In this document: piece after piece, positions 1 through 64,000 of the stretch
How the letters are laid out: each line of letters opens with the position of its first letter
How positions within the stretch are numbered: position 1 is the first letter of the stretch
Assembly (NCBI GenBank): GCA_964634595.1
Contig: CAZWKU010000001.1
Coordinates: 3,688 to 67,687 of the forward strand
From: an uncultured Candidatus Saccharibacteria bacterium
Lineage (GTDB): Bacteria; Patescibacteriota; Minisyncoccia; Phycocordibacterales; Phycocordibacteraceae
DNA length: 64,000 nt
Direction of reading: 5' to 3'
Made by a program: the position numbers and the translations under genes
The notes under the pieces: model-generated
Seen by the model: only the letters and a program-made list of their open reading frames with translations
Database searches by the model: none
Told to the model about the DNA's origin: nothing

Positions 1-261
1 AGTGATCTGCCTAATGTCATCTACACTGTTGTTTGAGGCCGCGTCTATTTCGTACAGATCTTTTGCCGTGCAACCCACCTCACGCGCAAAGATGCGCGCA
101 AGCGATGTCTTGCCGAGCCCCCGGCTCCCAGCAAAAAGGTAGGCGTGCCCGATTTTCTTACTCTGAATAGCCTCCTCAAGCGGAGCAACCACCTGCTCCT
201 GCCCCATCACCTCTCCGAATTTTTGCGGGCGATATGCGCGATAGAGTGACTGCTCGGCCAT
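1..261 (-). CDS. dnaX: DNA polymerase III subunit gamma/tau, N-terminal fragment (continues beyond window start)
   Basis: Minus-strand translation from ATG at 261 gives MAEQSLYRAYRPQKFGEVMGQEQVV...HAYLFAGSRGLGKTSLARIFAREVGC, a clamp-loader AAA+ N-terminus with P-loop. The frame is open to position 1. Confidence 0.8.
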   Translation of the reverse strand, partial: MAEQSLYRAYRPQKFGEVMGQEQVVAPLEEAIQSKKIGHAYLFAGSRGLGKTSLARIFAREVGCTAKDLYEIDAASNNSVDDIRQIT

Positions 262-280
262 ACGAGACAGTATATAGGCG

Positions 281-1261
281 CTAGGCTCTAGGCACTAGCG
301 ACTCAAGTTCGGCTGCGCTTTCGGCCGCCATCAGCTTGGCACGGAGCTCTGCAGCGCCATCGAAACCTGTAACAAACGCTTTGATGTGTTTTTTAAGTAT
401 GGCAAATGATTTGGCTGGCGAGAGTTTTTCAAATGCATACGCGAGCTCTACGAGCGCGGCGAGTTTTTCTACAGTCTCTCGACTCTGCTCAGGATTATTT
501 TCGCTTCGCGCAAATAACCACGGGTTGCCGAAAATAGCGCGACCAAGCATCACTCCATCGCAACCCGTCTCTGCCACCCTAGCTTCTGCATCGGCTAAAT
601 CTTTTACATCACCGTTGCCTATCAAAAGCACGCTTGGATTAATTTTGTTTCTAATCTGTACCGCCTTTTGCATAAGCTCCCAGTGTGCGGGTACTGAGGA
701 CATTTCCTTGCGTGTACGCAGATGCAGCGTTATTGCCGCGGGCTCTGCTAAGAGAAGCTTCGGGAGCCACTCCTCAAGTACCTCGGTGTTGTAACCGATG
801 CGCGTTTTTACCGAGACCGGGAGCGTGGTCGCCGCTTGCGCGGCCCTAATTATCTCTACTGCAATCTCAGGGGTCTTAATAAGCGCCGCACCCGCCTTTT
901 GCTTTTCAATACTTCGGTCAGGGCACCCCATATTAATGTCGACACCATCGAAACCAAGCCCGTCCGCGAGCTTTGCGGCGTACGCGATCATCTCGGGTTT
1001 ACTCGAAAAAAACTGCGCAACCATCGGCCGCTCGGCCTCGCTGAACTGCAAATCACGCATCAAGGGATTCTCTATATTGAGGACTTTCTGAATCTCACGC
1101 AGGTGATACAGCCCGTCAGCCGAGACAAACTCTGTCCAGGTTACATCTGGCTTGCCATACTTAGCGATAAGCGCTCGGTACGCAGGGTCGGTCACGTCAG
1201 CCATCGGTGCCAGCACAAAAAAGGGTCTCGGCAACGCATCCCAAAACGAATTTTGCTTCAT
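281..1261 (-). CDS. tRNA-dihydrouridine synthase (Dus family)
   Basis: 326 aa. Contains LAPMADVTD, a GCP motif and the TIM-barrel flavoenzyme pattern typical of DusB-like proteins. Confidence 0.85.
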   Translation of the reverse strand: MKQNSFWDALPRPFFVLAPMADVTDPAYRALIAKYGKPDVTWTEFVSADGLYHLREIQKVLNIENPLMRDLQFSEAERPMVAQFFSSKPEMIAYAAKLADGLGFDGVDINMGCPDRSIEKQKAGAALIKTPEIAVEIIRAAQAATTLPVSVKTRIGYNTEVLEEWLPKLLLAEPAAITLHLRTRKEMSSVPAHWELMQKAVQIRNKINPSVLLIGNGDVKDLADAEARVAETGCDGVMLGRAIFGNPWLFARSENNPEQSRETVEKLAALVELAYAFEKLSPAKSFAILKKHIKAFVTGFDGAAELRAKLMAAESAAELESLVPRA

Positions 1262-2142
1262 ACTGTTGACTGCTGACTGTCTACTGTTTTCTTTTTTAAA
1301 TACACCTTGCCCGGGAAGCGCAAGTCAATATAGTCGAGTGCACCGCTTGAAAGATCGAGTTCACTTTTCGCTGAAATGAGATCAGCAAAAGCCGCAACTT
1401 CGCTACCCACCACATAGGTCACGCGTGTCCCGCTCGCAAGTATCAGATCAGCTTCGTCATCACGAAAAATAAGCTTTGTCACCGATGAGCCAAGCTCACC
1501 CACACGACGGGCGAAGTCAAACGCATCTGGGAGCGCCTCTGCGTGCTTAAGCGTAGCGCGCAGTGCGACCTCCCCACTCACCAGCGGGTCGTACACAGCA
1601 AATGAGTTCAATGTTGGGCTCGTTGACGCGGCCAGAGCAAAAATAAAACCCTCTGCATCAATGAAATAGCACTCCCCCTGCTCGGCACTTTCTGTACCAC
1701 CACACCACGTGGCGACCGCAGTGCGCCCATGCGTCTCGATAGCAATACTCGTGAGATTTATGCGACGCACGGAGACCGCCTGCACCCGAGCGTCGTGTGC
1801 AGCAAGTGCACGGCGTATTGCCCCAATGGGGAGAAAGAGTATCGAATCACGCGGGATAAGCCACGCATACGAACCGGTGAGAGCCGATGCGACCAGCGCT
1901 TCATGTTCAGTGTTCGCGGGCACTACCACAGTATGGGCAACGCGCACCGAGGGTTGCCAGGTAGCCCATACCCCCACCGCAAGTAGCACAATCGCGAGAA
2001 TGCTAAGAAGGATACTGAGTCGCTTGCGCGATCGGCGGCGGCGCTCCTTCAGTCGCCCCGTCTCACTCTCACTCACCCGGCGCTCTGATAACTTCTTTCC
2101 CCACATACTGAACCAAAGCCTCAGGCACACGAATCGAACCAT
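1258..2142 (-). CDS. ftsQ: cell division protein FtsQ/DivIB-like (POTRA domain). True start is probably the internal M near 2106.
   Basis: Has a basic N-terminus, one TM helix, then a POTRA-like segment (VRVAHTVVVPANTEHEALV...IRRALAAHDARVQAVSVRRINLTSIAIETHGRTAVATW). The longest ORF overlaps the serS stop. Confidence 0.55.
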   Translation of the reverse strand: MVRFVCLRLWFSMWGKKLSERRVSESETGRLKERRRRSRKRLSILLSILAIVLLAVGVWATWQPSVRVAHTVVVPANTEHEALVASALTGSYAWLIPRDSILFLPIGAIRRALAAHDARVQAVSVRRINLTSIAIETHGRTAVATWCGGTESAEQGECYFIDAEGFIFALAASTSPTLNSFAVYDPLVSGEVALRATLKHAEALPDAFDFARRVGELGSSVTKLIFRDDEADLILASGTRVTYVVGSEVAAFADLISAKSELDLSSGALDYIDLRFPGKVYLKKKTVDSQQSTV

Positions 2143-3352
2143 CAGGTTGCTGGTAATTCTCTACCAAAACCGCAAGAAAACGTGGCGTTGCAAGCGCGGT
2201 GTTATTAAGGGAGTGTGCAAACTTTAAGCTGCCGTCGGCGTCGCGATAGCGGATATTGAGGCGACGGGTCTGAAAATCGTGAAAATATGATGAGGAGTGT
2301 GTCTCGCGATAGCGATTTTCTGAAGGCATCCAGCACTCGATGTCATACTTCTTAACCTGGCCAAGCCCTAGGTCACCCCCGCAATTTACGACCACGTGGT
2401 AGGGGATCTTCAGAGCCTGAATTGCTTCTTCGGCATTTTGAGTAAGCTCTTCGTGGTGCTTCACACTTGCCTCATGTGAGGCTTCGCACAAAATGACCTG
2501 TTCAAATTTGTAAAACTCGTGCACACGCACCAACCCCTTGGTGTCTTTGCCGTGCGCCCCTGCCTCGCGCCTGAAACAGGGTGAAAAGGAGAAATATTTT
2601 ATCGGGAATTGCTTAGCGTCGACAACTTCGTCCATGTAGTAACCCATCGTGGCAACCTCGGCTGTGCCCGCGAGGTATTCATCATCCTGCGTCTTGTAGA
2701 GATCCTCTTCACTTTGAGGCAAATAGCCCGTGCCCATAAACGACTCGCGACGCACCAGCGAGGGCACGATCATGGGCGAAAAGCCCCCTTTTTTTGTGAA
2801 GTGATCAGAGAGAAAGTGCCAGAGCGCATACGAGAGGAGAGCGCCATCATTTTTTAAAAAGTACCCGCGAAATCCTGCCACCTTCGCTCCTCTATCAAAG
2901 TCAGCCATGTCGAGTTTTACCATGAGCTCTGCATGACTCTTGGGCTTCACGACTGGGGAGCCGTCGACTGACGGGCTACCCCACGTGCGCACCTCCATAT
3001 TTTCAGCGTCTGAATCACCCTCAGGCACTGACATATCCGGGATATTAGGCACCATGAGCATGAGCTCTCGCCATTCGTCCATTACTTTTTTAAGCTCTGC
3101 TTCGGTCTCGCCCATACCCGCCTTCAAGTGCTGCATTGCCTCAATAAGCTTTTCGCGCTCAGCGTCTCTCGCACGACTAATCTCTCCCGAAGCGCGATTT
3201 TGCTCAGCGCGTTTACCATCGAGCTCGCGACGTAACGCAAGGCGGCGATCGTCGACCGCAAGCAAACGATCAATATCTACAGTGATATGCTTTTTAACTG
3301 CCCCTGCTTTGACCAGGTCAGCGTTCTCTTTAATAAAATGAATATCAAGCAT
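2069..3352 (-). CDS. serS: seryl-tRNA synthetase
   Basis: 427 aa. Starts MLDIHFIKEN, has an N-terminal coiled-coil arm and class II catalytic motifs. Confidence 0.9.
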   Translation of the reverse strand: MLDIHFIKENADLVKAGAVKKHITVDIDRLLAVDDRRLALRRELDGKRAEQNRASGEISRARDAEREKLIEAMQHLKAGMGETEAELKKVMDEWRELMLMVPNIPDMSVPEGDSDAENMEVRTWGSPSVDGSPVVKPKSHAELMVKLDMADFDRGAKVAGFRGYFLKNDGALLSYALWHFLSDHFTKKGGFSPMIVPSLVRRESFMGTGYLPQSEEDLYKTQDDEYLAGTAEVATMGYYMDEVVDAKQFPIKYFSFSPCFRREAGAHGKDTKGLVRVHEFYKFEQVILCEASHEASVKHHEELTQNAEEAIQALKIPYHVVVNCGGDLGLGQVKKYDIECWMPSENRYRETHSSSYFHDFQTRRLNIRYRDADGSLKFAHSLNNTALATPRFLAVLVENYQQPDGSIRVPEALVQYVGKEVIRAPGE

Positions 3353-3413
3353 AAAATAGTCAGTGGTGCACCAGCATCAGTAGGCAGGAAATGCCATTGT
3401 AAGATAGTACCAT

Positions 3414-4268
3414 ATGGAGATGCAAACACTGCTTCGCGAGGACTTCCCCGGTGGGCTAGGGGAGCTACCACAGCCACCTGAAAAGCTCTGGCTCATGGGC
3501 ACACTCCCACCTGCGGGCACTAAATACCTAGCCGTTGTAGGCTCACGTGCGATGACGCGCTATGGACAAGAGGTGTGTCAAAAACTAATCGCCGGTCTTG
3601 CCGGCTACCCTATTTCTATAGTTTCAGGTCTCGCTCTTGGGGTAGATACCTGCGCGCATAAAGCGGCACTTGCAACGGGGCTCCACACGATCGCCTTCCC
3701 GGGTTCGGGAGTCGATGAGACGGTGCTTTACCCGCGCTCTAACCGCTCCTTCTCACAAGAGCTCCTCAAGGCTGGCGGCGCGCTTATTTCTGAATACGAG
3801 CCGAAGACGGCCTCACGGGTGCATTTTTTTCCCGAGCGTAATCGCCTCATGGTGGGTATTGCAGATGCGGTCCTCGTGATTGAAGCAGGAGAGAAGTCAG
3901 GCACCCTGATCACCGCACGACTCGCCAGTGAATACAGTAAAGAGTTGCTTTGTGTCCCCCACCGCATTGGCGACCCGCACGCGTTTGGGCCACACCTCTT
4001 TATCCGCCTTGGCGCCGCGCTGGTCTCAGAACCCATACATATACTTGAGGCACTCAAGATCGCGCCGCGTGGCGAAGCCGCGCGTCTTGAAGCTCCCAAA
4101 CTCGAGGGCGTCGAGAAAGATGTCTGGGATATCTTGCAAGCGCCCAAAACACGTGACGAGATCGTCCGCGAGGCCGAAGCAGAGCCCGGTGCGGTGCTTA
4201 CTGCACTCATTGCTCTCGAGCTGCGCGGCATCGCACGCGAGGAGTTCGGCTCCTGGCGCCGCATTTGA
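3414..4268 (+). CDS. dprA: DNA processing protein DprA (Smf)
   Basis: Contains LAVVGSRAMTRYG and SGLALGVDTCAHKAAL, a Rossmann-like DprA core. Confidence 0.85.
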   Translation: MEMQTLLREDFPGGLGELPQPPEKLWLMGTLPPAGTKYLAVVGSRAMTRYGQEVCQKLIAGLAGYPISIVSGLALGVDTCAHKAALATGLHTIAFPGSGVDETVLYPRSNRSFSQELLKAGGALISEYEPKTASRVHFFPERNRLMVGIADAVLVIEAGEKSGTLITARLASEYSKELLCVPHRIGDPHAFGPHLFIRLGAALVSEPIHILEALKIAPRGEAARLEAPKLEGVEKDVWDILQAPKTRDEIVREAEAEPGAVLTALIALELRGIAREEFGSWRRI

Positions 4269-4308
4269 CGAGCGTCGCAATTACCGAGTATAGTTAGTCA
4301 GGTGAACT

Positions 4309-4968
4309 TTGGAGGCAGTAGTGAAAAAGAAAGCAGAGAAAGCCCGTGCTCTCGGTGAGCGCGTCTATATTGTTGGTGACAATTTTGAAATTAGACCCGC
4401 CTTTGTAGCTGAAATCTTGTGCAATGGGGACACTTGTTCTTATCGACTACTGGGCAACAACTGTCTTGTAGAGAACGGCATACATTTCTTCAGCTTTGAC
4501 TCTGCGCGAGCAGAAGCGCACCGTCAACTCGCAGAAATGAAAAGTGACGTACTGAGGAGGCTTGCAGAACTTGAAGAAAAAGAGAGGGAACTGCAAGCCC
4601 TCCTGTCAATACCTCAAGACTCCGATCTCCCGACTGGCTATTCAGTTCCGAAAAAATACCGGGTACCAGGTGACTATGTATATACCGTAGTAACCCCTCC
4701 GACAGAGTCCATCTACAGTGAAAACACTAAACCCTACCCCTACTTTGTGCTTGAATGCAAGATTGAACGCGTCCGTCTTCAGCCAACGAGCGCTGGCGAC
4801 GTTCTCTACTTGACCGACGCTCACTACAATGTAAATACGCGTCTATTGTTCGACACTGTCGCAGAAGCAACGGCCGAGGCAGTACGCATCTTTGCTGAAG
4901 AGACAAGGGGCACCATTGCTCATAACAAGGTGCCCGAGGTCTCACGAAAAGGCCGAATGGTTCTGTGA
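4309..4968 (+). CDS. hypothetical protein
   Basis: 219 aa ORF. A GGAGG RBS at 4311-4315 sits before the GTG at 4321, so the start is TTG 4309 or GTG 4321. No recognisable domain. Confidence 0.5.
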   Translation: MEAVVKKKAEKARALGERVYIVGDNFEIRPAFVAEILCNGDTCSYRLLGNNCLVENGIHFFSFDSARAEAHRQLAEMKSDVLRRLAELEEKERELQALLSIPQDSDLPTGYSVPKKYRVPGDYVYTVVTPPTESIYSENTKPYPYFVLECKIERVRLQPTSAGDVLYLTDAHYNVNTRLLFDTVAEATAEAVRIFAEETRGTIAHNKVPEVSRKGRMVL

Positions 4969-4985
4969 TATCTCACGCGAGAAAA

Positions 4986-5010
4986 GGAGCCCTCACGGGC
5001 TCCTTTGTTT
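4986..5010 (+). terminator. rho-independent terminator
   Basis: Stem GGAGCCC, loop tcac, stem GGGCTCC, followed by TTTGTTT. Confidence 0.6.
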
Positions 5011-5113
5011 AGGTGTAAACCAATTCTCTCACCGCACCACGCTCTGGCTCGCGATATAGCATGTAGTTGGCGCCGCATATAATACTATGGTATAATAGTA
5101 ATGGAACGCAGGT

Positions 5114-5398
5114 ATGGAGGCGTCTATGAGTGCGCAACCTTTGCTTACCCCGTGGATTGCCTATGCGCATTGGCGGGGGTGGAGCGATAGAACTCCGTAT
5201 GAAAAATACACCCCTCTTGTCTTAGTGCTTTCTGCATTGGTATTCATCCTGCCCATCTTTCTGGGGATACTACTGGTGCTTCGGTACCCGGTACTCTCAG
5301 ACTTCATGTTGTCTCTGTTTCTCTACATGTTCTGGGTTCGAATTATCGATTTCGTCCTGTATTGCGCTCTGCGCATACACGAACCCCCCGAATCGTAA
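5114..5398 (+). CDS. small membrane protein (2 predicted TM helices), hypothetical
   Basis: 94 aa with two hydrophobic helices, followed by a terminator hairpin. Confidence 0.45.
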   Translation: MEASMSAQPLLTPWIAYAHWRGWSDRTPYEKYTPLVLVLSALVFILPIFLGILLVLRYPVLSDFMLSLFLYMFWVRIIDFVLYCALRIHEPPES

Positions 5399-5408
5399 AT
5401 GAGTACAT

Positions 5409-5443
5409 CGCCCGCGAGGACACCTCGCGGGCGAATTCTGTTT
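5409..5443 (+). terminator. rho-independent terminator
   Basis: Stem CGCCCGCGAGG, loop aca, stem CCTCGCGGGCG, then aattctgttt. Confidence 0.55.
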
Positions 5444-5545
5444 GCACATTTTCACTTTACCTTACGGTATCCTATAGACGATACTAAGGTAAATTAATGC
5501 TTCGTGCAGTCGGCTGTGTTGACATTTATATAGTGCTCGCGGTAA

Positions 5546-7942
5546 GTGTTAGTGGTGGCAAAGAAATTACTTATCGTCGAGTCTCCCACCAAGGCGCGCA
5601 CTATCGGGCTCTATCTGGGCAAGGAGTACGAGGTACTCGCCTCAGTAGGGCACGTGCGCGACCTCCCGAAGAGCAACAAAGACGCCGTCGCTATAGACGA
5701 TGGCTTTACCCCGCGCTATGTAGTCTCCCCTGAAAAACGCGAGGTGATAGAAAAGATTAAGCGCGCAACCGAGAGAGCGAGCGAGGTCTATCTCGCAACC
5801 GACCCCGACCGCGAAGGCGAGGCAATTGCCTGGCATATTAAGGAGGTTGCAGGGCTCAAAAAACCCAAACGGGTCGTCTTTCACGAGATAACTAAGGCAG
5901 CTATTGTAGAAGCGCTTGCTCACCCCCGTGCAATTGACGAAAACTTACGTCGCGCCCAGGAGGCACGGCGAGTACTTGATCGCATCGTAGGATACGACCT
6001 CTCCGGCTTAATTTGGAAGAAGGTCCGCTATGGCCTCTCGGCCGGCCGCGTGCAATCGCCAGCACTGCGCATCCTTGCTGAGCGTGAGCGCGAAATTAAA
6101 GCGTTTGTGCCTGTGGCCTACCACGTCCTTACCGCCGAGCTTACCGCGAAAGGCGAGTCGTTTAGTGCTACCTGCATCGAGCAACCTAAGACCCAGGCTG
6201 AGGCTGATGCGATAGTGGCACAAGGCCGCGCGGCGTCGTGGAGCGTAGGCGACATGAGCGAAAAGTCTGAAGAGCGCTCGCCCCGCCCACCCTTTACTAC
6301 CTCTACCCTCCAGCAATCAGCCTCGACGCGACTTGGGTTTGCCCCCTCGCGCGCTATGCGCGCCGCGCAAAAGCTCTACGAGGCCGGCCATATCACCTAC
6401 ATGCGCACCGACTCGGTGCATCTCTCGACTGAAGCGACAGCAAAGATGTGCTCGGTACTTGAGCAACAGTTTGGCAAAGACTATGTGCAATCGCGCGTGT
6501 ATAAAACCAAGAGTAAAAATGCGCAAGAGGCACATGAAGCGATACGCCCCACCGACCCAGGGCGAGCTAGCGCGGGTGCGACGCCAGACGAAGAGCGAGT
6601 CTATGAGCTCATTCGTACTCGCGCACTTGCCTCACAAATGGCGAGCGCCAAGGTACTGCGCACCACACTCACCGCAAAGGCGGGAGTCGACATACCTTTT
6701 TTCACGACCACGGGCTCACGGATCATGTTTGCAGGCTGGCTGGCGCTTGATACCCGCGCACGGGGCGAAGATGTTGAGCTCCCCAAGCTCGCTACCGGAG
6801 ACACACTCACGCTCCTCTCGCTCGCGGGCGAGGAGAAGCACACTGAGCCGCCTAACCGCTACACTGAAGCGGGGCTCATCAAAGAGCTTGAGAAGCGCGG
6901 CATCGGGCGCCCGTCGACCTACGCCTCTATTATGAAAACCATCCAAGATCGTGGGTATGTTGAGCGACAGGCGCGCACCCTCCTCCCGACCGCGACCGGC
7001 ATGGTCGTTTCAGGCTGGCTCGAGGAAAATTTTGCAGACTATATTAGCGACACTTTTACTGCGGAGATGGAGAACGAGCTTGACGAGATCGCACGAGGAG
7101 AGCGCGAGTATGAAAAAACTATGATCGACTTTTATGGACCCTTTGTAAAGGCTGTGAGAGCAAAGGAGAAACTCCCTAAAGCAACCAGCTTGGGCGATAC
7201 TCCAAAAGAGTTTCCCTGCCCACTGTGTGAGAGCCCTATGGAGTTTAAACTCGGTCGTGGCGGTGTCTTTATGAGCTGTAAGCGCTACCCTGAGTGCAAG
7301 GGCGCGCGCCGTGAAGACGGCGATGCACTAAAGGACGACGAGCCGATAGGTACTCATCCCCAAACGGGAGCACCTATTTATATTCGTACCGGGCGTTTTG
7401 GCCCCTATGTTGAGATGCCACTTGAGTCAAGCGATAGTAGCCCAGCACCAATACCAAGTGGGGAGAAGCCGAAAAAGAAAAGCAAGGGACGACCGAAGTC
7501 GGCCGCGAAGCGCGCTTCGATACCGCAGGGCAAGGACCCATCGACCGTGACACTTGAGGATGCTCTCAAATACCTCGCACTCCCGCGTGAACTTGGGATA
7601 CACTCTTCAACCGGCAAACCCGTGGTTGCCTCGGTAGGGCGCTTTGGCCCCTACGTTGGGCACGACGGCGACTTTCGCTCTATCAAAGCAAATACCGGCA
7701 AAGACCCCTACACCATCACACTCGATGAGGCACTCGTCCTACTTACAGAGCCGAAGCGGCCGCCAAAGGGCGTCGAGATACTCCGTGAAATTGGGCCCCA
7801 CCCCAAAACAAAGAAACCGATCACACTGTATAAATCGAAAAGTGGGACCTTTCTTAAAAAAGGATTGCGTCGCATCTACCTACCCGAGAGCACGCCGGCA
7901 GAGGCGTTTACTCCCGAGCAAGCCGCCGAGCTCCTGAAATGA
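5546..7942 (+). CDS. topA: DNA topoisomerase I
   Basis: TOPRIM N-terminus (LLIVESPTKARTIG...GHVRDLPKS), a zinc ribbon (CPLCESPMEFKLGRGGVFMSCKRYPEC) and three C-terminal GRFGPYV repeats with a lysine-rich tail. Confidence 0.95.
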   Translation: MLVVAKKLLIVESPTKARTIGLYLGKEYEVLASVGHVRDLPKSNKDAVAIDDGFTPRYVVSPEKREVIEKIKRATERASEVYLATDPDREGEAIAWHIKEVAGLKKPKRVVFHEITKAAIVEALAHPRAIDENLRRAQEARRVLDRIVGYDLSGLIWKKVRYGLSAGRVQSPALRILAEREREIKAFVPVAYHVLTAELTAKGESFSATCIEQPKTQAEADAIVAQGRAASWSVGDMSEKSEERSPRPPFTTSTLQQSASTRLGFAPSRAMRAAQKLYEAGHITYMRTDSVHLSTEATAKMCSVLEQQFGKDYVQSRVYKTKSKNAQEAHEAIRPTDPGRASAGATPDEERVYELIRTRALASQMASAKVLRTTLTAKAGVDIPFFTTTGSRIMFAGWLALDTRARGEDVELPKLATGDTLTLLSLAGEEKHTEPPNRYTEAGLIKELEKRGIGRPSTYASIMKTIQDRGYVERQARTLLPTATGMVVSGWLEENFADYISDTFTAEMENELDEIARGEREYEKTMIDFYGPFVKAVRAKEKLPKATSLGDTPKEFPCPLCESPMEFKLGRGGVFMSCKRYPECKGARREDGDALKDDEPIGTHPQTGAPIYIRTGRFGPYVEMPLESSDSSPAPIPSGEKPKKKSKGRPKSAAKRASIPQGKDPSTVTLEDALKYLALPRELGIHSSTGKPVVASVGRFGPYVGHDGDFRSIKANTGKDPYTITLDEALVLLTEPKRPPKGVEILREIGPHPKTKKPITLYKSKSGTFLKKGLRRIYLPESTPAEAFTPEQAAELLK

Positions 7943-7975
7943 AACACCGCGAGCATCCGCTCGCGGTGTTTTTTA
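7943..7975 (+). terminator. rho-independent terminator after topA
   Basis: Stem AACACCGCGAGC, loop atcc, stem GCTCGCGGTGTT, then TTTTT. Confidence 0.7.
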
Positions 7976-7984
7976 CGAAACACC

Positions 7985-8182
7985 CTACCAACCGAGACTG
8001 TTCACCGCCCGCAGTGTCTCACACTCTTCGGAAGATTTAGTCGTGACTATCATGCCGTCCCGTACCATTACACAGGGAGCACTCACTAGCGCACAACACA
8101 CTATACACACTTCTTTCGCAGGAGGAATTGGCTTGGCAGAGTGCCGAACACGAGAAGAGAGAAACGCGACCACAATACCCAT
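7985..8182 (-). CDS. small Cys-rich membrane protein, hypothetical (start trimmed to the RBS-supported ATG)
   Basis: AAGAGGAGG sits 6 nt before the ATG of MGIVVAFLSS...CIVCCALVSAPC. About 65 aa. Confidence 0.4.
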   Translation of the reverse strand: MGIVVAFLSSRVRHSAKPIPPAKEVCIVCCALVSAPCVMVRDGMIVTTKSSEECETLRAVNSLGW

Positions 8183-8294
8183 GACGTGCCTCCTCTTATT
8201 CATTACAATTTCCCACAACTATAATGCTCTACATTGGCACTGACGTCAAGTTTGTACCTTAACGCGTGCACGCGTTGTGCCTCCGAATATGAAA

Positions 8295-8330
8295 GCCACC
8301 TAAATCCTTTTTAGATTCAGGTGGCTTTTG
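8295..8330. terminator. intergenic hairpin (GCCACCTaAATC...GATTcAGGTGGC) followed by TTTT
   Basis: Imperfect 12-bp stem between two small minus-strand genes. The U-run follows on the plus strand. Confidence 0.35.
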
Positions 8331-8340
8331 AAGATCAGGC

Positions 8341-8541
8341 CTAGGCGGCACGCGCCCTCCTTGCGTCATTCCGCATGGCAGTGCATTGCATGGGATTGTC
8401 ATTTATCCACCCCAGAATCCCATGCTTGACCATAATCTTCCTGTCTTTCTTAGAGACCTCACATGGTCTATCGACCATTTGCCCACACGCCGTGCAGTAG
8501 ATGAGCACCACGTCCTGCTTACCAACGTTCATGTTACCCAT
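8341..8541 (-). CDS. small Cys-containing protein (possible zinc-ribbon), hypothetical
   Basis: 66 aa. AAGGGAGA RBS sits 6 nt before the ATG. Cysteines are spaced YCTACG...C...C. Confidence 0.45.
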   Translation of the reverse strand: MGNMNVGKQDVVLIYCTACGQMVDRPCEVSKKDRKIMVKHGILGWINDNPMQCTAMRNDARRARAA

Positions 8542-8587
8542 TGTAGTCTCCCTTGCTGATCTGCCAGAGTACAGTATACTCTAATTC

Positions 8588-10192
8588 ATGACACCCGTCA
8601 AGGACATCCTTGGGGATATGCAAAGCGCTCTTGAGAGTGATAGAGCGCTCGTTGAAAAAGCGTACGTATTTGCAAGCAAAGCGCATGAGGGGCACGTGCG
8701 GTATTCAGGTGAGCCTTACTTCATTCACCCCGCGGCCGTGGCAAAAATCCTGGCTGAAATGGGCATGGACGCAACCACTATTATCGCAGGGCTCCTCCAC
8801 GACGCTGTTGAAGATGCACGCACTACGGCCGAGACGGTTGAACGAGAGTTTGGCAAAGAGGTACTCTTTTTGGTTGAGGGAGTAACCAAGCTCGGCAAAC
8901 ACAAGTATCGTGGCGCTGAGCGCCATGCAGAGTCTTTACGGCGCCTCCTAGTTGCGACCGCATCTGATATTCGCGTACTTATCGTGAAGCTCGCCGATCG
9001 TTACCACAATATGACGACGCTCAAGTACGTACCTGAAGCAAAGCGTCGCCGCATTGCGCTTGAAACAATAGAGATCTACGCACCCATAGCCGACCGCCTC
9101 GGGATGGGAAAACTGAAGCGCGAACTTGAGGATCTTGCTTTCCCCTTCATTGACCCCGATGCCTACGCGCACACTATAGAGGTCCGTAAGCTCGCAACCA
9201 AAGAGACCGAGCCCGGGCTTGCAAAAGTCCAGAAAGAGCTCCGTCATGAACTTGCAAAAAAAAGTGTACGCGATTTTAAGACCGATCTTCGTATCAAGGG
9301 ACTCTGGAGTCTACACCAGAAGCTCCTGCGCAAACACGACGATATAACTAAGATCCACGATATCGCCGCGTTGCGTATCATCGTACCCACCATAGACGAC
9401 TGCTACAGTGCGCTTGGGGTCGTACACGCCTTGTATAAACCGCTCCCGGGCGAATTTAAAGATTACATCGCGTTTGAAAAGCCAAATGGCTACCGCTCAC
9501 TCCATACCACCGTACTCACCAAAGATGCAGGCGTTGTCGAGATACAAATACGTACTGAAGAGATGCATCGCGATGCACAGTACGGTATCGCCTCACACAT
9601 GAGCTACAAACAGCTTGGCAAGGAGGCACCGCGAAACTACTTCTCTGCCCTCTCCTTTACCTGGGTGCGTGGTCTGATACCCTCTCTGCTTAATTTTCGC
9701 CGTAAATCAGAGCCGGGAGTAACCGTATCTGCCCCTACAGCCGCAAAACACGCCCCACCACCTACGTGGCTGGCTGAGCTGGCTGAGGCGCACACCGATA
9801 TCGCGAGCTCAAAAGAGTTTGTCGACGGGCTTAAAGAGGATTTCTTTTCACATCGCGTGTTTCTGTTTACCCCGAAGGGCGACGTGGTCGACCTGCCACA
9901 CGATGCCACCCCTATCGATTTTGCCTATGCTATTCACAGCGATCTGGGCAACCATATGCAGGGCGCTAAGGTAAACGGCAAGCTGGTCTCTTTTGATACT
10001 CCGCTCGGGAATGGTGACGTGGTCGAGATTATGCGTCGCGATTCAGCACGCCCATCGCCCAAGTGGCTTGACGCCGCAAAAACCACTATGGCACGCAAAT
10101 ATATTCGCAGTGCACTCGGGCTCGCCGAACAAGAAAAAGTGCGCGGGCTTGATTCTACAGGGGTGCGTAAAGCTAAACCACGAAATTCTTAA
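8588..10192 (+). CDS. relA: bifunctional (p)ppGpp synthetase/hydrolase Rel/SpoT homolog (short form with HD, synthetase and TGS domains)
   Basis: HD motif HDAVED, RelA/SpoT synthetase block, and a TGS domain (GDVVDLPHDATPIDFAYAIHSDLGNHMQGAKVNGK). 534 aa with no ACT domain. Confidence 0.9.
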   Translation: MTPVKDILGDMQSALESDRALVEKAYVFASKAHEGHVRYSGEPYFIHPAAVAKILAEMGMDATTIIAGLLHDAVEDARTTAETVEREFGKEVLFLVEGVTKLGKHKYRGAERHAESLRRLLVATASDIRVLIVKLADRYHNMTTLKYVPEAKRRRIALETIEIYAPIADRLGMGKLKRELEDLAFPFIDPDAYAHTIEVRKLATKETEPGLAKVQKELRHELAKKSVRDFKTDLRIKGLWSLHQKLLRKHDDITKIHDIAALRIIVPTIDDCYSALGVVHALYKPLPGEFKDYIAFEKPNGYRSLHTTVLTKDAGVVEIQIRTEEMHRDAQYGIASHMSYKQLGKEAPRNYFSALSFTWVRGLIPSLLNFRRKSEPGVTVSAPTAAKHAPPPTWLAELAEAHTDIASSKEFVDGLKEDFFSHRVFLFTPKGDVVDLPHDATPIDFAYAIHSDLGNHMQGAKVNGKLVSFDTPLGNGDVVEIMRRDSARPSPKWLDAAKTTMARKYIRSALGLAEQEKVRGLDSTGVRKAKPRNS

Positions 10193-11171
10193 CCGAGTAC
10201 AGGTCGTCACCCTCAGGTGCCGCTGGTTTCGAATCGACGTGCGTCGTATTGGGGAAGACGGGTGGCGGCACCTCGGTAGTGTTTGGGCTGTTACCGCCAA
10301 GGTAAACTTGGGGCGACTCACTTGCCTGCTCGAGAGCCTCGCGCGCGGCGAGCGAAGACACGAGCACTGACAGATCTTCGGGCGAAAAGAAGTCGATCAT
10401 CAACCGACCACCCTGCTCATTTGCCTCGATAATGACGCGCGTGCCAAGTGTCTCGGTCAATGTTTTTTCTATTTCGCTCATTTCGGGGCTTTTACGGTGA
10501 TGCTTGCGCACACGATCTTGGGCGATAGATCGAGCTATCTGTTCGGCAGCACGCACCGTCATCTTTTTAAGCACAATTTCTCTAAAGAGCGTCTCCCGCT
10601 GTTCGGGCTTTTCATTAAGCGCTAAGAGAGCGCGCGCGTGACCCTCGGTCACCTCTTTATCAACAATCGCCTGTTGCATATACTCAGGCAAGGAGAGTAG
10701 TCGCACACTGTTTGAGACAAACTCACGGCTCTTCCCTATCTTTGCCGCCACTTGCGCGTGGGTGAGACCAAACTCCTTGATAAGTTGTTCGAGCGCTTTG
10801 GCGCGATCGACTGCATTTAGGTCTTCACGCTGCAAATTTTCAATAATCGCGAGCTCGAGCTTGGTGAGATTGTTCTCGCCTTGGCGAATAACTGCCGGTA
10901 TAGCCTGCAGGCCAATTAATTTGCACGCGCGGAGCCTTCGTTCACCCGAGATCAGCTCGTACTCACTCCCCAGACCCCCGTCTGGCTTTTGCACGTCACT
11001 ACGGGTCACTACGATGGGCTGCAAGACGCCGTACTGGCGTATCGACTCACCCAAGGCGCGCAATTTATCATTATCGAACTCGCGCCGTGGCTGGTAGGGG
11101 TTTGGCTTAATCTTGTCGACCTCGATCCAAAAAATCGAGTCGTATTTGGTGGGTACATACGTATCGCTCAT
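10173..11171 (-). CDS. parB: chromosome partitioning protein ParB/Spo0J
   Basis: ParB box (LQPIVV...ISGERRLRACKL) and an HTH. Confidence 0.9.
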   Translation of the reverse strand: MSDTYVPTKYDSIFWIEVDKIKPNPYQPRREFDNDKLRALGESIRQYGVLQPIVVTRSDVQKPDGGLGSEYELISGERRLRACKLIGLQAIPAVIRQGENNLTKLELAIIENLQREDLNAVDRAKALEQLIKEFGLTHAQVAAKIGKSREFVSNSVRLLSLPEYMQQAIVDKEVTEGHARALLALNEKPEQRETLFREIVLKKMTVRAAEQIARSIAQDRVRKHHRKSPEMSEIEKTLTETLGTRVIIEANEQGGRLMIDFFSPEDLSVLVSSLAAREALEQASESPQVYLGGNSPNTTEVPPPVFPNTTHVDSKPAAPEGDDLYSVKNFVV

Positions 11172-11390
11172 GAAAAATATATTACCACGTGTCAGGGAGA
11201 GACATGGTCACGCATAAACACTGCTGTGTTTTGCGCGACCCCGGCTCGGCATCGCTTTGCGATATGCCTGCGCTATTCAAGTCTCTCACGCACCATGCGC
11301 AGGCATGGTGCTCCCCGGCACAGCGTTCACTTTGCTCACGTCTGTGCCGGGGGAGTTCGTCTTCGAAAGAACTTTATACAGACGCACTAG

Positions 11391-11473
11391 GACAGATACA
11401 GAATCGAAATGGTCAGAATTTTCCCGCGCGGCGGCTACCGCCGCGTAGAGGGGATGCGCCGTGCCAGAGACTT
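11391..11473. repeat. left arm of long inverted repeat (83-bp core, outer end GACAGATACAGAATCG)
   Basis: Reverse complement of 13478-13560 with 4 mismatches. Degenerate similarity continues inward to about 11555. Confidence 0.85.
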
Positions 11474-11644
11474 TAGTTCGAGAATACAAACCCAAACCCA
11501 AAGATTTTTTGAAGAAAAGAGAAGCGAATTTTTTGGCGGGGAGAGAGGGGAATACCTGAAGCCCGTAGTGTGCTTGCCCCACCCTCCGTGCGCGCACCAG
11601 CCCCTTCGCCGAGCTTTGGTTCTCGTCGAAGCTCCCTAAAATTT

Positions 11645-12181
11645 CTATCCTCTCTTTTTCCGACTGCCGTTACCTGCCTTTCTTTGGGCTTTCATTTGAG
11701 CGAGTATATTATCTCGTCGAATATCGGCGACATAATCAATTTCTGTTAAGGACGGGATACGGAAGCTCATCACCGTGCAATCATTGCGACTGGTGATCAC
11801 AAAGTCGCCGAGCGTGATGATGTCCATGCCGATAAGCACATCAATCGGGGAGTCGTCCCCCAAATTTCCTTCCGTTACCACTACATTCTGAACCATTACG
11901 TTGCTCGGCAGGGCGACGTTGACGAGATAGGTATCTTTGATGTCGCTACCATTTGCCGTGTTCACTTTCTTTTTGCCCGTGGGTTTCAAACCGAGATGGG
12001 CAACCACTTTAGGAGTGATGACCGAGCCGGTTGCGCCGGTATCCCAAATGCCCTTGAATGTCCCAATGACGAGATCTTTCTGATCTCGTATATCGCCTAA
12101 AAACGGCATGCAAATACCGACTTCACTTTGTAGAACGAGTAATTTCCCATTCTGGCCTCGTATTGTTAAGGCACTCGGCAT
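11645..12181 (-). CDS. retropepsin-like (clan AA) aspartic protease, module copy 1
   Basis: 178 aa. Active-site block KGIWDTGATGSVIT and a downstream hydrophobic-Gly motif (VLIGMDIITLGDFVI), typical of single-domain retropepsin-like proteases. Confidence 0.65.
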   Translation of the reverse strand: MPSALTIRGQNGKLLVLQSEVGICMPFLGDIRDQKDLVIGTFKGIWDTGATGSVITPKVVAHLGLKPTGKKKVNTANGSDIKDTYLVNVALPSNVMVQNVVVTEGNLGDDSPIDVLIGMDIITLGDFVITSRNDCTVMSFRIPSLTEIDYVADIRRDNILAQMKAQRKAGNGSRKKRG

Positions 12182-12190
12182 AGAAGGAAA

Positions 12191-12436
12191 TTAGATAGAC
12201 ACTCGAGAATAGAATGTCTGGGTGTAGTTTTCTGCTCCGGGCTCGACGCGCTGAATAAGGAATGTACCGAGCTCGTTATCTTTCTGCGCCCCCTCGTATG
12301 CCTCAATCTCTGAATCGTATGAGCCGATGACTTGCTGATTTTTTATCACCACAAATTTCCCTTCGTATTTCGCAACGAGTTCTTTTTGATGTGTGGTGTA
12401 GTATTCGAACTCCTTTGTGAGGGGGTCAGAAGCCAT
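12191..12436 (-). CDS. small partner protein of the aspartic-protease module (copy 1), hypothetical
   Basis: 81 aa, 10 nt upstream of and co-oriented with the protease. Homologous to 45809-46012 (KFVVIKNQQVIGSYD...TFLIQRVEPGAENY vs KWVALSKDNKKVIAYD...TFMKVPASDVY). Confidence 0.5.
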   Translation of the reverse strand: MASDPLTKEFEYYTTHQKELVAKYEGKFVVIKNQQVIGSYDSEIEAYEGAQKDNELGTFLIQRVEPGAENYTQTFYSRVSI

Positions 12437-12522
12437 ATACAGGTAACTATATCATAGTGGGTATTAGAGAACCACACGCGCCATAGTCGGGCTGTATACT
12501 GTCGTTATGCGATATTTTCTCT

Positions 12523-13480
12523 ATGCGCGCAAAAGCGCGACAAGGGCATTTCCCCGGCACTGCGCCATTTGGGTATTTGAATAATCCAGCGACTAAAACT
12601 ATCGTGGTTGATCGCAAAAAAGCTCCTATCGTTAAAGCCGCCTTCGAGCTCTACTCTAAAAACGATTCGACCTTAGACGACATCTCTCAATTTCTTTTTA
12701 ACGGCGGCGTCAAAAGCTATGGCGGCTTTGCTCTCCATAAAAACCGCATCAAGTTCGTTCTCGCCAATCCATTTTATTATGGGCAGTTTTTGTATGGTGG
12801 TGAATTGTATGAAGGAAAGCATTTGCCACTCATCACCAAGGCTTTGTTCGATAAAGTGCAAAAGGTGATGCTTGAGCGAAGCCATCCGCAAGTCTTTAAA
12901 GTACAACCTCAAGCATTTTGCGGCCTCATGTTTTGTGGAGAGTGCGGTTTTATGATTACCGCCGAGAAACAAAAAGGGCATGTGTACTATCGCTGTACCA
13001 AAAAAGCGGCGCTTCGCTGTTCACAACGCTATACCCGTGAAGAACAACTCGCCGCCGATTTTTCCGACCTCATTAGTATGTTTGTCCTGTCCGAGAAATG
13101 GGCACGAGATTTTGAGCATCGTATGAAAATTGATAGTCGCGAGTCCGGTCGGACGACTGCCGAGGCAGTCGCAAGGTTCAGGAGTGAGATAGTGGAGATA
13201 GGCCAGAAGCTCGATCGTCTTATGGATCTCTATATTTCGCAGGATATTGAGCGCGACTTGTATTTGGCAAAACGTCGCGCGCTTATGTCCGACAAGCGGA
13301 CGAAGGAGGAGCAAATCTTGAGTTTGGAGAAGAACAGCTCTGCATGGCTCGAACCGATGTCCAGGTGGATAAATGAGGCAGAAAATCTAGCCCAAATACA
13401 AAATGCCCCCTCTCTCCCCGCCAAAAAATCCGCCCTTCAAAAAATCTTCGGCTCGAACCTGAAACTCCAAAACCAAAAAG
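12523..13480 (+). pseudogene. large serine recombinase remnant with the N-terminal resolvase catalytic domain missing
   Basis: Begins inside the alpha-E linker (RAKARQGHFPGTAPFGY), then the recombinase domain, a zinc ribbon (CGECG...YYRC...C) and a coiled coil. Only 86 bp lie upstream before the divergent gene, so there is no room for a catalytic domain. The listed ORF reads on through the repeat and tRNA by chance. Confidence 0.85.
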
Positions 13481-13560
13481 TCTCTGGCACGGCGCATCCA
13501 CTCTACGCGGCGGTAGCCGCCGCGCGGGAAAATCCCGACCATCTCGATTCTGTATCTGTC
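13478..13560. repeat. right arm of long inverted repeat, abutting the 3' end of tRNA-Leu(CAA)
   Basis: 95% identical (79/83) to the reverse complement of 11391-11473. Contains the hairpins CGCGGCGG-tag-CCGCCGCG and CGGGA-aaa-TCCCG. Confidence 0.85.
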
Positions 13561-13561
13561 G

Positions 13562-13645
13562 TGGTGCCGGGGGAGAGACTTGAACTCTCAAGACTTGCGT
13601 CGGTGGGTTTTGAATCCACTGCGTTTACCATTTCGCCACCCCGGC
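13562..13645 (-). tRNA. tRNA-Leu (anticodon CAA), class II
   Basis: Minus-strand sequence GCCGGGGTGGCGAAATGGTAAACGCAGTGGATTCAAAACCCAC...GAGAGTTCAAGTCTCTCCCCCGGCACCA. Anticodon loop UUCAAAA, long variable arm, T-arm GAGAG/TTCAAGT/CTCTC. Confidence 0.8.
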
Positions 13646-13732
13646 AATATGCATATCCTACGCCAAAAACGGCTTTTTGAGAATTGTGTGAGCCGTGCTA
13701 CCTTGCACCCAGATCGAACAAGGAGAACTGTT

Positions 13733-14458
13733 GTGCTCACAAGAGAAAAAGTGATTCTTGCCCTTGACCACCCGACCCTAGACGAAGCACTTGCTTGTGC
13801 GAGGCTGTGCGCTAACTATGTGTACGGCTTTAAGCTTGAGCGCCTTCTGCTGTGTCGAGAGGGCCCGCGCGAAGCGATCCGAGCAGTAAAAGAAATTGGT
13901 GGGCACGTTGTGTTTGCGGACGCAAAAATACACACTATCCCGGACACTGCTGCGGCCATGGTCGTCAAGCTTGCAGGGTACGGTGCGGACATAATCAGCG
14001 CCCACGCCTCAGGTGGCGAGGCAATGCTTACAGCCTGCGTAAGCGCGTATGCGTCTATACCCCTCACGAAAACTGGTGGCATTGTGCCTATCACGCTATT
14101 GACCTCGATAGGGGCAGATGAATGCTACCGCATCTACCTGAGAGATAGGCCGAGAAACGTGGTCTTGCAATTCGCACAGCTGGCTGATCAAGTAGGGGCA
14201 TATGGCGTAGTTTGTTCCGGAGAAGAACTACTTGATCTTAAGGACAGATTCTTGGGTCAAAAACGGCTTGTTACCGGATTACGCTCACCAGGAGAACCTT
14301 CTCGTGATCAAATCCGTGTCGCAACCCCAGCACAGGCACTGACAAAAGGTGCTGACCTATTAATCATCGGGCGACAAATCACCACAAAAGGAGATCCGAG
14401 GTCTGCAATGACCGCACTCAACGACCAGCTCGAGCAAGCTCTTTCTACGCCCGGGTAG
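13733..14458 (+). CDS. pyrF: orotidine 5'-phosphate decarboxylase
   Basis: Contains ILALD and FADAKIHTIPDT (DxKxxDIPxT signature). AGGAGA RBS sits 6 nt before GTG 13733. The longer listed ORF starts at 13580, inside the tRNA. Confidence 0.8.
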   Translation: MLTREKVILALDHPTLDEALACARLCANYVYGFKLERLLLCREGPREAIRAVKEIGGHVVFADAKIHTIPDTAAAMVVKLAGYGADIISAHASGGEAMLTACVSAYASIPLTKTGGIVPITLLTSIGADECYRIYLRDRPRNVVLQFAQLADQVGAYGVVCSGEELLDLKDRFLGQKRLVTGLRSPGEPSRDQIRVATPAQALTKGADLLIIGRQITTKGDPRSAMTALNDQLEQALSTPG

Positions 14459-14597
14459 CACAGCGATATCGTAAATTCGCAATGCTTTTTACGACCCCTC
14501 CGGCATCTGACCAAAGATGCATGAGGGGTTTTCTCTTTCTCCCCTGCCATGGTACGCTCTGCGCGGACAATCGTATCTTTTCTAAGGGAGATGACAC

Positions 14598-15323
14598 ATG
14601 TACACAGATCCTAACTGGGAAGAAAAATTCAAACGAATAGGGGCTTTTTGGCGGCACTCTGGGGATCCTTGCAGGCCGTATGCCCTGCTCACGAACAGCC
14701 TCATAACCGACAGCTTCTTTAACGCAGATCGTGTGTTTTCTAATCCGCAAGTGACCGAGCAGGCGATCGGTCATCTTATACACCACCCCACCTATCGTCA
14801 CATCCTCGAAGCGACACTCATGAAGCAGGCGCCGCAACCCGTGCGCGGGACCACAATGAGTGATCCCATACCGTCATATCAAGAGAATGGCCCGCTTCGC
14901 CCAACACGAATCATCGGCATTGCCTACGGCGGGATTATCCCTGCGTATTCAGCGGCACATCACGCCGGTGCCGCGTGCGGCTATGCTACGAAAAGGCCAG
15001 ACGACACTCTCTCACTTGGCCGGTGCGAGATTGCCGAGCGCGACAGCATTGTCATTATCGAAGACACTATCTCGACTGGGGGCACTGTCCGCAAGCTACG
15101 CGTGGCTATAGAGCAAGGGTATCCAAACACGCGTATCGTTAAGTGCGTGCTCACGCTGTGCAATCGCTCAGGGTCAACTAACTTTGACGACTTCGAAATC
15201 GTGGCGCTCTTCTCTCCACTGTACCGTACCTGGAAACGCGGGAAAAACCCGTTCACCAAAGATGGGCAGGAGCATGTGGAGCCGGTGCATCCAAAGCCAC
15301 ACTGGGATGAATTTGTGAACTAG
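14598..15323 (+). CDS. type I phosphoribosyltransferase, probably orotate PRTase (PyrE-like)
   Basis: PRPP-binding motif VIIEDTISTGGTV. Lies adjacent to pyrF. AAGGGAGA RBS. Confidence 0.55.
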   Translation: MYTDPNWEEKFKRIGAFWRHSGDPCRPYALLTNSLITDSFFNADRVFSNPQVTEQAIGHLIHHPTYRHILEATLMKQAPQPVRGTTMSDPIPSYQENGPLRPTRIIGIAYGGIIPAYSAAHHAGAACGYATKRPDDTLSLGRCEIAERDSIVIIEDTISTGGTVRKLRVAIEQGYPNTRIVKCVLTLCNRSGSTNFDDFEIVALFSPLYRTWKRGKNPFTKDGQEHVEPVHPKPHWDEFVN

Positions 15324-15363
15324 CGGCTATACTTAGCAAGACCGGCGCGAAAGCGCCGGTTCT

Positions 15364-16023
15364 TTATATTTTGCCAACAAGATCGAGGCCAGGCTCCAAG
15401 GTCTCGTTGCCCTCCTCCCAGCTTGCGGGGCATACCTGCCCCTTGTGAGTCTCGACATATTGCGCGGCTTTAAGTTTGCGAAGCGTTTCTGCCCCTTTAC
15501 GACCCATTGAGTTGTCATTGATCTCCATAGCCCGCAGAACACCCTGCGGATCGATAATGAAGGTACCGCGCATCGCGAGCCCCTCATCGACAGTCAATTG
15601 GGGCTCACCACCCTCGATAAGCACCCCAAAGGCGTAGGAGAGCTTGCCCGAGGGGTCAGCCGCCATCGGGTAGGTGACCTGTTTGATTGCCGGAGAGGTG
15701 TCGTGCCACGCCTTGTGCACTTCGACGGTGTCGGTTGAGACAGAAATTACCTCCGCCCCGAGTTCCTGGAATTTCGGATAGAGCTTTGCTATCTCCTCAA
15801 GTTCGGTCGGGCACACGAAGGTAAAGTCAGCAGGGTAAAATATGAGTACCACCCATTTGCCACGAAGCGAAGAGAGCGAGAGCGTGTGACGCTCATCTTT
15901 GTGGTATACCTCAAACTCAAAATCAGGCACGGTCTCACCTACCTTGATCGAACAGGTATAATCACGTACGTGATCATGAAATTGTCCGCAGTGTTCGCAG
16001 TAGTTGCTTTTGGTTTCTTTCAT
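15364..16023 (-). CDS. peroxiredoxin (AhpC/TSA family) with an N-terminal CxxC...C extension
   Basis: FYPADFTFVCPTE, GTFIIDP and a C-terminal CPASW. Has an about 25-aa N-terminal extension, CEHCGQFHDHVRDYTC. Confidence 0.85.
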   Translation of the reverse strand: MKETKSNYCEHCGQFHDHVRDYTCSIKVGETVPDFEFEVYHKDERHTLSLSSLRGKWVVLIFYPADFTFVCPTELEEIAKLYPKFQELGAEVISVSTDTVEVHKAWHDTSPAIKQVTYPMAADPSGKLSYAFGVLIEGGEPQLTVDEGLAMRGTFIIDPQGVLRAMEINDNSMGRKGAETLRKLKAAQYVETHKGQVCPASWEEGNETLEPGLDLVGKI

Positions 16024-16108
16024 GGCTTAGACATTAGTGTTGTTAGGCTCTAGCGTGAACATCATAGCAAATTGCGCTTTTAAACTAAAGCTTATAGCCT
16101 AGTGTCTA

Positions 16109-16939
16109 ATGACTATCCTCTGCATCATAGGTCCTACCGCCTCAGGCAAATCTGCTCGAGCAGTAGAGAGTGCCCTCGCACAAGGTGGGGAGGTAATATC
16201 GGTAGATTCGCGACAAGTGTATCGCACCCTCGATATTGGGACTGAAAAGATTTCTCATGAAGAAGCGAGGGGAGTGCCCCACCACCTTATCGATATACGC
16301 GACCCTGAAGAGTCGTACTCTGCAGGCGACTTTGTGGCTGACGCAACCCGCCTTATTGGTGAGATACATGCGCGGGGCAAGCTCCCCATTCTCGTAGGCG
16401 GCACGCATTTTTATTTCGACGCACTCATCAATGGGCTCCCTGCGTCAGTACCACCCAATCCTGCTCTCCGTAGAGAACTTGCTGCAGTTCCATATATGGA
16501 GCTGTATGAAATGGTGAAAAAAAAAGACCCGCGCCGTGCTAAAGAGCTCGACCCCAACAATCGCCGTCGCCTTGTCCGCGCGCTTGAGATCATCGACGCG
16601 CTCGGCACCGTACCCACGAGAGTTGCGCATAAAAAAATCATCGACCCAGAAATGGAGATCACGTGGGTGGCAGTGAACCCCCCACCAGCAGAGCTGAAGC
16701 AACGTATTGAGGCGCGCCTCAAGGCCGCGCTCGCGCGCGGCCTTGTTGAGGAGGTGCGCCGCGTGCAAGAGCGCGTGGGAGAGGCGCGCCTCAGAGAGTT
16801 TGGGCTTGAGTATAAGGTGGTCGGAGAGCATCTACGGGGCGAGCGCGCCGAAGCATCGCTCCTCCCCGCCCTCTCTGCAAAACTGTGGCAGTATGCCCGC
16901 AATCAAAAAGCATGGCTTAAAAAACTCACCTCGCCCTGA
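16109..16939 (+). CDS. miaA: tRNA dimethylallyltransferase
   Basis: GPTASGKS P-loop and DSRQVYRTLDIGTEK. Confidence 0.9.
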   Translation: MTILCIIGPTASGKSARAVESALAQGGEVISVDSRQVYRTLDIGTEKISHEEARGVPHHLIDIRDPEESYSAGDFVADATRLIGEIHARGKLPILVGGTHFYFDALINGLPASVPPNPALRRELAAVPYMELYEMVKKKDPRRAKELDPNNRRRLVRALEIIDALGTVPTRVAHKKIIDPEMEITWVAVNPPPAELKQRIEARLKAALARGLVEEVRRVQERVGEARLREFGLEYKVVGEHLRGERAEASLLPALSAKLWQYARNQKAWLKKLTSP

Positions 16940-17951
16940 TATTTTCGCAATCACGTGTTACGAGCACATCCCAGTGCGTACTCTCACGCACCCACACATT
17001 ACCGCATCCGTCTTCGTATGAAGGCCCGCCCCCGTCACCTGCGCGCTGTCCGGCATACTTTAACTGCCCAGAGTCATATATTTTACCAACGGGAGGCGTA
17101 CGGCAGGGCCCTCCGCAGGCAAAAGTGTCTAGTTGTGGCGTGTCAGCAAGATCAATCTTGTAGCCGCTCGCGTGACTCTGCGCGCCCGAAGCGTGCCCGA
17201 GTTCAGAGCCGCCTGTAATCATAGTCGCAGAGCAAAAAGTCCCGCATGCTAAGCGTATTTTTTTTGCGTACGAGATAGTGGCAGGTTGCAAACCGCCCAC
17301 ATCAGTACAGCCACCCGGTACACTTTGATAGGGGGTGTCGGGGGGGCACCATGATTTATTTACCAATACCCCAGTCGAGCCCAAATTAGAGCGTACACTA
17401 TTTTCAAGCGCCTGCTTTTGAGCGGCCGTGGTACCTGACGGGGGCTTTGGTGTGGTGGTGGTAGTGATAGGCGGTGCATTCGAGATAGGTGGCCGTGGTG
17501 TAGGCAAGATCTTGGGGAGACACACGTTCGCACCGCCTGAAGTAATTATTTCGTACCATTGTGTGCCGAAACCCTTTGCGCTTGGATCATAGAAAACCGC
17601 CATAACCGCCCCCACAATAACCCAGCCCGACAACGCTACAACCAACCCGATGACGAGATTCATGAGCATCTCTTTTGCCTTTGACTTGCCCGATGGGCTG
17701 ATGGGGTTAAAAACGAGCAAGAAGCCCGCATAGGCTATCACCAGGGGCGCGATAAAAAAGATCAGGATGCTAAGCCCAAAGAGAATAAGGTTATTGATGA
17801 CAAGGAGCACAGCACCCCACCCAAGTGCATTCACTCCATCGCTACACTCTGGGACGATGGGGCCAAAAAAAGGTATCGATTTAGCGCTGGCAACAAGGGG
17901 GAGGACAAATACCAAAATAGCTACCGCCGTGGTGCGAACACGATGAGACAT
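16926..17951 (-). CDS. pilin-like two-TM domain fused to a Pro/Thr-rich linker and a Cys-rich extracellular C-terminal domain
   Basis: The N-terminal 130 aa share the conserved block of the 33561-35962 array (KAKEMLMNLVIGLVVALSGWVIVGAV vs EKGRNLMLWGLIGFFVMVSVWGLV). Then PTPRPPISNAPPITTTTTPKPPSGTT, then a Cys-rich domain. Confidence 0.5.
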   Translation of the reverse strand: MSHRVRTTAVAILVFVLPLVASAKSIPFFGPIVPECSDGVNALGWGAVLLVINNLILFGLSILIFFIAPLVIAYAGFLLVFNPISPSGKSKAKEMLMNLVIGLVVALSGWVIVGAVMAVFYDPSAKGFGTQWYEIITSGGANVCLPKILPTPRPPISNAPPITTTTTPKPPSGTTAAQKQALENSVRSNLGSTGVLVNKSWCPPDTPYQSVPGGCTDVGGLQPATISYAKKIRLACGTFCSATMITGGSELGHASGAQSHASGYKIDLADTPQLDTFACGGPCRTPPVGKIYDSGQLKYAGQRAGDGGGPSYEDGCGNVWVRESTHWDVLVTRDCENIRAR

Positions 17952-17997
17952 AGCTTGTATTGTAGCACCTAGAAATCTCTGCTATCGTTTAACCCAC

Positions 17998-18068
17998 GGG
18001 TCCATCGTATAGTGGTAGTACAGCGGTCTCCAAAACCGCTAGCGTAGGTCCGATTCCTACTGGACCCG
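17998..18068 (+). tRNA. tRNA-Trp (anticodon CCA)
   Basis: GGGTCCA acceptor, anticodon stem GCGGT/ACCGC with loop CUCCAAA, T-arm GTAGG/TCCGATT/CCTAC. Confidence 0.85.
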
Positions 18069-18070
18069 CA

Positions 18071-18226
18071 CTACTTTTTCGCCTCTTTGAAAAGCACGCG
18101 CTTGCGGAGCGTGGGGTCAAACTTTTTTAGCTCAATCTTACGCTCGACACCCTTGCGATTTTTGCGGCTCCAATAAACGTATCCCGACTTCGTCGATTTG
18201 AGTTTTATGAGATTATCCTGCGACAT
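18071..18226 (-). CDS. rpmG: 50S ribosomal protein L33 (below the ORF-track size cutoff)
   Basis: Minus-strand translation MSQDNLIKLKSTKSGYVYWSRKNRKGVERKIELKKFDPTLRKRVLFKEAKK (51 aa). Confidence 0.8.
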   Translation of the reverse strand: MSQDNLIKLKSTKSGYVYWSRKNRKGVERKIELKKFDPTLRKRVLFKEAKK

Positions 18227-18255
18227 GTAGAGCGAATCTACCAGAGATCGAGCCG

Positions 18256-20952
18256 TTACGCAACCAAGGCTTCGGCGGCCCGAGCGCGAGTCGGGCGTTT
18301 TCGCACTTCAAAGTGTGGTTTGCCTCCCTTGATAGACACCGTTACTACGGTGCCCTCTATCACCCCTTGGGTGATCATGAGTGAGGCAAGTGGCGTCAGT
18401 ATTTGATCTTGTATCGCGCGGCGCAGGGGGCGCGCGCCATACTGCGGGCTATACCCCTTTTCAGCTAGCCAGGCACGCACCTCAGGCAAAATCGCGAGCG
18501 CTATACGCTTCAAGGAGAGACGCTGTACCACCTCCTCGACCTGCTTCTCGACAATGACGGCAAGCGCCTCTTTCGAGAGCACATTGAAAACAATTATGTC
18601 GTCGAGGCGATTCAAGAACTCGGGTCTGAAATGGTCTTTTAGAGCGCCCATAACCCGCTCCTTAGTCTCCTCATAGCGCGTCGCATCAGTCGAGTTTGCC
18701 TTACCAAAACCGATGTGCGCGAGACGATCCATAAACTCACTCCCGATATTCGAGGTCAAAATGACGATTGTATTCTTGAAATTTACCTTGCGACCTTTGC
18801 TGTCTGAAAGGTGCCCACTATCAAGCACTTGGAGTAAGATGTTGAAAACTTCGGGGTGAGCCTTCTCTATCTCGTCAAAAAGGAGCACCGAATACGGGCG
18901 GTGTCTTATTTTTTCAGTTAGAGATCCTGCCTCTTCGTGCCCCACATAGCCGGGCGGTGCGCCTATCAGCTTTGCTACCGAGTGTTTCTCCATAAACTCA
19001 CTCATGTCAACTCGCACCAGCGCATCAGGGTCGTTAAACATAAACTCTGCAAGTTTGCGCGAGAGCTCTGTTTTGCCTACGCCCGTCGGCCCAAGAAAAA
19101 GAAAAGATCCTATCGGCCGGTTGGGGTCGCTTATACCAACGCGCGAGCGCTTCACTGCGTCTGCGACTTTTTTTACAGCATCATCTTGACCGATGATAGC
19201 CCCGCGCAGGGCCTCCTCCATGCGCGCGAGCTTTGCCGCCTCTTCTTCAAGCATGCGCGCAACCGGGATACCTGTCCACCGAGCGACTACCGCCGCAATA
19301 TCTTGCTCGGTTACCTCCTCATTTAAAATGCGCCGTGATTTTTGTAGGGTCTTCAGTCGCTTTAATTTGGTCTCGAGATCTCGCTGTAGAGACGGTATCT
19401 TGCCGTACCGAATCTCAGCTGCGGTACCAAGATCTGCCGCATTCTCGGCTTGTTCAGCCGCAACCTTAAGTTTGTCGAGCTCGGCTTTAGCGCTACGAAT
19501 ACCGCCAAGCACGTCCTTCTCATTTTTCCACTTCAGCTCAAGTTCGGTAGTCATCTCCTTAAGATCTGCGACTTCGTCATCGATAGCCTTGATTCGCTCT
19601 TTTATCTCCTTGGCACCCACGGCCGACACTCCACCGAGCATTGCCTCTTCGTCTTTCTTAAGCGCCTGCTTCTCTATTTCAAGGCGACGGATCTTGCGAT
19701 CAGTTTCTTCTAGAAGCGGTGGCTTGTTCTCAAGTGCAATACGAAGCCCTGACGCGGCCTCGTCTATAAGGTCAATAGCCTTGTCGGGGAGATACCGGTC
19801 GCTGATGTAACGTGAAGATAGCTCTACCGCAGAAACAAGAGCCCCATCGGTAATGCGCACGCCGTGAAATAGCTCGTACTTATCGCGAAGCCCGCGCATA
19901 ATGGCAGTTGCATCTTCAATTGACGGCTCATTGACGTGCACGGGCTGAAAGCGACGGGTGAGCGCTGAGTCTTTTTCAATATATTTTTGATACTCCTTGA
20001 GTGTCGTCGCGCCGATCATACGGAGCTCGCCACGCGAGAGTGCTGGCTTCAACATATTTGAGGCGTCCATCGCACCTTCAGCGGCGCCTGCACCTACAAG
20101 CGTGTGAAGCTCGTCAACAAAAAGAATGACCTTACCCTCAGAGCGCTCCACCTCTTTCATGACGGTTTTGAGACGCTCCTCGAACTCGCCGCGATACTTG
20201 GTGCCTGCAATAAGTAGCCCCAAATCAAGCGAGAGGAGCTCCTTGCCCCGCAGAGACTCAGGAACATCATTTGTCGCTATACGGCCTGCGAGCCCCTCAG
20301 CAAGCGCTGTCTTGCCCGTGCCTGGCTCGCCAATGAGTACCGGGTTATTTTTAGTGCGACGCGAGAGGATCTGTATTACCCGATTTATCTCTTGATCGCG
20401 ACCAATAACAGGATCGAGCTTATTTTCAGCTGCAAGTTTAGTGAGATTACGCGCATACTTGGGGAGCGCACGAAAACGCTTCGGCTCAATACTCGCTCCC
20501 TGCTTCGTTGCCTTAAGCTCTTTTAGGACCACGAGCGCCGCATCACGTACAATACGAAAACGCGAAAGAATCTCGGCTGCTGGCCCTGGGTGCTCGAGAA
20601 CCGCAAGAAACAGGTGCTCGGTCCCCACAAACACATCGTTCATTCGTGCCGCAACCTTGGCCGAAGACTCAAGCGCTTGTGCAAGCTCAGGGGTGAGATA
20701 GATCTGGTACGAAGGAGAGAGCACACTTGCAGACTCTGGCGCCTCAAGTGACTCAAGAATCGATTCAGCAAAATGCACCGTATCGATCTCCATCCGATCA
20801 AGCATAGAAAAGATGAGAGACTCCTCTTGGGTAACAAGCGCAGCAAGAAGATGCAGCGGAGAAACATGATTTTGACCGCGCTCTATCGCGAGCTCGTGCG
20901 CTCTTCGCACTGCCTCTTTTGCCTTGCTCGTGAAGTTTTGAAATGGCGGCAT
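18256..20952 (-). CDS. clpB: ATP-dependent chaperone ClpB
   Basis: 898 aa with an N-domain, two AAA+ modules (two GxxGxGKT P-loops) and a long coiled-coil middle domain. Confidence 0.9.
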
Positions 20953-20953
20953 A

Positions 20954-21706
20954 TTATGTGGCTGGTGTAGCAGGGCTTGTGGTGGCAGAGAGAAGCTCGC
21001 GCACCACGTCGCTACTTACAAATATGCCAGCGACGCCACTTGAAATGCCGATAAGGTTGCCCGAAAGATCGACGGCAGAGACTCCGGGCGGGAGAAGCGG
21101 TAATGAGGTATGCACCGTAGTTTCAACTACCCTTGAGACAATGCCGGTAACGCCACCCTCTCGAGCGATACCGAGTGCGGTCTGCCCGATCTTAAGATCT
21201 TTAGCGCCAAGCAGGGTGAGCGTCGGGCTTGCGGGGAGCACTGCAGTGTCAGAGAATCGGTAAACCAGAAGCGTGTCGCTTTGTTGCGCCAGCGAAGCAG
21301 GCTCGAATGTGCCGCCCGCAAAGCCGACTATAATCTCTTTGGGGAGCCCAAGACCAGTCGTGGTAATTACTGCCTTAGCCTTTGGGAGGAGGGTACCGAG
21401 TGCCATCGACGTGCTGGTGCCGAGCTTAGAGTCGTAGAGAGAGACCGTGCGCGCCGCATCGGCCGCAAACGCGGCCGTAATAAGGTCTTCAACGGACGGC
21501 TTTGGCGCTTGTACCACTGCCGCTGGTGCCACCTGGGTCACGGTCTCGACCGTGTGCTCGACCACTTTGTTGATAGTCTGTGTTACCACGGGAGGCGCTG
21601 TGTCGAGTAGGGATACGGTCAAAATACCCGTTGCGACGGCGGTAACAAAATTGACTAAAATCGTGAGCAAGAGGAGCTGCGATTTGGTGAGTTCTTCAAT
21701 ATCCAT
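20954..21706 (-). CDS. membrane-anchored hypothetical protein
   Basis: 250 aa with an N-terminal TM helix and a Thr/Val-rich extracellular region. Confidence 0.4.
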
Positions 21707-21710
21707 CTAT

Positions 21711-22949
21711 TTAATAATGGGACTTTGGCTGTGTATTGTCAAGAAAGGCCACCTCACGAACAAGTGCGCTTGCAAGACGTGTCAACAATGACTCTGCTAC
21801 CCCAGGCCCCCACGAGATACGGAGGGTGCTGAGCGCGCGTGCCCGATCTCTAGTGAGCGCAAATACTGCTCTGGAGCCGAGAGGCTCCTCTCCTGGTTTA
21901 AGGTCGGTCTCACAGGCGCTTCTGGTTGAGACGGCAAATCCTGCGGCATCAAGAAGCATGACCAAGTAGTCGGTGTCACGCCCAGAAAGAGAGAGATTAA
22001 GGATATGCGGCGATGACTCACGGCCCTCATTTACATACAGAGCCTTTATACCCGAAAGTTGGCGCAGCAAGTGCGTGCGGGCCGCCGCCGCTTGCGCGCT
22101 AAACTGCTCGCGCCCCTTCGAGGCTTCACTCAGCGCTATCGCAAAAGCGCTCGCAAGCCCTGGCGCTGGGGTACCTGAACGCAGCCCACGTTCTTGCCCT
22201 CCCCCGAGCATAATCGGCCGCAGAGAGGTGGTGTGCGGTGCGACAAGGAGCCCGATACCGCGGATACCGCCCACTTTTTGTGCATCGAGCGTCAGAAGGT
22301 CAGCCCCAAAGTGTGCCCTGGTCACTTTTTGAGTGAACGGCGCCTGCGACGCGTCTACGTGCAGAAGCACGTTCGCGCTCGGGATGCCGTCCTCGGCTCG
22401 CTCGGACACGGGCCCCACTCGCCTGTGGGCGGCATCCCGAGCGCTCTGTACGAGCTTCGCTACCTCGCGCGTGTTCCAGAGCGTGCCTGTCTCGCCGCAC
22501 ACTGCCTCAAGCGTTATAAGTACGGTCGAAGGGCGCAACATCTTACCCAGTGTCTCAATATCAATCGCCCCATCCTTAATCGGTATTTGTTCTACCAGTA
22601 CGCCCTCAAGTGAACGCACTGATTCGACAATAGAAGCGTGCGCAGACGGGAGATAGAGGACGTGCGACCCGGGGGTAACCAGCCCGCGTATCGCAAGATT
22701 GTTGGCCTCAGTCGCGCCCGATGTAAAAATAATATCGTCGCTCTTGCATTCAAGCAGTCGGGCGATTGCAACACGTGCTTTTTCTAGTACCTCACGGGCG
22801 GCCCGCCCTTCGGCGTGCGGCGAGGCCGGATTACCCCAGACATGCGCCGCTTCGCGGTAAGCGCACAGAGCCGCCCTCGACACGGGAGCCGCACTTGCGT
22901 AGTCAAGATAAACTCGATTATTCCGCCACCACATAGAGCATGCTTTCAC
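21711..22949 (-). CDS. cysteine desulfurase (class V aminotransferase, IscS/NifS-like)
   Basis: Contains YLDYASAAP and FTSGATEANN. The start is probably an internal M near 22934. Confidence 0.85.
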   Translation of the reverse strand: MKACSMWWRNNRVYLDYASAAPVSRAALCAYREAAHVWGNPASPHAEGRAAREVLEKARVAIARLLECKSDDIIFTSGATEANNLAIRGLVTPGSHVLYLPSAHASIVESVRSLEGVLVEQIPIKDGAIDIETLGKMLRPSTVLITLEAVCGETGTLWNTREVAKLVQSARDAAHRRVGPVSERAEDGIPSANVLLHVDASQAPFTQKVTRAHFGADLLTLDAQKVGGIRGIGLLVAPHTTSLRPIMLGGGQERGLRSGTPAPGLASAFAIALSEASKGREQFSAQAAAARTHLLRQLSGIKALYVNEGRESSPHILNLSLSGRDTDYLVMLLDAAGFAVSTRSACETDLKPGEEPLGSRAVFALTRDRARALSTLRISWGPGVAESLLTRLASALVREVAFLDNTQPKSHY

Positions 22950-22996
22950 TCTAGCATATTGCGCGCATTAGATTTTTGTGATGAAATAGAGGCACT

Positions 22997-24457
22997 ATGG
23001 CGCAGAGCTCTCGAGCGCCCGTCATTGCGGTGATGGGCCATATAGATCATGGCAAATCATCACTCCTTGACTATGTCCGCAAAACAAACGTGGTCGCGAG
23101 CGAGGCAGGTGGCATCACACAACATGTTGCCGCCTACATCGCCGAGCATGCAGGCCGCTCTATTACCTTTCTCGATACCCCGGGGCACGAGGCGTTTAAG
23201 GCACTGCGCGCCCGCGGCGCACAGGCAGCTGATATTGCAATATTAGTGGTCGCCGCAGATGAGGGCGTGATGCCGCAGACACTCGACGCTCTTGCGGCGA
23301 TTAAAGAAGCAAAGATACCTTTTGTCGTAGCACTTACTAAAATAGACAAACACAATGCTGATATCGACCGTGCCAAAACATCGCTCCTCGAGCACGAGGT
23401 CTTTCTTGAGGGGCTGGGTGGTGAGGTGCCCTATGCTCCCCTCTCCTCAAAGACGGGCGAGGGCGTGCCTGAGCTCCTTGATCTCGTGCTCCTTGCGGCT
23501 GACCTCTTAAGCCTTTCAGCCGATCCCCACCTACCGGCAGAGGGTTTCGTGCTTGAGTCAAGTCAAGACCCCAAGCGTGGAGCCTCAGCAACGTTGGTTA
23601 TAAAAAATGGCTCCCTACTGACCGGTACCTTTGTGTGTGCAGGAGACGCCTATGCACCGGTGCGCTTTATCGAAGACTTTCGTGGTGCGCGCGTGAAAAG
23701 CGCTGGACCGTCAGAGCCGGTGGTGGTCTCAGGTTTTTCTAAGCTCCCGGCGGCAGGCACACCCTTTAGCGTACTCAAGACTAAAAAAGAGGCTGAAGCC
23801 GAGGCAACTCAAGCAGTAGCCGCGCGCATCATGGCACCCACCCCAACCGAAGGAATGGCTCTCTTGCCACTCGTCATAAAGGCTGATGTTGCTGGTTCGG
23901 TCGACGCGATCCTTCATGAGCTTGCAAAGATCGCACACGAGCGTGCAGAGATTAAAGTGATACATTCGGGCGTTGGATCTGTATCTGAAGGTGATGTAAA
24001 AGCCGCAAGCGCCGCAGGAGGGAGCGTTATAGCCTTTCATGTTGGGACTGACGAGCCAGCCCGAGAGCTTGCACTTCGCAATGGTGTCGCTATTCATACC
24101 TTTACCATTATTTATGAGCTCTCAGAGCATATTGCAAAGGGGTTAGCACTGTGCGCGCCCAAGCTCGCGCTTGAGCGCGAGCTTGGGCGCGCGCTGGTCC
24201 TCAAAGTATTTTCAGTAAGCGGCAAAAAACAGGTAGTCGGTATGCGTCATGTCAGCGGCACGCTCACCACAAACGCACGCATCAAGATCATGCGGCACGA
24301 CACTGAGTACGCTCGCGGCAAAATAGTTAACCTGCAACAGGCTAAGGTAGATACTAAGGAGATAAAAACTGAGGGAGACTTTGGTGCTGAACTAGAGCTT
24401 CGCGAGCCACTTACCTACAACGACACGGTAGTAGCGTTTATCCCCGATATCGCATGA
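22997..24457 (+). CDS. infB: translation initiation factor IF-2 (short form)
   Basis: VIAVMGHIDHGKSSLLD and DTPGHEAF G-domain, then beta-barrel domains. 486 aa. Confidence 0.9.
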   Translation: MAQSSRAPVIAVMGHIDHGKSSLLDYVRKTNVVASEAGGITQHVAAYIAEHAGRSITFLDTPGHEAFKALRARGAQAADIAILVVAADEGVMPQTLDALAAIKEAKIPFVVALTKIDKHNADIDRAKTSLLEHEVFLEGLGGEVPYAPLSSKTGEGVPELLDLVLLAADLLSLSADPHLPAEGFVLESSQDPKRGASATLVIKNGSLLTGTFVCAGDAYAPVRFIEDFRGARVKSAGPSEPVVVSGFSKLPAAGTPFSVLKTKKEAEAEATQAVAARIMAPTPTEGMALLPLVIKADVAGSVDAILHELAKIAHERAEIKVIHSGVGSVSEGDVKAASAAGGSVIAFHVGTDEPARELALRNGVAIHTFTIIYELSEHIAKGLALCAPKLALERELGRALVLKVFSVSGKKQVVGMRHVSGTLTTNARIKIMRHDTEYARGKIVNLQQAKVDTKEIKTEGDFGAELELREPLTYNDTVVAFIPDIA

Positions 24458-24798
24458 ACCCCGAAAGAACCCGAACCTCACGACACAGCGCGCGCTCTAC
24501 CGAGCTTATTACTCGCGAAGCTGCGGCATTTATCGCTCGCGAATCAGGTGGCCAGTCGCTTATCACGGTGACCCGAGTGATCCTCGACAAACATGGTGAT
24601 CGCGCTCATATCTTGGTAAGCGTCTTCCCCACCGAGGCTGGGCGAAGCGCGGTTGCGTTTCTCTCGCGCCTTGGGGGTGAGTTTCGCACCCATTTAGCAA
24701 CCCACGCCAAGCTCCACCCACTCCCCATTGTTGATTTTGCGCTTGACGGAGGAGAACAGAACCGCCAGCACTTAGACGAATTCACTAAAAAATTGTAA
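24454..24798 (+). CDS. rbfA: ribosome-binding factor A
   Basis: 114 aa gene overlapping the infB stop (the conserved infB-rbfA order). KH-like pattern. Confidence 0.6.
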   Translation: MNPERTRTSRHSARSTELITREAAAFIARESGGQSLITVTRVILDKHGDRAHILVSVFPTEAGRSAVAFLSRLGGEFRTHLATHAKLHPLPIVDFALDGGEQNRQHLDEFTKKL

Positions 24799-24829
24799 TG
24801 TGTAGTGGCTTGCCGCAAGCAAGCAATAC

Positions 24830-24901
24830 GGCCTGGTGGTGAAGTGGTAACACTGGAGTCTGCAAAACTCCCATGCGCGGGTTCAATTCCCGCCCAGGCC
24901 T
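24830..24901 (+). tRNA. tRNA-Cys (anticodon GCA)
   Basis: GGCCTGG acceptor, anticodon stem GGAGT/ACTCC with loop CUGCAAA, T-arm GCGGG/TTCAATT/CCCGC. Confidence 0.85.
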
Positions 24902-24995
24902 CAAGCACGCAAGGTATGCTCTGCGGGATTTGAAAGCCGCAGCGCGACGGCGCGAGGCGGGGCCGCGCAAATTTCTAGCAAGAAATTATGTGTGG

Positions 24996-25014
24996 CCAAT
25001 TCCCGCCCAGGCCT
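24996..25014 (+). repeat. 19-bp direct repeat of the tRNA-Cys 3' end (att-like duplication)
   Basis: caattcccgcccaggcctc occurs at 24885-24903 (T-arm 3' half plus acceptor) and again at 24996-25014. Confidence 0.7.
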
Positions 25015-25040
25015 CTCTTGGCGTGCTATACTTGCGTGCA

Positions 25041-25310
25041 ATGATTTCAGATACCGACATCACTAAGCTTAAAAAAGTCTTTGCGACCAAGGGCGAACTT
25101 GCCGCTGTTAAGGACGAGCTGGGAGATGTGAAAATAGAGCTCGGCGAGGTGCATGACAAGGTGGACATCATTATGAATAAGATTGATGCTCTTGCTGGTT
25201 CTATCCAAGAATTGCGCATTGAAAATACGGCAGGCTCGGTAACCTTAGCCCGCCACACTCGCCAAATTGAAGCTCTTTCAAAAGGCACGGGTGTTAAAAT
25301 TCCTCAGTAA
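25041..25310 (+). CDS. small coiled-coil protein, hypothetical
   Basis: 90 aa from MISDTDITKLKK. The longer listed ORF (24873) begins inside tRNA-Cys, so it is trimmed. Confidence 0.4.
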   Translation: MISDTDITKLKKVFATKGELAAVKDELGDVKIELGEVHDKVDIIMNKIDALAGSIQELRIENTAGSVTLARHTRQIEALSKGTGVKIPQ

Positions 25311-25313
25311 AAT

Positions 25314-25405
25314 GCCAGGGTGATGGAATGGTAGACATAGAGGACTTAAAATCCTCCGAGGTCCTTAAAAGCCTCATGTGAGTTCGAGTCTCACCCCTGG
25401 TACCA
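25314..25405 (+). tRNA. tRNA-Leu (anticodon TAA), class II, CCA encoded
   Basis: GCCAGGG acceptor, anticodon stem GAGGA/TCCTC with loop CUUAAAA, long variable arm, T-arm GTGAG/TTCGAGT/CTCAC, ACCA end. Confidence 0.8.
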
Positions 25406-25414
25406 CACCAATTT

Positions 25415-25639
25415 ATGTTTTATGTCTATCTGTTAAAAAGCTTACGGGACGGTAATGCCTACATCGGCTCAACAGATAACTTACGGCGCCGATTAGCCGA
25501 GCATCAAAAAGGTCTAGTTGTCTCAACAAAACCGCGCAGGCCATTCTTTAAGAATCTGAAAGTAAAGTCGGACGTTGTCGGTAGTTTTTTGAAAGACCGC
25601 TCAAACTGCGGGGCGCACGAATACTGCATCGCTATTTAA
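25415..25639 (+). CDS. GIY-YIG nuclease domain protein (stand-alone)
   Basis: YVYLLKS...GNAYIGSTDNLRRRLAEH matches the GIY-YIG core. 74 aa. Confidence 0.6.
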   Translation: MFYVYLLKSLRDGNAYIGSTDNLRRRLAEHQKGLVVSTKPRRPFFKNLKVKSDVVGSFLKDRSNCGAHEYCIAI

Positions 25640-26130
25640 GACCTACCATGAATTCCCCGATAGTATTAAACGGACCAATTTCTCTTCCCTCTTCTACTTC
25701 GCGTAGCGCAGTTTGAAGACCATGAGGTAGTTTTTTGGTACTTTTTACGCGCGGCATAACGCTCTGTCGCATTTGTGACTTTAGTGTGCGCACTTCCCGT
25801 TCAAGGGCAACAAGTCACTGTACGATCGCTGTATTACTCATGGGAATAATATACCATATGATGGAAAATATGGATTCTATGCGCCACTTCGTCTAAACAA
25901 CAGCTTCTTCCCATCCTTCTTTTTCGCGGGGGGTATGCCTGAAATGCATTTGGAGCGGCTGGGCGAGGGATTTTGTGTAAAAAATTAGCTGAAAACAGCC
26001 AATAAATATGGCCTATTTGAGAGACCGCCGCTAGCTTGACTTTTAGGCTCGGCCATGCTACAGTTGCAGACAAGGTCTGACATCGGGTTAGATCATGGCC
26101 CTAGCGAGCCAACTCACAGGAGAAATCGCG

Positions 26131-26523
26131 ATGAAAAAGATCAGTCTGTTCTTTGATAGTTATGTTCGTGAGCAAATGGATGCATCTCAATCGTTCGGGG
26201 TTGAAAATCCCGGCCTTTTGAAGGCTATAACATTCCCAAGCGAACTCATTCGAATCGTTCTTCAAGGCGGTTTGAGTGATGATTTCGCAAGGAAATATTG
26301 TGAAAATGAGTGGGAAGTATTCGGCTTTGCACAACCGAGATTTATGAGGATTCAGAAAGCTGTGCTTGAAGCATATCGCATTGAGAGTACGTTATTTCTC
26401 CTTGCAAAGCCGAGTGTATGTATTGAGATGAGGCTTTACCGCAAGGGAGAAAAGAAACCTTTCAATGGATTTGATTTCTACTTGAATCTTAAAAATGGCG
26501 AGTTGATTACTTCTGTAACATAG
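26131..26523 (+). CDS. hypothetical protein (orphan gene A with duplicated leader)
   Basis: AGGAG RBS 9 nt before ATG 26131. The longest ORF (26095) starts inside the duplicated leader. Confidence 0.45.
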   Translation: MKKISLFFDSYVREQMDASQSFGVENPGLLKAITFPSELIRIVLQGGLSDDFARKYCENEWEVFGFAQPRFMRIQKAVLEAYRIESTLFLLAKPSVCIEMRLYRKGEKKPFNGFDFYLNLKNGELITSVT

Positions 26524-26532
26524 CTCACGGAC

Positions 26533-26597
26533 GCCCGAATGTAGATACATTCGGGCTCCCATCAAAGATTTCGATACATCGAAGCTTTTGATGGGAG
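26533..26597 (+). terminator. two consecutive stem-loops downstream of gene A
   Basis: GCCCGAATGTA-gat-ACATTCGGGC, then CTCCCATCAAAG...CTTTTGATGGGAG. Confidence 0.35.
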
Positions 26598-26670
26598 CAA
26601 TCCCACGAATTGGCATTCTGCCGTTCGCCGTGGCCCTAGCGAGCCAACCTGCAATGAGGAGGAAATCGCG

Positions 26671-26913
26671 ATGACGATGGAATATATGGGACTGGTCTGG
26701 TACGTCAGCGAGATGGGTATGATGGTAGACCAGTTCACCGGCACCATCCGTGAATCGGAGAAAGAGGCTTTGGCTGATGCCGAGGCACTCAAATCCAGTC
26801 TTCTCGCAGAATGGTCCCGGTGTGGAGTAACCGACGGTCTATCCGTCAACTCCATATCTGTTGAATCAGTAAAAAGAGAAAAGCCTATAGGTGAAGATAA
26901 CGAGACGGACTAA
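26671..26913 (+). CDS. hypothetical acidic protein (orphan gene B with duplicated leader)
   Basis: 80 aa. GAGGAGG RBS. The preceding 35 nt are near-identical to the leader of gene A. Confidence 0.45.
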   Translation: MTMEYMGLVWYVSEMGMMVDQFTGTIRESEKEALADAEALKSSLLAEWSRCGVTDGLSVNSISVESVKREKPIGEDNETD

Positions 26914-26932
26914 TAACCCTGCTCGCAATTTA

Positions 26933-26970
26933 GCCGGCACTTGGAGAAATCCTTGTGCCGGTTTTGTTTT
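26933..26970 (+). terminator. rho-independent terminator
   Basis: Stem GCCGGCAC, 14-nt loop, stem GTGCCGGT, then TTTTGTTTT. Confidence 0.6.
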
Positions 26971-27000
26971 GGGGTATCAGGTTCGAACCAAATACCTACA

Positions 27001-28239
27001 CTAGAACTGATCTGTCGATTGTGGAGGATTTGATGGGGGCTGCGGCGGAGCAGGAGGAGTAGGCTGTGATGGAGCAAAAGTCATCTTCGGGATTTTTGGT
27101 TTCAGCATAAGCCCGAAGAGCGTGATTAGTACGAGAGCGGCGAAGCCCATGCCAGCCCAAGGTAGCCAGGGATACATTTCTGTAAGACGACTTTCTCCCG
27201 GATCGCACACGTCACCAATGCCATCGCCATCAGTATCTGTCTGATTTCGATTCGGGTCTTCCGGACAGTTGTCGCGGTCGTTTATGAGGCCATCGCGATC
27301 AAAGTCGTCGCAGGCGTCTCCCCTGCCATTTGTATCTACATCTCTCTGGTCATCATTTGGTACAGAAACACAGTTATCAAGAGTATCTGGGATGCTGTCA
27401 GTGTCGGTGTCGGCGGGTTTAAAAGCCGGATTTTCGACCAGACGAGCTGATTCGAGTCGCAAGATATCGACTGTGCCAGCAAGATTGCCCGACTCCCCTA
27501 CGGGTGGGCGGACGTATCGGTCGGGATCGAGGTACAGACGGTAGCTCTCTTCTGGTTTGGCCAAGAAACGCACTGCGCTCGCGCTCGCGACCGTCGCGTT
27601 TTCCTGACGTAGCTTTATTTCTGTGATGCGCAATGGTTGTCCGTAGGTAAGGCTAAACGTCCACGTCTTTGAAGTAGTCTTTGGGAAGAGGATGTCCGCA
27701 CTCGTGGGGCGCGTCGCCGCCAACACTATCACTCCGCCGTCTTTGCGAATGGTAACGGACGTCGGGAGTGCGACATTTGCGTCGAGAAGAAGGGTGAGGG
27801 ACGAGCTCGTCACTGGGCTCACGCCCGTCAGCACTATTTCTACCTTACCCTGCCCTGTTTCTGGAAGCGAGAACTCGCGGAAAGTGAGCACATTATTGTC
27901 GAGTAGGGCCGAGAGGCTTGATGCTGCACTGCCTACTTGCGATACGGTTTGTGCAGAAAGCGCAATCTCGTTTTTAATACGTTCAGAAATGAACAGCGTC
28001 GGCTCAAATCCCCCGGTCGCAACATCGATGAGCGCGACATCAGTACGATTTAGTTCTATCCCCGTAAGCGGTACCTCAACCACGGTAGGGACTTTAATTG
28101 GAAACGTGCCAAGTTCAACGTAACTCTGAAAGACCGACGCAACATCCGTAGGTGGTGGCGTTGGGGGAGTAGCCGCTGCAAATGATGGAGCGGCAAAAAG
28201 AAGGCTCGCAAAAACACCGGTTACAAGGAAATTACGCAT
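27001..28239 (-). CDS. secreted/anchored protein with thrombospondin type-3 (calcium-binding) repeats and a C-terminal TM anchor
   Basis: Signal peptide [26 protein letters not shown]3 repeats [49 protein letters not shown]-terminal hydrophobic helix and a Pro-rich tail. Trimmed from 28365 to avoid overlap with the upstream gene. Confidence 0.6.
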
Positions 28240-29977
28240 GGTCTCTTGTTCTTTCTTCAATAATACGGGGCTCGCTTCGCTTACCCAAAAACGCCGTACC
28301 AATAAGGAGCGCGCCGATGAGGAAGAAGGTGATGATACGCCCTGTGAGCTCCATCTTCCAAACATCGACCATTAACAGCCGTGCGACTACTATCCCCAAG
28401 AGGATACCTCCGTAGAGGAGGAGGCCTCGCTTTTCTTGCGTGCGACCCATGAAATAGGTAGTAATACCTATCACGGTATACACCACAAGTGCAATCATGG
28501 TAGCCAGGTCGTCGTTGGTGAGACCAGCATGGAGCGAGAGCCAGAGAAGTATGTATGCGTAGGCTGAACCGGCAACGAGAAGCAGAGCATTACCCGATCG
28601 GTCTTCAGAGTTTCCTGACGACTGTTTTACAAAGTAGCTCCCCAGAACAAGGAGCGCGACCGCAAGCACCGCGAGAACGAAAAATTCATCGTGAACAACC
28701 CCCTGCCTCCATGCAGGCGACGCAATGCTCTCAAACGACAGCACACCAGGGATAATAAAAAGAGCGCACAGTCGCCGTGCGATTCTTGTATCTTGGAGAA
28801 GCGCGCTCGCGATAAGTGGCAGCACCGCACTCTCGAGCGTTAAGGCAATGATCAGTGCCGACCCCTGAAGCTCGAACGCAGTGGCTGCCCCCAAGAACAC
28901 CACGCCAATACCCGAATACACAAAGAATGGCTCACGACGGCCCGTGGCCTGACAAAGCACAAACGCTCCTACCACAAATATAAGCATCCATGCAGCAACA
29001 CTAAGACTCTGCCACTCGGGTGATACGCCGTAGAGGATCCACGTAAGTAGAAAAGCGCCGTTCCCTGCTGCCGTAAGGAGGTCGGCGCTGTAAGAATTGT
29101 CCTTGAGCTTCATCAGGCTCACGGTGTTGGTGACAAAGAAGATTGCGGCAAAGGCGTAGGCAAACAGGAGCACCGTATCGCGATCAGCGCTGTTAAAGAG
29201 GTACGGGAGAGAGTAAAACGCGACCAGGATAAGCGCTGCAAAAGTAATATCTTTCATCCCGCTTACTGCAACTACCCACACCGCACCGAGCACCACTACC
29301 ATGAGGTACGCGAAGAGCAAAACAGTGTCAGACGTTCGGTCATCAACAAGAAAGGGAGCGATACCTGCGAGCACTAAGCTCGCAAGTGCAAGCGCACGAC
29401 TCTTGTAGAGAGCCGCGGCGGCGGCAACAAAGACGGTACTCAAGAACATGACACCGAGCGCCGATGCTGGTGTAAAAAAATCATACAGCGTGCGAGCGGC
29501 AAACAGAGTAAGGAGGATAGTGGTTGAACCCACCACCAAGAAGATTCCACCCTGGTGAATGCGCGTGCGAATACGCCACCACCCAAGGCCGATAAAGAGC
29601 ACACCCCCCGCAATGCCAAGGAGGATGCGCCCTTGCTCTCCTATCCAATTGTTTAAAAACGCATACGTGGTCAACCAGCCAAAACCGATAAGCAAGAGGA
29701 GCGCGCCAAGTTTCATCAGCCAATCCTCAGCAAGCCAAGCAAAAAAGGCGTTTGGCGCTGGTGCCGTCGTTTCAGTATCTACTACGCTTTCTTGAAGTCC
29801 GCTCTGTCTGGGAGCATGGGTCTCGTCAAGAGAAGTGGCGCTGGCAGTAACTGGAGCAACACTCGCCTGCCCTGGCCTACTCTGCAGGTTTTTAAGTTGT
29901 CGCTCAAGCGCATTTACCCTGCTGTGCACATGCACAAGTACCGCCACAAAGATGACTAAAAGCAAGGTGAAGATCAT
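28232..29977 (-). CDS. polytopic membrane protein, DUF2339-like
   Basis: 581 aa with an N-terminal helix/coiled coil followed by more than 12 TM helices. Confidence 0.5.
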
Positions 29978-30017
29978 ATCCCCTATTATGCCACAAAGTG
30001 CCGTGTATAATCCTCAC

Positions 30018-30851
30018 ATGCAAGAACCAGTGTGTTTTATTGGGGGTATGATAGTGCCCCTGCAGGAGGCGCGAGTGGGCGTTTACGATCTAGGGCTTTT
30101 GCGCGCCTTTGGCATTTATGAGGGCATTACCGCCATTAAGGGCGAGCCTTTTCATTTTCATGATCACTTCGCGCGCTTTGAACGCTCTGCAAAAGCGCTT
30201 GGGCTCACCCTCCCCTTTACTGAAGACGAGGCACTGCACGCAACACGCGAGATAGTAAAAAAGAATGCGGGAGAGGCACGCGCAACGGTACGGATGATAC
30301 TCACCGGGGGCGCGGCCGAGAGCGGCATTGTGCATGTGCCCGGGCGCGAGACTTTTTATATTTTGGCTGAAGTTGCAGAGCAATTCTCAAAGAAAATATA
30401 TGAGGAGGGCGGTTCACTCATTACGACCGAGCACCAACGCGCTCTGCCCGAATACAAGACCATTGATTACATCACCGCCGTGATGCTCCAACCACAACGT
30501 AAAGCGGCGGGTGCGGTCGATATGTTGTATGTCTCAAAGAGTGAAGTGCTTGAGTGCGGCGGGAGCAATATCTTTATTGTGAAAGGGAGTGAGCTCATAA
30601 CACCAAGTGAGGGCGTCTTGCACGGGATAACCCGCAAGGTCGTACTCGACCTTGCGGGTAACTCGTATCCAGTGCATGAGCGTCACGTCACTCTCGATGA
30701 ACTGCTCGGTGCTGATGAAGTTTTTATGACCGGCTCGTTTAAAGATATTGTGCCTATAGTGAAAATAGGTGATGCGCAAATTAGCACAGGCACCATAGGC
30801 CCCATCACCCGCGACCTTATGGCGCAGTTTAAGAAATACGCAGGTTTGTGA
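30018..30851 (+). CDS. class IV aminotransferase (branched-chain/D-amino-acid aminotransferase family)
   Basis: EVFMTGSFKDIVPIV and fold-type IV PLP pattern. Extended -10 TGTATAAT at 30003-30010 ends 7 nt upstream of ATG 30018 (possibly leaderless). Alternative start 29988. Confidence 0.7.
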   Translation: MQEPVCFIGGMIVPLQEARVGVYDLGLLRAFGIYEGITAIKGEPFHFHDHFARFERSAKALGLTLPFTEDEALHATREIVKKNAGEARATVRMILTGGAAESGIVHVPGRETFYILAEVAEQFSKKIYEEGGSLITTEHQRALPEYKTIDYITAVMLQPQRKAAGAVDMLYVSKSEVLECGGSNIFIVKGSELITPSEGVLHGITRKVVLDLAGNSYPVHERHVTLDELLGADEVFMTGSFKDIVPIVKIGDAQISTGTIGPITRDLMAQFKKYAGL

Positions 30852-30865
30852 TATAAAAAGCATAC

Positions 30866-30938
30866 GCGCCTATAGCTCAGTTGGTAGAGCAGCTCCCTCT
30901 TAAGGAGACGGTCCCTGGTTCGAGCCCAGGTAGGCGCA
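30866..30938 (+). tRNA. tRNA-Lys (anticodon CTT)
   Basis: GCGCCTA acceptor, D-arm TAGCTCAGTTGGTAGAGC, anticodon loop CUCUUAA, T-arm CCTGG/TTCGAGC/CCAGG. Confidence 0.75.
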
Positions 30939-31007
30939 CTCGCGAGGCGAGGATGTTTTGATGGTGACGGTAACATTAACGAATCAATCCACCCCGAAAG
31001 CAACCAC

Positions 31008-31250
31008 GTGCAGCTAAAAGTGCGTTTCTCCTCAGCCAGTCATGATTTCTTAGTATGGTTATTGAAACAAATTAAATGTTCATACGGTGTCAGCGGTGGT
31101 TCAATATATACTCACAAACGCAAATCGGTGGGTACCCTTAGCTTCGGGAAAGAGGATTCTATAAAGATCCTCCGTGCAATGTATCGAACTAATGACGAGC
31201 ATTTTCTGAAAAGAAAGTATAGAATAACTAGACGCTATCTGGGCGGGTAG
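31008..31250 (+). pseudogene. LAGLIDADG-type homing endonuclease fragment (single half-domain)
   Basis: 80 aa. HDFLVWLLKQIKCSYGVSGGSIY...TLSFGKEDSIKILRAMY resembles one LAGLIDADG half with the G-G-S-I-Y block. Too short for an active enzyme. The stop lies inside the next tRNA. Confidence 0.4.
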
Positions 31251-31322
31251 CCGAATTGGTATAGGCGCATGGCTTAGGACCATGTCCCGCAAGGGGTGGA
31301 GGTTCAAGTCCTCTCCCGCCCA
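31241..31322 (+). tRNA. tRNA-Leu (anticodon TAG), class II
   Basis: GGGCGGG acceptor, anticodon stem CATGG/CCATG with loop CUUAGGA, long variable arm, T-arm GGAGG/TTCAAGT/CCTCT. Confidence 0.85.
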
Positions 31323-31352
31323 CAAAAGCGAGCAAATACGGCATTTTTTACG

Positions 31353-31388
31353 GGCATATTGACAAATATGCCGTTTTGTGTATATAAT
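31353..31388 (+). promoter_or_regulatory. sigma-70-like promoter (TTGACA...TATAAT) with a perfect palindrome (GGCATATT-gaca-AATATGCC) overlapping the -35
   Basis: TTGACA at 31359-31364 and TATAAT at 31383-31388 (18-nt spacer, or 16 to TATATA). An 8-bp inverted repeat flanks the -35. Confidence 0.5.
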
Positions 31389-31441
31389 ATATACAGATTG
31401 CCCTTTGGCATCAACATACTCTCACACTAACGGAGGTACGG

Positions 31442-32755
31442 ATGACCACTACTACTGCCGCTACTCCTGCCACCTCTCCTGATCTCACCTGGAGAGAAGC
31501 AGTTAGGCAAGAATTAGAAGAAGAGACACTTCAACTTGAAAAGGAGCATAGCGACCTCGAAAATGAAATTGAGAAAAAAGCCGGGGATGACCCGACCTTT
31601 ACCCCTCCAGATCCTTCTTACTACTGGCTCGTGGTGAAGGTGTATGTTGTGCTTCAAGCTATCCTGCTTGTACTCGACATATTTTTTCTCAGCAAAGTCA
31701 CTGTCACAGCCGGGCTCCCGATTAACCTTGGGATGCTCATGCTCCTTCTGCAAGTCTGGCATGCATATGAATCAGTTACCTCAATCGGTGTCAACGAACT
31801 TGCAGGCTTTAGCCTTATGGGGCGACCATTGTTTGAACCAACAAATGGTCTCTACCTCGTCCCATGGGGACTCGTAGAAGTCTTAAGGGCAAGTAGAAAC
31901 TATAAGGATGTGCGCTTCCCAGGCCCGCCAGACAAGATCTTTAGGATTAGTGCAGAACAACAGAAAACACGTCCGGAAGGCGACAAGCCCCCTGATGGTA
32001 TGGTGCGACCGATTTTTGTAGTTACTGGCGAACCGCGTTTCAGCAAGGCAGACAAAGCCTTGCAAGCTGAACGGAATCCTCTTGATCGACAACTGCCAGT
32101 TGAGGTCTCTTACTTCTTACGCTTCCGTGTAAACCAGAAATATGGCGGTATCTTCCGCGTCGCACGAAATCTTTCTGTCTCTACAAACCCAAAGGATATC
32201 GAGGAAGCGATTAAGGACCTCATGCAAGAGCAGTCCGAGCGCGATATCAAAAGTGTCCTGACTCGGCAAACTGCCGCCACAATCACTGAGAACTGGTCAC
32301 TTGTCAACGAAGTATTTGCATGGAAAGCCAAGATCGCTGCCTTGCGCCTTGGTGTAGAAGTGGATACTGGTGGTTTGGATGACCTGAACCCAAGTCATGA
32401 GACTAATGTGACTATTGCTGAACTAGCCCGATCTGAGTTCAAGAAAGCGGCAACTATCACCGCCGCTGAAGCCGAGAAGCAAAAGCTTGTCCTTCATGGA
32501 GAGGGTGCGGCGAAAGCCGAACAGTCTCGCCTTGAAAGCATGGCCGCCGGATATAAAAAGATCCGTGATGATCTTGGTATTGATGGTAATGCGGTTATTG
32601 CTTCAGAAACGGCAAAAGAAGCTCTCCAAAAAGCGAACACTATCGTTGTCGGTACCGCGGGCGTCCAAGACCTTTTTGGACTCGTAGCTGCCGGCAAGCA
32701 AGTTCTGGGGAATAATCCTGGTGAATCCAAGACTAACGAAAGGAAAACATCATGA
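31442..32755 (+). CDS. SPFH/band-7 (flotillin/stomatin-like) protein
   Basis: N-terminal TM, SPFH-like core (FRISAEQQ...IFVVTGEPRF...VEVSYFLRFRVNQ), then an Ala/Glu/Lys-rich helical tail. Confidence 0.5.
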   Translation: MTTTTAATPATSPDLTWREAVRQELEEETLQLEKEHSDLENEIEKKAGDDPTFTPPDPSYYWLVVKVYVVLQAILLVLDIFFLSKVTVTAGLPINLGMLMLLLQVWHAYESVTSIGVNELAGFSLMGRPLFEPTNGLYLVPWGLVEVLRASRNYKDVRFPGPPDKIFRISAEQQKTRPEGDKPPDGMVRPIFVVTGEPRFSKADKALQAERNPLDRQLPVEVSYFLRFRVNQKYGGIFRVARNLSVSTNPKDIEEAIKDLMQEQSERDIKSVLTRQTAATITENWSLVNEVFAWKAKIAALRLGVEVDTGGLDDLNPSHETNVTIAELARSEFKKAATITAAEAEKQKLVLHGEGAAKAEQSRLESMAAGYKKIRDDLGIDGNAVIASETAKEALQKANTIVVGTAGVQDLFGLVAAGKQVLGNNPGESKTNERKTS

Positions 32756-33504
32756 CACTTGATCTCTCCCCGGGATCGACTGGGGCGATTCTTATATTCG
32801 CTCTGCTTTTGGGGATTATGGCGTGGAGGAGACGAAATGCCGGTACACAACAGAGCTTTAACCTCGGCAGTCTTGCAGGGGTGACTGGTAACCCAGATGC
32901 AAAAAAATGGGGTCTTGTCGCTCTGCTCGCTATCGCGTTGCCAGTCGTACTATATGCACTCGTGGCTTCGTTTCAGGATGGAGCCCCAAGCCCATTATCG
33001 GCATCGCGTGTGTGGATTACGATAGAGAAGGCGGCTCCGCTTATCACCTTTGTGGCTGTCACTGTATGGGCCTTCTCGAGTGCGTTTGGACCATGGAAGC
33101 AACCTATCCGCGATGGGATTCTGCTCTTCACGATTGTTCTGTGGGGTATTATCTCGGTTCTCACCCTTCTTGAAATAGGAGAGAAGCAGATCGCGGAGTG
33201 GAGTCAGCCTCCACGGCAGGTTGCCACAAGCGTGGTGCGAACCACCTGCACAGTCTTCAGGGAGGCGAGGCAGGTGTGCAAGTATGGCCCGCAGGGTATG
33301 TGGGTTCGAGTCACCACACACCCACAAAACTACTACCCTCGTTGGACCAGGGCGCCGAAGCAGTACCAAGACCTCAATGGAAGGATAAAGTCTTGGAACC
33401 CAGAGCTGAAAGACTACGCGACAGCGATATTCTTTCAAGCGCCACCCGAACTAGAGGATGAAGTCACTCTATGGCTCTCACCCTTTACAACGGGGGATGA
33501 ATGA
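32752..33504 (+). CDS. membrane protein, possible NfeD-like partner of the SPFH protein
   Basis: ATGA start/stop overlap with the SPFH gene. About 4 TM helices plus a soluble C-terminal domain. Confidence 0.35.
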   Translation: MTLDLSPGSTGAILIFALLLGIMAWRRRNAGTQQSFNLGSLAGVTGNPDAKKWGLVALLAIALPVVLYALVASFQDGAPSPLSASRVWITIEKAAPLITFVAVTVWAFSSAFGPWKQPIRDGILLFTIVLWGIISVLTLLEIGEKQIAEWSQPPRQVATSVVRTTCTVFREARQVCKYGPQGMWVRVTTHPQNYYPRWTRAPKQYQDLNGRIKSWNPELKDYATAIFFQAPPELEDEVTLWLSPFTTGDE

Positions 33505-33517
33505 TCTTTCAAACACT

Positions 33518-33557
33518 GAACCGCATCGCGCTACGCGCGATGCGGTTCTTTTTTTTA
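33518..33557 (+). terminator. rho-independent terminator
   Basis: Stem GAACCGCATCGCG, loop ctacg, stem CGCGATGCGGTTC, then TTTTTTTTT. Confidence 0.75.
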
Positions 33558-33560
33558 TCT

Positions 33561-33839
33561 TTAAAAAAGCCCGGTGATTCTTTGCACTGACGGCACATCA
33601 TTGAAGGTGCTGGTCACGAGATCGAGTATCCCGTATACCCCGAAAATAATACCGAGCCCGATAAGCCCCCACATAATAGCCTCACGCCCCTCCTTACGCG
33701 CCGTCCCGTCCTCTGCATGCATTATAAATTTAACCACTCCCCAGATAAAGAGTACGAAGGCAACCGCCGCAAGGAGAAGGAGTACCGGGTTAACGATCTC
33801 AGTGACGACCTTTTTCAAAAAGGCGTCTAGGGCAGACAT
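33561..33839 (-). CDS. small two-TM pilin-like membrane protein (array member 6)
   Basis: 92 aa with the conserved block NPVLLLLAAVAFVLFIWG...KEGREAIMWGLIGLGIIFGVYGIL. Confidence 0.5.
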   Translation of the reverse strand: MSALDAFLKKVVTEIVNPVLLLLAAVAFVLFIWGVVKFIMHAEDGTARKEGREAIMWGLIGLGIIFGVYGILDLVTSTFNDVPSVQRITGLF

Positions 33840-33841
33840 GG

Positions 33842-34207
33842 TTAGGTGCCAATGCCGCCAGTTACCGGATACTCTAACGGGCTTTCATCAAGTGGTACCG
33901 TATTCTTGATGATGTTCACGAGCCCCCAGACCGACACCATGACGAAAAATCCTATCAAGCCCCAGAGCATAAGATTACGACCCTTCTCTTTAACCTCATC
34001 ATTTGCGTAGCCCACGATAAAGGTCTGAAAGGCGCCCCACACAAAGACGATAAACGCGATAGCGAAGAGAACAGGTACCACTACATCATTGATGGTGTTG
34101 ATGATGAGACTACCGACCTCGCCGAGGTTGCTAACGACCGTTTGTGCCGAGGCAACAAGCGGGAAGGTCAAGAGGAGTCCGGCACCGATGGTAAGGGCTT
34201 TTTTCAT
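33842..34207 (-). CDS. small two-TM pilin-like membrane protein (array member 5)
   Basis: 121 aa. Signal peptide, then VVPVLFAIAFIVFVWG...EKGRNLMLWGLIGFFVMVSVWGLV. Confidence 0.5.
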   Translation of the reverse strand: MKKALTIGAGLLLTFPLVASAQTVVSNLGEVGSLIINTINDVVVPVLFAIAFIVFVWGAFQTFIVGYANDEVKEKGRNLMLWGLIGFFVMVSVWGLVNIIKNTVPLDESPLEYPVTGGIGT

Positions 34208-34277
34208 AATATGTATAAGTAATAACTAGAGTAATGATAGTCTGCCGCTAGATAAAGGCAATGAGCTCGTGTGGATA

Positions 34278-34814
34278 TCAGAGCTTCGGGTACGGCAAGG
34301 TGGAGTCAGATCTGGGGCCAACGCCTACATTCAAGAGCTCAACCCCCACATTTACTAGCCCCCAAAGTGAAAAGATAATAACGAAACCAATGACCCCATA
34401 GAGGACGAACTGCTTCCCCTCTTCGTGGTTTTTGTCGCTATCTCCCCCCTTGATAAAGTAGTTGTAGACTCCCCACAAAAATACAATAAAGGCAACAGCC
34501 GTGAGTAAGGGGACAAGGATATCGTTAATAAAGAACTTGATGTCGTTTGCGAAGCCTGCAAGGCGGGAGGTATTCAGCACGCCACCTCCCCCGCCACCAC
34601 CTGGCGCCTGACCTGTGCCTGTACTAGTCCCACGCACACAGGTGCCAGCCTTGCTCCCCTGCGGAAATTGAGTGTCGCAAGCCTCACCTGCAAGTGCCGA
34701 GCAGTCAGAAGCAGTATTGCACCCGGCTCCAACCGTAGCACTAGCAGTAGCGGGCAGCGCACTGACCCCTATCGAGCATGCAAAGAGAAGTGCAAAGAGC
34801 AAGAGTTTGCTCAT
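34278..34814 (-). CDS. pilin-like membrane protein with a Cys/Gly-rich N-terminal extracellular region (array member 4)
   Basis: Start MSKLLLF (trimmed from 34937). CNTASDCSALAGEACD...GGGGGGG, then LVPLLTAVAFIVFLWG...EEGKQFVLYGVIGFVIIFSLWGLV. Confidence 0.5.
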   Translation of the reverse strand: MSKLLLFALLFACSIGVSALPATASATVGAGCNTASDCSALAGEACDTQFPQGSKAGTCVRGTSTGTGQAPGGGGGGGVLNTSRLAGFANDIKFFINDILVPLLTAVAFIVFLWGVYNYFIKGGDSDKNHEEGKQFVLYGVIGFVIIFSLWGLVNVGVELLNVGVGPRSDSTLPYPKL

Positions 34815-34822
34815 AGTAGCTA

Positions 34823-35272
34823 TCAGATAGAGGCTGGGTACGGCGGACGCCCAATGCCCGCGAGGCCGAAGGTGTTTGCCACCACGAACACCAAACCCCA
34901 CACCGAAAGCATCACCACAAACCCGACAATCCCCCAAAGTATTAGCTGGTGAGCATTTGCCACCTCCTCTTCACCTCGCTTAAAGATGTAAGCGCGAAAG
35001 ACCCCCCACAAAAAGACAATGAAGGCTACCGCAAAGACGAGCGGCACTAAAACAAAATTGATCAACCAGATAAATTGACCGGCTACAACGCAGATCGTAT
35101 TAGTGCCGCATCCAAGCGTAAACGAGCCGATGCCTCCAACGCCAGAGCCCGACCCGATGCCAAAAAACCAACCGCCAGAGCCTACCCCGCCGACCACACT
35201 GGTCTGTGCCGCGGCAAGAACGGGAGTAAGAAAACTAAGTGTTGAGATTGTGATGCGGGTAAATATGTTCAT
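34823..35272 (-). CDS. pilin-like membrane protein with a Gly-rich N-terminal region (array member 3)
   Basis: 149 aa. Signal peptide, Gly-rich stretch, then LVPLVFAVAFIVFLWG...HQLILWGIVGFVVMLSVWGLV. Confidence 0.5.
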   Translation of the reverse strand: MNIFTRITISTLSFLTPVLAAAQTSVVGGVGSGGWFFGIGSGSGVGGIGSFTLGCGTNTICVVAGQFIWLINFVLVPLVFAVAFIVFLWGVFRAYIFKRGEEEVANAHQLILWGIVGFVVMLSVWGLVFVVANTFGLAGIGRPPYPASI

Positions 35273-35279
35273 GGCTCTA

Positions 35280-35534
35280 TTATGCAGGAGCCAGCCCCAG
35301 CGTGTCTAGGAGGATATACACTAACCCCCACACCGAGAACATAACAACCATCCCAAGAATACCCCAGAGCACAAACTCCCTCCCGTGGCGTCGGCCTTCG
35401 TCAGTGCCTGCTTCAATAAAAAAGAACCGTACTATCCCATACACTATGTATGCGAAGGCAAGCGCAATAATCGCTGGTATGACAAGCGTGTTTATAGCAC
35501 CCACGAGGCTCTCAATAAAAGTACGAAAGGTCAT
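35280..35534 (-). CDS. small two-TM pilin-like membrane protein (array member 2, start trimmed)
   Basis: VIPAIIALAFAYIVYG...RHGREFVLWGILGMVVMFSVWGLV. The longest ORF (to 35624) would overlap member 1. Confidence 0.45.
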   Translation of the reverse strand: MTFRTFIESLVGAINTLVIPAIIALAFAYIVYGIVRFFFIEAGTDEGRRHGREFVLWGILGMVVMFSVWGLVYILLDTLGLAPA

Positions 35535-35962
35535 GAGCCAACACTCAAAGCCTGCACGGTGGCCTCTATCCCAAGAGCAATGGCTTTCGAGCCAAGCAAG
35601 ACAAGTGCCCCGATAAGAGTCCACAGGAGTGCCTGTCGGGCCTCGGCTATTTTGTTCGGCTCATGAGAGTGGAGGACAAAGAGGTAGCCTATATATACCA
35701 CCATAAATACAATCGCTACCGAGCCAATGCGTATCACGAAATCAAGGATCTTGTTGAGGAGGTTCAAGATACAGGTCTGTACTGGAGTGCCCGTAGGGCA
35801 ACCACCCTGCAAAGGGTTTATGAGTTGTGTGCTTGGCGGTGGCATAAGATTGCCCGGCAATGAGCTTGGTGGTGGGACGAGCTGTGCAAACGCAGGGGTA
35901 ACGATAAAGAAAGAGAGAAGGACGACCGCTGACACTGTTTGTAGTATTTGCAAGCGTTTCAT
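35531..35962 (-). CDS. pilin-like membrane protein (array member 1, most divergent)
   Basis: 143 aa. Signal peptide, Pro-rich segment, then VAIVFMVVYIGYLFV...ARQALLWTLIGALVLLG. Confidence 0.4.
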   Translation of the reverse strand: MKRLQILQTVSAVVLLSFFIVTPAFAQLVPPPSSLPGNLMPPPSTQLINPLQGGCPTGTPVQTCILNLLNKILDFVIRIGSVAIVFMVVYIGYLFVLHSHEPNKIAEARQALLWTLIGALVLLGSKAIALGIEATVQALSVGS

Positions 35963-37263
35963 CGCGCAAAGAGGGCCGTGAGCGCACTCTCGGCAAGTGC
36001 CACTGCCCTAGTGATAGAGAGCCTGCCAGAGTTCACGTCGTTAATCATAGCGCTAAAGACGCTGTCGGTCTCTGCGGGCCCTGGGGACAGCCACCCGCGC
36101 GTGAAGAGCGCCGAATCGTAGGCAATAGCACTTACCGCATCAGAGGGGCGGTGCGCGAGAGCTCCGCGCACCGCAGGCGCGCGGAGCGTGTGGAGCGCCA
36201 GCAGTTGGTTATTCCCCACTTGCGTCAGCGCAACAGCTACTTGAAAGCCCCCTTCGTGGTTCTTTGCGCCCTTGGGGATCATAAACGCATAGAGGTGACC
36301 GTAGGTGGCCTTGGTTCCCCTTTCACTATATTGCGGCAATACGGCAACATCGAAATCAAGATTAGGGTTAGCCTCGCGCAGGTGACCGACCTCTGAGGCA
36401 TAGCCCAGATAAAATGCGAGATCTCCCTGCAAAAAGCGCTCTTGGGACCCTTCAAGCCCGGCATTCCACGAGTAGAGACTCTTCGAGGGATCAGCAAATT
36501 GGGTATAGAAGCGTACCACTGCCTCAGCCGGCGGGATACCGCTTTCAGCACGAGTGCCAAGATCAGCTCTCGGCTGACCAGTACTCACAATAACCGAGAG
36601 AGGCGCGCCCAACTGCATGAACAATGAGGAGAGAATCCCTCGAGCGTTCTGCACATTTGCATAGGTCCCAAACGCAACGAGACTCTTGTCGATGCCACCC
36701 GAAGGCGTGCGAGTCACTACGGCGTTTATATGACCTGAAAGCTCATCCCAGGTGAGGGGCGGTCGAACGATACCCGCCGAAGAGAGCATGGTGCGGTTGT
36801 AAAAAAGAACAAGCGGGTCGATGAGAATAGGGAGACCGAGCGACCCTGAGCCGTCGGGGAGTAAAAATATCTCACCTCCTGCGGTAAAAGCATCTTTAAA
36901 AGTCCGCTCGCTGACCCTTTCAACAGAAATCGAACGTACGTACGGCGCAAGGGCAGAGAGGTGCTCGTGAGAGGCAAGTACGAGATCAGGTGGCGTCCCC
37001 TGCGCAATAGCCGCGACTAACTCTTGGGGTAGTTGATTTGGCTCAAAATCTACATAGGTGACATTACCAAACGTCTGATCTGCTCTCCGCAAATTCTCGA
37101 GTGCCGCGTGCACCCCCTTTTCAGGTATTGAACCCCAAATCAGAACCGAGCCTACCCCCGCTGTACCCCCCTCAGGCCTGTAAAACGAAAAGACGGCCAC
37201 ACCAATGATTCCCGCGAGTGCGCATACTCCAAGCACTATCCCCTGAAACAGCGTTATCTTCAT
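35959..37263 (-). CDS. membrane-anchored extracellular solute-binding-protein-like protein
   Basis: 434 aa with an N-terminal TM helix and a periplasmic-binding-protein-like alpha/beta pattern. Overlaps both neighbours by 4 nt. Confidence 0.4.
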   Translation of the reverse strand: MKITLFQGIVLGVCALAGIIGVAVFSFYRPEGGTAGVGSVLIWGSIPEKGVHAALENLRRADQTFGNVTYVDFEPNQLPQELVAAIAQGTPPDLVLASHEHLSALAPYVRSISVERVSERTFKDAFTAGGEIFLLPDGSGSLGLPILIDPLVLFYNRTMLSSAGIVRPPLTWDELSGHINAVVTRTPSGGIDKSLVAFGTYANVQNARGILSSLFMQLGAPLSVIVSTGQPRADLGTRAESGIPPAEAVVRFYTQFADPSKSLYSWNAGLEGSQERFLQGDLAFYLGYASEVGHLREANPNLDFDVAVLPQYSERGTKATYGHLYAFMIPKGAKNHEGGFQVAVALTQVGNNQLLALHTLRAPAVRGALAHRPSDAVSAIAYDSALFTRGWLSPGPAETDSVFSAMINDVNSGRLSITRAVALAESALTALFAR

Positions 37264-37796
37264 ATGGTTGGTGTAGTAAATACTAGTGCATAGTGGTGCG
37301 GCCCGCCACGAAAATTCTTAACCTTCACAAATCCCGCGCCAATAAAAAGCTCCTCGGCCTCGCGCTCTCCCACCACCGCATCTGCCTTGGGGCCCATGCC
37401 GCCATAGGAGCCCGCCCAATCAACCACAAGAAGCTTTGCTCCCGGCTTTAAGATTCGCCGAATCTCGGCAATGAGCCCTGCGCGGTGCTCAACCTGAAAA
37501 AGGGCATTGGCGAGGATAGCTGCATCCATAGAATGGTCGCGTAACCCTGTCCCACCAGCCTTTTCAATATCGCCCCACACCGGCTCGATAGTGCCTCGAT
37601 GGTGCTTGTGCACACTCTCCTTAATATGCCTGAGCATGTCTTGTCGTACCTCGACCGCGTAGACCTTGCCTTCAGGCCCAACGACCGCAGCGGCCGCATG
37701 CGCATAGTGCCCAGCCCCAGAGCCAAGATCAGCGACCTTCATCCCGTCGCTAAGCGCCATCTGGAGAACATTCTCTCGAGGTTGTGAGAAATGCAT
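37260..37796 (-). CDS. class I SAM-dependent methyltransferase
   Basis: Motif I VADLGSGAGHYAHAAA, motif post-I LLVVDW. First gene of the operon that contains the pilin-like array. Confidence 0.7.
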   Translation of the reverse strand: MHFSQPRENVLQMALSDGMKVADLGSGAGHYAHAAAAVVGPEGKVYAVEVRQDMLRHIKESVHKHHRGTIEPVWGDIEKAGGTGLRDHSMDAAILANALFQVEHRAGLIAEIRRILKPGAKLLVVDWAGSYGGMGPKADAVVGEREAEELFIGAGFVKVKNFRGGPHHYALVFTTPTI

Positions 37797-37828
37797 TACT
37801 ATAAAAATAGCATCTTTAGCAGAGAGTT

Positions 37829-38557
37829 TTGTATACTACACACATGCCGATCTATTGTGAGACACCCGCGCTGGTTGCCAGCTTTGCCGTCGAGCCTATC
37901 AACACATGGAGCAACCTCTTTATCATTGCCGTCGGGCTCCTTGCGATAACCATAGTTGCACGGCGCCCAGGGCGGCCGCATGGGCGGTCGCTCTGGATAC
38001 TTGCTATCCTCCTCACCATAACGGGCGTAGGGTCATTTCTCTGGCACGGGTGGCGAGAGCCAGGCTTCCTTATCCTCGACGCGGTGCCTGGGGCACTCTT
38101 CCTTTTTATCGCGGCATATCTGTGGATGCGGCGTTTTTATTCGCGAACCGTTGCCCTTGTAGGCGTCATCGCCTTTGCGCTTCTTGAGGCACTCTCCGCC
38201 GCCTACGGCGCTGACGCACTCTCACACCAGTACGCCGTCGTGAGCATGGCACCCGTGCTCGCGCTCACCAGCGCTTGGCTTATCGCGCGAACCTACGGTG
38301 AGTCGTTGCGCGCCGCGGCACTTGGCGGTGGCGCACTCGCACTCGCACTTGCCGCAATTTATTTTCGCTCTATTGACCTTTCGGTGTGCGAGACCTTCGC
38401 GATAGGGACGCATTTCATCTGGCACCTACTCCTCTCGCTCTCTGCCCTTTTCACTATTTTGAGCCTTATAGTCATTGACTACTCACGCTACTTTTCAGCA
38501 CGTTCAAAAATCCGCATGGATGTCCACCACCAACCCCCACGACGCAACTCGCGCTGA
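37829..38557 (+). CDS. ceramidase-family (CREST-type) integral membrane hydrolase-like protein
   Basis: Seven predicted TM helices. N-terminal EPINTWSNL matches the alkaline ceramidase signature. Confidence 0.45.
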   Translation: MYTTHMPIYCETPALVASFAVEPINTWSNLFIIAVGLLAITIVARRPGRPHGRSLWILAILLTITGVGSFLWHGWREPGFLILDAVPGALFLFIAAYLWMRRFYSRTVALVGVIAFALLEALSAAYGADALSHQYAVVSMAPVLALTSAWLIARTYGESLRAAALGGGALALALAAIYFRSIDLSVCETFAIGTHFIWHLLLSLSALFTILSLIVIDYSRYFSARSKIRMDVHHQPPRRNSR

Positions 38558-38637
38558 CATATCCACAGCGGTTTTCTGACCGACAGGCGTACACTTATTT
38601 GTGTGCGGACAGATGTTTGGCACGCGACAGGAGAGAT

Positions 38638-38732
38638 GGGAGGTTGGCAGAGAGGCTTAATGCACTCGTTTTCCAAACGAGCGGGTGACGATTAAAGAAA
38701 CCCCGCAGGTTCGAATCCTGTACCTCCCGCCA
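38638..38732 (+). tRNA. tRNA with a class-II (long variable arm) structure and G73, apparent anticodon UCC. Isotype unresolved.
   Basis: GGGAGGT acceptor pairs perfectly with ACCTCCC, then G, then CCA. 3-bp D-stem GCA/TGC. Anticodon stem CTCGT/ACGAG with loop UUUCCAA. 23-nt variable arm. T-arm GCAGG/TTCGAAT/CCTGT. Confidence 0.6.
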
Positions 38733-38819
38733 CTGAAACTCCTGTCACGTGCCAAGGATCCGTCTCTAAATAACTATCTCTCGCGCAGGCCACTTAGGCT
38801 AGCAAATTGCTGTGGATAG

Positions 38820-41291
38820 TTAAAGGGCTACTAGGGAGGCAATGCTGTCGCCCTCGTAGAGCTTCATGATACGGACGCCCTGGGTGGCGCGGCCGAGCGA
38901 GGGAATTTCGGCGACACTGGTGCGGATTACCTGGCCTTTTTTAGAAACAACTACCAGCTCCTCTTCTTTCAGATCGCCCATGATCACGCGCGCGCCGATA
39001 ATCTCGCCCGTTTTCGCCGTTACCTCGGCGGTCTTAATGCCCGAGCCACCGCGACCCTGTATCTTGTACTCGTCTATCTCGGTGTGCTTGCCGTAGCCCT
39101 TTGCCATCACCACCAAGAGGTGTGCGCTCTTAGCCGCGGCAGCAGGTATAACCTCAGCTGAGACGACCTCGTCGCTCTTTTTTACCATGATCCCGCGTAC
39201 GCCCCCGGCAGTGCGGCCCATCTGGCGCACATCTGACTCGTCAAAGCGTATCGACTGCCCTTTCGAAGTCACGAGTGAGACGCTGTCGCCCTCGGCGGCG
39301 AGATTGGCCGAGACGAGCTTGTCGCCACTCTGAAGATTAATCGCGATGATGCCCGAACGACGCACATCGCTAAATGATTTAGCCGCAACTTTCTTAACCG
39401 TACCATCTCTAGTCACCAAAACCACCGAAAGTGCGTCCCATGCCGCCCCCTTTTGCACGGGCAAAATAGAGGTTACCCGCTCCTCACCTGCGAGCGGCAA
39501 AAAGTTCATGATGCTCTTACCCTTAGTCGCGCGCTTGCCTTCGGGGATGTCATACATCTTTGCTTGGTACACCTTGCCGTAGTCAGTAAAGAAGAGGAGG
39601 TCAGCGTGTGCTGAAGCAACCAAGAAATGCGTCACGATATCTTCTTCTTTCGTTGCCATGTCCACCACACCCACGCCACCGCGCTTTTGGCGACGATACT
39701 CATCGGGGTTCGTGCGCTTTACATACCCACCCTGCGTGAGGACAAGCATTGAGTCTTCATCGGGCACCAAGTCTTCAACCGAAATATTCTTTACCCCGCC
39801 CTTTACGATGCGGGTACGACGGTCATCACCATACTTCTCGCTCACCTCCTTGAGCTCGTCCTTTACCACGCCCAAAATCTTTTTCGCAGATGAGAGAATA
39901 TCGGCGAGTTTCTTAATAATGCCTTGCACCTCGGCGAGCTCGTCTTCGATCTTCTTGCGCTCAAGGCCCGCAAGCTTCGATAGGCGCATCTCGAGGATAG
40001 CGGCAGCCTGCAACTCAGAGAACCTAAACTTCTTTTGGAGCTCGAGAGACGCGGTGGGCACGTCCGCAGCTTTTTTTATTATCGCTATAACCTCATCGAT
40101 ATGGTCGAGCGCCTTTGAGAGCCCGAGGAGGATATGCTCACGCGCCTCAGCTTGCTTTAAGTCAAACTCGGTACGACGCTTCACTACCTCGCGGCGGTGC
40201 GCCACAAAATGCTCGAGCATGCTCTTCAATGAGAGTGTCTGCGGCACCCCATCAACCAGCGCAAGCATGTTGTAGTGAAATGCTGACTCGAGCTCGGTAT
40301 ATTTGTAGATGTTATTTAAAACTGCCTGCGGGTGCGCCGTGCCCTTAAGCTCAACCACGACACGGATATCTGCGGTAGACTCGTCGCGCAAATCGCGAAT
40401 ACCCTCGATCTTTTTTTCGTGCACCAACTCGGCAATTCTCGTAATTAGCTCTGCCTTGTTAACGCGATACGGTATCGAGGTTATAATTATTTTCGACTCC
40501 TTTTTGCCGTCATCAACAATCTCAGCTTCGCCCCGCACGATAACCGGCCCCTTGCCATTGGCATAGGCGTGCTTGATATCTGCCTGATTAAACGCGACCC
40601 CTCCGAGCGGGAAATCTGGACCCTTCACAAACTGCAATAAATCTTCAGTAGCCGCGTCTGGAGTGTCTATTAAATGAATAGTGGCCTCTATCACCTCCCT
40701 GAGATTGTGGGGTGGGATGTTGGTTGCCATACCTACCGCAATCCCCAAGGTGCCATTTAAAAGGAGGTTCGGTACTGCCGCAGGTAACACCCTGGGCTCT
40801 TGCCGTGTCGCATCATAGTTTGGATTCCAGGCGACAGTCTCTTTATCAAGATCCTTGAGGAGATCGTCGGCAAGGCGGCTCATTTTTGCCTCGGTATAGC
40901 GCATCGCGGCAGGCGAGTCACCGTCTACAGAGCCGAAGTTACCTTGCCCTAAGACCAGCGGGTAGCGATATGAAAACTCTTGTGCCATTTTGGTCATTGA
41001 GTCATACACGGCGACATCACCGTGTGGGTGATACTTACCAAGCACGTCGCCCACCACCAGCGCCGACTTACGAAATTTTGCTCCGGGCGCAAGCCCGAGT
41101 TCGCGCATCGCGTAGAGGATGCGACGATGAACGGGCTTCAACCCGTCGCGCACGTCGGGCAGGGCGCGCGACGTTATTACCGACATGGCGTAGTCGAGGT
41201 ACGAGGTGCGCATCTCGCCGACAATCGGCTGAGGGATAACTGACCCTCCGCCTTGCGCGCTCGACGCTTCTTTCTCTACTTTCTTAGCCAT
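38820..41291 (-). CDS. gyrA: DNA gyrase subunit A
   Basis: [29 protein letters not shown] with the active-site Tyr region, plus a C-terminal beta-pinwheel. Confidence 0.95.
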
Positions 41292-41294
41292 TGG

Positions 41295-41645
41295 TTAAAA
41301 AGGGATGACGGTGGGCTCGCTTGGGGCGATCTGCACCTCTCCTATCTTGCCGGAGTCGGTATCGACAATCTTAATTTGCGCCGGCTTTTGTGTGATGCCA
41401 AGTACGGCCGCGGCGGCCGCGACAGGGCTCGGGGCGGTGGGAGATACCACGTCGGCACTTCGACCATCTTGAGCGGCATCGGCAAATGAGCCACCCTTGA
41501 TAGCAAAGGTGCCGTACGCAAGACTCGAGCTAAGCCAGGTAACCGCAACAACTCCGGTAATCCCTGCGGCAAGCACAAAAGTGAGCCGTCGGAGCTCATG
41601 CTCTGGCTTGTCGCGTAGGGCGTCGAGGCGTGAAGAAAGGCTCAT
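41295..41645 (-). CDS. small membrane-anchored hypothetical protein
   Basis: 116 aa with one TM helix. Lies between gyrA and the MBL-fold gene with 3-4 nt gaps. Confidence 0.4.
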   Translation of the reverse strand: MSLSSRLDALRDKPEHELRRLTFVLAAGITGVVAVTWLSSSLAYGTFAIKGGSFADAAQDGRSADVVSPTAPSPVAAAAAVLGITQKPAQIKIVDTDSGKIGEVQIAPSEPTVIPF

Positions 41646-42286
41646 GGCGTTATGACAATAATATCACCGTCTTTGGCAAGTGCATCCTTCTTTTTAAGGG
41701 TGAGTCTTTCTGTCTTCTCCACACTCCCACCCTCCTCTTTTAGAAATGCCTCCAGTGCTTTAGGAGCACCCATGCCACTCCAGTGGATAGGAACAATAAT
41801 GTGCGGCTCAAGCGACACAGCAAGCTCGTGTGCGGATGCAGGAGAGAGCACGCCGTCAGCTGACGGCCCACCTCCTCCCACCGGTACAAAAAGCACATCA
41901 ATATCGTCGAGCGCTTCTCGTGTCTCTTGGGGGAGTTCTTTTTGGGCAAGTGCCCCAAGATGCACCAGGGTCATGTCTTCGAGAGTAACCACGTACACCG
42001 TATTGAGGGTTTCGTTTGAGCCGCGGGTCAAGAAGCCCTGTATCGTAACGCCTCCGCGCTCGTACTCACCAGGGCCAGTAATAGCGAAGGGCTTCTTCTC
42101 TCCATGGGTCGCTTCTTCAAGCCCATTGTAGTTGGCGTGGTTTTGTGAGACGAGCGCGATGTCTGAACCGAACTTAACGGCAGGCAATGAACCTTGTTTT
42201 GAAATAGGATCGAAGACGATCGTCAGGTCTCCCTGGGTCACCTTGATGCACTGCCCGCCGTGGTGGGTTATGACCATATATAGCAA
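41642..42286 (-). CDS. MBL-fold metallo-hydrolase
   Basis: ITHHGGQC and LVSQNHANY, later HxHxDH-like residues (IVPIHWSGMG). 214 aa. Confidence 0.5.
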   Translation of the reverse strand: MLYMVITHHGGQCIKVTQGDLTIVFDPISKQGSLPAVKFGSDIALVSQNHANYNGLEEATHGEKKPFAITGPGEYERGGVTIQGFLTRGSNETLNTVYVVTLEDMTLVHLGALAQKELPQETREALDDIDVLFVPVGGGGPSADGVLSPASAHELAVSLEPHIIVPIHWSGMGAPKALEAFLKEEGGSVEKTERLTLKKKDALAKDGDIIVITP

Positions 42287-42402
42287 TATTCTATCAAAAA
42301 ACTGACTCTTGTGCTACTCTAGCGTACGGAAGTATCGTGTAGGCTTTCCCATCTCCAACAGGCCTATGCGCTATTTCCATGTGCGTAGTACCGTGGCATG
42401 TG

Positions 42403-42453
42403 CCCCAGCAACCTCCGCCCCCTCCCACAATGGTTGCTGGGGTTTCTTTTTTT
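42403..42453 (+). terminator. orphan plus-strand terminator-like hairpin upstream of rpsA
   Basis: Stem CCCCAGCAACC, about 18-nt loop, stem GGTTGCTGGGG, then TTTCTTTTTTT. No annotated plus-strand gene upstream. Confidence 0.45.
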
Positions 42454-42566
42454 ATCGACCTGTAGTAGAGTAATGGATGTTAAGCGAGCGAGAAGTAGGT
42501 TCGGACTAACCCCCCTGAGCGAAAGCAAAGGGCACCCAAACTGAAAATCAAACGCGGTATTTTAGT

Positions 42567-43691
42567 ATGCAAGAAGAGAAAAGAATGTCGCCCCTGCCGG
42601 CGATAGTTATCGACCCGAGCCATCCGATGGCTCTCCTGATAGAGACCCTCCCCACTCCGCCAAAGGCGGGTGATTTGATCGAGGGTACTATCGTCGCGAT
42701 CGCGCGCGGTCGTATTTACGTAGATATCCCCCCGTTTGGTACGGGCCTCATCTACGGCCGTGAATATTTAAATGCTGCCGACATCCTCCGCAAGGCAAAC
42801 ATGGGCGACACCATTACCGCAAAGGTGGTAGAGCTTGCTGGTCGTGAGGGATACATAGAGCTTTCACTTAAAGAAGCGCGCCAGGCAGCAATATGGGGCG
42901 AGGCCGAGCAGGCAATTGTTGCTGGCACCACCTACACGCTCACCGTCGATGAGGCAAACAAGGGCGGGCTGATCCTCTCGTGGCAAGGTATCCAGGGCTT
43001 TCTCCCTGCCTCCCAGCTTACAAAAGAGCACTACCCGCGTATCACTGATGGTGATAAGGACAAGATTCTCGCTGAGCTCGCAAAGTTTGTGGGCCAAGTG
43101 CTTTCGGTACGCATCATCACTGCAGACGCCAAAGAGAGCAAGCTTATCTTTTCTGAACGCACCGGCGCCGACGACGAAAACAAAGCATCACTTATTGATA
43201 AATATCAGGTGGGAGATGTCTTGCCTGGCGAGATAACGGGCGTTGTTGATTTTGGCGTCTTCGTCCGCGTTGAGCCTGGTCTTGAGGGGCTCGTGCATAT
43301 TAGTGAGCTTGACTGGGGGCTTGTTGAAGACCCACGTACTCTGTACAAAGTGGGCGAGGAGGTTAAGGTAAAAATAATTGAGATTAAGGACGACAAGATC
43401 TCGCTCTCTATAAAAGCGCTTAAGGAGAATCCGTGGCACACCGCCGGCGAGCGCTACACCAAGGGGCAAGAGATACCCGGCGTTATTATTAAGTACAACA
43501 AGCACGGCGCGCTGGCCTCTATCGAAGAGGGCGTCGCGGGGCTAGTGCACGTCAGCGAGTTTGTCTCACCGCAAGAACTACGCGACACCCTTGAGCTTGG
43601 CAGGACGTATCCATTTAAAATTACGCTCTTCGAGCCTAAAGAGCAGCGCATGACGCTCTCCTTCTCTGGCCAGAAGAAAAAAAATAGCTAA
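42567..43691 (+). CDS. rpsA: 30S ribosomal protein S1 (four S1 domains)
   Basis: Repeated S1 motifs (GDVLPGEITGVVDFGVFVRV...GLVHISEL). Confidence 0.9.
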   Translation: MQEEKRMSPLPAIVIDPSHPMALLIETLPTPPKAGDLIEGTIVAIARGRIYVDIPPFGTGLIYGREYLNAADILRKANMGDTITAKVVELAGREGYIELSLKEARQAAIWGEAEQAIVAGTTYTLTVDEANKGGLILSWQGIQGFLPASQLTKEHYPRITDGDKDKILAELAKFVGQVLSVRIITADAKESKLIFSERTGADDENKASLIDKYQVGDVLPGEITGVVDFGVFVRVEPGLEGLVHISELDWGLVEDPRTLYKVGEEVKVKIIEIKDDKISLSIKALKENPWHTAGERYTKGQEIPGVIIKYNKHGALASIEEGVAGLVHVSEFVSPQELRDTLELGRTYPFKITLFEPKEQRMTLSFSGQKKKNS

Positions 43692-43702
43692 CGAGGGACA
43701 GG

Positions 43703-44722
43703 TCAAGACTCGAAAATCACCGTCTGATCAGGGAAAAAGTAGGTGCAGGCTGGAACTATAAATAGTACGGTTTTGTCCTTACACTCACCCGACTTTCTGA
43801 CAAAATTTCCGACCTGTTGATCTCCTCCAAAACCCATGAGTCCGGAGAGAAACGTCTGACGTTCTGTAGACGCATTAATACCATATTTCCTGAAGAAGTC
43901 TCGCGTCTCTTCAAAAAGTTTTTCTGTCCCTTTCTCATGCTCTGCTAAGTATTTGGTTTTGAGTCGAGCAATGTCAATCTGTTGTGTTTGAGTGAGAGGA
44001 GGTCTCGACCAGAGAAAATACTCGAGAAAATATCCATGCACAAAGTGTGTCCAATTTTCAGTAGAAAATGCTGCTCGGTACTCATCTGGCGTGCGATAGG
44101 TGGAAACGGGACCACTCCCTATTTGTGACGTTATGGGGAAATGATTAGCAATATATTTCTTAAACTCTGTACTCGCCGTAACCTCTGCCTCTTGCGTCGC
44201 AGTATACTCTTGCGGAGGCAAAAGTTTCATTGCAATAGTAGAGAAGTCTGGCAAAGTAACCCGAGATATTTGGGACACAACGAGTATGAGTCCTACACTA
44301 TAGAGAAGGATCACGACCACCAAAACACCGGCAGGTTTTATAAAGTCTACTAAAGCAAGAGGGCTTCGTACCAGATTGTTTGATTGGAAAAATTGATACC
44401 CTACTAAAAATACTGTCAGTATGCCTGCCCCAGCAAGAGTCCCAGAAATATAGACCGAGTGCAGGGAAAAAATACTGAGAAAACCATAAACAGCAAGTGT
44501 GGATAACAAATCACCGAAAGAAAATGAGCCGTTATAACTTCCTATCGTATATAATCTAATAAACACTCCGCAAACAATAAAAAAGAGAAGTGAGATGAAT
44601 GCCACCAAACGCTTCCGCTCCTGTGGAGCAAAGAAAATCAAGAGCAATGCATAAAGAAACGGCACCGCGAGAATGAGTAGTGGTTTTGCTGTTAAATAGA
44701 GTGTGCTTTCAGTAACAAACAT
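43703..44722 (-). CDS. polytopic membrane protein, hypothetical
   Basis: 339 aa with an N-terminal half of 6-7 TM helices and a soluble C-terminal domain. Confidence 0.4.
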   Translation of the reverse strand: MFVTESTLYLTAKPLLILAVPFLYALLLIFFAPQERKRLVAFISLLFFIVCGVFIRLYTIGSYNGSFSFGDLLSTLAVYGFLSIFSLHSVYISGTLAGAGILTVFLVGYQFFQSNNLVRSPLALVDFIKPAGVLVVVILLYSVGLILVVSQISRVTLPDFSTIAMKLLPPQEYTATQEAEVTASTEFKKYIANHFPITSQIGSGPVSTYRTPDEYRAAFSTENWTHFVHGYFLEYFLWSRPPLTQTQQIDIARLKTKYLAEHEKGTEKLFEETRDFFRKYGINASTERQTFLSGLMGFGGDQQVGNFVRKSGECKDKTVLFIVPACTYFFPDQTVIFES

Positions 44723-44739
44723 AAAATTATGGTAGCATG

Positions 44740-45348
44740 TTATGGGCGGGTGTTGGCGAGTTGTTGGGCTTTTTCAATCCCTTCAGTAGCCCACACACGT
44801 GCGGCTTCGGCCGCGCGCACGATTACTTTTTGCGCGTCTCTCTTTTCAGTCGGCTTCCAGGTACCTATCACGTGCTTTAGTACCTTCTCCTCCCCCTCAA
44901 CTTTCTTTGCTTGGTTCTTTTTGCCCTCGCCGCTAATGCCAATACGGACACGTACAAACGCCTCAGTTTTAATGGCACGCATAATGCTCTCGATACCCTT
45001 GTGTCCGCCACTCCCCCGACTAAACACCATCTTGAGCACCCCAAGCGGCAAATCTAGGTCGTCTTGTATCACTAGCAGGTTCTTTGCTGCCTTCACACTC
45101 TTTACAAATGCACTCACCGCCTTGCCCGAATTGTTCATAAATGTCTCAGGGAGCATGAGCACTACTTTTTCCTTGCCTGCCCTGCCCTCAGCGACAAGCG
45201 CATTCGCTTTTTTATTCAAAGCAAACTCATCAATCTGCCAGCTGGCGGCCTCTTGCTTAGCTAGCAGCAGTACTGCATCGCGACCCGCATTGTGTCGCGT
45301 GCCTTTGTACTCCCCACCCGGGTTCCCCAACCCTACAATAACAAGCAT
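44740..45348 (-). CDS. pth: peptidyl-tRNA hydrolase
   Basis: MLVIVGLGNPGGEYKGTRHNAG. Confidence 0.9.
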   Translation of the reverse strand: MLVIVGLGNPGGEYKGTRHNAGRDAVLLLAKQEAASWQIDEFALNKKANALVAEGRAGKEKVVLMLPETFMNNSGKAVSAFVKSVKAAKNLLVIQDDLDLPLGVLKMVFSRGSGGHKGIESIMRAIKTEAFVRVRIGISGEGKKNQAKKVEGEEKVLKHVIGTWKPTEKRDAQKVIVRAAEAARVWATEGIEKAQQLANTRP

Positions 45349-45360
45349 GAAGAGAGTATA

Positions 45361-45798
45361 TCAGGCAAGCGAGAGATAGAAAGATTTTTTATGTCTCTCA
45401 AACCTAACATTAAAATTGAGAAAGAAGTCCTGCTGACCCAATATGATATCGAAATTTTTATGCAGATCTTGAATAAAGAGGGTTGAAAAGGTAAATACTT
45501 TATCGAATTCTTCAAACTGCAGATTTACCGGAGCAAGAAACCCTTCTTTCGGATATTCATCAATGCCCACAAGACGCCCCCTAGGTCGACCTTCGGTACT
45601 AACCTCCAGCAATTCTGCAATCGCCATATCCATAACAGTCACTTCAGTACCAGAATCAACCAGCGCTTTAAAACGGCGCGATTTTGTGTTGCTGCTCACC
45701 GCAACATCGATGAGCGGTCTGTAGCAGAAATCTAAAACACCCGCACGCACCTTGGATTGCACCGTATACGCATACCGTTTCTCTTCGTTATCGGTCAT
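45361..45798 (-). CDS. retropepsin-like (clan AA) aspartic protease, module copy 2
   Basis: FKALVDSGTEVTVM (D-S-G-T active-site block) and a later DIILGQQDFFLNF hydrophobic-Gly motif. 145 aa. Confidence 0.6.
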   Translation of the reverse strand: MTDNEEKRYAYTVQSKVRAGVLDFCYRPLIDVAVSSNTKSRRFKALVDSGTEVTVMDMAIAELLEVSTEGRPRGRLVGIDEYPKEGFLAPVNLQFEEFDKVFTFSTLFIQDLHKNFDIILGQQDFFLNFNVRFERHKKSFYLSLA

Positions 45799-45808
45799 GA
45801 CTGAGATT

Positions 45809-46012
45809 TCAGAATGTCAAATACACATCGGATGCGGGAACTTTCATGAAGGTGACATTTTGTCCCTGTACTTTTCTATCGAGCGCCAGCAAATTAGCAT
45901 CATAGGCAATGACTTTCTTGTTGTCTTTTGAGAGCGCAACCCATTTCTGCTCATGCTCTTTGTTCAGGACCTTACTTAAATCTATTGTGTTAAGCATAGG
46001 CCTATCATACAC
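45809..46012 (-). CDS. small partner protein of the aspartic-protease module (copy 2), hypothetical
   Basis: 67 aa, 10 nt upstream of the protease. Homologous to 12191-12436. Confidence 0.5.
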   Translation of the reverse strand: MYDRPMLNTIDLSKVLNKEHEQKWVALSKDNKKVIAYDANLLALDRKVQGQNVTFMKVPASDVYLTF

Positions 46013-46100
46013 CTAATTTGGATGGGCTATTTACAGGTCGCGGCCGCTTCTTTGGCTTAAAAACTTGCGTGTAGTTGTGGGCGAGATACAATAGCGGGCA

Positions 46101-46703
46101 ATGCAACGCTTGCCAGGTGGATTCGTGAAAGACCTTTTCACCCTGGCACTCCTTATTGTTCTCGTAGTCTTGCCTCTGCGACTGTTTGTCATCTCTCCCT
46201 TTGTGGTTGATGGCGAATCCATGCATCCCACATTTCAACACCTTGATTACCTGATCATTGACGAGATCTCGTATCGCTTTAAAGCGCCGGTACGGGGCGA
46301 CGTCATAGTCTTTCGCTATCCACTGAACCCTTCAACTTTTTACATCAAGCGCATTATAGGCCTCCCAGGCGAGACCGTCTCGATTACTCGCGGCAAAGTG
46401 AGTGTCAAAGGCCCCACGGGCACTACTGAGACGCTTACCGAGCCGTACGTCGCGACTGAAGACGCAACCTACACTAAAATCGTCGTGCTTGGCAGCGATG
46501 AATATTTCGTCATGGGCGACAACCGCCCTAATAGCTCTGATTCGCGCCGCTGGGGTGCCCTACCGCGAGAAAATATTGTGGGTAGGGCGCTTGTCCGACT
46601 TCTCCCCGTCACCAATGCAGGATTTTCACCTGGCGCAGGGGCGCCGATATTGAGCGCGAACCTCCCCTTCCCGGGCAGTGAGGTACTGCAACCAACCCTA
46701 TGA
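46101..46703 (+). CDS. lepB: signal peptidase I
   Basis: GESMHPT (catalytic Ser) and GDNRPNSSDSR. Confidence 0.9.
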   Translation: MQRLPGGFVKDLFTLALLIVLVVLPLRLFVISPFVVDGESMHPTFQHLDYLIIDEISYRFKAPVRGDVIVFRYPLNPSTFYIKRIIGLPGETVSITRGKVSVKGPTGTTETLTEPYVATEDATYTKIVVLGSDEYFVMGDNRPNSSDSRRWGALPRENIVGRALVRLLPVTNAGFSPGAGAPILSANLPFPGSEVLQPTL

Positions 46704-47851
46704 CCGAAACACCCCTGTCAGCTGAAGAAGTGTTGCGTCGTGCGCACGCCGTCGGCGACTACTACGGATTTGTTTCTTTCGCCGCGCTAGCACTTGCTGA
46801 ACGTGACAAGCGCGCAAATGTCCCGAAACAAGATCCGCCCCAACTCTCTGCGCTCGACAAGAATGCTGAGATCGTGGCAAATTTTCTTCGGCAGTGCCGC
46901 GATCTGGGGCTTTTCACTGTCCCTCGCCAACCGCTTTTTGTCTGGCACTCGAATATCGCTCCTGGGCGCCCAGCGCCCAAGGTCGCTCATATTCAATTTC
47001 ATGCTATTGGGAGCGACCGTGCACTTGCTGACGCGGTAGTGATACGCGCAATACGTGCGCTTGCTCACGACCTTACCAAGGGCGAGGTAACCCTGCGCAT
47101 CAATACGCTCGGGGACAAAGAGACTCGGGCGCGCTACATGCGCGAGCTTGGCAACTTCTTCAAAAAGAAAGGTGCGACGCTACCTGAGGATTGTCTTGCG
47201 GTTGCACGTCGCGACGTTTTCGAGGCGGCCGAGCTCGCGCTCGAGAAACGATATGTTGAAGACCTCCCTGCTCCCACCGAATTTCTATCCGATCAGAGTC
47301 GAAAGCGCTTCGAGGATGTGCTCGAGTATCTTGAGACCACTGACACGCCGTATGAACTCTCGGGCACTCTACTTTCACGTGGGGGCGCTTGGTCTGAAAC
47401 CTGTTTTTCATTTGCGACCGCTGACAAAACACTTGCGTGGGGCTCGCGCTATGGCGATCTTGCACGAGCATTTTTCAAGAGCCCGATGCCTTCGACCGGA
47501 GCGGTGCTCTCAATTGAAACAGAGGGTACAAAGATCTCACCGCTGTCGGCACCCAAAAGCCGTACAAAGTTGCAGTTCGCATTTGTGCACATCGGTGAAG
47601 AAGCGAAACGAGAGTCTCTGAAGATAGTAGAGGAGTTGCGCCACGCACGTCTCCCGCTCTGGCAAATTATAGGGCTTGAATCGCTTACTGAACAAATGCT
47701 CCACGTCGAGCGTCTTGCGCCTCCCTACCTTATCGTGATGGGCCGCAAAGAGGCATTGGAGCGCTCGGTAGTGCTTCGCAATCGCACCACGCAAGAAGAC
47801 ATCGTGATCCCACTCCCCAAGCTCTCCGAACGCCTCCGCACCTTTGCCTAA
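46700..47851 (+). CDS. histidyl-tRNA synthetase-like class II aaRS protein with divergent catalytic motifs (HisS or HisZ-like)
   Basis: QFHAIG (motif 2 end), TLRINTLGDKETRARYMRELGNFF (HisRS-specific block), AWGSRYGDL (motif 3-like), and a C-terminal anticodon-binding-like PYLIVMGRKEALERSVVLRNRTTQEDIVIPL. Confidence 0.5.
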   Translation: MTETPLSAEEVLRRAHAVGDYYGFVSFAALALAERDKRANVPKQDPPQLSALDKNAEIVANFLRQCRDLGLFTVPRQPLFVWHSNIAPGRPAPKVAHIQFHAIGSDRALADAVVIRAIRALAHDLTKGEVTLRINTLGDKETRARYMRELGNFFKKKGATLPEDCLAVARRDVFEAAELALEKRYVEDLPAPTEFLSDQSRKRFEDVLEYLETTDTPYELSGTLLSRGGAWSETCFSFATADKTLAWGSRYGDLARAFFKSPMPSTGAVLSIETEGTKISPLSAPKSRTKLQFAFVHIGEEAKRESLKIVEELRHARLPLWQIIGLESLTEQMLHVERLAPPYLIVMGRKEALERSVVLRNRTTQEDIVIPLPKLSERLRTFA

Positions 47852-48064
47852 AAAGCACCGCCCCAAGGATTGCTCCCTAGGGCGGCAGTGTTATTTTGAC
47901 GGCGCATAATGTTTAGCTCGCACGAGTGGCATTAATGCACAAAGCACTGCTTGCGAGATGAGGTCTTCGCGTTTTACCGCATTGTCTGAAAAATAAAACT
48001 GCGCATCTTTTTCATCACCACTCCTGCCTATATTGTTGCTTTTGTGATGCGTGATACATCACCA

Positions 48065-48460
48065 TCAATTACTATTGGCCTGATTGCCAACAATTCTTCT
48101 CGACACGGTTGCTGGGGGATAGGCTCCCAGAAATAAACCGCTTTTCTCGATGAGGGTATTCGAGCCAACGTAGCCCCTAATGCCGTTCTTCTCTGGGTTA
48201 ATGACGAGCACCGCATCAGCCCATTCGATTTTTGAAAAATGGAGCTTGATAGCCTCGGCCTTGCGTTCCCAAACCCACAGATCATCATCTTGAGCAGACT
48301 TACGCTTTGCATAGTACTCAAGTACGGGAAGTTGTTCCCCGTTCTCATTTAATACGTGCAGTGGCGGCATCTTGACTTCATGCCCTAGAGTCTCCAATTG
48401 CGCGCCAGTCGCAATCATATTTGGCATGAAAGCGATACTGCCGCATATAGCAATTTTCAT
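48065..48460 (-). CDS. Rossmann-like protein, possibly nucleoside 2-deoxyribosyltransferase-like
   Basis: Starts MKIAICGSIAF. 131 aa. Weak, architecture-level call. Confidence 0.3.
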   Translation of the reverse strand: MKIAICGSIAFMPNMIATGAQLETLGHEVKMPPLHVLNENGEQLPVLEYYAKRKSAQDDDLWVWERKAEAIKLHFSKIEWADAVLVINPEKNGIRGYVGSNTLIEKSGLFLGAYPPATVSRRIVGNQANSN

Positions 48461-48525
48461 AGTTGTCTACATTGTACATGTGTGCCCGATCACGACCCTA
48501 GCACGATTAAAACCCGTATGGTAGA

Positions 48526-48798
48526 GTGGCGCACATGGATACTACAGCACGGGTTGAGGTACGGCGCGGGAAGAACGAGAGTTCTTCAGCGCTTATTCGC
48601 CGTTTCTCACGCCGCGCACAGGGGCTAGGAGTGGTGCGCGAGATGCGCGATCGCCGCTACTGGGAGCGCAACAAGTCAAAAAACGTGCACCACAAGCGCG
48701 CCCTTATCTCGCTCGCACGCCGCGAGCACTACCATGAGCTGGTGAAGCTCGGCAAGATAGACCCAGCCGCGCGCACCAAGCGAGGCAAAAAGAAGTAG
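48526..48798 (+). CDS. rpsU: 30S ribosomal protein S21
   Basis: VEVRRGKNESSSALIRRFSRR...RYWERNKSKNVHHKRA. Confidence 0.8.
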   Translation: MAHMDTTARVEVRRGKNESSSALIRRFSRRAQGLGVVREMRDRRYWERNKSKNVHHKRALISLARREHYHELVKLGKIDPAARTKRGKKK

Positions 48799-48809
48799 CT
48801 CGGCCAGAG

Positions 48810-49241
48810 ATGCCGCAACCCTACGCGCGCATTGCACGAAAAATACTCCCTCACTGGGAGCTTTCGCTTGCATTTGTGACACCGCGTGCGGCGGCGGCAC
48901 TTAATCGGCGCCTGCGCGGCAAATCGTACACGCCAAATGTACTCTCCTATGTGGTTGGTAAAAGGCATGGGGAGATCATTATTTGCAAGTCAGTCGCTTA
49001 TCAACAGGCCGCCTCTTTCGAGCTTTCAAAGAGAGATTTCCTCGCATTTCTCTTTATCCACGCACTCCTCCATTTGAAGGGAGGGCGTCACGGCACTACA
49101 ATGGAGAGACGCGAACATACGCTCTTGAAAAAGTTTCAGAGCAAAACGCGAATTCTTACCTATGGCTCGACGCATCGCAACCGGCATCGACATCGGCACC
49201 TCACAAATAAAGGTGGTCGTCGTCGAAGAGATCCGCGATAA
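48810..49241 (+). CDS. ybeY: endoribonuclease YbeY (rRNA maturation factor)
   Basis: FIHALLHLKGGRHG resembles the H3xH5xH metal site. The 3' end overlaps ftsA in another frame, so the true stop may be earlier. Confidence 0.65.
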   Translation: MPQPYARIARKILPHWELSLAFVTPRAAAALNRRLRGKSYTPNVLSYVVGKRHGEIIICKSVAYQQAASFELSKRDFLAFLFIHALLHLKGGRHGTTMERREHTLLKKFQSKTRILTYGSTHRNRHRHRHLTNKGGRRRRDPR

Positions 49242-50328
49242 ACGCGAACGCTTTTTGCGTGTGCTTGGCACAGGGCTTGCTGAGTCTCGCGGTCTCCGGC
49301 AAGGATACGTGGTCAATAAGGAGGAGGTGACTGAGGCTATACGCGAAGCGAAACGCCAGGCTGAAGCGGCGTCCCGCGTGCCAATACGAAGCGCCTTTCT
49401 TGCGGTCGGCGGTATATCGATCGATGAAGCGCGCGCAACGGGAGAGACCATCATCGGCCGTGCCGACCAAGTAGTCTCTTCAATTGATATCGAAAAGGCG
49501 GGTGCCGCGGCCCACGAAGCTGCGACACCACATTTTCTTAACCGTCGCGTACTTCACGATATACCGCTTGAGTATCGCCTCGATGGCGCAAAAGTCATGG
49601 GCAACCCAAGCGGCATGAAAGGTGTACGACTTGAGGTTGACTACCTTTTCGTCTCAGTACTTACCCAGCACCTTGAGACACTTATCCACGCGGTCGAGGG
49701 CACGGAGGTAGAAGTGATAGATCAAATGGCCGCGACACTTGCGGGCGCAAACGTGCTCCTTACGAAAGACCAACAGCGCCGCGGATGCTTGCTTGCTAAC
49801 CTTGGAGCCGAGACTACCTCAATAGTTGTCTTCGACGAAGGTGTGCCCGTCTCGATAAAAGTCATACCTATGGGCAGTGCCGACATTACAAACGACATAG
49901 CTCTCGGCCTTAGAATATCTCTTGACGAAGCAGAGCGCGTTAAGACCGGACGCCTGACCGGCGCTATGTATCCGCGCAAAAAAGTTGATGCACTTATTGA
50001 GCGCCGGCTTGAAGATATATGTGAAGTAGTCGAAAAGCATCTGAAGTCGCTTAATCGTCGCGGCCCACTACCTGCAGGAGTGATAATCGCCGGAGGCGGT
50101 GCGGCGCAAAGTGCGATAACTGATATCGTGCGGAGCGCCTTGAAGCTCCCGGCGAGACTTGCAGAATTCCGCCTCACGAACGACCCGAAGTTACGAGATG
50201 CTACCTGGGCAGTAGCCTACGGCCTCGCCCTCTGGGGCCTCACTGGTGAGACTGAGTCACATAAAAACAGCTGGCCGAGTGAGGTGGTGCGTAGCGCTAC
50301 ACAATTTTTCAAACAATTTCTACCCTAG
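49162..50328 (+). CDS. ftsA: cell division protein FtsA
   Basis: Actin-fold motifs GIDIGTSQIKVVV and IIAGGGAAQS. Confidence 0.85.
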   Translation: MARRIATGIDIGTSQIKVVVVEEIRDKRERFLRVLGTGLAESRGLRQGYVVNKEEVTEAIREAKRQAEAASRVPIRSAFLAVGGISIDEARATGETIIGRADQVVSSIDIEKAGAAAHEAATPHFLNRRVLHDIPLEYRLDGAKVMGNPSGMKGVRLEVDYLFVSVLTQHLETLIHAVEGTEVEVIDQMAATLAGANVLLTKDQQRRGCLLANLGAETTSIVVFDEGVPVSIKVIPMGSADITNDIALGLRISLDEAERVKTGRLTGAMYPRKKVDALIERRLEDICEVVEKHLKSLNRRGPLPAGVIIAGGGAAQSAITDIVRSALKLPARLAEFRLTNDPKLRDATWAVAYGLALWGLTGETESHKNSWPSEVVRSATQFFKQFLP

Positions 50329-50404
50329 CCACTGACACGCGTCCGCGTTCTGTCAATCTTTGCATAATCGCCCGCTTTGGTATCATGCGGGCACATCTCT
50401 CCAT

Positions 50405-51625
50405 ATGGCTAAACGTATACAACCCGAGATTGAGACTTTTGCTCGCATCCGCGTTGTAGGTGTCGGTGGGTCAGGTCGCAATGCGGTAAACCATATGGTC
50501 AATTCTAATGTGCGCGGCGTGGAGTTTGTTGCGGTCAACACCGACGCCCAAGACCTCCACGGCTCGCTCGCGAAAAAGAAAATCCATATTGGCAAAAACC
50601 TTACTCGCGGCCTTGGAGCTGGCATGAACCCTGAGGTAGGTCGCCGTGCCGCCGAGGAGACTCGTCAACACATCCAAGAGGCACTCCAGGGGTCTGACCT
50701 GGTCTTTATCACCTGCGGGCTTGGTGGGGGCACGGGGACAGGCGCCGCGCCCATTGTTGCCAAAGTCGCCAAAGAGCTCGGGGCTCTTACGATTGCTGTT
50801 GTCACCAAACCCTTCGCGTTTGAAGGCGCCATGCGCAAAGACATCGCCGAGCGCGGCCTCGCCGAGCTCAAGAAAGAGGTTGATGCGTTCATCGTCATAC
50901 AAAACGACAAGCTCCTCGCAATTTCTGAGCCAGGCACCAGCGCAAAACAAGCATTCGCCCTGTGCGATGAGATACTGCGCCAAGCGGTTGAGGGGGTCTC
51001 TGACATTATCCGCACACCAGGCGACGTCAACACTGACTTCAACGACATTAAGGCCATTATGGAGGATGCCGGCCCAGCCCTCATGGGCATCGGCATCGCC
51101 GAGGGTGAAGAACGTGCAAAAGAGGCCGCAAAGCGCGCCGTCAACTCCCCCCTCCTTGATATATCGATAAATGGTGCGAAGGGCATCCTTTTTGTAGTCG
51201 CCGGCTCCGACGATCTCGGGATTATTGAGATACAGGAGGCGGCTAAAGTAGTGAATGAATCGGTAGATAAAAATGCCAAAATCATTTTCGGCATGATGAA
51301 GGATAGAAAACTCAAGAAGGGGCAGATCCGCATTATCGTCATCGCGACTGGCTTTCCCGAACAGGCAGTGCATGTCGCCCAAGAGCGTTCCCTCTTCTCC
51401 CTCCCTACCGACCGGCGTCAAGAAGAGCGGGGCAAGATCTACAACGAGGTCCTAAAGCGTCCTGAACCAGAGCCCGAGCCGGCTCCCCTCCCCCGAGAGG
51501 TTCGCGCCGAACCTCTCGTCACCGCATTACCCGCAGAGATACGCCCAGAGCCAAAGCCTCCCGTTGAAGACGAAGATGAGGCATGGGGCGCGATACCTGC
51601 ATTTCTCCGACGCCACAGAAAATAA
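50405..51625 (+). CDS. ftsZ: cell division protein FtsZ
   Basis: RIRVVGVGGSGRNAVNHM and tubulin signature GGGTGTGAAP. Start trimmed to MAKRIQPE. Confidence 0.9.
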   Translation: MAKRIQPEIETFARIRVVGVGGSGRNAVNHMVNSNVRGVEFVAVNTDAQDLHGSLAKKKIHIGKNLTRGLGAGMNPEVGRRAAEETRQHIQEALQGSDLVFITCGLGGGTGTGAAPIVAKVAKELGALTIAVVTKPFAFEGAMRKDIAERGLAELKKEVDAFIVIQNDKLLAISEPGTSAKQAFALCDEILRQAVEGVSDIIRTPGDVNTDFNDIKAIMEDAGPALMGIGIAEGEERAKEAAKRAVNSPLLDISINGAKGILFVVAGSDDLGIIEIQEAAKVVNESVDKNAKIIFGMMKDRKLKKGQIRIIVIATGFPEQAVHVAQERSLFSLPTDRRQEERGKIYNEVLKRPEPEPEPAPLPREVRAEPLVTALPAEIRPEPKPPVEDEDEAWGAIPAFLRRHRK

Positions 51626-51716
51626 CCAGGAGTTGAGGCGCTAGGCTTTAGGAAATTAAGCTTTGGCATTATACTGCATCCTACTAGAGCCTAGTGCCTA
51701 GTGCTTAATTTTCTCT

Positions 51717-52640
51717 ATGTACGATCTCATCATTATCGGGGGCGGCCCAGCAGGAGTAGCGGCAGGCGTGTATGCGGCGCGCAAGCGCCTTAAGACAGTA
51801 CTTATCGCTGAAATTATCGGCGGACAAAGTATGGATTCGACCGAAATACAAAATTGGATAGGGACAGAAAAAATATCGGGTTTGGCGCTTGCTAAGAGCT
51901 TCACTAAACATTTAAAAGCATACGCGGGGGATGTAGTAACACTCGCAATCGGTGAACGCGCCACAAAGCTCGAGAAGCTAGGGAGTGATTTCAAAGTGAC
52001 TACCCAAAAGAATCAATATGAGGCGAAGGCAGTACTTATCGCGAGTGGCGGTCATCGTAGAAAGCTTACTATCCCCGGCGCAGTCGAATTTGAGAACAAG
52101 GGCGTCACCTATTGTGCCTCGTGCGATGGCCCTCTCTTTGCCGATCAAGACGTTGCAGTTATCGGGGGTGGCAACGCTGGCTTCGAGACCGCTCAGCAAC
52201 TTCTTGCCTACGCAAAATCAGTCACACTGATACACCGAGGCGAAACTTTTAATAAAGCCGACGCCGCAACCGTCGAGGCAGTGAAGGCGCACCCCAACTT
52301 CATCGCACTCACTAGTAGCGAACCTATCGAGGTCAATGGCGGGCCCTTTGTGGCAGGTGTGGTAGTCAAAAGCACTATTTCAGGCGAGACCCGAGAACTC
52401 CCCGTTACCGGCATTTTTGTCGAGGTCGGAATGCTCCCCAACACAGACTTCGCCGAGGAGGTAGTCACACTTGATGCACATAAGCGCATCGTCGCTGATG
52501 CCAAAAACCAACGCACCTCGGTTGAGGGCATTTGGGCCGCCGGCGACGTTACCGACGAGCTCTACCACCAAAACAACATCGCCGCTGGCGATGGCGTCAA
52601 AGCGCTTGAAGACATCTACTTTTGGCTCAAGAAGCAATGA
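51717..52640 (+). CDS. trxB: thioredoxin-disulfide reductase
   Basis: IIIGGGPAGVAAGVYAAR, redox-active CASCDG, second FAD/NAD(P) motif GGGNAGFE. Confidence 0.85.
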   Translation: MYDLIIIGGGPAGVAAGVYAARKRLKTVLIAEIIGGQSMDSTEIQNWIGTEKISGLALAKSFTKHLKAYAGDVVTLAIGERATKLEKLGSDFKVTTQKNQYEAKAVLIASGGHRRKLTIPGAVEFENKGVTYCASCDGPLFADQDVAVIGGGNAGFETAQQLLAYAKSVTLIHRGETFNKADAATVEAVKAHPNFIALTSSEPIEVNGGPFVAGVVVKSTISGETRELPVTGIFVEVGMLPNTDFAEEVVTLDAHKRIVADAKNQRTSVEGIWAAGDVTDELYHQNNIAAGDGVKALEDIYFWLKKQ

Positions 52641-52975
52641 GCGAGCTATTGAAGAAAAAGTGCGTGCCGTGTGAGGGCGGGACAAAGCCTATGCCGCTTA
52701 CCGATGCCGCGCAGATGCTCACTGACATCCCGGGTTGGGTGCTTGCAGATGAGGGCAAGAGTATCCGCCGCGAGTTTCGCTTCGCCACTTTTATGGATGC
52801 GATGGAGTTCGTAAGCCAAGTCGCTGATATCGCCGAAATAGAGGATCATCACCCCGACATTTATATCTCATATAACCAGGTGCGTCTTCTGCTCTCAACC
52901 CACGCAATACAGGGCCTCTCTGAAAACGACTTTATAGTAGCGGCAAAAATAAACACTCTCCCTACCTCAGACTAA
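52637..52975 (+). CDS. pterin-4a-carbinolamine dehydratase
   Basis: EFRFATFMDAMEFVSQVADIAEIEDHHPD...STHAIQGLSENDF. ATGA overlap with trxB. Confidence 0.7.
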   Translation: MSELLKKKCVPCEGGTKPMPLTDAAQMLTDIPGWVLADEGKSIRREFRFATFMDAMEFVSQVADIAEIEDHHPDIYISYNQVRLLLSTHAIQGLSENDFIVAAKINTLPTSD

Positions 52976-53277
52976 CGAATCACACCACTATAAAAAAGCG
53001 CAGCGATGAGTGCGATGAGACACGCGAACACGCCGAGTGTCTGAAGGAAAAGGTGTACACCCCGCTCGTGTGCGCCCGCAAGAATCAGTTTTAGTGGCTC
53101 AAACAAAAAAACATAGCTCATTGCCGCCGCCGAAAGCGTGAAGAGCGAGAGCATTATAATAGGCACGAACATGGTGGGCCCTTCTATATGATCAGGGTCG
53201 AGAAAAAAGAGAAAGTTAACAATACCGATAATATAGAGTGACGCGGCAAACGCGTTAATGAAAGGGTTTTGGGTCAT
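52972..53277 (-). CDS. small membrane protein, hypothetical
   Basis: 101 aa with three hydrophobic helices. Confidence 0.4.
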   Translation of the reverse strand: MTQNPFINAFAASLYIIGIVNFLFFLDPDHIEGPTMFVPIIMLSLFTLSAAAMSYVFLFEPLKLILAGAHERGVHLFLQTLGVFACLIALIAALFYSGVIR

Positions 53278-53473
53278 ATAGCCAGTATAACTTCTTGCTA
53301 CCGCTTAAAGTCGCATACCCAACGCCACATAAGCCCGCATGTGTTCGGGAGTAAAATATTTGTTACCAAGACTGAAGCCGAAGACAATATTATGTTGTCT
53401 TGAGTCAATCTCCTCTTGTGAGATATTTACGTATGTTGTTGGGTGCATATGCAGTCAAGATTTTGTCTCGCCA

Positions 53474-53545
53474 TGACCCCGACGGGAATCGAACCCGTAT
53501 TTGCGCCTTGAAAGAGCGCTGTCCTAGCCGCTAGACGACGGGGCC
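53474..53545 (-). tRNA. tRNA-Glu (anticodon TTC)
   Basis: Minus-strand sequence GGCCCCGTCGTCTAGCGGCTAGGACAGCGCTCTTTCAAGGCGC...ACGGGTTCGATTCCCGTCGGGGTCA. Confidence 0.85.
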
Positions 53546-53623
53546 GTAAACAAACCTTATCATTTTACCCTCTAAATGCTAGGATGCGAGACATGTGCCT
53601 GCTCCGCAGGCAGAAGATAAAGA

Positions 53624-53710
53624 GGAGAGGTGTCAGAGTGGTCGAATGAACCGGTTTCGAAAACCGGCAGGGGCGAAAGCTCCTCGGGAGTTCGAATCTC
53701 CCCCTCTCCG
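53624..53710 (+). tRNA. tRNA-Ser (anticodon CGA), class II
   Basis: GGAGAGG acceptor, anticodon stem CCGGT/ACCGG with loop UUCGAAA, long variable arm, T-arm GGGAG/TTCGAAT/CTCCC, G73. Confidence 0.85.
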
Positions 53711-53736
53711 CAAGAGCGTGCTACTGGTAGCACTAT

Positions 53737-53809
53737 GCGCGGTTAGCTCAGTTGGTAGAGCATGTCTTTGACGTAGACAGGGTCGGGGGTTCAAGTCCCT
53801 CACCGCGCA
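53737..53809 (+). tRNA. tRNA-Val (anticodon GAC)
   Basis: GCGCGGT acceptor, anticodon stem TGTCT/AGACA with loop UUGACGU, T-arm GGGGG/TTCAAGT/CCCTC. Confidence 0.8.
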
Positions 53810-53877
53810 CAATAAGCATTGCGAACACTTACGCCGCGCACTTTTTATTGAAGGAGATTCGTGTTATAATTAAGGAG

Positions 53878-54648
53878 ATGAAAAAAGAGGGCAAGATATA
53901 TATGTATGGGCGGCACGCCCTGATGGAGGCGGTTTTGCATGCGCCCACTGTTATCCGCAAAGTGTATCTCTCACCCGACAATCGCGACAAAGAGCTGCGC
54001 GATTTGCTCGCAAAAAATACCATCCTAACTGCCGAACTCAAGCAGGGTCAGGGTAATGAGATTGTCGGTAAGGATGCCGCGCACCAGGGCGTTGTTGCCC
54101 TCATTAACCCCTCTCCTCTCCTTAAAAACTTTGAGGTATTTGTGAAGGAGCTCAATGTTACTCCGCAAACAGCGCTCGCAGTACTTGGTGAAGTGCAAGA
54201 CCCGCACAATGTAGGGGCGATTATTCGCAGTGCCGCGGCCTTTGGCTTTGCGGGCGTACTGATACCCGAGCACAACCAGGCTGGCATCACCGGTGCTGTA
54301 ATTAAGGCATCGGCTGGGATGGTCTTTCGCATCCCTCTCGTCAGCATTGGCAATGTAAACCACGCTCTCAAGGTGCTTAAAGATAAAGGTTTTTGGATCT
54401 ACGGCCTTGACGCCAGTGGCAAAAATGAGCTCGGTAAAGAAAAATTCGATGCGCCAGCAACTTTTGTCGTAGGCAATGAAGGCTCGGGGATACGCGAAAA
54501 GACCCTTGGCGCCTGCGATGTCGTGCTCAAGATCCCTATACACGAGCGAACAGAGTCACTAAACGCCGCTGTCTCAGCCGCAGTCGTGATGTACGAATGG
54601 AGCAAGCACCACCCCTCGACTACGCTTGCGGCACGTCCCACCCCATGA
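53878..54648 (+). CDS. rlmB: SpoU/TrmH-family rRNA 2'-O-methyltransferase (RlmB-like)
   Basis: AAGGAGA RBS before ATG 53878. Contains FVVGNEGSGIRE and ESLNAAVSAAVVMYE. Confidence 0.8.
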   Translation: MKKEGKIYMYGRHALMEAVLHAPTVIRKVYLSPDNRDKELRDLLAKNTILTAELKQGQGNEIVGKDAAHQGVVALINPSPLLKNFEVFVKELNVTPQTALAVLGEVQDPHNVGAIIRSAAAFGFAGVLIPEHNQAGITGAVIKASAGMVFRIPLVSIGNVNHALKVLKDKGFWIYGLDASGKNELGKEKFDAPATFVVGNEGSGIREKTLGACDVVLKIPIHERTESLNAAVSAAVVMYEWSKHHPSTTLAARPTP

Positions 54649-55553
54649 AAAACGACCGGCACCTCGTTTCAAAAGGCTGGAGCGACTACGAGCTTATCGA
54701 CAGTGGTGAAAATATGAAGCTCGAACGTTTTGGTCCGCCAGCTGGCGGGGTCGTAGTTGCACGCCCCGAGACCCAGGCACTCTGGGCAAAGGAGAAGCCA
54801 GATATGTGGAGTCTGCCAGCAGGCAGTGCGCACGCAAGCTTTACCTTTGGCGACAAAAAAGGGTCGTGGAAGGTGGAGAGGGCCCTCCCCGACCCCTGGC
54901 ACATAACCCACAAACAGATGGTGCTCGCGCTACGGCTCACGCCCTTTAAACACACGGGCATATTCCCCGAACAGGAGCCGAATTGGCAGTGGATTGTAGA
55001 GCAGGTGCGTGAGCTCAAACAGCCAAAAATATTAAATCTTTTTGGCTATACCGGCGCCGCCTCTATTGCCGGAGCGCTTGCTGGAGCCGAAGTCACCCAC
55101 GTTGACGCCTCAAAGCAGTCGCTCGACTGGGCGCACGAAAACGCTCGCCTCTCAGGCGTTGGCGAGGACAAAGTGCGCTGGATGCTCGACGACGCACTCG
55201 CGTTTGTAAAGCGCGAGGTGCGCAGGGGTGCAACGTACGACGGTATTATCCTCGACCCGCCCGCCTTTGGCCGCGGTGCCAAAAAAGAGGTGTGGAGAAT
55301 TGAAGAGGATCTACCCAAACTTCTCGCCGCACTAAGAGCATTGCTCTCTGATAAGCCGGGTTCATTTTTCTTACTGAGCGGCTACGCCGCAGGCTACGCA
55401 CCACTCTCATTTGTACAAGCCATCGAGAGCGTCTTCTCCTCGACAGAGCTTGGAGCAAGCGGCCTCAATGGAGAGTCAGGCGAATTACGCATTCAAGAAA
55501 CGGGGTCAGAGCGCCAAATCCCTGCAGGCATTTATGTTCGGTTTACCCGATAA
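54645..55553 (+). CDS. class I SAM-dependent RNA methyltransferase (RlmI/RlmK-like)
   Basis: ATGA overlap with rlmB. Motif I LNLFGYTGAASIAGA and IILDPPAFGRG. Confidence 0.6.
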   Translation: MKNDRHLVSKGWSDYELIDSGENMKLERFGPPAGGVVVARPETQALWAKEKPDMWSLPAGSAHASFTFGDKKGSWKVERALPDPWHITHKQMVLALRLTPFKHTGIFPEQEPNWQWIVEQVRELKQPKILNLFGYTGAASIAGALAGAEVTHVDASKQSLDWAHENARLSGVGEDKVRWMLDDALAFVKREVRRGATYDGIILDPPAFGRGAKKEVWRIEEDLPKLLAALRALLSDKPGSFFLLSGYAAGYAPLSFVQAIESVFSSTELGASGLNGESGELRIQETGSERQIPAGIYVRFTR

Positions 55554-55577
55554 TGGTTTCTGAGGTACTATCAAAGC

Positions 55578-56438
55578 ATGAGCCACAAGCAAATCGCGAT
55601 TTTGTACCACGGAGGGTGCCCTGACGGTTTTGGCGGAGCGTATGCCGCCTGGAAGAAATTCGGGGATACAGCTGAATATGTCCCCCTCAAACACGGCCTC
55701 CCTCCACCAAACGATATGGCTGGGAAGACTCTTTATTTTATAGACTTTTGCTACAAAAAAGAGATCATGGATCAGTTCGTCACAGAGGCAGAGTCGGTCA
55801 CGGTACTCGACCACCACCTTGGTGTGCGCGAGGTGACTGAAAGTATGCCGCACTTTGTATTTGACGAGAAACGCTCGGGAGCAACCATAGCCTGGAGGTA
55901 CTTTCACCACGATGCGCCTGTCCCCGTATTACTGCAGTATGTGCAAGATGGCGACCTGTACACCTTTACTCTCCCTGATTCACGCGCCGTGCTTTCATAC
56001 GTCTACGCACAGAAATTTCATTTTGATACATGGGACAAGCTCATGCGTGAGCTTGAAGACGTTCGTACGCGTACCGAGCTTGTCCAGCGCGGGACGATCT
56101 ATGCTGAACACTTCGCAATCCTCGCACAGCAAATCGCAAACAAAGCGGCAATCGTAACGTTTGAAGGATACGAATGCTATTTCGCAAGCGCGGCTGACAT
56201 GTTCTCCTCTGACGTCGGCAATCTGCTTGCAAAACTGAAACCACCACTCGCCCTCGTCGCCAATATGCATGGGGATGTCTTGAATGTGTCGCTCCGAAGC
56301 GACGACTCCGTCGACGTTTCAGCAATTGCACGCAAGTACGGCGGCAATGGCCACCCGCGTGCCTCAGCCTTTCGCATTACGTGGGGCGACCCTCTCCCTT
56401 GGCAAGTGATTAAAGAACATGAGAATCCTCGCCATTGA
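55578..56438 (+). CDS. DHH-family phosphoesterase (NrnA-like)
   Basis: DHH motif VLDHHLG and DHHA1 GGNGHPRASAF. Confidence 0.75.
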   Translation: MSHKQIAILYHGGCPDGFGGAYAAWKKFGDTAEYVPLKHGLPPPNDMAGKTLYFIDFCYKKEIMDQFVTEAESVTVLDHHLGVREVTESMPHFVFDEKRSGATIAWRYFHHDAPVPVLLQYVQDGDLYTFTLPDSRAVLSYVYAQKFHFDTWDKLMRELEDVRTRTELVQRGTIYAEHFAILAQQIANKAAIVTFEGYECYFASAADMFSSDVGNLLAKLKPPLALVANMHGDVLNVSLRSDDSVDVSAIARKYGGNGHPRASAFRITWGDPLPWQVIKEHENPRH

Positions 56439-57576
56439 GACCTCCTGCGATGAGACGGCAGTAGCAATAGTTGACGCTCAAAGAAACGAGGAGGATGCCG
56501 AGTTTCGAGTGCTCGGCAATGCCCTCTTTTCGCAAGTAGAACTCCACCAACCCTACGGCGGTGTCTACCCCACCCTCGCTAAACGCGAGCATATAAAAAA
56601 TCTGCCTATCATGCTCGAGCGGGCTCTTGCGCAAGCGAAGCTTGCAGTAGCTGACGTTGATGTAATTGCCGTAACAGCGGGCCCCGGTCTCGAACCCGCG
56701 CTGTGGACCGGCATTGAGTTTGCGAAGAAACTCGCCGCAGAACACGGGAAGCCACTCGTCGCTGTCAACCACATGGAGGGGCATGTGCTCGCGGCACTCG
56801 CAGAAAAGTCGGCAGTAAACAGTCGGCAGTCGACAGTTTTAGAAATTAAAGAGGTGCAGTTGCCGGTGCTCGCACTTTTGATTTCAGGCGGGCACACTGA
56901 ACTAGTGCTAATGAAAGAGTGGCTAAAGTACGAACTCATCGGCCAGACACTCGACGACGCCGTGGGCGAGGCGTTCGACAAAGTCGCGCGCATGCTCGGC
57001 CTCCCCTACCCCGGTGGCCCTGAAATCTCAAAGCTAGCCGAAGAGAGGCGCCGAGATCATGCTGACCGCAGTCGAGTGGGGACCGTGTCCGAGCGAGACG
57101 AGGACCAGCATGTCGAGACGCCTCTAAAGCTCCCGCGCCCAATGATCAACGACGGCACCTGCAACTTTTCATTTGCAGGACTCAAAACTGCCGTCTTATA
57201 TCTTCTAAAAGACAATGTACTTATAAATGGCCGACCGGCTGAAGATAAGTACACTAGCAAGGAGATGAAAAGTAAAATCGCGCATGAGTTTGAAAATGCA
57301 GTTACAGATGTGCTGTGGAAGAAAACGGCAAAAGCACTCGAGCAAACAGGCGCCCAAACACTCGTGATCGGCGGCGGCGTCTCAGCCAACACACACATCC
57401 GCCGCGTTTTTACTGAAAATATTGCCGAATACTCCGATGTTACGCTCCGCATCCCCACCGCCGCCCTCACCACCGACAACGCCATCATGATAGCCCTCGC
57501 CGGCTACTACCGCGCCCTGCGCGGTGAATTCGCTACTGATATCAAAGCCGACGGTAATTTGTCTCTTGCGCAATAG
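56419..57576 (+). CDS. tsaD: tRNA N6-adenosine threonylcarbamoyltransferase
   Basis: MRILAIETSCDETAVAIVD, then GGVYPTLAKREH, SGGHTEL and VIGGGVSAN. Confidence 0.9.
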   Translation: MRILAIETSCDETAVAIVDAQRNEEDAEFRVLGNALFSQVELHQPYGGVYPTLAKREHIKNLPIMLERALAQAKLAVADVDVIAVTAGPGLEPALWTGIEFAKKLAAEHGKPLVAVNHMEGHVLAALAEKSAVNSRQSTVLEIKEVQLPVLALLISGGHTELVLMKEWLKYELIGQTLDDAVGEAFDKVARMLGLPYPGGPEISKLAEERRRDHADRSRVGTVSERDEDQHVETPLKLPRPMINDGTCNFSFAGLKTAVLYLLKDNVLINGRPAEDKYTSKEMKSKIAHEFENAVTDVLWKKTAKALEQTGAQTLVIGGGVSANTHIRRVFTENIAEYSDVTLRIPTAALTTDNAIMIALAGYYRALRGEFATDIKADGNLSLAQ

Positions 57577-57625
57577 AAAAATGCCGTCCACCTCGATGTG
57601 GACGGCATTCCCTCACAACTTTCAG

Positions 57626-57886
57626 CTAATCTGGTTGATCGTAGAGTTCACCGCAGAGAATATCAGCCAATCGATACCCCCTTCCCATGCTCGGGGTTGT
57701 ATAGAATGCCACTCTGGGAACGCCGTCTCGGATTTCATAACCGATTACCTGCACCCGGCTGTGACGGATCTCGGGCGGCGCTTCTGCCTTAACATCGGCA
57801 ACTGTTCTGGGAGCGAGAATTCGCGCCCAATTTGTACGCCGCGCACTGTCGTCCAACCAGACAATAACAGAATTGCTCATTGTCAT
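57626..57886 (-). CDS. hypothetical small protein
   Basis: 86 aa with a GGGAG RBS. Opposite in orientation to the flanking housekeeping genes. Confidence 0.4.
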   Translation of the reverse strand: MTMSNSVIVWLDDSARRTNWARILAPRTVADVKAEAPPEIRHSRVQVIGYEIRDGVPRVAFYTTPSMGRGYRLADILCGELYDQPD

Positions 57887-57941
57887 TAACTCCCGTTTTT
57901 TCTAAATATATTATATACCTAAATAGGCTCATCTGTCAAGC

Positions 57942-58697
57942 TCACGTGCCCCTCCATTTTTCTGCTTCACGAGAAAAAGTCGCCGCTGGAAAGCTGGTAT
58001 TAGCCTGCGACTCGAGTGGTTGCTCGGGGAGAACGACTCTGAGACGACGACGCTCGGTATCAAGAAAGACTTCGTCAATAGGATTAGTACTTGCGTTTGG
58101 ACCAATGATAACTTCAGCATCAAGACCCGTACTCTCTTTAATAATGTGCTCGAGTTGCGGGATAGTACGGAGATATTGTTCTCGATTTTCAGACGCTCTG
58201 CCAATATCACGCTGTGTATACATACCACCAAAGATAACAACATCGAGAGTGCCTGATTTCGATCTTTGTGCGATTTCGACAAGAGACGCTCTTAAGGCTT
58301 TTTCGAACTCGCTCTGTCGATCATAGTCATGATAGCCCTGCAAAACTTTGCCCGGGTTTTGGTGTGAAAGTAGAGAGATGTTTTTACCTATTGTCTCATC
58401 GAAACCAACAGCAACTACACCGGTACAATTGAAATAATCTTTCGACCACTTATTTTCACTATCAATACGAGAAATTACAAAAGCTCCGTCCTCACCTTTT
58501 TGCTCGTTTCTAGAAGCATATGCCGCCCGCCGAAAATCAACATTTTGAGAATTGCGCCGAGACTCAGTGCGAGTATCCTCAGCCTGCTCCTCGAGAGAGC
58601 TCTCTCCGATTGAAGCAACGATTTTCCCAAGCACCAACTCTTCGTTTTGACCTTCTTTCTCGTGCGATGTCTCTGACTTCGGTATTTTCTCACCCAT
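57942..58697 (-). CDS. hypothetical protein
   Basis: 251 aa with an acidic low-complexity N-terminus and no recognisable motif. Confidence 0.4.
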   Translation of the reverse strand: MGEKIPKSETSHEKEGQNEELVLGKIVASIGESSLEEQAEDTRTESRRNSQNVDFRRAAYASRNEQKGEDGAFVISRIDSENKWSKDYFNCTGVVAVGFDETIGKNISLLSHQNPGKVLQGYHDYDRQSEFEKALRASLVEIAQRSKSGTLDVVIFGGMYTQRDIGRASENREQYLRTIPQLEHIIKESTGLDAEVIIGPNASTNPIDEVFLDTERRRLRVVLPEQPLESQANTSFPAATFSREAEKWRGT

Positions 58698-58732
58698 GAG
58701 GATAATTATATACTACTCTGGTTCGGTCTCAT

Positions 58733-58774
58733 AGAAAAGAAAGACCCGTCCGCCGCATGTAAGCGACGAACGGG
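58733..58774 (-). terminator. rho-independent terminator (minus strand)
   Basis: Minus-strand sequence CCCGTTCGTCGC-ttacat-GCGGCGGACGGG, followed by TCTTTCTTTTCT. Confidence 0.55.
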
Positions 58775-58783
58775 TGTACTGAC

Positions 58784-58939
58784 TTACATTTTCGGCTTCT
58801 TTTCAGCTCGTGCCTTGCGAGACCGATATAGGGAATAAACTGCTCGCGCCTCAGAAACAGTGAACCAAATAGCCCCAACAGCAATCGCCGCAATCATCAC
58901 CAAAAAACCAGGATTGAACCCCCACAATGAGTCAGGCAT
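58784..58939 (-). CDS. small single-TM protein (51 aa, below the ORF-track cutoff)
   Basis: AGGAGGT RBS 5 nt before the ATG. MPDSLWGFNPGFLVMIAAIAVGAIWFTVSEARAVYSLYRSRKARAEKKPKM, followed by a terminator. Confidence 0.45.
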   Translation of the reverse strand: MPDSLWGFNPGFLVMIAAIAVGAIWFTVSEARAVYSLYRSRKARAEKKPKM

Positions 58940-58953
58940 GATACCTCCTACGA

Positions 58954-59466
58954 TTAGAACGCTCCGTCGTCATCGATGTCGAGCCAGATACCTATCAAGC
59001 TCGGCACTGACCAGAAAAAAACAGTGGTCTCCTTGATACACAGAACCGGGACACAGGTGTGGATCCGGTCAGGATCTTCTGGATAGGTGCCCTGAGCTAC
59101 CGATCGCCACAAGAACAGGCACCTTTCCCCGAAGAGAGCCTTGAAGAAGGCTGGGCCTTTCTTTTGTATCTTGCGACCTTCGACCAGGCCGAGACACTCG
59201 GCGAAGCCGCTCGACCCTCTTTGTGCCTTCAGCCCACCATAGGACTTTCTATTGTGGCTGTAATGGTCGAGTGCGCTATGGGGCAGTTCGTGCCATTTTT
59301 CGTGCGAGAGATCGTATTTTGATTCTCCGGCTCCATGAAGATGGGGATATTCAAACCTTGCATCGATAAGCCACTTGGGAAACTGAGATGCATCGTGTGC
59401 ATCAACGGGTAGAGACCGATTGATGCGAATGATTGTATTTGCATAACGCTTTTTGAGAACTAGCAT
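58954..59466 (-). CDS. hypothetical protein (His-rich motifs)
   Basis: 170 aa with HLHGAG...HELPHSALDHYSH. No confident family assignment. Confidence 0.4.
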   Translation of the reverse strand: MLVLKKRYANTIIRINRSLPVDAHDASQFPKWLIDARFEYPHLHGAGESKYDLSHEKWHELPHSALDHYSHNRKSYGGLKAQRGSSGFAECLGLVEGRKIQKKGPAFFKALFGERCLFLWRSVAQGTYPEDPDRIHTCVPVLCIKETTVFFWSVPSLIGIWLDIDDDGAF

Positions 59467-59609
59467 AGTGCACCTCCATGCATTAAGAGCCCCGACTCAA
59501 GGGCTCACAAAAAGGACTCTTGACTAAATAAGAGTGTACCATGTCTAAACCTGTCAGTCAAGATTTTCAGTGGGGCGTCATTTGGACAGATATTTGGTAT
59601 ATTTTGTGG

Positions 59610-61793
59610 ATGCCAGAGAAGTTCCTGAAGCCTTATAATCCCGAGGTAACCGAGGGAGGGATATATAAACAGTGGGAGGAGAGCGGTTTTTTTAACCCTG
59701 ATGCCTTACCTGGCGAGCGAAGCGAGCCGTTTACAATAATCTTGCCGCCCCCAAATGTTACGGGGCGCCTCCACATGGGCCATGCCTTGATGCTCGCGCT
59801 CCAAGATATATTTATTCGCTACAAGCGCATGCGAGGCTACAAAACCCTCTGGCTCCCCGGCACTGACCATGCCGCTATCGCGACACAGTCAGTGGTCGAG
59901 AAGCAAATAAAGAAAGAAGAGGACAAAAGCCGCCACGATCTGGGACGCGAAGAAATGCTGAAGCGTATTGAGAAGTTTGCGAGCGAGAGCCACGACACTA
60001 TTGTAAGCCAGGTAAAAGCCATGGGTGCCTCGCTCGACTGGAGCCGCGAGGCATTTACGCTCGACAAACAACGCTCGAGTGCGGTGCGCAAAGTATTTAA
60101 AGACATGTACGATGCGGGGCTTATTTATAGGGGCAATCGTATTGTGAATTGGGACCCTAAGGGCCAGACCACCATCTCTGACGACGAGATTGTATACGAG
60201 GAGCGCGCGAGCAAGCTCTACACTTTTCGCTACTCAAAAAGCTTCCCTATCCCTGTAGCCACCACCCGCCCCGAGACCAAGGTGGGCGATGTCGCCGTTG
60301 CAGTTAACCCTGAAGACGTGCGATACAAGCAATATATTGGACAGGAGTTTGAGCTCACCTTTTGTGATGCACCCCTAAAAATAAAGGTGGTGGGTGATAC
60401 TGCCGCTGACCCCGCCGTTGGCACGGGTGCCGTTGGCGTCACCCCTGCGCACAGCCACACCGACTGGGAGATCGCCGAGCGTAACTCTCTGCCTAAAGAC
60501 AAGGTGGTCATCAACGAGTTCGCCAAGATGACAGTCGAGGGCCGCTTGAGTGGCAAAAAAACCAATGAGGCACGCGAAATAGTCGTGGAGTGGTTGAGAA
60601 GTGAAGGCTTATTAGAGAAAGAAGAGGGTATTACGCAAAATGTCGCGACTGCAGAACGCACGGGCGGCGTTATAGAGCCATTACCGAAACTGCAGTGGTG
60701 GGTGGCGGTCAATAAGCCGATAGAAAACCGTGGCGGCAAGACGCTCAAAGAGCTCATGCTCGAGCCTGTAAAAAACGGCGAGATCAAAATTATCCCCGAC
60801 TATTTTGATAAAACCTACTACCACTGGATAGAAAACCTGCGTGATTGGTGCATCAGCCGCCAAATCTGGTACGGCCACCGCATCCCCGTGTGGTACCGAA
60901 ACAGTAGGCAGTCGACGGTAGACAGTAGACTGGAAATGCAGGTTGGCGATCCGCCAGCTGACGGAGCCGAGACAGGGTGGGTACAAGACGAAGATACGCT
61001 CGATACGTGGTTCTCTTCAGGTCTTTGGACCTTCTCAACACTCGGGTGGCCCCACTTCGCGCAAAGCGCTACGCGGGGCAAGCCTGGATCAGAAAATGAC
61101 TTCGCCACTTACCACCCGACCGACGTACTCGAAACCGGCCACGACACTCTCTTTTTCTGGGTAGCGCGCATGATACTCATGACTGAATTCGCGCTTGGTA
61201 CGGTGCCATTTAAGACAGTCTACCTGCATGGCCTCGTGCGCGACGCAAAGGGCCAGAAAATGTCGAAGTCGCTCGGTAACGCGCTTGACCCCCTCGACAT
61301 GGTCGCCAAGTTTGGCGCCGATGCTTCGCGGATGGCGCTCGTCGTCGGAAACACCCCCGGTACTGACATGCGTATTAGCGAGGACAAGATAAAGGGCTAC
61401 AAGCACTTTGCGAACAAACTCTGGAACATTGGGCGCTTTGTTCTTGAGAACGCTGGCGACGCTACCGCGTCGCCTGCGGGGCCCGAGTGGGATGAATTTG
61501 AGGCGCTGGCGCTTGATGTGACTAAAGATATCGATGAGTATCGTGCCTATCTTGCCGCAGAGAAGATCTACCACTATGTGTGGCATCGTTTTGCTGACCA
61601 GATTATTGAAGAGTCGAAGCCCATACTGAAAGGGCCTGATGCAGGCGCACGTAAAGCGGTACTCTATGCACTACTCGAAGGTTCACTGAAACTCCTCCAC
61701 CCCTTTATGCCCTTTGTGACTGAAGAGATATGGAGCTCCCTCCCGAGCAAAAAAGGATTGCTGATAATTGAGGCCTGGCCAGTGGTAAAATAG
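59610..61793 (+). CDS. valS: valyl-tRNA synthetase (compact form)
   Basis: PPPNVTGRLHMGHA (HIGH region), KMSKS present, editing-domain-like middle. Start trimmed to the ATG at 59610. Confidence 0.85.
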   Translation: MPEKFLKPYNPEVTEGGIYKQWEESGFFNPDALPGERSEPFTIILPPPNVTGRLHMGHALMLALQDIFIRYKRMRGYKTLWLPGTDHAAIATQSVVEKQIKKEEDKSRHDLGREEMLKRIEKFASESHDTIVSQVKAMGASLDWSREAFTLDKQRSSAVRKVFKDMYDAGLIYRGNRIVNWDPKGQTTISDDEIVYEERASKLYTFRYSKSFPIPVATTRPETKVGDVAVAVNPEDVRYKQYIGQEFELTFCDAPLKIKVVGDTAADPAVGTGAVGVTPAHSHTDWEIAERNSLPKDKVVINEFAKMTVEGRLSGKKTNEAREIVVEWLRSEGLLEKEEGITQNVATAERTGGVIEPLPKLQWWVAVNKPIENRGGKTLKELMLEPVKNGEIKIIPDYFDKTYYHWIENLRDWCISRQIWYGHRIPVWYRNSRQSTVDSRLEMQVGDPPADGAETGWVQDEDTLDTWFSSGLWTFSTLGWPHFAQSATRGKPGSENDFATYHPTDVLETGHDTLFFWVARMILMTEFALGTVPFKTVYLHGLVRDAKGQKMSKSLGNALDPLDMVAKFGADASRMALVVGNTPGTDMRISEDKIKGYKHFANKLWNIGRFVLENAGDATASPAGPEWDEFEALALDVTKDIDEYRAYLAAEKIYHYVWHRFADQIIEESKPILKGPDAGARKAVLYALLEGSLKLLHPFMPFVTEEIWSSLPSKKGLLIIEAWPVVK

Positions 61794-61797
61794 ACAA

Positions 61798-62550
61798 GTG
61801 AATATCACGACTCTCCTGTATGCCTTTTTTGGCGGGCTACTGCCTGCGATCATTTGGCTCTATTTCTTGCTTAAAGAGGACAGTCGTTGCCCCGAGCCGC
61901 GCGTAATGATTTGGCTCTCGGTAATTCTTGGCATGGCGCTTGTCCCCATCGCGCTCTATGCGCAAATATGGAGCTGTCAGGAGCTTGCAAACACCTTTGG
62001 CGTCTGCGGCAATCTCCGGCACGCCACCCTTGAGACACTCGGTATAAAGGTCATCTTCGCATGGGCCGCTATAGAAGAAACGCTGAAGTACCTTGCAGCG
62101 GCGATTTTTATCCTCCCCCGCCGCGCCGTAGACGAGAGCCCAGACTATGTTATCTATATGATCACTATTGCCCTTGGTTTTGCAGCCTTCGAAAACGCGC
62201 TGTACCTTTATGACCCCCTGGTCCGGGGCGATATCACCCAGAGTATCGTAGGCAATAATCTGCGATTCCTCGGAGCAAATCTTTTGCACGTGATCTCCTC
62301 AGCGTGCATTGGTTTTGCCCTTGCATTTTCTTATCGCAAACGCCCTGCACTTCGCGCGCTGTATGCCGCAGGTGGAGTTATCCTCGCTATCGGATTGCAT
62401 ACTGCATTCAATGCGCTTATCATGTTACGAAGCGGTCAGGAGACACTGTTCGCCTTTCTCCTCGTGTGGAGCACCGCCGTCGTGTTTTTCGCATTATTCG
62501 AGATCTTAAAATACTGGAGGTATAGACGCCTTGCCAATAATACTTGCTAA
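61798..62550 (+). CDS. prsW: PrsW-family intramembrane metalloprotease
   Basis: EExxK (AIEETLKY), FxxxE (FAAFEN) and HxxxN (LHTAFN) motifs across TM helices. Confidence 0.7.
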   Translation: MNITTLLYAFFGGLLPAIIWLYFLLKEDSRCPEPRVMIWLSVILGMALVPIALYAQIWSCQELANTFGVCGNLRHATLETLGIKVIFAWAAIEETLKYLAAAIFILPRRAVDESPDYVIYMITIALGFAAFENALYLYDPLVRGDITQSIVGNNLRFLGANLLHVISSACIGFALAFSYRKRPALRALYAAGGVILAIGLHTAFNALIMLRSGQETLFAFLLVWSTAVVFFALFEILKYWRYRRLANNTC

Positions 62551-62555
62551 CTACC

Positions 62556-63044
62556 ATGAAGCGCTCTTTTTTTGATAGACTTTCGGGCACTGTGGCTGTC
62601 GGCGACACGTTCGACGAGTTTGATGAAGCACCCAAGCAGGCCGCCCCAGCGATGCGCGAGCAAAGCAATTCTCGCCCTACAGTGAGACGTCTTGACCCAG
62701 CCCCTCTTTCAAACGAGGGGCAGCTACCTGTTGACGTACATCAGACCTCGTCTGATATCGTGATTCGCGCCTTTGTTGCAGGTGTGCGCCCTGACGAGCT
62801 ATCTATTTCAATAAGCCGCGACATGATAGAGATCGAGGGTTCGCGCATGGAGCGCGAGCAAATCTCTGAAGCTGACCATTTTATCCGGGAGCTCTTTTGG
62901 GGCTCTTTTTCTCGTAAAATACTCCTGCCGCAAGAGGTAGATGTCGATAGCTCGGTAGCGAGCGCTAAAGACGGTCTCCTCACTATTATTTTGCCTAAGC
63001 TCGATAAAGCCCGCCAAACAAAACTCCGCGTTAAAGTCGGATAG
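62556..63044 (+). CDS. small heat-shock protein (Hsp20/alpha-crystallin family)
   Basis: Alpha-crystallin domain pattern (VDVHQTS...IVIRAFVAGV...ELFWGSFSRKILLP...AKDGLLTIILPK). Confidence 0.75.
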   Translation: MKRSFFDRLSGTVAVGDTFDEFDEAPKQAAPAMREQSNSRPTVRRLDPAPLSNEGQLPVDVHQTSSDIVIRAFVAGVRPDELSISISRDMIEIEGSRMEREQISEADHFIRELFWGSFSRKILLPQEVDVDSSVASAKDGLLTIILPKLDKARQTKLRVKVG

Positions 63045-64000
63045 TCTCAAGCTCTCTGTTTTCACCAAACGCAAGTTCGAAGCGCAGGCGCCCCACCAAT
63101 CGCCCATCTACCGTCTTGATGCTTACGCGCCACGAGCCCTCCTCAAGGGCACGCAGGGTTGAGTAGCCCCGATATCCGCCCTCCCTACCACCCGCTATTG
63201 GGTAGGAAACGCGCAGTTTTGTCTGCCAAGAACGCTTCTCACTATCGTAGCGTTGCCACTCGTGCACAATGTCAGTTGATAGCTCTACGGGCGCAAAAAC
63301 CGCCGCAAAGGCAACGAGAGACCCGTGGCGAGGAGCGTGGAGCGTCGGCGGGATACCGAGCGATGTGCGCCAGGTAGGAGCCTCTCGGGTTGCTTGGTAC
63401 CCGCCTGGCACCCTCATGAGACTATGGTACATACCGCCCTCGGCAAGAGCGAGCGGTAGTGGTGGCAAAATATCCATGAAATAGAATGCGTTCATGAGGA
63501 GCAAGATCACCACGGCTGAAAGTCGTATCTGCCATACACTCTTCAAGAAGCGAAATCGACCTGAGCGCTTCAAGAGCCAGACAAAGCATGCAAATACGGC
63601 AAGTGCTACCCCACCACTTAACAAGAATGTCTTTTGCCCAATGGAGTGCGTCAGCAAGGGTACGGCGAAAATGGCGTACGAATACAGTGCAAAAAAATAG
63701 AGCGAAGCATTGAAAACAAGGCGAGCGTGATACCGCCTAAAGAGCTCGTTGCCAAGAAACATGGCCCCCAAAATGAGGAGAAAAGCCCAAGAGCTTGCAA
63801 GTGTTGCGCTCCGTGAGTAAAAGATCAAGAAACCGCTCCAGAGCCCACCAAGTGCAAACTGAATGAGAATGGGGAGTACAGAGTGCCATTTGGGGCGCAG
63901 TGAGCCCTCAGCCGAGTACTCTTCAAGGTAGTGCCATCCGAGAATTGCACCGGCGGCAATGGCAAGGTACGCGATAAAAACGATATGCGTCTCTGCCGCG
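63031..64000 (-). CDS. polytopic membrane protein, hypothetical (5' end beyond the window)
   Basis: The frame stays open upstream of the listed TTG start at 63828, through to position 64000. Multiple TM helices. Confidence 0.5.
   Translation of the reverse strand, partial: AAETHIVFIAYLAIAAGAILGWHYLEEYSAEGSLRPKWHSVLPILIQFALGGLWSGFLIFYSRSATLASSWAFLLILGAMFLGNELFRRYHARLVFNASLYFFALYSYAIFAVPLLTHSIGQKTFLLSGGVALAVFACFVWLLKRSGRFRFLKSVWQIRLSAVVILLLMNAFYFMDILPPLPLALAEGGMYHSLMRVPGGYQATREAPTWRTSLGIPPTLHAPRHGSLVAFAAVFAPVELSTDIVHEWQRYDSEKRSWQTKLRVSYPIAGGREGGYRGYSTLRALEEGSWRVSIKTVDGRLVGRLRFELAFGENRELETIRL

Follow-up and report, generated by a model that had tools for sequence, protein, structure and literature searches.

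Six tandem T4SS pilin-like genes clustered with methyltransferase and tethered binding-protein genes in a Kaiserbacteria-lineage genome

Tandem arrays of VirB2-like pilin genes are known from the Patescibacteria, where 441 arrays of 2-11 genes have been described (PMC12102498), and of 1948 Patescibacteria assemblies 1135 have genes of the family PF18895 (T4SS_pilin) close to virB4. The best-studied case is Southlakia epibionticum, in which six PF18895 genes (SEML1_0014-0019) sit within a T4SS cluster and are each essential by Tn-seq (PMC10633639). Reviews state that a pilus made of these proteins has not been observed in any Patescibacterium. Further afield, the diderm TrbC/VirB2 pilins (PF04956) have a signal peptide and two hydrophobic helices with a short basic loop between them, the Mbov_0395 / MMCAP2_0565 family of Mycoplasma ICEs (NF045849) are leaderless two-helix proteins of ~80 aa from a monoderm MPF-FATA-type system, and the VirB2 paralogue arrays of Bartonella and Anaplasma are linked to antigenic variation and read as variants of one subunit (cited in PMC12102498).

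The array described here was found in a 64-kb stretch of DNA (the window) from an ultra-small Kaiserbacteria-like bacterium and resembles those of the Patescibacteria in its tandem PF18895 members (some with PF04956), low within-array identity and monoderm, host-dependent bacterium, with the same number of members as in S. epibionticum. It differs in lying outside a T4SS cluster, near neither dnaA nor virB4, in having an internal promoter and in being headed by genes for a methyltransferase (MTase) and a tethered solute-binding protein (SBP), neither of which is found in the S. epibionticum cluster. It also shows strict positional orthology across its clade, whereas PMC12102498 stresses variability and host-range versatility.

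Table 1. Positions of the genes and predicted elements in the window
Feature	Position	Strand	Description
P1	37804..37812	-	extended -10-like element TGCTATTTT, 7 nt upstream of MTase ATG
MTase	37260..37796	-	small cytoplasmic class I SAM-dependent methyltransferase, 178 aa; first operon gene, no TM segment
SBP	35959..37263	-	N-terminally membrane-anchored, MalE-like (oligosaccharide-type); SBP_bac_8 62.6 bits, SBP_bac_1 49.5 bits
p1	35531..35962	-	signal peptide, variable Pro/Cys ectodomain, TrbC/VirB2-like two-helix core; PF18895 32.7 bits
p2	35280..35534	-	leaderless 84-aa two-helix pilin-like, conserved MTF N-terminus; PF18895 27.9 bits
p3	34823..35272	-	signal peptide, Gly-rich ectodomain, conserved C-x5-C, two-helix core; PF18895 30.7 bits
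p4	34278..34814	-	signal peptide, Cys-/Gly-rich variable ectodomain, two-helix core; PF18895 34.0 bits
P2	34234..34277	-	internal promoter module before p5: TATCCACA box 34270-34277, -35 TTGCCT 34256-34261, -10 TATCAT 34234-34239, 26 nt to p5 ATG
p5	33842..34207	-	signal peptide directly before two-helix core; PF18895 37.7 bits
p6	33561..33839	-	leaderless 92-aa two-helix protein, always last in array; PF18895 33.7 bits
Hairpin	33518..33548	.	14-bp, GC-rich; between convergent p6 and + strand gene
LepB gene	46101-46703		signal peptidase I

Eight co-oriented ORFs occupy positions 33561-37796 on the minus strand (Table 1), a layout that agrees with the original prediction and with public gene calls, and the tight spacing is equally real, with 4-nt overlaps at MTase/SBP, SBP/p1 and p1/p2 and gaps of 7, 8, 70 and 2 nt at the remaining junctions. 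The gene lengths of 178, 434, 143, 84, 149 and 178 aa are identical in independent calls on public assemblies of the same organism, a comparison that covers six of the eight genes, as far as those contigs reach. For p2 and p4 the short starts at 35534 and 34814 are preferred over the longer 35624 GTG and 34937 TTG, because of the public gene calls and the MTF N-terminus conserved in p2 orthologues. The hairpin beyond p6 is likely to be the operon end, with minus-strand termination there being something we only infer, because the T-run sits on the plus-strand side.

The same block is present in essentially all of 80 related loci, far beyond chance, and in about 80 Kaiserbacteria genomes the MTase and SBP genes remain joined to the array, often by 4-nt overlaps (MTase>SBP in 53% of loci, SBP>p1 in 42%). 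Junctions in the related loci are mostly 20 nt or less, with a single exception among all, whilst gyrA and the MTase gene are 1-3742 nt apart; the window has gained a ceramidase gene and a tRNA upstream of the MTase gene and nothing within the eight-gene block. The module can be followed down to 32-33% SBP identity, where it has 4, 5 or 6 pilins and p1-like and terminal p6-like members can still be identified, and the array size in wider lineages is 4 to 7.

It is apparent that the operon has two conserved upstream elements. P1 is a putative promoter, the position of which suggests a leaderless or near-leaderless mRNA, and relatives keep the arrangement TGnTATTTT-6/7 nt-ATG in front of their MTase gene. 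In those genomes GTGTTGATT and a GC-rich hairpin come before the element, and 5 of the 6 predicted pairs of the hairpin show compensatory changes; the window copy has no such hairpin. P2 lies in p4>p5, the sole junction that is always at least 64 nt (59 loci). Its TATCCACA box is DnaA-box-like, exact in 53 of 62 loci and placed 25 nt upstream of the -35 in 41 of 49, with TTGACC as the -35 in 39 and TACAAT as the -10 in 40 of these 49 loci. The composite of box and promoter occurs 57 times in 1.18 Mb, nearly always before p5, four scrambled octamers giving 0 composites, and the window site is recovered by consensus scan too. Judged from sequence, this is a predicted conserved internal promoter that serves the last two genes, p5 and p6.

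The six small proteins had been thought to be T4SS pilin-like, and all of them pass the PF18895 gathering score (27.9-37.7 bits against a cut-off of 26.6). Each has the expected two hydrophobic helices, arranged as a hairpin with a basic connecting loop that carries 2-4 K+R, versus 0-1 in the flanks. Other expected traits are shared less evenly, with the motif AFIVFLWG ... LWGLIGF ... VWGLV clear in p2-p6 but followed only loosely by p1 in the alignment, and signal-peptide-like N-terminal leaders on p1, p3, p4 and p5 but not on p2 or p6. The proposed likeness to TrbC/VirB2 holds only in part: p1 is the divergent, TrbC-like member of the set that scores 23.5 bits with PF04956, under the threshold of 27.9, and p2-p6 give no match, yet all ten of ten p1 orthologues match TrbC and three of them pass the threshold. 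Also unlike the diderm systems, this one lacks enzymes for cyclisation or acetylation, VirB5 and outer-membrane parts, and a profile of the cores matched none of the T4SS pilins solved in the PDB. The leaderless Mycoplasma protein is approached by p6, the sole member above the NF045849 cut-off (42.2 against 40; p2-p5 score below), but that protein comes from a mobile element that also has VirB4 and VirD4 and holds one such gene, whereas here there are six chromosomal genes without transfer genes.

The members also differ in how they vary between genomes. Orthologues of p1 have ectodomains of 8-164 aa, with at least 2 Cys in 63%, those of p2 are 83-97 aa, none with a leader, and those of p3 and p4 are 99-178 and 95-466 aa in length. 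In most 7-gene arrays p4 is present twice, the extra copy being classed as p4 in L032, L058 and L062. The most conserved is p5 (median core identity 75%), with a leader in 61 of 62 orthologues and an AF2 model that has helices at 4-20, 28-65 and 70-103, the core (pLDDT 86-92) forming a hairpin; a helical hairpin is not diagnostic, because Foldseek of this model finds nothing below E 0.7. Because of its conserved dedicated promoter and highest conservation, p5 is likely to be the major, bulk subunit.

The two genes at the head of the array, proposed as its partners from the outset, are conserved as such across related loci. The MTase matches Pfam Methyltransf_31/11/25 at 49-52 bits, over the cut-offs, reaches no NCBIfam equivalog threshold, is closest among solved proteins to 3dh0 (a structure of unknown function, E 3e-17) and has a median identity of 62% among 77 relatives. 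The membrane anchor predicted for the SBP is seen as a TM helix (residues 1-29) and in an AF2 model (pLDDT 87) as helix 5-26, followed by a disordered tether (27-39) and then the SBP fold. Foldseek best matches are manno-/malto-oligosaccharide and sucrose binding proteins (E 2e-19). The SBP_bac_1/8 domain and two-lobe fold are those of MalE-type ABC importer proteins such as CpMnBP1 (4r9g) and the Thermus maltotriose-binding protein (2gh9), but the SBP is only 15-18% identical, has a TM anchor where those are lipid-anchored or free in the periplasm, and is invariably followed by pilin genes, with no adjacent permease or ATPase; no ABC transporter gene of either kind was found for it in the window. 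The family with this architecture comprises 744 clusters at E<=1e-30. PrgZ (pCF10) and ChvE (Agrobacterium) are binding proteins that feed signals to T4SS or conjugation, via a permease or sensor kinase, and neither gene is known to belong to a pilin operon; the present SBP may likewise be a solute-binding-fold protein tied to a T4SS, although of a different SBP family, and the parallel is a lead only.

What the six pilins are to each other can be judged from their orthology. Both the original prediction and an analogy made in PMC12102498 take such paralogues as interchangeable versions of one pilin that provide diversity, antigenic or phase, or a flexible host range, and the low identity of p5 to the other members (25-42%, near the published average of 25%), the highly variable ectodomains of p1, p3 and p4, the occasional p4 duplication and the varying array size would fit this. 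However, each gene best-matches the same position elsewhere, in 62 of 62 genomes at all six positions, with same-position scores of 106-154 bits versus 28-77 bits for other positions, and the pilin cores are more constrained than the SBP (54-75% identity against 48%). All six would be co-transcribed by design, their S. epibionticum counterparts are individually essential, and the substrates for recombination are lacking: the six genes have in common only DNA stretches of 34-52 nt at 60-85% identity, and no invertible or tandem elements, long repeats, silent cassettes or slippery tracts were found among them. A pool of variants is thus largely refuted for this clade and highly improbable. Several tandem VirB2-like genes are also found in Bartonella and Anaplasma, but the copies here each belong to a conserved orthogroup of their own, and the comparisons point to six ancient, non-interchangeable subunits.

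It is possible, if rather doubtful, that the array is a T4SS module and that the MTase and SBP are unrelated to it, merely sharing a compact syntenic neighbourhood and transcript. A T4SS role is known for neither, the S. epibionticum array does without them, mixed functions within an operon are common in small genomes, and synteny alone does not prove joint work with the pilins, because at 33% SBP identity the upstream genes for GyrA, Lactamase_B and S1 keep their synteny just as well. Against this, the MTase>SBP>p1 junctions are overlapped or nearly so and never broken, whereas gyrA>MTase is repeatedly broken by insertions, the MTase has its own conserved upstream element, the SBP is without an ABC partner in the window, and three of five distant SBP-family members sampled have pilin genes directly downstream, the contigs of the other two ending at or just after the SBP gene. 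An altogether different view is that six two-helix proteins (12 helices) and a tethered SBP form an envelope device of their own that uses no VirB4 machine; a binding-protein-dependent channel or a membrane scaffold would be examples. No T4SS assembly ATPase or channel gene was found in the window or about 4 kb past its left end, nor any T4SS ATPase (VirB4) or channel gene within 10 kb of the operon in 80 relatives, and the lack of a match to solved pilus subunits, the two members without signal peptides and the need of a permease-less SBP for a membrane partner are in line with such a device. It is nevertheless unlikely, as PF18895 genes are so often near virB4 and in S. epibionticum belong to the essential T4SS cluster, p1 orthologues reach the TrbC/VirB2 model and the operon has no energy-coupling protein. 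VirB4 is given as Yes in published Table S1 for five of six sister assemblies that bear this operon, and a link to a T4SS is suggested by family membership and by other lineages.

The reading we prefer, to which we give a probability of about 0.6, is that of a stand-alone pilin module of a Patescibacteria-type (monoderm, MPF-FATA-derived) T4SS, carried in an eight-gene, two-promoter operon of a Kaiserbacteria-lineage genome. In such a module both ends of each hairpin would face outwards (N-out/C-out) and its loop the cytoplasm, the four leader-bearing pilins would be cleaved by signal peptidase I (LepB), and a VirB4 machine encoded at another locus may put all six together as a single heteromeric envelope structure, either a pilus-like fibre or a channel sleeve. 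The bulk subunit p5, with p6, would be overproduced from its own promoter, and p1, p3 and p4, with their fast-changing Cys-/Gly-rich ectodomains, may determine, as minor or tip subunits, which host surface is recognised. We infer the function of the MTase and SBP in the operon: the tethered SBP might capture an oligosaccharide from the host at the structure's base, serving as its receptor or beginning its uptake, and the MTase might modify a cytoplasm-exposed part of a pilin or a bound lipid. The core of the array is of an already known kind, because the arrays of other Patescibacteria and the essential six-gene array of S. epibionticum have been published; what is new is the fixed six-part pilin set with its two partner genes, the MTase and tethered SBP, and the conserved predicted internal promoter with its DnaA-box-like element before p5.

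The eight genes of the operon lie on the minus strand exactly where the original prediction had placed them, with three junctions formed by 4-nt overlaps and the remaining gaps measuring 7, 8, 70 and 2 nt. Public contigs of the same organism reach six of the eight genes, and the independent gene calls on them (178, 434, 143, 84, 149 and 178 aa) give identical products; these calls decide between the alternative starts, in favour of 35534 (p2) and 34814 (p4). The expectation that the first gene is a SAM methyltransferase (MTase) and the second an anchored solute-binding-like protein (SBP) was borne out by Pfam, which returned a class I SAM methyltransferase and SBP_bac_8/SBP_bac_1, the latter behind an N-terminal TM helix. 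The six small genes that follow, p1 to p6, encode pilin-like two-helix proteins. Coordinates of these and of the other features discussed are collected in the table.

Features of the operon, its surroundings and the loci of relatives (L-numbers)
Feature	Sequence	Position (strand)	Character
MTase	window	37260-37796 (-)	minimal, 178 aa, cytoplasmic
SBP	window	35959-37263 (-)	N-terminal TM helix, disordered tether of ~12 residues, MalE-like fold (pLDDT 87); ectodomain residues 40-434
p1	window	35531-35962 (-)	leader; variable, often Cys-paired ectodomain; TrbC-like core
p2	window	35280-35534 (-)	leaderless; 83-97 aa in the orthogroup
p3	window	34823-35272 (-)	conserved C-x5-C motif
p4	window	34278-34814 (-)	most variable length, 95-466 aa in the orthogroup
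p5	window	33842-34207 (-)	leader, then core directly; 118-131 aa in the orthogroup
p6	window	33561-33839 (-)	leaderless; 86-108 aa in the orthogroup; always last gene
DnaA-box-like CTATCCACAC	window	34270-34277 (-)	also in p4-p5 spacers of L001-L080
MTase upstream region	window	37797-37860	only the TGnTATTTT part kept, hairpin part lost
Ceramidase-like gene	window	37829-38557
TATCCACA box	window	38560-38567 (+)
tRNA	window	38638-38732 (+)	95 nt; class II shape with a long variable arm, although ARAGORN reads the anticodon as UCC (Gly); Rfam tRNA 52.9 bits
TATCCACA box	window	38811-38818 (-)
Overlapping gene pair	window	27001-29977 (-)	DUF2339 membrane protein (581 aa); 454-aa protein with thrombospondin type 3 repeats
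tRNA cluster	window	24830-31323	Leu(tag)/Lys(ctt)/Leu(taa)/Cys(gca)
Aspartyl protease gene	window	11645-12181	retroviral type
Serine-recombinase fragment	window	12523-13680	no resolvase domain; runs into tRNA-Leu(caa)
tRNA-Leu(caa)	window	13562-13645
Serine recombinase	L083	12834-14378	full length, just past the window's left end
Long p1	L059	11310-12635	441 aa
Long p4	L059	13353-14753	466 aa
Extra first array member	L088	2446-2790	contains Cys
Extra first array member	L089	2484-2930	contains Cys
Extra first array member	L093	4567-4950	contains Cys

All six small proteins match PF18895 (T4SS_pilin) at 27.9-37.7 bits against a gathering threshold of 26.6, as the original prediction had suggested they might, and among the p5 homologues listed the precomputed PF18895 annotation is present on 120 of 120. 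The resemblance to PF04956 (TrbC/VirB2) proved narrower, with p1 of the window reaching 23.5 bits against a threshold of 27.9 and p2-p6 giving no match. Ten of ten p1 orthologues do match this model, three of them above threshold (28.4, 30.6 and 32.0), thus p1 is the array member nearest to canonical VirB2. At the other end of the array p6 scores 42.2 against the cut-off of 40 for NF045849, the NCBIfam model of the Mycoplasma ICE "pilin-like conjugal transfer protein" Mbov_0395, whereas the other five remain below it (18.1-36.3); this agrees with the MPF-FATA ancestry that has been reported for the Patescibacteria T4SS.

The shared two-helix block is backed by a hydropathy scan and by alignment, although the motif quoted for it fits the divergent p1 only loosely and the signal peptides attributed to the proteins are absent from p2 and p6. 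In each protein a short charged loop connects two hydrophobic helices; the loop carries 2-4 Lys and Arg residues, compared to 0-1 in the flanks, and by the positive-inside rule it would be cytoplasmic with both termini outside. VirB2 and TraA propilins have a cytoplasmic loop and both ends outside. The AF2 model of p5 consists of a leader helix followed by a long helical hairpin (core pLDDT 86-92). Solved structures were uninformative as to VirB2 homology, as the core profile matched no T4SS pilin in the PDB (best E 0.92, an unrelated protein) and Foldseek of the p5 model, which has low power for a helical hairpin, had no hit with an E-value under 0.7, nor was any of its top 50 a pilin.

Tandem arrays of this type have been described before. 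Quinonero-Coronel et al. used PF04956 and PF18895 to find 441 VirB2-like arrays, each with 2-11 genes, across 383 Patescibacteria assemblies, and suggested by analogy with Bartonella and Anaplasma that they serve host-range versatility (PMC12102498). With six tandem genes of low mutual identity (p5 is 25-42% identical to the other five), where two or more PF18895 or PF04956 genes make an array, the pilin array itself belongs to this already known kind. In Southlakia epibionticum the T4SS cluster adjoins dnaN and contains six PF18895 genes, SEML1_0014-0019, each essential by Tn-seq (PMC10633639), along with VirB4-, PrgI- and VirB6-like genes, a lysozyme and a peptidase (PMC10633639; review PMC12857230). 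That cluster has neither a binding protein nor a methyltransferase, whereas the operon in the window has both, and no publication describing an MTase-SBP-array operon was found in a literature search.

Relatives of the SBP were found in 157 species-representative genomes, and the best 80 of the 157, all Patescibacteria MAGs at 44-52% identity and mostly labelled Candidatus Kaiserbacteria or Paceibacterota, were searched with an HMM built on the six core blocks and, for the neighbouring genes, by BLASTP. Where a locus has enough sequence, the order is almost always gyrA, MTase, SBP and then six pilin genes on one strand, with exactly six pilin genes in 62 loci and seven in 4, the remainder being cut by contig ends. 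A closed Kaiserbacteria chromosome, OY969413.1, is among those with the operon. Compared to the window, median identities are 80.6% (GyrA), 62% (MTase) and 48% (SBP). The SBP family extends to 744 clusters in the representative library at E<=1e-30, and when five distant members (32-33% identity) were sampled, three of the five contigs had MTase and SBP followed by 4, 5 or 6 PF18895 genes; a fourth stops at the SBP gene, and the fifth is short, with two unannotated genes after SBP and an upstream gene that would not fit. The module therefore persists far outside the Kaiserbacteria clade, and even the distant arrays have a gene recognisable as p1-like and end in one recognisable as p6-like. These arrays also open with an extra Cys-containing member, which has a weak PF18895 score, fits none of the p1-p6 models and, placed before the p1-like gene, looks like a seventh subunit type.

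It had been proposed that the paralogues may supply antigenic or phase diversity to a surface-filament or adhesin system. When the best cross-genome match of every pilin was taken over the 62 six-gene loci, it lay at the same array position in 62 of 62 for each of the six positions, with same-position scores of 106-154 bits and scores of 28-77 for other positions and within-genome paralogues. Copies are thus no more alike within genomes than between them, and the core identity of orthologues (54-75%) is above that of SBP. At the DNA level the paralogues in the window have in common just 34-52 nt stretches at 60-85% identity, and no inverted, invertible or tandem elements were found in the operon, nor recombination substrates, a switchable promoter or slippery tracts. 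Between copies that are 25-75% identical in amino acids synonymous change is saturated, which makes dN/dS uninformative for paralogues and orthologues alike. Since orthology is strictly positional, DNA similarity short and switching elements absent, the proposal is unsupported. The data fit six non-interchangeable subunits, each with a predicted anatomy of its own, and the individual essentiality of the six S. epibionticum copies agrees with this non-redundancy. Of the four loci with seven pilin genes, three have a second p4 and one has a p5-like addition. One relative (L059) has p1 and p4 with very long extensions, C-terminal to the two-helix core and rich in Cys, Ser/Thr and Gly, that would be an extreme surface-domain elaboration on the pilin core.

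Of the two head genes, SBP scores 62.6 bits with SBP_bac_8 and 49.5 with SBP_bac_1, in keeping with a two-lobed binding protein, and Foldseek places it among oligosaccharide SBPs (E 2e-19). The nearest solved structures are manno-/malto-oligosaccharide or sucrose binders at 15-18% identity, with 4r9f the best match by sequence. Neither the ORFs annotated in the 64-kb window nor the genes called at the distant loci included a cognate ABC permease or ATPase. The MTase is above the cut-offs of Methyltransf_31/11/25 and its SAM motif I, DLGSGAG, is visible in the sequence, yet for the substrate subfamilies (UbiE, ArsM, PCMT and others) its NCBIfam scores are far under the cut-offs (e.g. 56.9 vs 263), and its best solved relative has no functional assignment attached. 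MTase overlaps SBP by 4 nt in 53% of loci and SBP overlaps p1 in 42%, and neither junction is ever interrupted, whilst the gyrA-MTase junction ranges from 1 to 3742 nt. These unbroken junctions, the MTase's own upstream element and the survival of the module at depth tie both genes to the pilins. Synteny of gyrA and other housekeeping neighbours reaches equal depth, so it is operon structure that leads us to infer, strongly, a functional coupling of MTase and SBP to the pilins. In the window the gyrA-MTase junction holds a ceramidase-like gene and a tRNA which, being absent here in 21 relatives, look like a lineage-specific insertion; TATCCACA boxes stand on both sides of the tRNA intergenic region.

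Upstream of MTase, in L002-L080, is a module made of GTGTTGATT, a GC-rich hairpin of 9-11 bp with compensatory changes among relatives, and then TGnTATTTT. The module lies ~55 nt before the ATG, with TGnTATTTT 6-7 nt from it. The element resembles an extended -10 promoter from which a leaderless mRNA would be made, and the whole module could be such a promoter joined to a terminator or insulator, or else an attenuator. A SAM riboswitch or attenuator was considered for the hairpin and rejected, Rfam giving only tRNAs in the window, where the copy has no hairpin.

Within the array the p4-p5 spacer is the sole junction that is never short, being at least 64 nt in 59 loci, and it carries an exact TATCCACA box in 53 of 62. 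The consensus runs from the box through 25 nt to a -35 TTGACC, a 16-nt spacer, a -10 TACAAT and 26 nt to the ATG of p5. In 1.18 Mb of loci this box-plus-promoter composite turned up 57 times, nearly always before p5, whereas four scrambled controls gave none. The window's promoter is weaker (TTGCCT, TATCAT) and was found independently as well. The DnaA-box-like CTATCCACAC is fixed 25 nt upstream of the p5 -35 in most relatives, and the p5 box, a putative DnaA site, agrees at 8 of 9 positions with the DnaA-box consensus TTATCCACA. Downstream of gyrA in L008, L010, L026, L043, L050, L053 and L066, a conserved hairpin (ATATCCTTATCCACATCCGGTCG..GATAAGGATAT) contains perfect TTATCCACA boxes. As a general promoter element TATCCACA was rejected: the window has 4 copies where 1.2 are expected, a number that 4 of 100 shuffles reach, and because copies outside the p5 promoter stand in assorted contexts no general claim is made for it.

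A Pfam scan, which took in the window ORFs of at least 150 aa apart from those set aside as overlapping or antisense and four near the right end, found no VirB4, VirD4, VirB6 or type IV pilus ATPase in the 64-kb window, nor were these found in ~4 kb beyond its left end. For the 80 relatives, every ORF of 450 aa or more lying no further than 10 kb from the operon was clustered, and no T4SS or pilus ATPase recurred among them. The searches returned housekeeping genes only, and gene calls on short contigs at the window's right end are likewise all housekeeping. A published Table S1 has VirB4 present in 5 of the 6 assemblies matched to loci with the operon. New here are the fixed set of six orthogroups, the invariant pairing of MTase and tethered SBP at the head of the operon, a promoter dedicated to p5, and the placing of the array apart from virB4.

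Other features of the surroundings were seen in passing. All relatives have the tRNA cluster in synteny, ~4-9 kb past the array in L007-L071, and the Lys, Leu-tag and Cys tRNAs within it switch strand between genomes, which suggests frequent small inversions. Near the operon, the overlapping DUF2339 and thrombospondin-repeat proteins could be a further pair with a surface or adhesion role, and the protease and recombinase fragment between parB and pyrF may be what is left of an integrated element.

The operon is best explained, with a probability of about 0.6, as a heteromeric T4SS-pilin module. The least secure parts of this explanation are the roles of the head genes, in which SBP would capture host glycans and the MTase would modify pilins or lipids. 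It is a good deal less probable, and indeed doubtful, that the six hairpins and the tethered SBP form one nutrient-capture device, a pilus-like heteromeric conduit with SBP at its base that would take up host-derived glycans without a classical ABC permease, the MTase tuning the pilin loop or a bound lipid. An "uptake conduit" role has been speculated for the Patescibacteria T4SS pilus (PMC12857230), and if the device were real it would be the first genetic handle on that role.

Patescibacteria rely on host bacteria. In S. epibionticum, the one species tested, the T4SS genes including the six-gene array are essential by Tn-seq, yet their function has been called "completely unknown". That the array consists of fixed, distinct subunits in a large clade calls for a model in which major and minor subunits build a heteromeric assembly, and points to p5 as the first gene for tagging and imaging. 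The MTase and SBP are soluble and expressible, so that substrate and ligand could be determined in vitro, and their biochemistry would offer an indirect way into the function of the apparatus in organisms that are not yet culturable.

Follow-up and report, generated by a model that had tools for sequence, protein, structure and literature searches.

The window analysed here (the whole stretch of DNA, 64,000 nt in length, with a G+C content of 52%, from a bacterium of the candidate phyla radiation, CPR) contains a tRNA gene which raises a simple question: what would a tRNA do whose body resembles that of tRNA-Ser and whose anticodon, UCC, reads glycine codons? A sequence-only reading of the locus had offered three answers, namely a Sec-like or allo-tRNA-type species that could insert serine at glycine codons, an unusual tRNA-Gly, and a tRNA-derived regulatory RNA or pseudogene.

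Structure of the tRNA gene

The focal gene was called by ARAGORN as tRNA-Gly(tcc), exactly at 38638-38732, and was recognised by the Rfam tRNA model RF00005 with a score of 52.9 bits (gathering threshold 29; E 1.5e-8, whole window). Its parts are listed in Table 1 together with the other features of the locus. The anatomy described earlier (acceptor, G73, CCA, D-stem, variable arm and T-arm) was found to be correct on the sequence in every detail. All four stems are perfect or near-perfect: the acceptor stem begins with the pairs G1-C72, G2-C71, G3-C70 and A4-U69 and is followed by U8 and G9, the D stem (G10 C11 A12 / U23 G24 C25) closes an 11-nt loop (GAGAGGCUUAA), and the T arm, GCAGG-UUCGAAU-CCUGU, contains one wobble pair, G49.U65. 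The bases responsible for tertiary contacts (U8, A14, G15-C48, G18, G19 and the T loop UUCGAAU) are all intact. The loop of the variable arm is unusually large, with 5-8 additional bases in comparison with aligned tRNA-Ser; a C/D-box or k-turn-like motif considered for this loop was rejected as not significant (16.5 bits, E 0.74).

The anticodon triplet is flanked by the two halves of a perfect 7-bp palindrome, CTCGTTT/AAACGAG. The Rfam alignment places UUUCCAA in a 7-nt anticodon loop in the standard register, and an alternative register giving a Ser, Leu or Tyr anticodon was ruled out, as ARAGORN and Rfam both give UCC; the earlier assignment of UCC to the sole canonical anticodon stem-loop of the gene therefore holds. 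Ten tRNA genes are present in the window, only three of them with an encoded CCA. One of the ten, tRNA-Ser(CGA), shares the class-II G73 design, as had been noted before, and serves as an internal comparator. No second tRNA-Gly was detected by ARAGORN within the 64-kb window.

Table 1. Features of the focal tRNA gene and its surroundings (positions within the window).
Feature	Position	Strand	Evidence and remarks
SAM methyltransferase gene	37260-37796	-	Pfam; synteny in L001, L002, L003, L005, L006 and L131; second conserved anchor of the variable gap
Ceramidase-family (PF05875) membrane-protein ORF	37829-38557	+	Pfam, E 1.6e-14; accessory gene in the variable gap
Outer inverted repeat, left arm	38560-38577	.	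18 nt, 83% complementary; begins 2 nt beyond the ceramidase-family stop codon
Inner inverted repeat, left arm	38608-38633	.	26 nt, 85% complementary; pairs with 38739-38764
Focal tRNA	38638-38732	+	Intact 95-nt class-II gene; serine-type body combined with a UCC anticodon; CCA encoded
Acceptor stem GGGAGGT/ACCTCCC	38638-38644 and 38722-38728	+	Sequence; perfect, 7 bp
D arm GCA-GAGAGGCUUAA-UGC	38647-38663	+	3-bp stem; C11-G24; serine-type
Anticodon arm CTCGT-TTTCCAA-ACGAG	38665-38681	+	Anticodon TCC at 38672-38674; G30-C40
Variable arm CGGGUGACGAUUAAAGAAACCCC	38682-38704	+	23 nt; 4-bp stem GGGU/ACCC and 13-nt A/U-rich loop (RNAfold)
3' acceptor strand ACCUCCC and discriminator G73	38722-38729	+	G73 at 38729
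Encoded CCA	38730-38732	+	Sequence
Inner inverted repeat, right arm	38739-38764	.	Pairs with 38608-38633
Outer inverted repeat, right arm	38801-38818	.	Ends 1 nt short of the gyrA stop codon
gyrA	38820-41291	-	Pfam; convergent with the tRNA; first conserved anchor of the variable gap
tRNA-Ser(CGA)	53624-53711	+	Canonical class-II, G73; internal comparator

Serine identity of the tRNA body

The published determinants of bacterial tRNA-Ser comprise G73, C72, G2-C71, R4-Y69, C11-G24, a large variable region and G30-C40 (PMC9976931, its Table 1). All seven are found in the focal tRNA, R4-Y69 in the form of A4-U69 and the large variable region in the form of a 23-nt stem-loop, the loop of which is atypical at 13 nt. 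The anticodon is not one for a serine codon (NGA or GCU) but UCC; SerRS, however, disregards the anticodon (PMC9976931). The corresponding glycine set (U73, G1-C72, C2-G71, G3-C70, C35 and C36; same table) is represented by G1-C72, G3-C70, C35 and C36, while U73 and C2-G71 are absent. In tRNA-Leu of E. coli, C2-G71 acts as an antideterminant against SerRS (PMC9976931), so that this obstacle to serylation is missing from the focal tRNA as well.

Similarity searches lead to the same family. A blastn search against GenBank phages yielded 183 full-length matches, the best listed being 74.7% identical; among the best 25 of these 183, a feature was annotated at 17, and all 17 are tRNA-Ser (one alongside tRNA-OTHER). 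The exact 18-mer of the D arm, GGCAGAGAGGCTTAATGC, occurs at 22 IMG/VR loci, and the tRNAs called by ARAGORN at 15 of them are tRNA-Ser in 12 cases and unclassified, with irregular anticodon loops, in three. With the anticodon masked, tRNA-Ser accounts for 11 of the 12 nearest relatives among 473 locally collected tRNAs, a comparison set biased by the manner in which the loci were fetched; the remaining one is an unclassified viral tRNA with a D arm the same as that of the focal gene. No match was obtained by blastn in E. coli genomes. Judged by these features, the focal tRNA is a serine-identity body combined with a glycine anticodon.

Two known classes of unusual tRNA that this combination calls to mind were ruled out. 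The gene is not a tRNA-Sec, having a 7/5 rather than an 8/5 branch and the anticodon UCC rather than UCA, and neither Rfam nor ARAGORN calls it as such. The allo-tRNAs of Clostridia, Proteobacteria and Acidobacteria carry serine identity elements together with non-serine anticodons covering 35 codons (Mukai et al. 2017, PMC5389517; review PMC7609411), a combination also found here, and some of them insert serine at sense codons in E. coli or are linked to mobile elements (PMC5389517, PMC7609411). Their acceptor and T stems, however, form an 8/4 or 9/3 branch of 12 bp (PMC5389517), whereas the focal tRNA has the ordinary arrangement of a 7-bp acceptor and a 5-bp T stem. The searched text on allo-tRNAs makes no mention of one with a UCC anticodon. 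Of the three earlier readings, the first therefore fits best as far as the possible insertion of serine at glycine codons is concerned, which is backed by the published identity sets and the similarity searches; its label, Sec-like or allo-tRNA-type, does not agree with the 7/5 stems.

Proposed function and origin

On balance, the gene is probably, by a modest measure, an intact canonical (7/5) bacterial tRNA-Ser whose anticodon was switched to UCC, young and confined to a single Kaiserbacteria strain, and as such a candidate Gly-to-Ser mistranslator. Since SerRS disregards the anticodon, it would charge the transcript with serine. If it is freed from the precursor, and if EF-Tu and the ribosome accept it, the tRNA would insert serine at GGA, and wobble at U34 would extend this to GGG. 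It would thereby compete with normal tRNA-Gly as a low-level Gly-to-Ser missense tRNA. Serylation itself could be less than optimal, because SerRS binding depends on the shape of the variable arm, and the predicted 4-bp stem with a 13-nt loop could weaken it.

The switch of the anticodon is likely to have followed one of two routes. The first consists of two adjacent substitutions (G35C, A36C) in a tRNA-Ser(UGA); the same anticodon stem, with the loop TTTGAAA, is found in the tRNA-Ser(UGA) of two GTDB genomes, one of which is the second-closest overall match to the focal tRNA. The second is a single inversion of the 3-nt anticodon within the palindromic arm of a tRNA-Ser(GGA), and the reverse complement of the focal arm, CTCGT-TTGGAAA-ACGAG, is indeed found as the anticodon arm in a tRNA-Ser(GGA) from a phage (L104). 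The inversion as the single origin was considered and found not preferable to the two substitutions.

Meaning of GGA and GGG in the genome

Among the 1252 glycine codons of 52 long ORFs, GGA accounts for 143 (11%) and GGG for 295 (24%). Their joint share of 35% lies within the 23-37% seen for the same genes in five relatives, that is, the two codons are not avoided. When aligned with orthologues of relatives, GGA sites correspond to Gly in 52 of 85 cases and to Ser in 7, and GGG sites to Gly in 169 of 207 and to Ser in 7, a pattern resembling that of GGC and GGU. In gyrA, 11 of the 15 GGG codons fall in columns that are Gly across all 119 homologues. A reassignment of GGA/GGG to serine is thus ruled out, as the codons align with Gly, are not depleted, and the tRNA is absent from relatives. 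To all appearances in these alignments the genome still reads GGA and GGG as glycine, and the focal gene, being single and unconserved, is not evidence for a new genetic code. Serine at about one third of the glycine codons should be harmful, which argues for a low activity or a short evolutionary life of the gene.

Genomic surroundings and distribution

The tRNA lies 80 nt downstream of an ORF of the ceramidase family, in the same orientation, and 87 nt from the stop codon of gyrA. It had been placed immediately downstream of gyrA, which is wrong as to the strand: gyrA occupies the minus strand and is thus convergent with the tRNA. Just eight homologues of the ceramidase-family ORF were retrieved by a word-indexed protein search. 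Runs of T4SS-pilin genes were also detected in the window by Pfam.

Homologues of GyrA with 84-90% identity come from bacteria named Candidatus Kaiserbacteria, Paceibacterota or Parcubacteria. Homologues of GyrA and of the ceramidase-family protein led to nine related loci, the synteny of which was compared, and no orthologue of the tRNA was found in any of them. In L002 and L003 (GyrA 85%) 50 nt separate gyrA from the methyltransferase gene that comes next; L005 and L006 (GyrA 89%) have two small ORFs in the gap, L001 (GyrA 86%) has four other ORFs, and the sequence of L004 (GyrA 90%) is unrelated. In L131 a ceramidase-family gene (57% identity) stands beside the methyltransferase gene without a tRNA, the locus stopping 136 nt past the gene, and L181 has the ceramidase-family gene with no adjacent tRNA. 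Since the filler differs among relatives, the gyrA-methyltransferase gap is a hotspot of variation.

Wider searches gave a similar picture. A scan of 185,579 GTDB species genomes with the anticodon arm (eight triplets) and the T loop returned only two unrelated tRNA-Ser(UGA), and in JGI metagenomes the strict UCC arm had no matches, while a generic pattern of Ser-type D loop, UCC and long arm matched 22 loci, none of them a homologue; one must bear in mind that the GTDB and JGI scans used exact patterns, which diverged copies can escape. In IMG/VR no match to the 3' half of the focal tRNA was found. The focal tRNA thus appears, in all collections searched, to be strain-specific and not conserved. 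Absence from close relatives had been named in the sequence-only reading as a finding that would speak against it, and this is what was observed at loci with 84-90% identical GyrA; the tRNA is therefore not part of a conserved decoding system. The absence of conservation, together with the absence of a codon-usage response, fits a recent arrival or a low activity.

The inverted repeat around the gene

The gene is enclosed in a large inverted repeat (Table 1), which was missed by the sequence-only reading. The two flanks align as mutual inverted copies over ~80 nt on each side, so that the stop-to-stop gap forms one large imperfect palindrome with the tRNA in its centre; the gap (38555-38822) is predicted to fold at -112 kcal/mol (z -7.2). 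The leader/trailer duplex alone reaches -42 kcal/mol (z -6.65), with a 26-bp helix that begins 4 nt from the 5' end of the tRNA and 6 nt from its 3' end. It is unique among the ten tRNAs of the window, and flanking helices as a general trait of the tRNAs of this genome were ruled out by their absence from the other nine. The ~260-nt hairpin may serve as a stem for processing of the RNase III type or terminate transcription in both directions, or it may mark the ends of an inserted piece.

This structure bears on the alternative that the gene is silent or effectively dead, i.e. a switched copy of tRNA-Ser which is not matured or barely expressed, for example trapped in its leader/trailer helix or without a promoter of its own, and which is drifting towards loss as a neutral passenger. 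Such a fate is unlikely, though it deserves serious consideration. The helix is strong and found with the focal tRNA alone, and it could stand in the way of RNase P or of 3' maturation; the gene was seen once and is absent from all relatives, codon usage of the genome shows no response, the loop of the variable arm is odd, and the only other G73 Ser-like UCC tRNA found, at L150, is visibly degenerate. In addition, no sigma-70-like promoter was found in the 80 nt upstream of the tRNA, a scan which, however, is not valid for CPR bacteria, and co-transcription with the upstream ORF is possible. The stems, perfect or nearly so, the preserved tertiary contacts and the encoded CCA argue against a dead gene.

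That the element is shaped like a tRNA but functions elsewhere than in translation seems rather improbable. It might be the cargo or terminal structure of a small mobile or invertible cassette delimited by the inverted repeats, a site of integration, a donor of aminoacyl groups to a tRNA-dependent transferase, or a signal for processing or terminating the transcripts of the convergent genes. Such a role would account for inverted flanks of ~80 nt that span exactly from stop codon to stop codon, and for a hotspot with different content in every relative; moreover, some allo-tRNA-like genes are tied to transposons or toxin-antitoxin systems (PMC7609411), and short contigs from other assemblies end just past the right repeat arm. 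However, neither repeat arm recurs in the window, by which a multi-copy MITE was ruled out there, an IMG/VR scan with the repeat arm gave one match, in a viral contig, judged to be due to chance, no recombinase, transposase or transferase gene was found by Pfam beside the tRNA in the window, and no target-site duplication is visible around the inverted flanks.

There is likewise only a small chance that the tRNA is a working Gly-to-Ser missense tRNA, deliberately kept on a small hairpin-bounded and possibly mobile or invertible cassette in a CPR hotspot, or that it marks the first step of a serine-to-glycine remolding. Alloacceptor remolding ends with charging according to the new anticodon and with the loss of the old gene (PMC4783518). 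The focal gene resembles such cases in that a gene copy with a still parent-like body has gained an anticodon belonging to a different family; since its acceptor identity is unchanged, it could be at most the first step. If remolding were true, the same path could have yielded the Ser-cored, long-armed tRNA-Gly(UCC) that are common in the arrays of large phages.

Comparison with long-armed tRNA-Gly

Long-armed tRNAs with a UCC anticodon were indeed found, chiefly in the tRNA arrays carried by large phage contigs and also in metagenomes; they came to light in a first broad scan of viral sequences by pattern, in which the matches listed were mostly noise. Hence, a long variable arm does not exclude glycine identity, and the focal gene might be a true tRNA-Gly(UCC), charged by GlyRS, in which the arm is incidental. 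In overall shape, in the Ser-like D arm and core (C11-G24, G30-C40) and in the anticodon, the phage tRNA-Gly(UCC) are like the focal tRNA, and some have the same T arm, but they possess C2-G71 and U73 where the focal tRNA has G2-C71 and G73. Among 23 distinct long tRNAs with a Gly anticodon from the fetched loci, 19 combine G1-C72, C2-G71 and U73, and G2-C71/G73 in an intact form is seen in the focal gene only; two others, L150 and L140, are degenerate or ambiguous. By this comparison, natural long-armed tRNA-Gly keeps the glycine acceptor end and the focal gene does not. The same acceptor rule was used in the Codetta study to recognise tRNA-Gly, namely tRNA-Gly(UCA), in other CPR lineages (PMC8629427). 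A glycine-accepting tRNA is thus disfavoured and in our opinion very improbable: it agrees with C35, C36, G1-C72 and G3-C70 and with the precedent of the phage and metagenome genes, but it lacks the two elements retained by most of its natural counterparts, whereas G2-C71 and G73 are positive signals for SerRS and the antideterminant C2-G71 is not there to counter them. In addition, relatives have to decode GGA and GGG as well, and they lack the gene.

Authenticity of the sequence

Palindromic structures of this kind favour template switching during amplification, and the anticodon lies inside a 7-bp palindrome within a large one; nevertheless, a sequencing or assembly chimera, driven by the hairpin, that flipped or altered the triplet is hardly credible, as a 3-nt change in a 17-nt arm fits within single reads and k-mers, and as the 262-nt intergenic region is 100% identical, UCC included, in Logan ERR3094294 and ENA ERZ27247820 (MEGAHIT-style), i.e. 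three assemblies made by different assemblers agree base for base, their independence concerning the assembler only, as they may share reads or one sample set.

Relation to known mistranslating tRNAs

The preferred reading, a tRNA-Ser with a switched anticodon, has its closest functional parallels in anticodon variants of tRNA-Ser such as human tRNA-Ser-AGA G35A and the engineered tRNA-Ser(UGG) (PMC12993449, PMC6827378). As is suggested for the focal tRNA, the body of these variants retains its SerRS identity while the anticodon reads codons of another amino acid, a mechanism that relies on SerRS ignoring the anticodon. The variants are, however, one base away from their parent, and their mistranslation has been demonstrated, whereas the focal tRNA is at least two bases from any serine anticodon, resides in a CPR host and is known from sequence. 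Another likeness is offered by the nev-tRNAs of nematodes, class-II tRNAs with the glycine anticodon CCC which in vitro can translate a Gly codon into a different amino acid (Hamashima et al. 2012, PMC3333845) and which are charged according to their body, not their anticodon. These are eukaryotic, descend from tRNA-Leu, accept leucine and are conserved across nematodes, whereas the focal tRNA is bacterial, of the serine type and not conserved.

As it stands, the gene is a curiosity; labelled tRNA-Gly by ARAGORN, it also calls for care in the automatic annotation of tRNAs. The contrast with the long-armed tRNA-Gly of phages suggests that two changes at the acceptor end separate a tRNA that reads Gly and carries Ser from one that reads Gly and carries Gly. 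If active, the gene would be a natural bacterial case of an ordinary 7/5 tRNA-Ser placing serine at glycine codons, and would join the few natural mistranslating tRNAs (allo-tRNAs, nev-tRNAs and human tRNA-Ser variants), in this case in a CPR host with a tiny genome, where proteome-wide errors should cost much.

Surroundings and arms of the focal tRNA

The whole gap between the stop codon of the ceramidase-family ORF and that of gyrA (window 38555-38822) forms an imperfect palindrome of ~260 nt, at the centre of which the focal tRNA is located. The predicted fold of this region has a free energy of -112 kcal/mol (z -7.2), and no flanks of this kind were found at other tRNAs within the window.

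The T arm of the focal tRNA (window 38705-38721) contains the pairs G49.U65 and C50-G64, both of which are among the three base pairs listed for EF-Tu rejection in E. coli tRNA-Sec (PMC9976931). However, since an identical T arm is found in ordinary phage tRNAs (loci L143 and L008), these pairs constitute weak evidence for any reading. The variable-arm loop GUGACGAUUAAAGAAA (window 38686-38701) bears a weak likeness to the C box region of the C/D-box RNA snoZ188, which was rejected as not significant (16.5 bits, E 0.74).

Long-armed and other unusual tRNAs in comparison loci

Numerous tRNAs of 82-96 nt combining a long variable arm with a Ser-like core were met on large-phage contigs and on some metagenome contigs. 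Their anticodons correspond to Gly, Thr, Lys, Gln, Pro, Val, Arg and Asn, and our literature search found no description of long-armed tRNAs with a Ser-like core and such non-Ser anticodons. In locus L008, tRNA-Gly(UCC) occurs in two forms, of 74 and 88 nt. Among the fetched loci, G1-C72, C2-G71 and U73 are kept in 19 of the 23 long tRNAs with Gly anticodons.

Besides the focal gene, the metagenome scan yielded a single Ser-like UCC tRNA with G73, that of L150, which looks degenerate: two pairs are mismatched at the upper end of its acceptor stem, and its anticodon stem has one further mismatch. The exact D arm of the focal gene was also seen in Ser-like tRNAs of three IMG/VR contigs (L159, L163 and L172), the anticodon loops of which are irregular and to which no ARAGORN class could be assigned. 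A tRNA with the anticodon CUA, labelled “tRNA-Pyl” by ARAGORN, lies near position 9487 of L148 (JAEHJW020008613.1) and is a possible amber suppressor; the array holding it also includes a long-armed tRNA-Gly(UCC). A very dense array of 38 tRNA genes in 8 kb was observed in a MAG labelled “Alphaproteobacteria” (L127, CAXNIC010000019.1, positions 1-8000).

Features of the window and of the comparison loci
Sequence	Feature	Position	Strand
Window	tRNA-Leu, CCA encoded	13562-13645	
Window	tRNA-Leu, CCA encoded	25314-25405	
Window	Focal tRNA, CCA encoded	38638-38732	+
Window	Small-gene run, T4SS-pilin family PF18895 (family match)	33842-35962	
L150 (MWWE01003171.1)	Ser-like tRNA, G73, anticodon UCC	1625-1710	-
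L008	Long-armed tRNAs, Ser-like core	2699-5197	
L032, L060, L066, L083, L088, L105, L141, L143/L148, L149/L153, L155	Long-armed tRNAs, Ser-like core		

Other features of the window and the gyrA-methyltransferase gap

The encoding of the 3' CCA is mixed within one genome, being present in three of the ten tRNA genes of the window and absent from the other seven. The run of PF18895 genes is kept beside a solute-binding-protein gene in relatives.

Comparison of the stretch separating gyrA from the methyltransferase gene (window 37797-38819) with relatives (L001-L006, L131 and L181) shows that it is a hypervariable hotspot in Kaiserbacteria: one relative is empty at this site, and in others the filling consists of small ORFs, a gene with a PaaX_M domain or one of the ceramidase family. 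Two short contigs covering the same region in other assemblies (L129 and L130) both end 30-50 nt inside the 3' end of gyrA, just beyond the right repeat arm, which suggests an assembly-graph branch caused by co-existing strains that differ at the hotspot.

What the first reader, a model, noticed from the sequence alone, without database searches (positions are those of the whole stretch)
46700..47851. HisRS-like class II synthetase with degenerate catalytic motifs
The protein keeps HisRS hallmarks (QFHAIG, the TLRINTLGDKETRARYMRELGNFF block, and a C-terminal anticodon-binding-like domain). The motif-2 loop is FVWHSNIAPGRPAPKVAHIQF where the canonical sequence is FRxERPQxGRxREF, and motif 3 reads AWGSRYGDL. 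The protein is 383 aa and overlaps the lepB stop by 4 nt. It is either the organism's only, highly divergent, HisRS or a HisZ-like or regulatory paralog.
Basis: partly seen in the sequence, partly recalled or inferred. Interest (0 to 1): 0.5.

Follow-up and report, generated by a model that had tools for sequence, protein, structure and literature searches.

The report
Catalytically degenerate hisS ortholog in Patescibacteria
The gene sits exactly where related bacteria keep their normal histidyl-tRNA synthetase gene, but in this large lineage it has lost almost every residue needed to charge tRNA while keeping its tRNA-binding domain, so how these cells make His-tRNA is an open question.

Summary
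ORF 46700..47851 (+, 383 aa) overlaps the lepB stop by ATGA. It has a HisRS fold and a C-terminal anticodon-binding domain. The class II catalytic residues are missing. The true motif 3 (residues 264-276) has Thr where the arginine should be and lacks its helix.

The protein belongs to a large, monophyletic, fast-evolving Patescibacteria family. At least 454 GTDB species carry the close type, and 398 clusters at 50% identity match with E<=1e-30.

Other Patescibacteria (Staskawicz-, Colwell-, Magasanik-, Portnoybacteria) carry a fully canonical hisS in the same slot: pth - lepB - X - rpsU - ybeY - ftsA - ftsZ. The window gene is therefore the positional ortholog of hisS, not HisZ and not an obvious extra paralog.

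Active-site columns that are invariant in canonical HisRS are retained in only 0-10% of family members. The invariant columns of the anticodon-binding domain are retained in about 80-100%.

Best reading: a pseudo-synthetase that still binds tRNA or another ligand. I could not test whether a second, working HisRS exists elsewhere in these genomes. That is the decisive open point.

The parts
46700..47851 (+). Gene for the degenerate HisRS ortholog (383 aa plus stop).
   Evidence: ORF. TIGR00442 hisS scores only 92 bits against a cutoff of 286.75, aligned to profile positions 125-403 only. AF2 pLDDT 91, pTM 0.91. Best folds are HisRS.
46754..46771 (+). Motif-1 remnant GDYYGF (residues 19-24), part of the class II dimer-interface region.
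   Evidence: G19, Y22, G23 and F24 are invariant in 41 family members. G23 and F24 are conserved across the superfamily. It aligns with the YYGF/FYGF of canonical CPR HisRS.
46853..46870 (+). LDKNAE (residues 52-57), the remnant of the histidine-binding LRPEGT loop. The preceding TDIVEKEMY hairpin is deleted.
   Evidence: The columns for E. coli R81, P82 and T85 are retained in 1%, 8% and 0% of 77 degenerate sequences. The columns for T60-M67 are gaps.
46934..47017 (+). Degenerate motif 2 (residues 79-106, LFVWHSNIAPGRPAPKVAHIQFHAIGSD). The FRxER segment is lost. The pocket is remodelled but invariant within the close family.
   Evidence: Retention of E. coli R113 is 4%, E115 1%, R121 5%, Q127 10%, E131 26%. 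hhalign places a 7-residue deletion over FRHER and pairs G89-R90 with G120-R121. 11 of these 28 residues are invariant in the 41-sequence family.
47018..47374 (+). HisRS insertion domain (residues 107-225), with INTLGDKETR, FLSDQSRKRF and VLEYLE...PY.
   Evidence: This is the best conserved region of the superfamily. N135, G138, P190, L196, R201, E209, E212 and Y218 are invariant or nearly so in 128 sequences. The canonical anchors N166, G169, P223 and Y251 are retained in 95-100%.
47375..47410 (+). His-A remnant (residues 226-237, SRGGAWSETCFS, against canonical RGLDYYxxTVFE).
   Evidence: The column for the catalytic R259 is retained in 3%, and Y264 in 32% (W in the close family). The TxFE part is kept.
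47435..47461 (+). His-B motif AWGSRYGDL (residues 246-254), equivalent to canonical GGGRYD.
   Evidence: G248 and R250 are invariant in all 104 aligned sequences, both degenerate and canonical.
47489..47527 (+). Degenerate motif 3 (residues 264-276, PSTGAVLSIETEG). The arginine position is T274 and the motif-3 helix is absent.
   Evidence: The R311 column is retained in 4% and G308 in 0%. T or S occupies this position in 34 of 41 family members, with no Arg. The AF2 model has one long strand at 265-275 followed by a low-confidence linker and no helix.
47576..47848 (+). Anticodon-binding domain (residues 293-383), intact.
   Evidence: PF03129 is hit in 41 of 41 family members. The canonical invariant columns are retained: G337 100%, R352 92%, Q372 97%, A376 79%, G388 99%, E391 100%, Q407 79%.
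46101..46703 (+). lepB (S26 signal peptidase), immediately upstream with an ATGA overlap.
   Evidence: Pfam PF10502, E 5e-44. A lepB homolog lies directly upstream in 81 of 82 related loci. The same holds upstream of canonical hisS in other Patescibacteria.
48526..51625 (+). Conserved downstream genes: rpsU-like (48526..48798), ybeY (48810..49241), ftsA (49162..50328), ftsZ (50360..51625).
   Evidence: tblastn synteny across 82 loci. Pfam labels in L002, L083, L084 and L168-L170.

Best explanation
The gene is the positional ortholog of hisS. In one large Patescibacteria clade (Kaiserbacteria and relatives within Paceibacteria) it has become a pseudo-synthetase.

Shown:
- It keeps the HisRS architecture: motif-1 region, insertion domain, GGRY motif and an intact anticodon-binding domain.
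- It has lost or deleted the N-terminal GxxD and TDIVEKEMY elements, the RPExT histidine loop, the motif-2 FRxE arginine and glutamate with the loop arginines, the catalytic His-A arginine, and the motif-3 arginine with its helix.

Inferred:
- It cannot bind ATP in the class II manner, so it cannot activate histidine or charge tRNA.
- It is kept under purifying selection for a non-catalytic job that uses the parts still conserved.
- The most likely job is binding tRNA (probably tRNA-His) through the anticodon-binding and insertion domains of a basic protein. In the close family the remodelled former active-site pocket may serve as a small-ligand site.
- It is co-expressed with lepB, rpsU and ybeY.
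- On this reading, His-tRNA synthesis must come from another gene outside the window. That gene was not seen.
For: Orthology by position:
- Ten loci from different Patescibacteria lineages carry a canonical hisS between lepB and rpsU/ybeY/ftsA/ftsZ.
- These genes hit PF13393, PF00587 and PF03129, and score 427-458 bits on TIGR00442.
- The degenerate form occupies the same slot in 81 of 82 close loci and in two members only 26-29% identical to the window protein.

Loss of catalysis:
- In an alignment with 27 canonical HisRS, the 86 columns conserved at 90% or more split cleanly.
- Active-site columns are retained in 0-10% of 77 degenerate sequences: R113 4%, E115 1%, R121 5%, Q127 10%, R259 3%, R311 4%, T85 0%.
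- All 7 invariant columns of the anticodon-binding domain are retained in 79-100%.
- hhalign of the family against canonical CPR HisRS gives probability 99.9 over 374 columns, with the FRxER segment deleted.
- No family member hits Pfam tRNA-synt_His (0 of 41).
- TIGR00442 scores are 86-159 bits and cover only profile positions from about 121 onward.

Internal control: SerRS in the same window has an intact motif 2 (FRRE) and motif-3 Arg, scores 114 bits on the class II core model, and has pI 5.7.

Selection pattern:
- The family is monophyletic on a long stem, sister to canonical CPR HisRS.
- It evolves about twice as fast as its neighbours: 26-33% identity where LepB, FtsA and FtsZ are 50-60%.
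- Canonical HisS keeps pace with those neighbours.
- The ORF stays intact in 454 GTDB species, and 71 positions are invariant in the close family.

Nucleic-acid binding hint: median pI is 8.7-9.1, against 5.6 for E. coli HisRS and 5.7-5.8 for this organism's own aaRSs.
Against: - No second HisRS gene was found. Nothing turned up in the window, in the extra flanks of the same contigs or in 1.17 Mb of related loci.
- Every canonical CPR-type hisS I could place sits in the lepB slot, never elsewhere.
- No contig length was shared between the canonical hits and the contigs that carry the degenerate form. The two forms therefore look mutually exclusive, and the required 'other HisRS' is pure inference.
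- Histidine codons are used normally: 2.3% of codons in 13 window genes.
- In the close family the remodelled pocket is highly conserved (H83, N85, G89, R90, Q99, F100, H101, D106, R227, W231, R250, Y251). That would also fit a still-working but unorthodox active site.
- tRNA binding was not tested. The pI is only a hint.
Confidence: 0.6

Rival explanations
1. It is still the cell's working HisRS. A radically remodelled active site uses R90, H83, N85, H101, R227 and R250 in place of the canonical arginines.
For: It sits in the ancestral hisS slot, and no other HisRS was seen anywhere I could look. The GGRY motif, the anticodon-binding domain and the insertion domain are retained. The pocket residues are invariant within the close family. 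hhalign pairs G89-R90 with the motif-2 loop G120-R121.
Against: The putative substitute residues are not conserved across the orthologous superfamily: H83, N85, R90, Q99, F100, H101 and R227 all vary in 128 sequences. That is not expected if all members catalyse the same reaction. The motif-2 Arg and Glu, the motif-3 Arg with its helix, the RPExT loop and the N-terminal hairpin are all missing. To my knowledge no active class II aaRS lacks both arginines. The rate acceleration relative to neighbours indicates relaxed constraint.
Confidence: 0.1
2. It is a small-ligand sensor or regulator. This would be HisZ-like in logic but with a different partner. The conserved remodelled pocket would bind histidine or a related metabolite and modulate a partner protein or tRNA.
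Against: The pocket is not conserved across the wider orthologous superfamily. No partner gene is evident beyond housekeeping neighbours. No effector domain is present.
Confidence: 0.15
3. It is a genuine HisZ, the regulatory subunit of ATP phosphoribosyltransferase. NCBI names some family members this way.
For: NCBI calls P0149 and P0173 'ATP phosphoribosyltransferase regulatory subunit'. Both HisZ and this protein are HisRS-derived proteins without catalytic residues.
Against: It has a full anticodon-binding domain, which HisZ lacks. Family members score at most 58 bits on TIGR00443 (cutoff 271.65), always below their hisS score. Profile search against PDB finds HisRS but no HisZ at E<=0.01. 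No HisG or other his gene appears in any of about 90 neighbourhoods with Pfam labels or tblastn. From general knowledge, Patescibacteria lack amino-acid biosynthesis.
Confidence: 0.02
4. It is a decaying relic with no function, on its way to loss.
For: It evolves faster than its neighbours and has lost its catalytic motifs.
Against: It is an intact full-length ORF in 454 GTDB species and in about 400 clusters at 50% identity. 71 positions are invariant in the close family. The AF2 model is confident (pLDDT 91). The translationally coupled position is conserved. These genomes are small and streamlined.
Confidence: 0.03

Closest known systems
Bacterial histidyl-tRNA synthetase (HisS; TIGR00442, Pfam PF13393 + PF03129), especially the canonical HisS of other Patescibacteria
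   Different: About 40 residues shorter. It lacks the N-terminal GxxD and TDIVEKEMY elements, the RPExT loop, the motif-2 FRxE and loop arginines, the His-A arginine, and the motif-3 arginine with its helix. It scores 92 bits against the 286.75 cutoff. It is basic rather than acidic. It evolves about twice as fast relative to its neighbours.
HisZ, regulatory subunit of ATP phosphoribosyltransferase (TIGR00443; PDB 3od1, 1z7m, 1usy)
   Different: HisZ has no anticodon-binding domain, arose as a paralog alongside a working HisS, partners with HisG and keeps the histidine site. This protein has the anticodon-binding domain, sits in the hisS slot, has no hisG nearby and fails the HisZ model.
HisRS-like domain of the eukaryotic kinase GCN2 (PDB 9bf3, 9cbs, 8t7t)
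   Different: GCN2's domain is fused to a kinase and other domains in eukaryotes. This is a stand-alone bacterial protein with no effector domain. Any sensing role here is speculation.
[not shown]
   Same: A class II aaRS scaffold kept for binding rather than catalysis.
   Different: Those are paralogs that coexist with the working enzyme. This one is the positional ortholog, and coexistence with a working HisRS is not demonstrated.

Membership tests
Histidyl-tRNA synthetase (functional HisS) | Class II motif 2 with the invariant Arg and Glu (E. coli FRHE, R113 and E115) and the loop arginines (R121, R123). | tested here: not met
   Columns are retained in 4%, 1%, 5% and 4% of 77 degenerate sequences. 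In the window protein they are deleted or replaced.
Histidyl-tRNA synthetase (functional HisS) | Class II motif 3 strand-helix with the invariant Arg (E. coli R311). | tested here: not met
   T274 occupies this position. There is no Arg in 41 of 41 family members. Retention is 4% in the superfamily. The AF2 model has no helix after strand 265-275.
Histidyl-tRNA synthetase (functional HisS) | HisRS-specific His-A motif RGLDYY with the catalytic Arg (R259), and the histidine-binding RPExT loop. | tested here: not met
   Retention is R259 3%, R81 1%, T85 0%. The close family has an Arg one position later (R227), which is not conserved in the superfamily.
Histidyl-tRNA synthetase (functional HisS) | HisRS-specific His-B motif GGRYD. 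| tested here: met
   G248 and R250 are invariant in all 104 sequences. Y251 is retained in 77%.
Histidyl-tRNA synthetase (functional HisS) | C-terminal HGTP anticodon-binding domain. | tested here: met
   PF03129, E 7e-7. It is hit in 41 of 41 members. All 7 canonical invariant columns are retained in 79-100%.
Histidyl-tRNA synthetase (functional HisS) | Score above the curated family cutoffs (TIGR00442 at 286.75 bits; Pfam PF13393). | tested here: not met
   92 bits for the window protein and 86-159 bits for relatives. Canonical CPR HisS scores 427-458 bits. There is no PF13393 hit in 41 of 41 members.
Histidyl-tRNA synthetase (functional HisS) | Histidine activation and tRNA-His charging activity. 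| not testable with these tools
   Needs ATP-PPi exchange and aminoacylation assays.
HisZ (ATP-PRT regulatory subunit) | HisRS-like core without an anticodon-binding domain. | tested here: not met
   The anticodon-binding domain is present and conserved.
HisZ (ATP-PRT regulatory subunit) | Score above the TIGR00443 cutoff (271.65 bits). | tested here: not met
   TIGR00443 did not appear for the window protein at E<=1. Relatives score 0-58 bits.
HisZ (ATP-PRT regulatory subunit) | Co-occurrence with short-form HisG and the his pathway. | tested here: inconclusive
   No HisG label appears in any neighbourhood read. Whole genomes were not available.
GCN2-type HisRS-like sensor domain | Pseudo-HisRS fused to an effector (a kinase) and binding uncharged tRNA. 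| tested here: not met
   This is a stand-alone 383-aa protein. The only Pfam domain is PF03129. tRNA binding is not testable here.

The most novel reading that the evidence does not exclude
This whole Patescibacteria clade (hundreds of species) may have no conventional HisRS at all. Its only hisS-derived gene lacks the class II catalytic apparatus. One possibility is that this protein charges tRNA-His by an unprecedented active site, perhaps together with a partner. The other is that the cells obtain HisRS activity or His-tRNA from their hosts.

My evidence does not exclude this. Canonical and degenerate forms occupy the same locus in different lineages. I never saw them together. No second HisRS turned up in any sequence I could read.
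Probability: 0.12. Interest if true: 0.95.

Novelty: new variant of a known kind. Interest (0 to 1): 0.66.

Why it matters
Pseudo-synthetases are known (HisZ, the GCN2 HisRS-like domain, SLIMP), but they are paralogs that sit beside a working enzyme. Here the gene in the ancestral hisS position of a very large bacterial clade has lost the catalytic machinery while keeping its tRNA-recognition domain.

- It is annotated inconsistently in public databases: as histidine--tRNA ligase, HisZ, 'C-terminal domain-containing protein' or hypothetical. Genome surveys may therefore be counting a non-enzyme as HisRS.
- It poses a concrete, testable question: where does His-tRNA come from in these organisms?
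- It offers a natural series, from canonical to degenerate orthologs in one syntenic slot, for studying how an essential enzyme is repurposed.

Eight full-text searches found no paper describing it.

Tried and rejected
Looking for a second HisRS:
- phmmer of E. coli HisRS and of the protein itself against all six-frame ORFs of the window hit only this gene.
- tblastn of E. coli HisRS against 1.17 Mb of 82 related loci hit only the family gene.
- The flanks beyond both window ends, fetched via SerRS and the class I aaRS, hold no HisRS.

Contig-length 'fingerprint' test:
- I compared the canonical CPR HisS hits with the contigs that carry the degenerate family. No lengths were shared.
- The test is weak because only the top 120 hits are listed.

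Other searches that led nowhere:
- The IMG/VR scan for the family found nothing, so viral contigs are useless as a source of CPR sequence.
- The second protein search with the superfamily profile mostly returned the close family again.
- No tRNA-His gene is in the window or in the 82 family loci, so tRNA identity features could not be examined.
- Eight literature searches and two papers read had nothing on a CPR HisRS-like protein.

Technical failures:
- The AF2 model was lost once on the server and was recomputed with identical results.

Rejected readings: HisZ, a recent paralog, a pseudogene. Reasons are given under the rival explanations.

A caveat on method. The metagenome scan that found canonical CPR hisS used an artificial query: a superfamily member with a canonical motif 2 pasted in, plus motif peptides. 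Only the first 600 pattern matches were ranked. The loci it returned are real sequences and were evaluated on their own.
Full report
**1. The observation**

ORF 46700..47851 (+) encodes 383 aa. Its ATG overlaps the TGA of the upstream ORF 46101..46703 (ATGA). That upstream ORF is an S26 signal peptidase, LepB (PF10502, E 5e-44).

Pfam finds only the HGTP anticodon-binding domain (residues 294-380, E 7e-7) and no tRNA-synt_His. NCBIfam hisS (TIGR00442) scores 92 bits against a cutoff of 286.75, and aligns only profile positions 125-403. The best PDB sequence match is S. aureus HisRS (E 2.6e-15), again from about residue 100 onward.

An AlphaFold2 model built on a 41-sequence family alignment is confident (pLDDT 91.1, pTM 0.91). 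Its best structural matches are HisRS:
- Foldseek: the top 49 hits are all HisRS.

**2. Correction to the motif assignment**

The HMMER, MAFFT and hhalign alignments against it agree:
- AWGSRYGDL (residues 246-254) corresponds to AGGRYDGL, the HisRS-specific His-B motif. It is not motif 3.
- Motif 3 (GFAMGLERL) corresponds to PSTGAVLSIETEG (residues 264-276). T274 sits at the arginine position.
- In the model, strand 265-275 is followed by a low-confidence linker and not by the motif-3 helix.
- hhalign places a 7-residue deletion over the FRxER part of motif 2, and pairs G89-R90 with the loop G120-R121.

The roles of E. coli R113, E115, R121 and R311 (ATP binding), R259 (catalysis) and E83, T85, Q127, E131 and Y264 (histidine binding) are taken from my knowledge of the E. 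coli and T. thermophilus HisRS structures. They were not tested here.

**3. The family**

The protein has hundreds of close relatives: about 380 aa, 54-72% identical, all from Patescibacteria (Kaiserbacteria, Paceibacteria, Parcubacteria). None has a precomputed PF13393 hit. A scan of one genome per GTDB species found 454 species with a close relative.

A profile search of 1.84 billion cluster representatives found 398 clusters at E<=1e-30. The best 150 are all full-length proteins of 375-456 aa, 25-52% identical to the window protein.

Conservation differs between the two levels:
- Close family: 71 positions are invariant, including many on the former active-site strands (H83, N85, G89, R90, Q99, F100, H101, A102, G104, D106, R227, W231, C235, G248, R250, Y251).
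- Wider superfamily: those pocket positions vary freely. The insertion domain (INSxGD, FLSxxSRxH, VLEYLE..PY), GGRY and the anticodon-binding domain stay conserved.

Public names for members are inconsistent. They include 'histidyl-tRNA synthetase' (JGI), 'histidine--tRNA ligase' (two Cedars MAGs), 'ATP phosphoribosyltransferase regulatory subunit', 'His/Gly/Thr/Pro-type tRNA ligase C-terminal domain-containing protein' and 'hypothetical protein'.

**4. Genomic context**

In 81 of 82 related loci a lepB homolog lies immediately upstream. The order S1 - pth(-) - lepB - X - rpsU-like - ybeY - ftsA - ftsZ is almost invariant. Two superfamily members only 26-29% identical to the window protein sit in the same slot.

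**5. The key result: canonical hisS occupies the same slot elsewhere**

To find canonical HisRS in this phylum I forced a metagenome scan onto the canonical motif-2 peptide patterns. I ranked the hits against a superfamily member carrying a pasted-in motif 2. Only the first 600 pattern matches were ranked.

The top loci (L088-L095) encode fully canonical HisRS of 420-456 aa. They have LRPEGT or LRPEFT, FRYERPQAGRYRQF, RGLDYY, GGGRYD and an intact motif-3 arginine. These genes lie between lepB and rpsU/ybeY/ftsA/ftsZ, the same slot.

NCBI names their cluster members 'histidine--tRNA ligase' from Minisyncoccales, Pacebacteria, Magasanikbacteria and Colwellbacteria. A profile of seven of them retrieves 120 further proteins, all with PF13393 + PF00587 + PF03129, named from Staskawicz-, Portnoy- and Parcubacteria. 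Three more with Pfam-labelled context are again in the lepB slot. They score 427-458 bits on TIGR00442.

The window gene is therefore the positional ortholog of hisS.

**6. What was lost and what was kept**

I aligned 27 canonical HisRS (19 of them from Patescibacteria) with 77 degenerate sequences. In the canonical set, 86 columns are at least 90% conserved.

Retention in the degenerate set:

| Region | Columns (E. coli numbering) | Retention |
|---|---|---|
| N-terminal elements | G10, D13, T60-M67 | deleted |
| Histidine loop | R81, P82, T85 | 1%, 8%, 0% |
| Motif 2 and loop | R113, E115, R116, R121, R123, Q127 | 4%, 1%, 3%, 5%, 4%, 10% |
| End of motif 2 | E131 | 26% |
| His-A | R259 | 3% |
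| Motif 3 | G308, R311 | 0%, 4% |
| His-B | G285, R287, Y288 | 100%, 100%, 77% |
| Insertion-domain anchors | N166, G169, P223, Y251 | 95-100% |
| Anticodon-binding domain | G337, R352, Q372, A376, G388, E391, Q407 | 79-100% |

As an internal control, the window's own SerRS (2069..3352, -) has FRRE and the motif-3 arginine and is recognised normally by Pfam. The organism's synthetases are therefore not generally aberrant.

**7. Evolutionary pattern**

A neighbour-joining tree puts all degenerate sequences in one clade on a long stem, sister to the canonical Patescibacteria HisRS. This is a rough distance tree with no support values.

Relative rates:
- Canonical lineages: HisS is as conserved as its neighbours. 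Examples are 51% against LepB 52% and FtsZ 50%, and 91% against FtsZ 83%.
- Degenerate clade: the gene is far less conserved than its neighbours, at 26-33% against LepB 50-55% and FtsZ 56-60%.
- Within the close family, median identities to the window are 55% against LepB 68%, FtsZ 73% and YbeY 54%.

This fits relaxed constraint after loss of catalysis, with continued purifying selection on a reduced function. The proteins are basic (median pI 8.7 in the close family, 9.1 in the superfamily). E. coli HisRS is at 5.6, and this organism's SerRS and class I aaRS are at 5.7-5.8.

**8. Interpretation**

Shown:
- Positional orthology to hisS.
- Clade-wide loss of the class II and HisRS-specific catalytic elements.
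- Retention of the anticodon-binding domain, the insertion domain and GGRY.

Inferred:
- No aminoacylation activity.
- A retained binding function, most plausibly for tRNA. In the close family there is also a conserved remodelled pocket that may bind a small ligand.

Not HisZ:
- The anticodon-binding domain is present.
- TIGR00443 scores are at most 58 bits.
- The family profile finds no HisZ in PDB at E<=0.01.
- No hisG appears in any neighbourhood.

Not a relic: intact ORFs in hundreds of species and a confident fold.

**9. The open point**

If the protein is inactive, another HisRS must exist, since histidine codons make up 2.3% of 13 window genes. I could not find one in the window, in the flanks of the same contigs or in 1.17 Mb of related loci.

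Canonical CPR-type hisS was only ever seen in the lepB slot. No contig length was shared between the listed canonical hits and the contigs that carry the degenerate gene.

These negatives are weak. Synteny limits what the loci sample, and only the top 120 hits are listed per search. They do leave a small but real possibility that this clade has no conventional HisRS. Scanning the closed genomes named in the next steps would settle it.

**10. Literature**

Eight full-text searches and two papers read gave no description of this family. The library is incomplete, so prior description cannot be excluded.

Noticed in passing
window 38638-38732 (+): A 95-nt tRNA with a long (about 24 nt) variable arm, G73 discriminator and encoded CCA, but anticodon UCC (glycine codon GGA). 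The shape is like tRNA-Ser. Rfam tRNA scores 52.9 bits. A type-II tRNA with a Gly anticodon is unusual and could mean Ser insertion at GGA or a reassigned identity.
   Followed up: partly
window 8588-10192 (+): The Rel (RelA/SpoT) homolog is only 534 aa. It has HD, synthetase and TGS domains but no further C-terminal Pfam domain. The Rel next to a canonical-hisS relative (L168) is at least 577 aa and carries a RelA_RIS domain.
   Followed up: no
window 48065-48460 (-): A 131-aa ORF with no Pfam hit lies between the HisRS-like gene and rpsU. It has a homolog in only 1 of the 82 related loci (L001, the same organism's contig). Elsewhere rpsU follows within about 30-90 nt. It is likely a recent insertion.
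   Followed up: partly
window 45361-46012 (-); second copy at about 11.2-12.5 kb (seen as L085 917..1708): A retropepsin-like gene (Asp_protease_2 / gag-asp_proteas) with a small companion ORF lies between pth and lepB. The pair occurs in only 2-3 of the 82 loci and at different positions. A second such gene lies beside ParB and a serine recombinase. The pattern suggests a mobile two-gene cassette. GC drops to 0.45 at 44-46 kb.
   Followed up: partly
window 12523-13680 (+) and tRNA-Leu 13562-13645 (-): A large serine recombinase ORF (Recombinase + Zn_ribbon_recom) overlaps a tRNA-Leu(CAA) gene on the other strand. This may mark the end of an integrated element.
   Followed up: no
loci L089-L095, L168-L170 (canonical Patescibacteria HisRS): Canonical CPR HisRS carries seven invariant cysteines in the insertion domain (CxxC-type pairs), suggesting a zinc-binding knuckle. 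Most are lost in the degenerate orthologs: the C193 column is retained in 1%, C196 in 53% and C210 in 29%.
   Followed up: partly
L002 339-4148 (-), relative GCA_037200965.1: GyrA of a related genome is 1269 aa and contains an intein with a LAGLIDADG endonuclease. The window's GyrA (38820-41291, 822 aa) has none.
   Followed up: no
window 27001-29977 (-): Adjacent ORFs with overlapping coordinates encode a 453-aa protein with a thrombospondin type 3 repeat and a 580-aa DUF2339 membrane protein. They may be a surface or adhesion pair.
   Followed up: no
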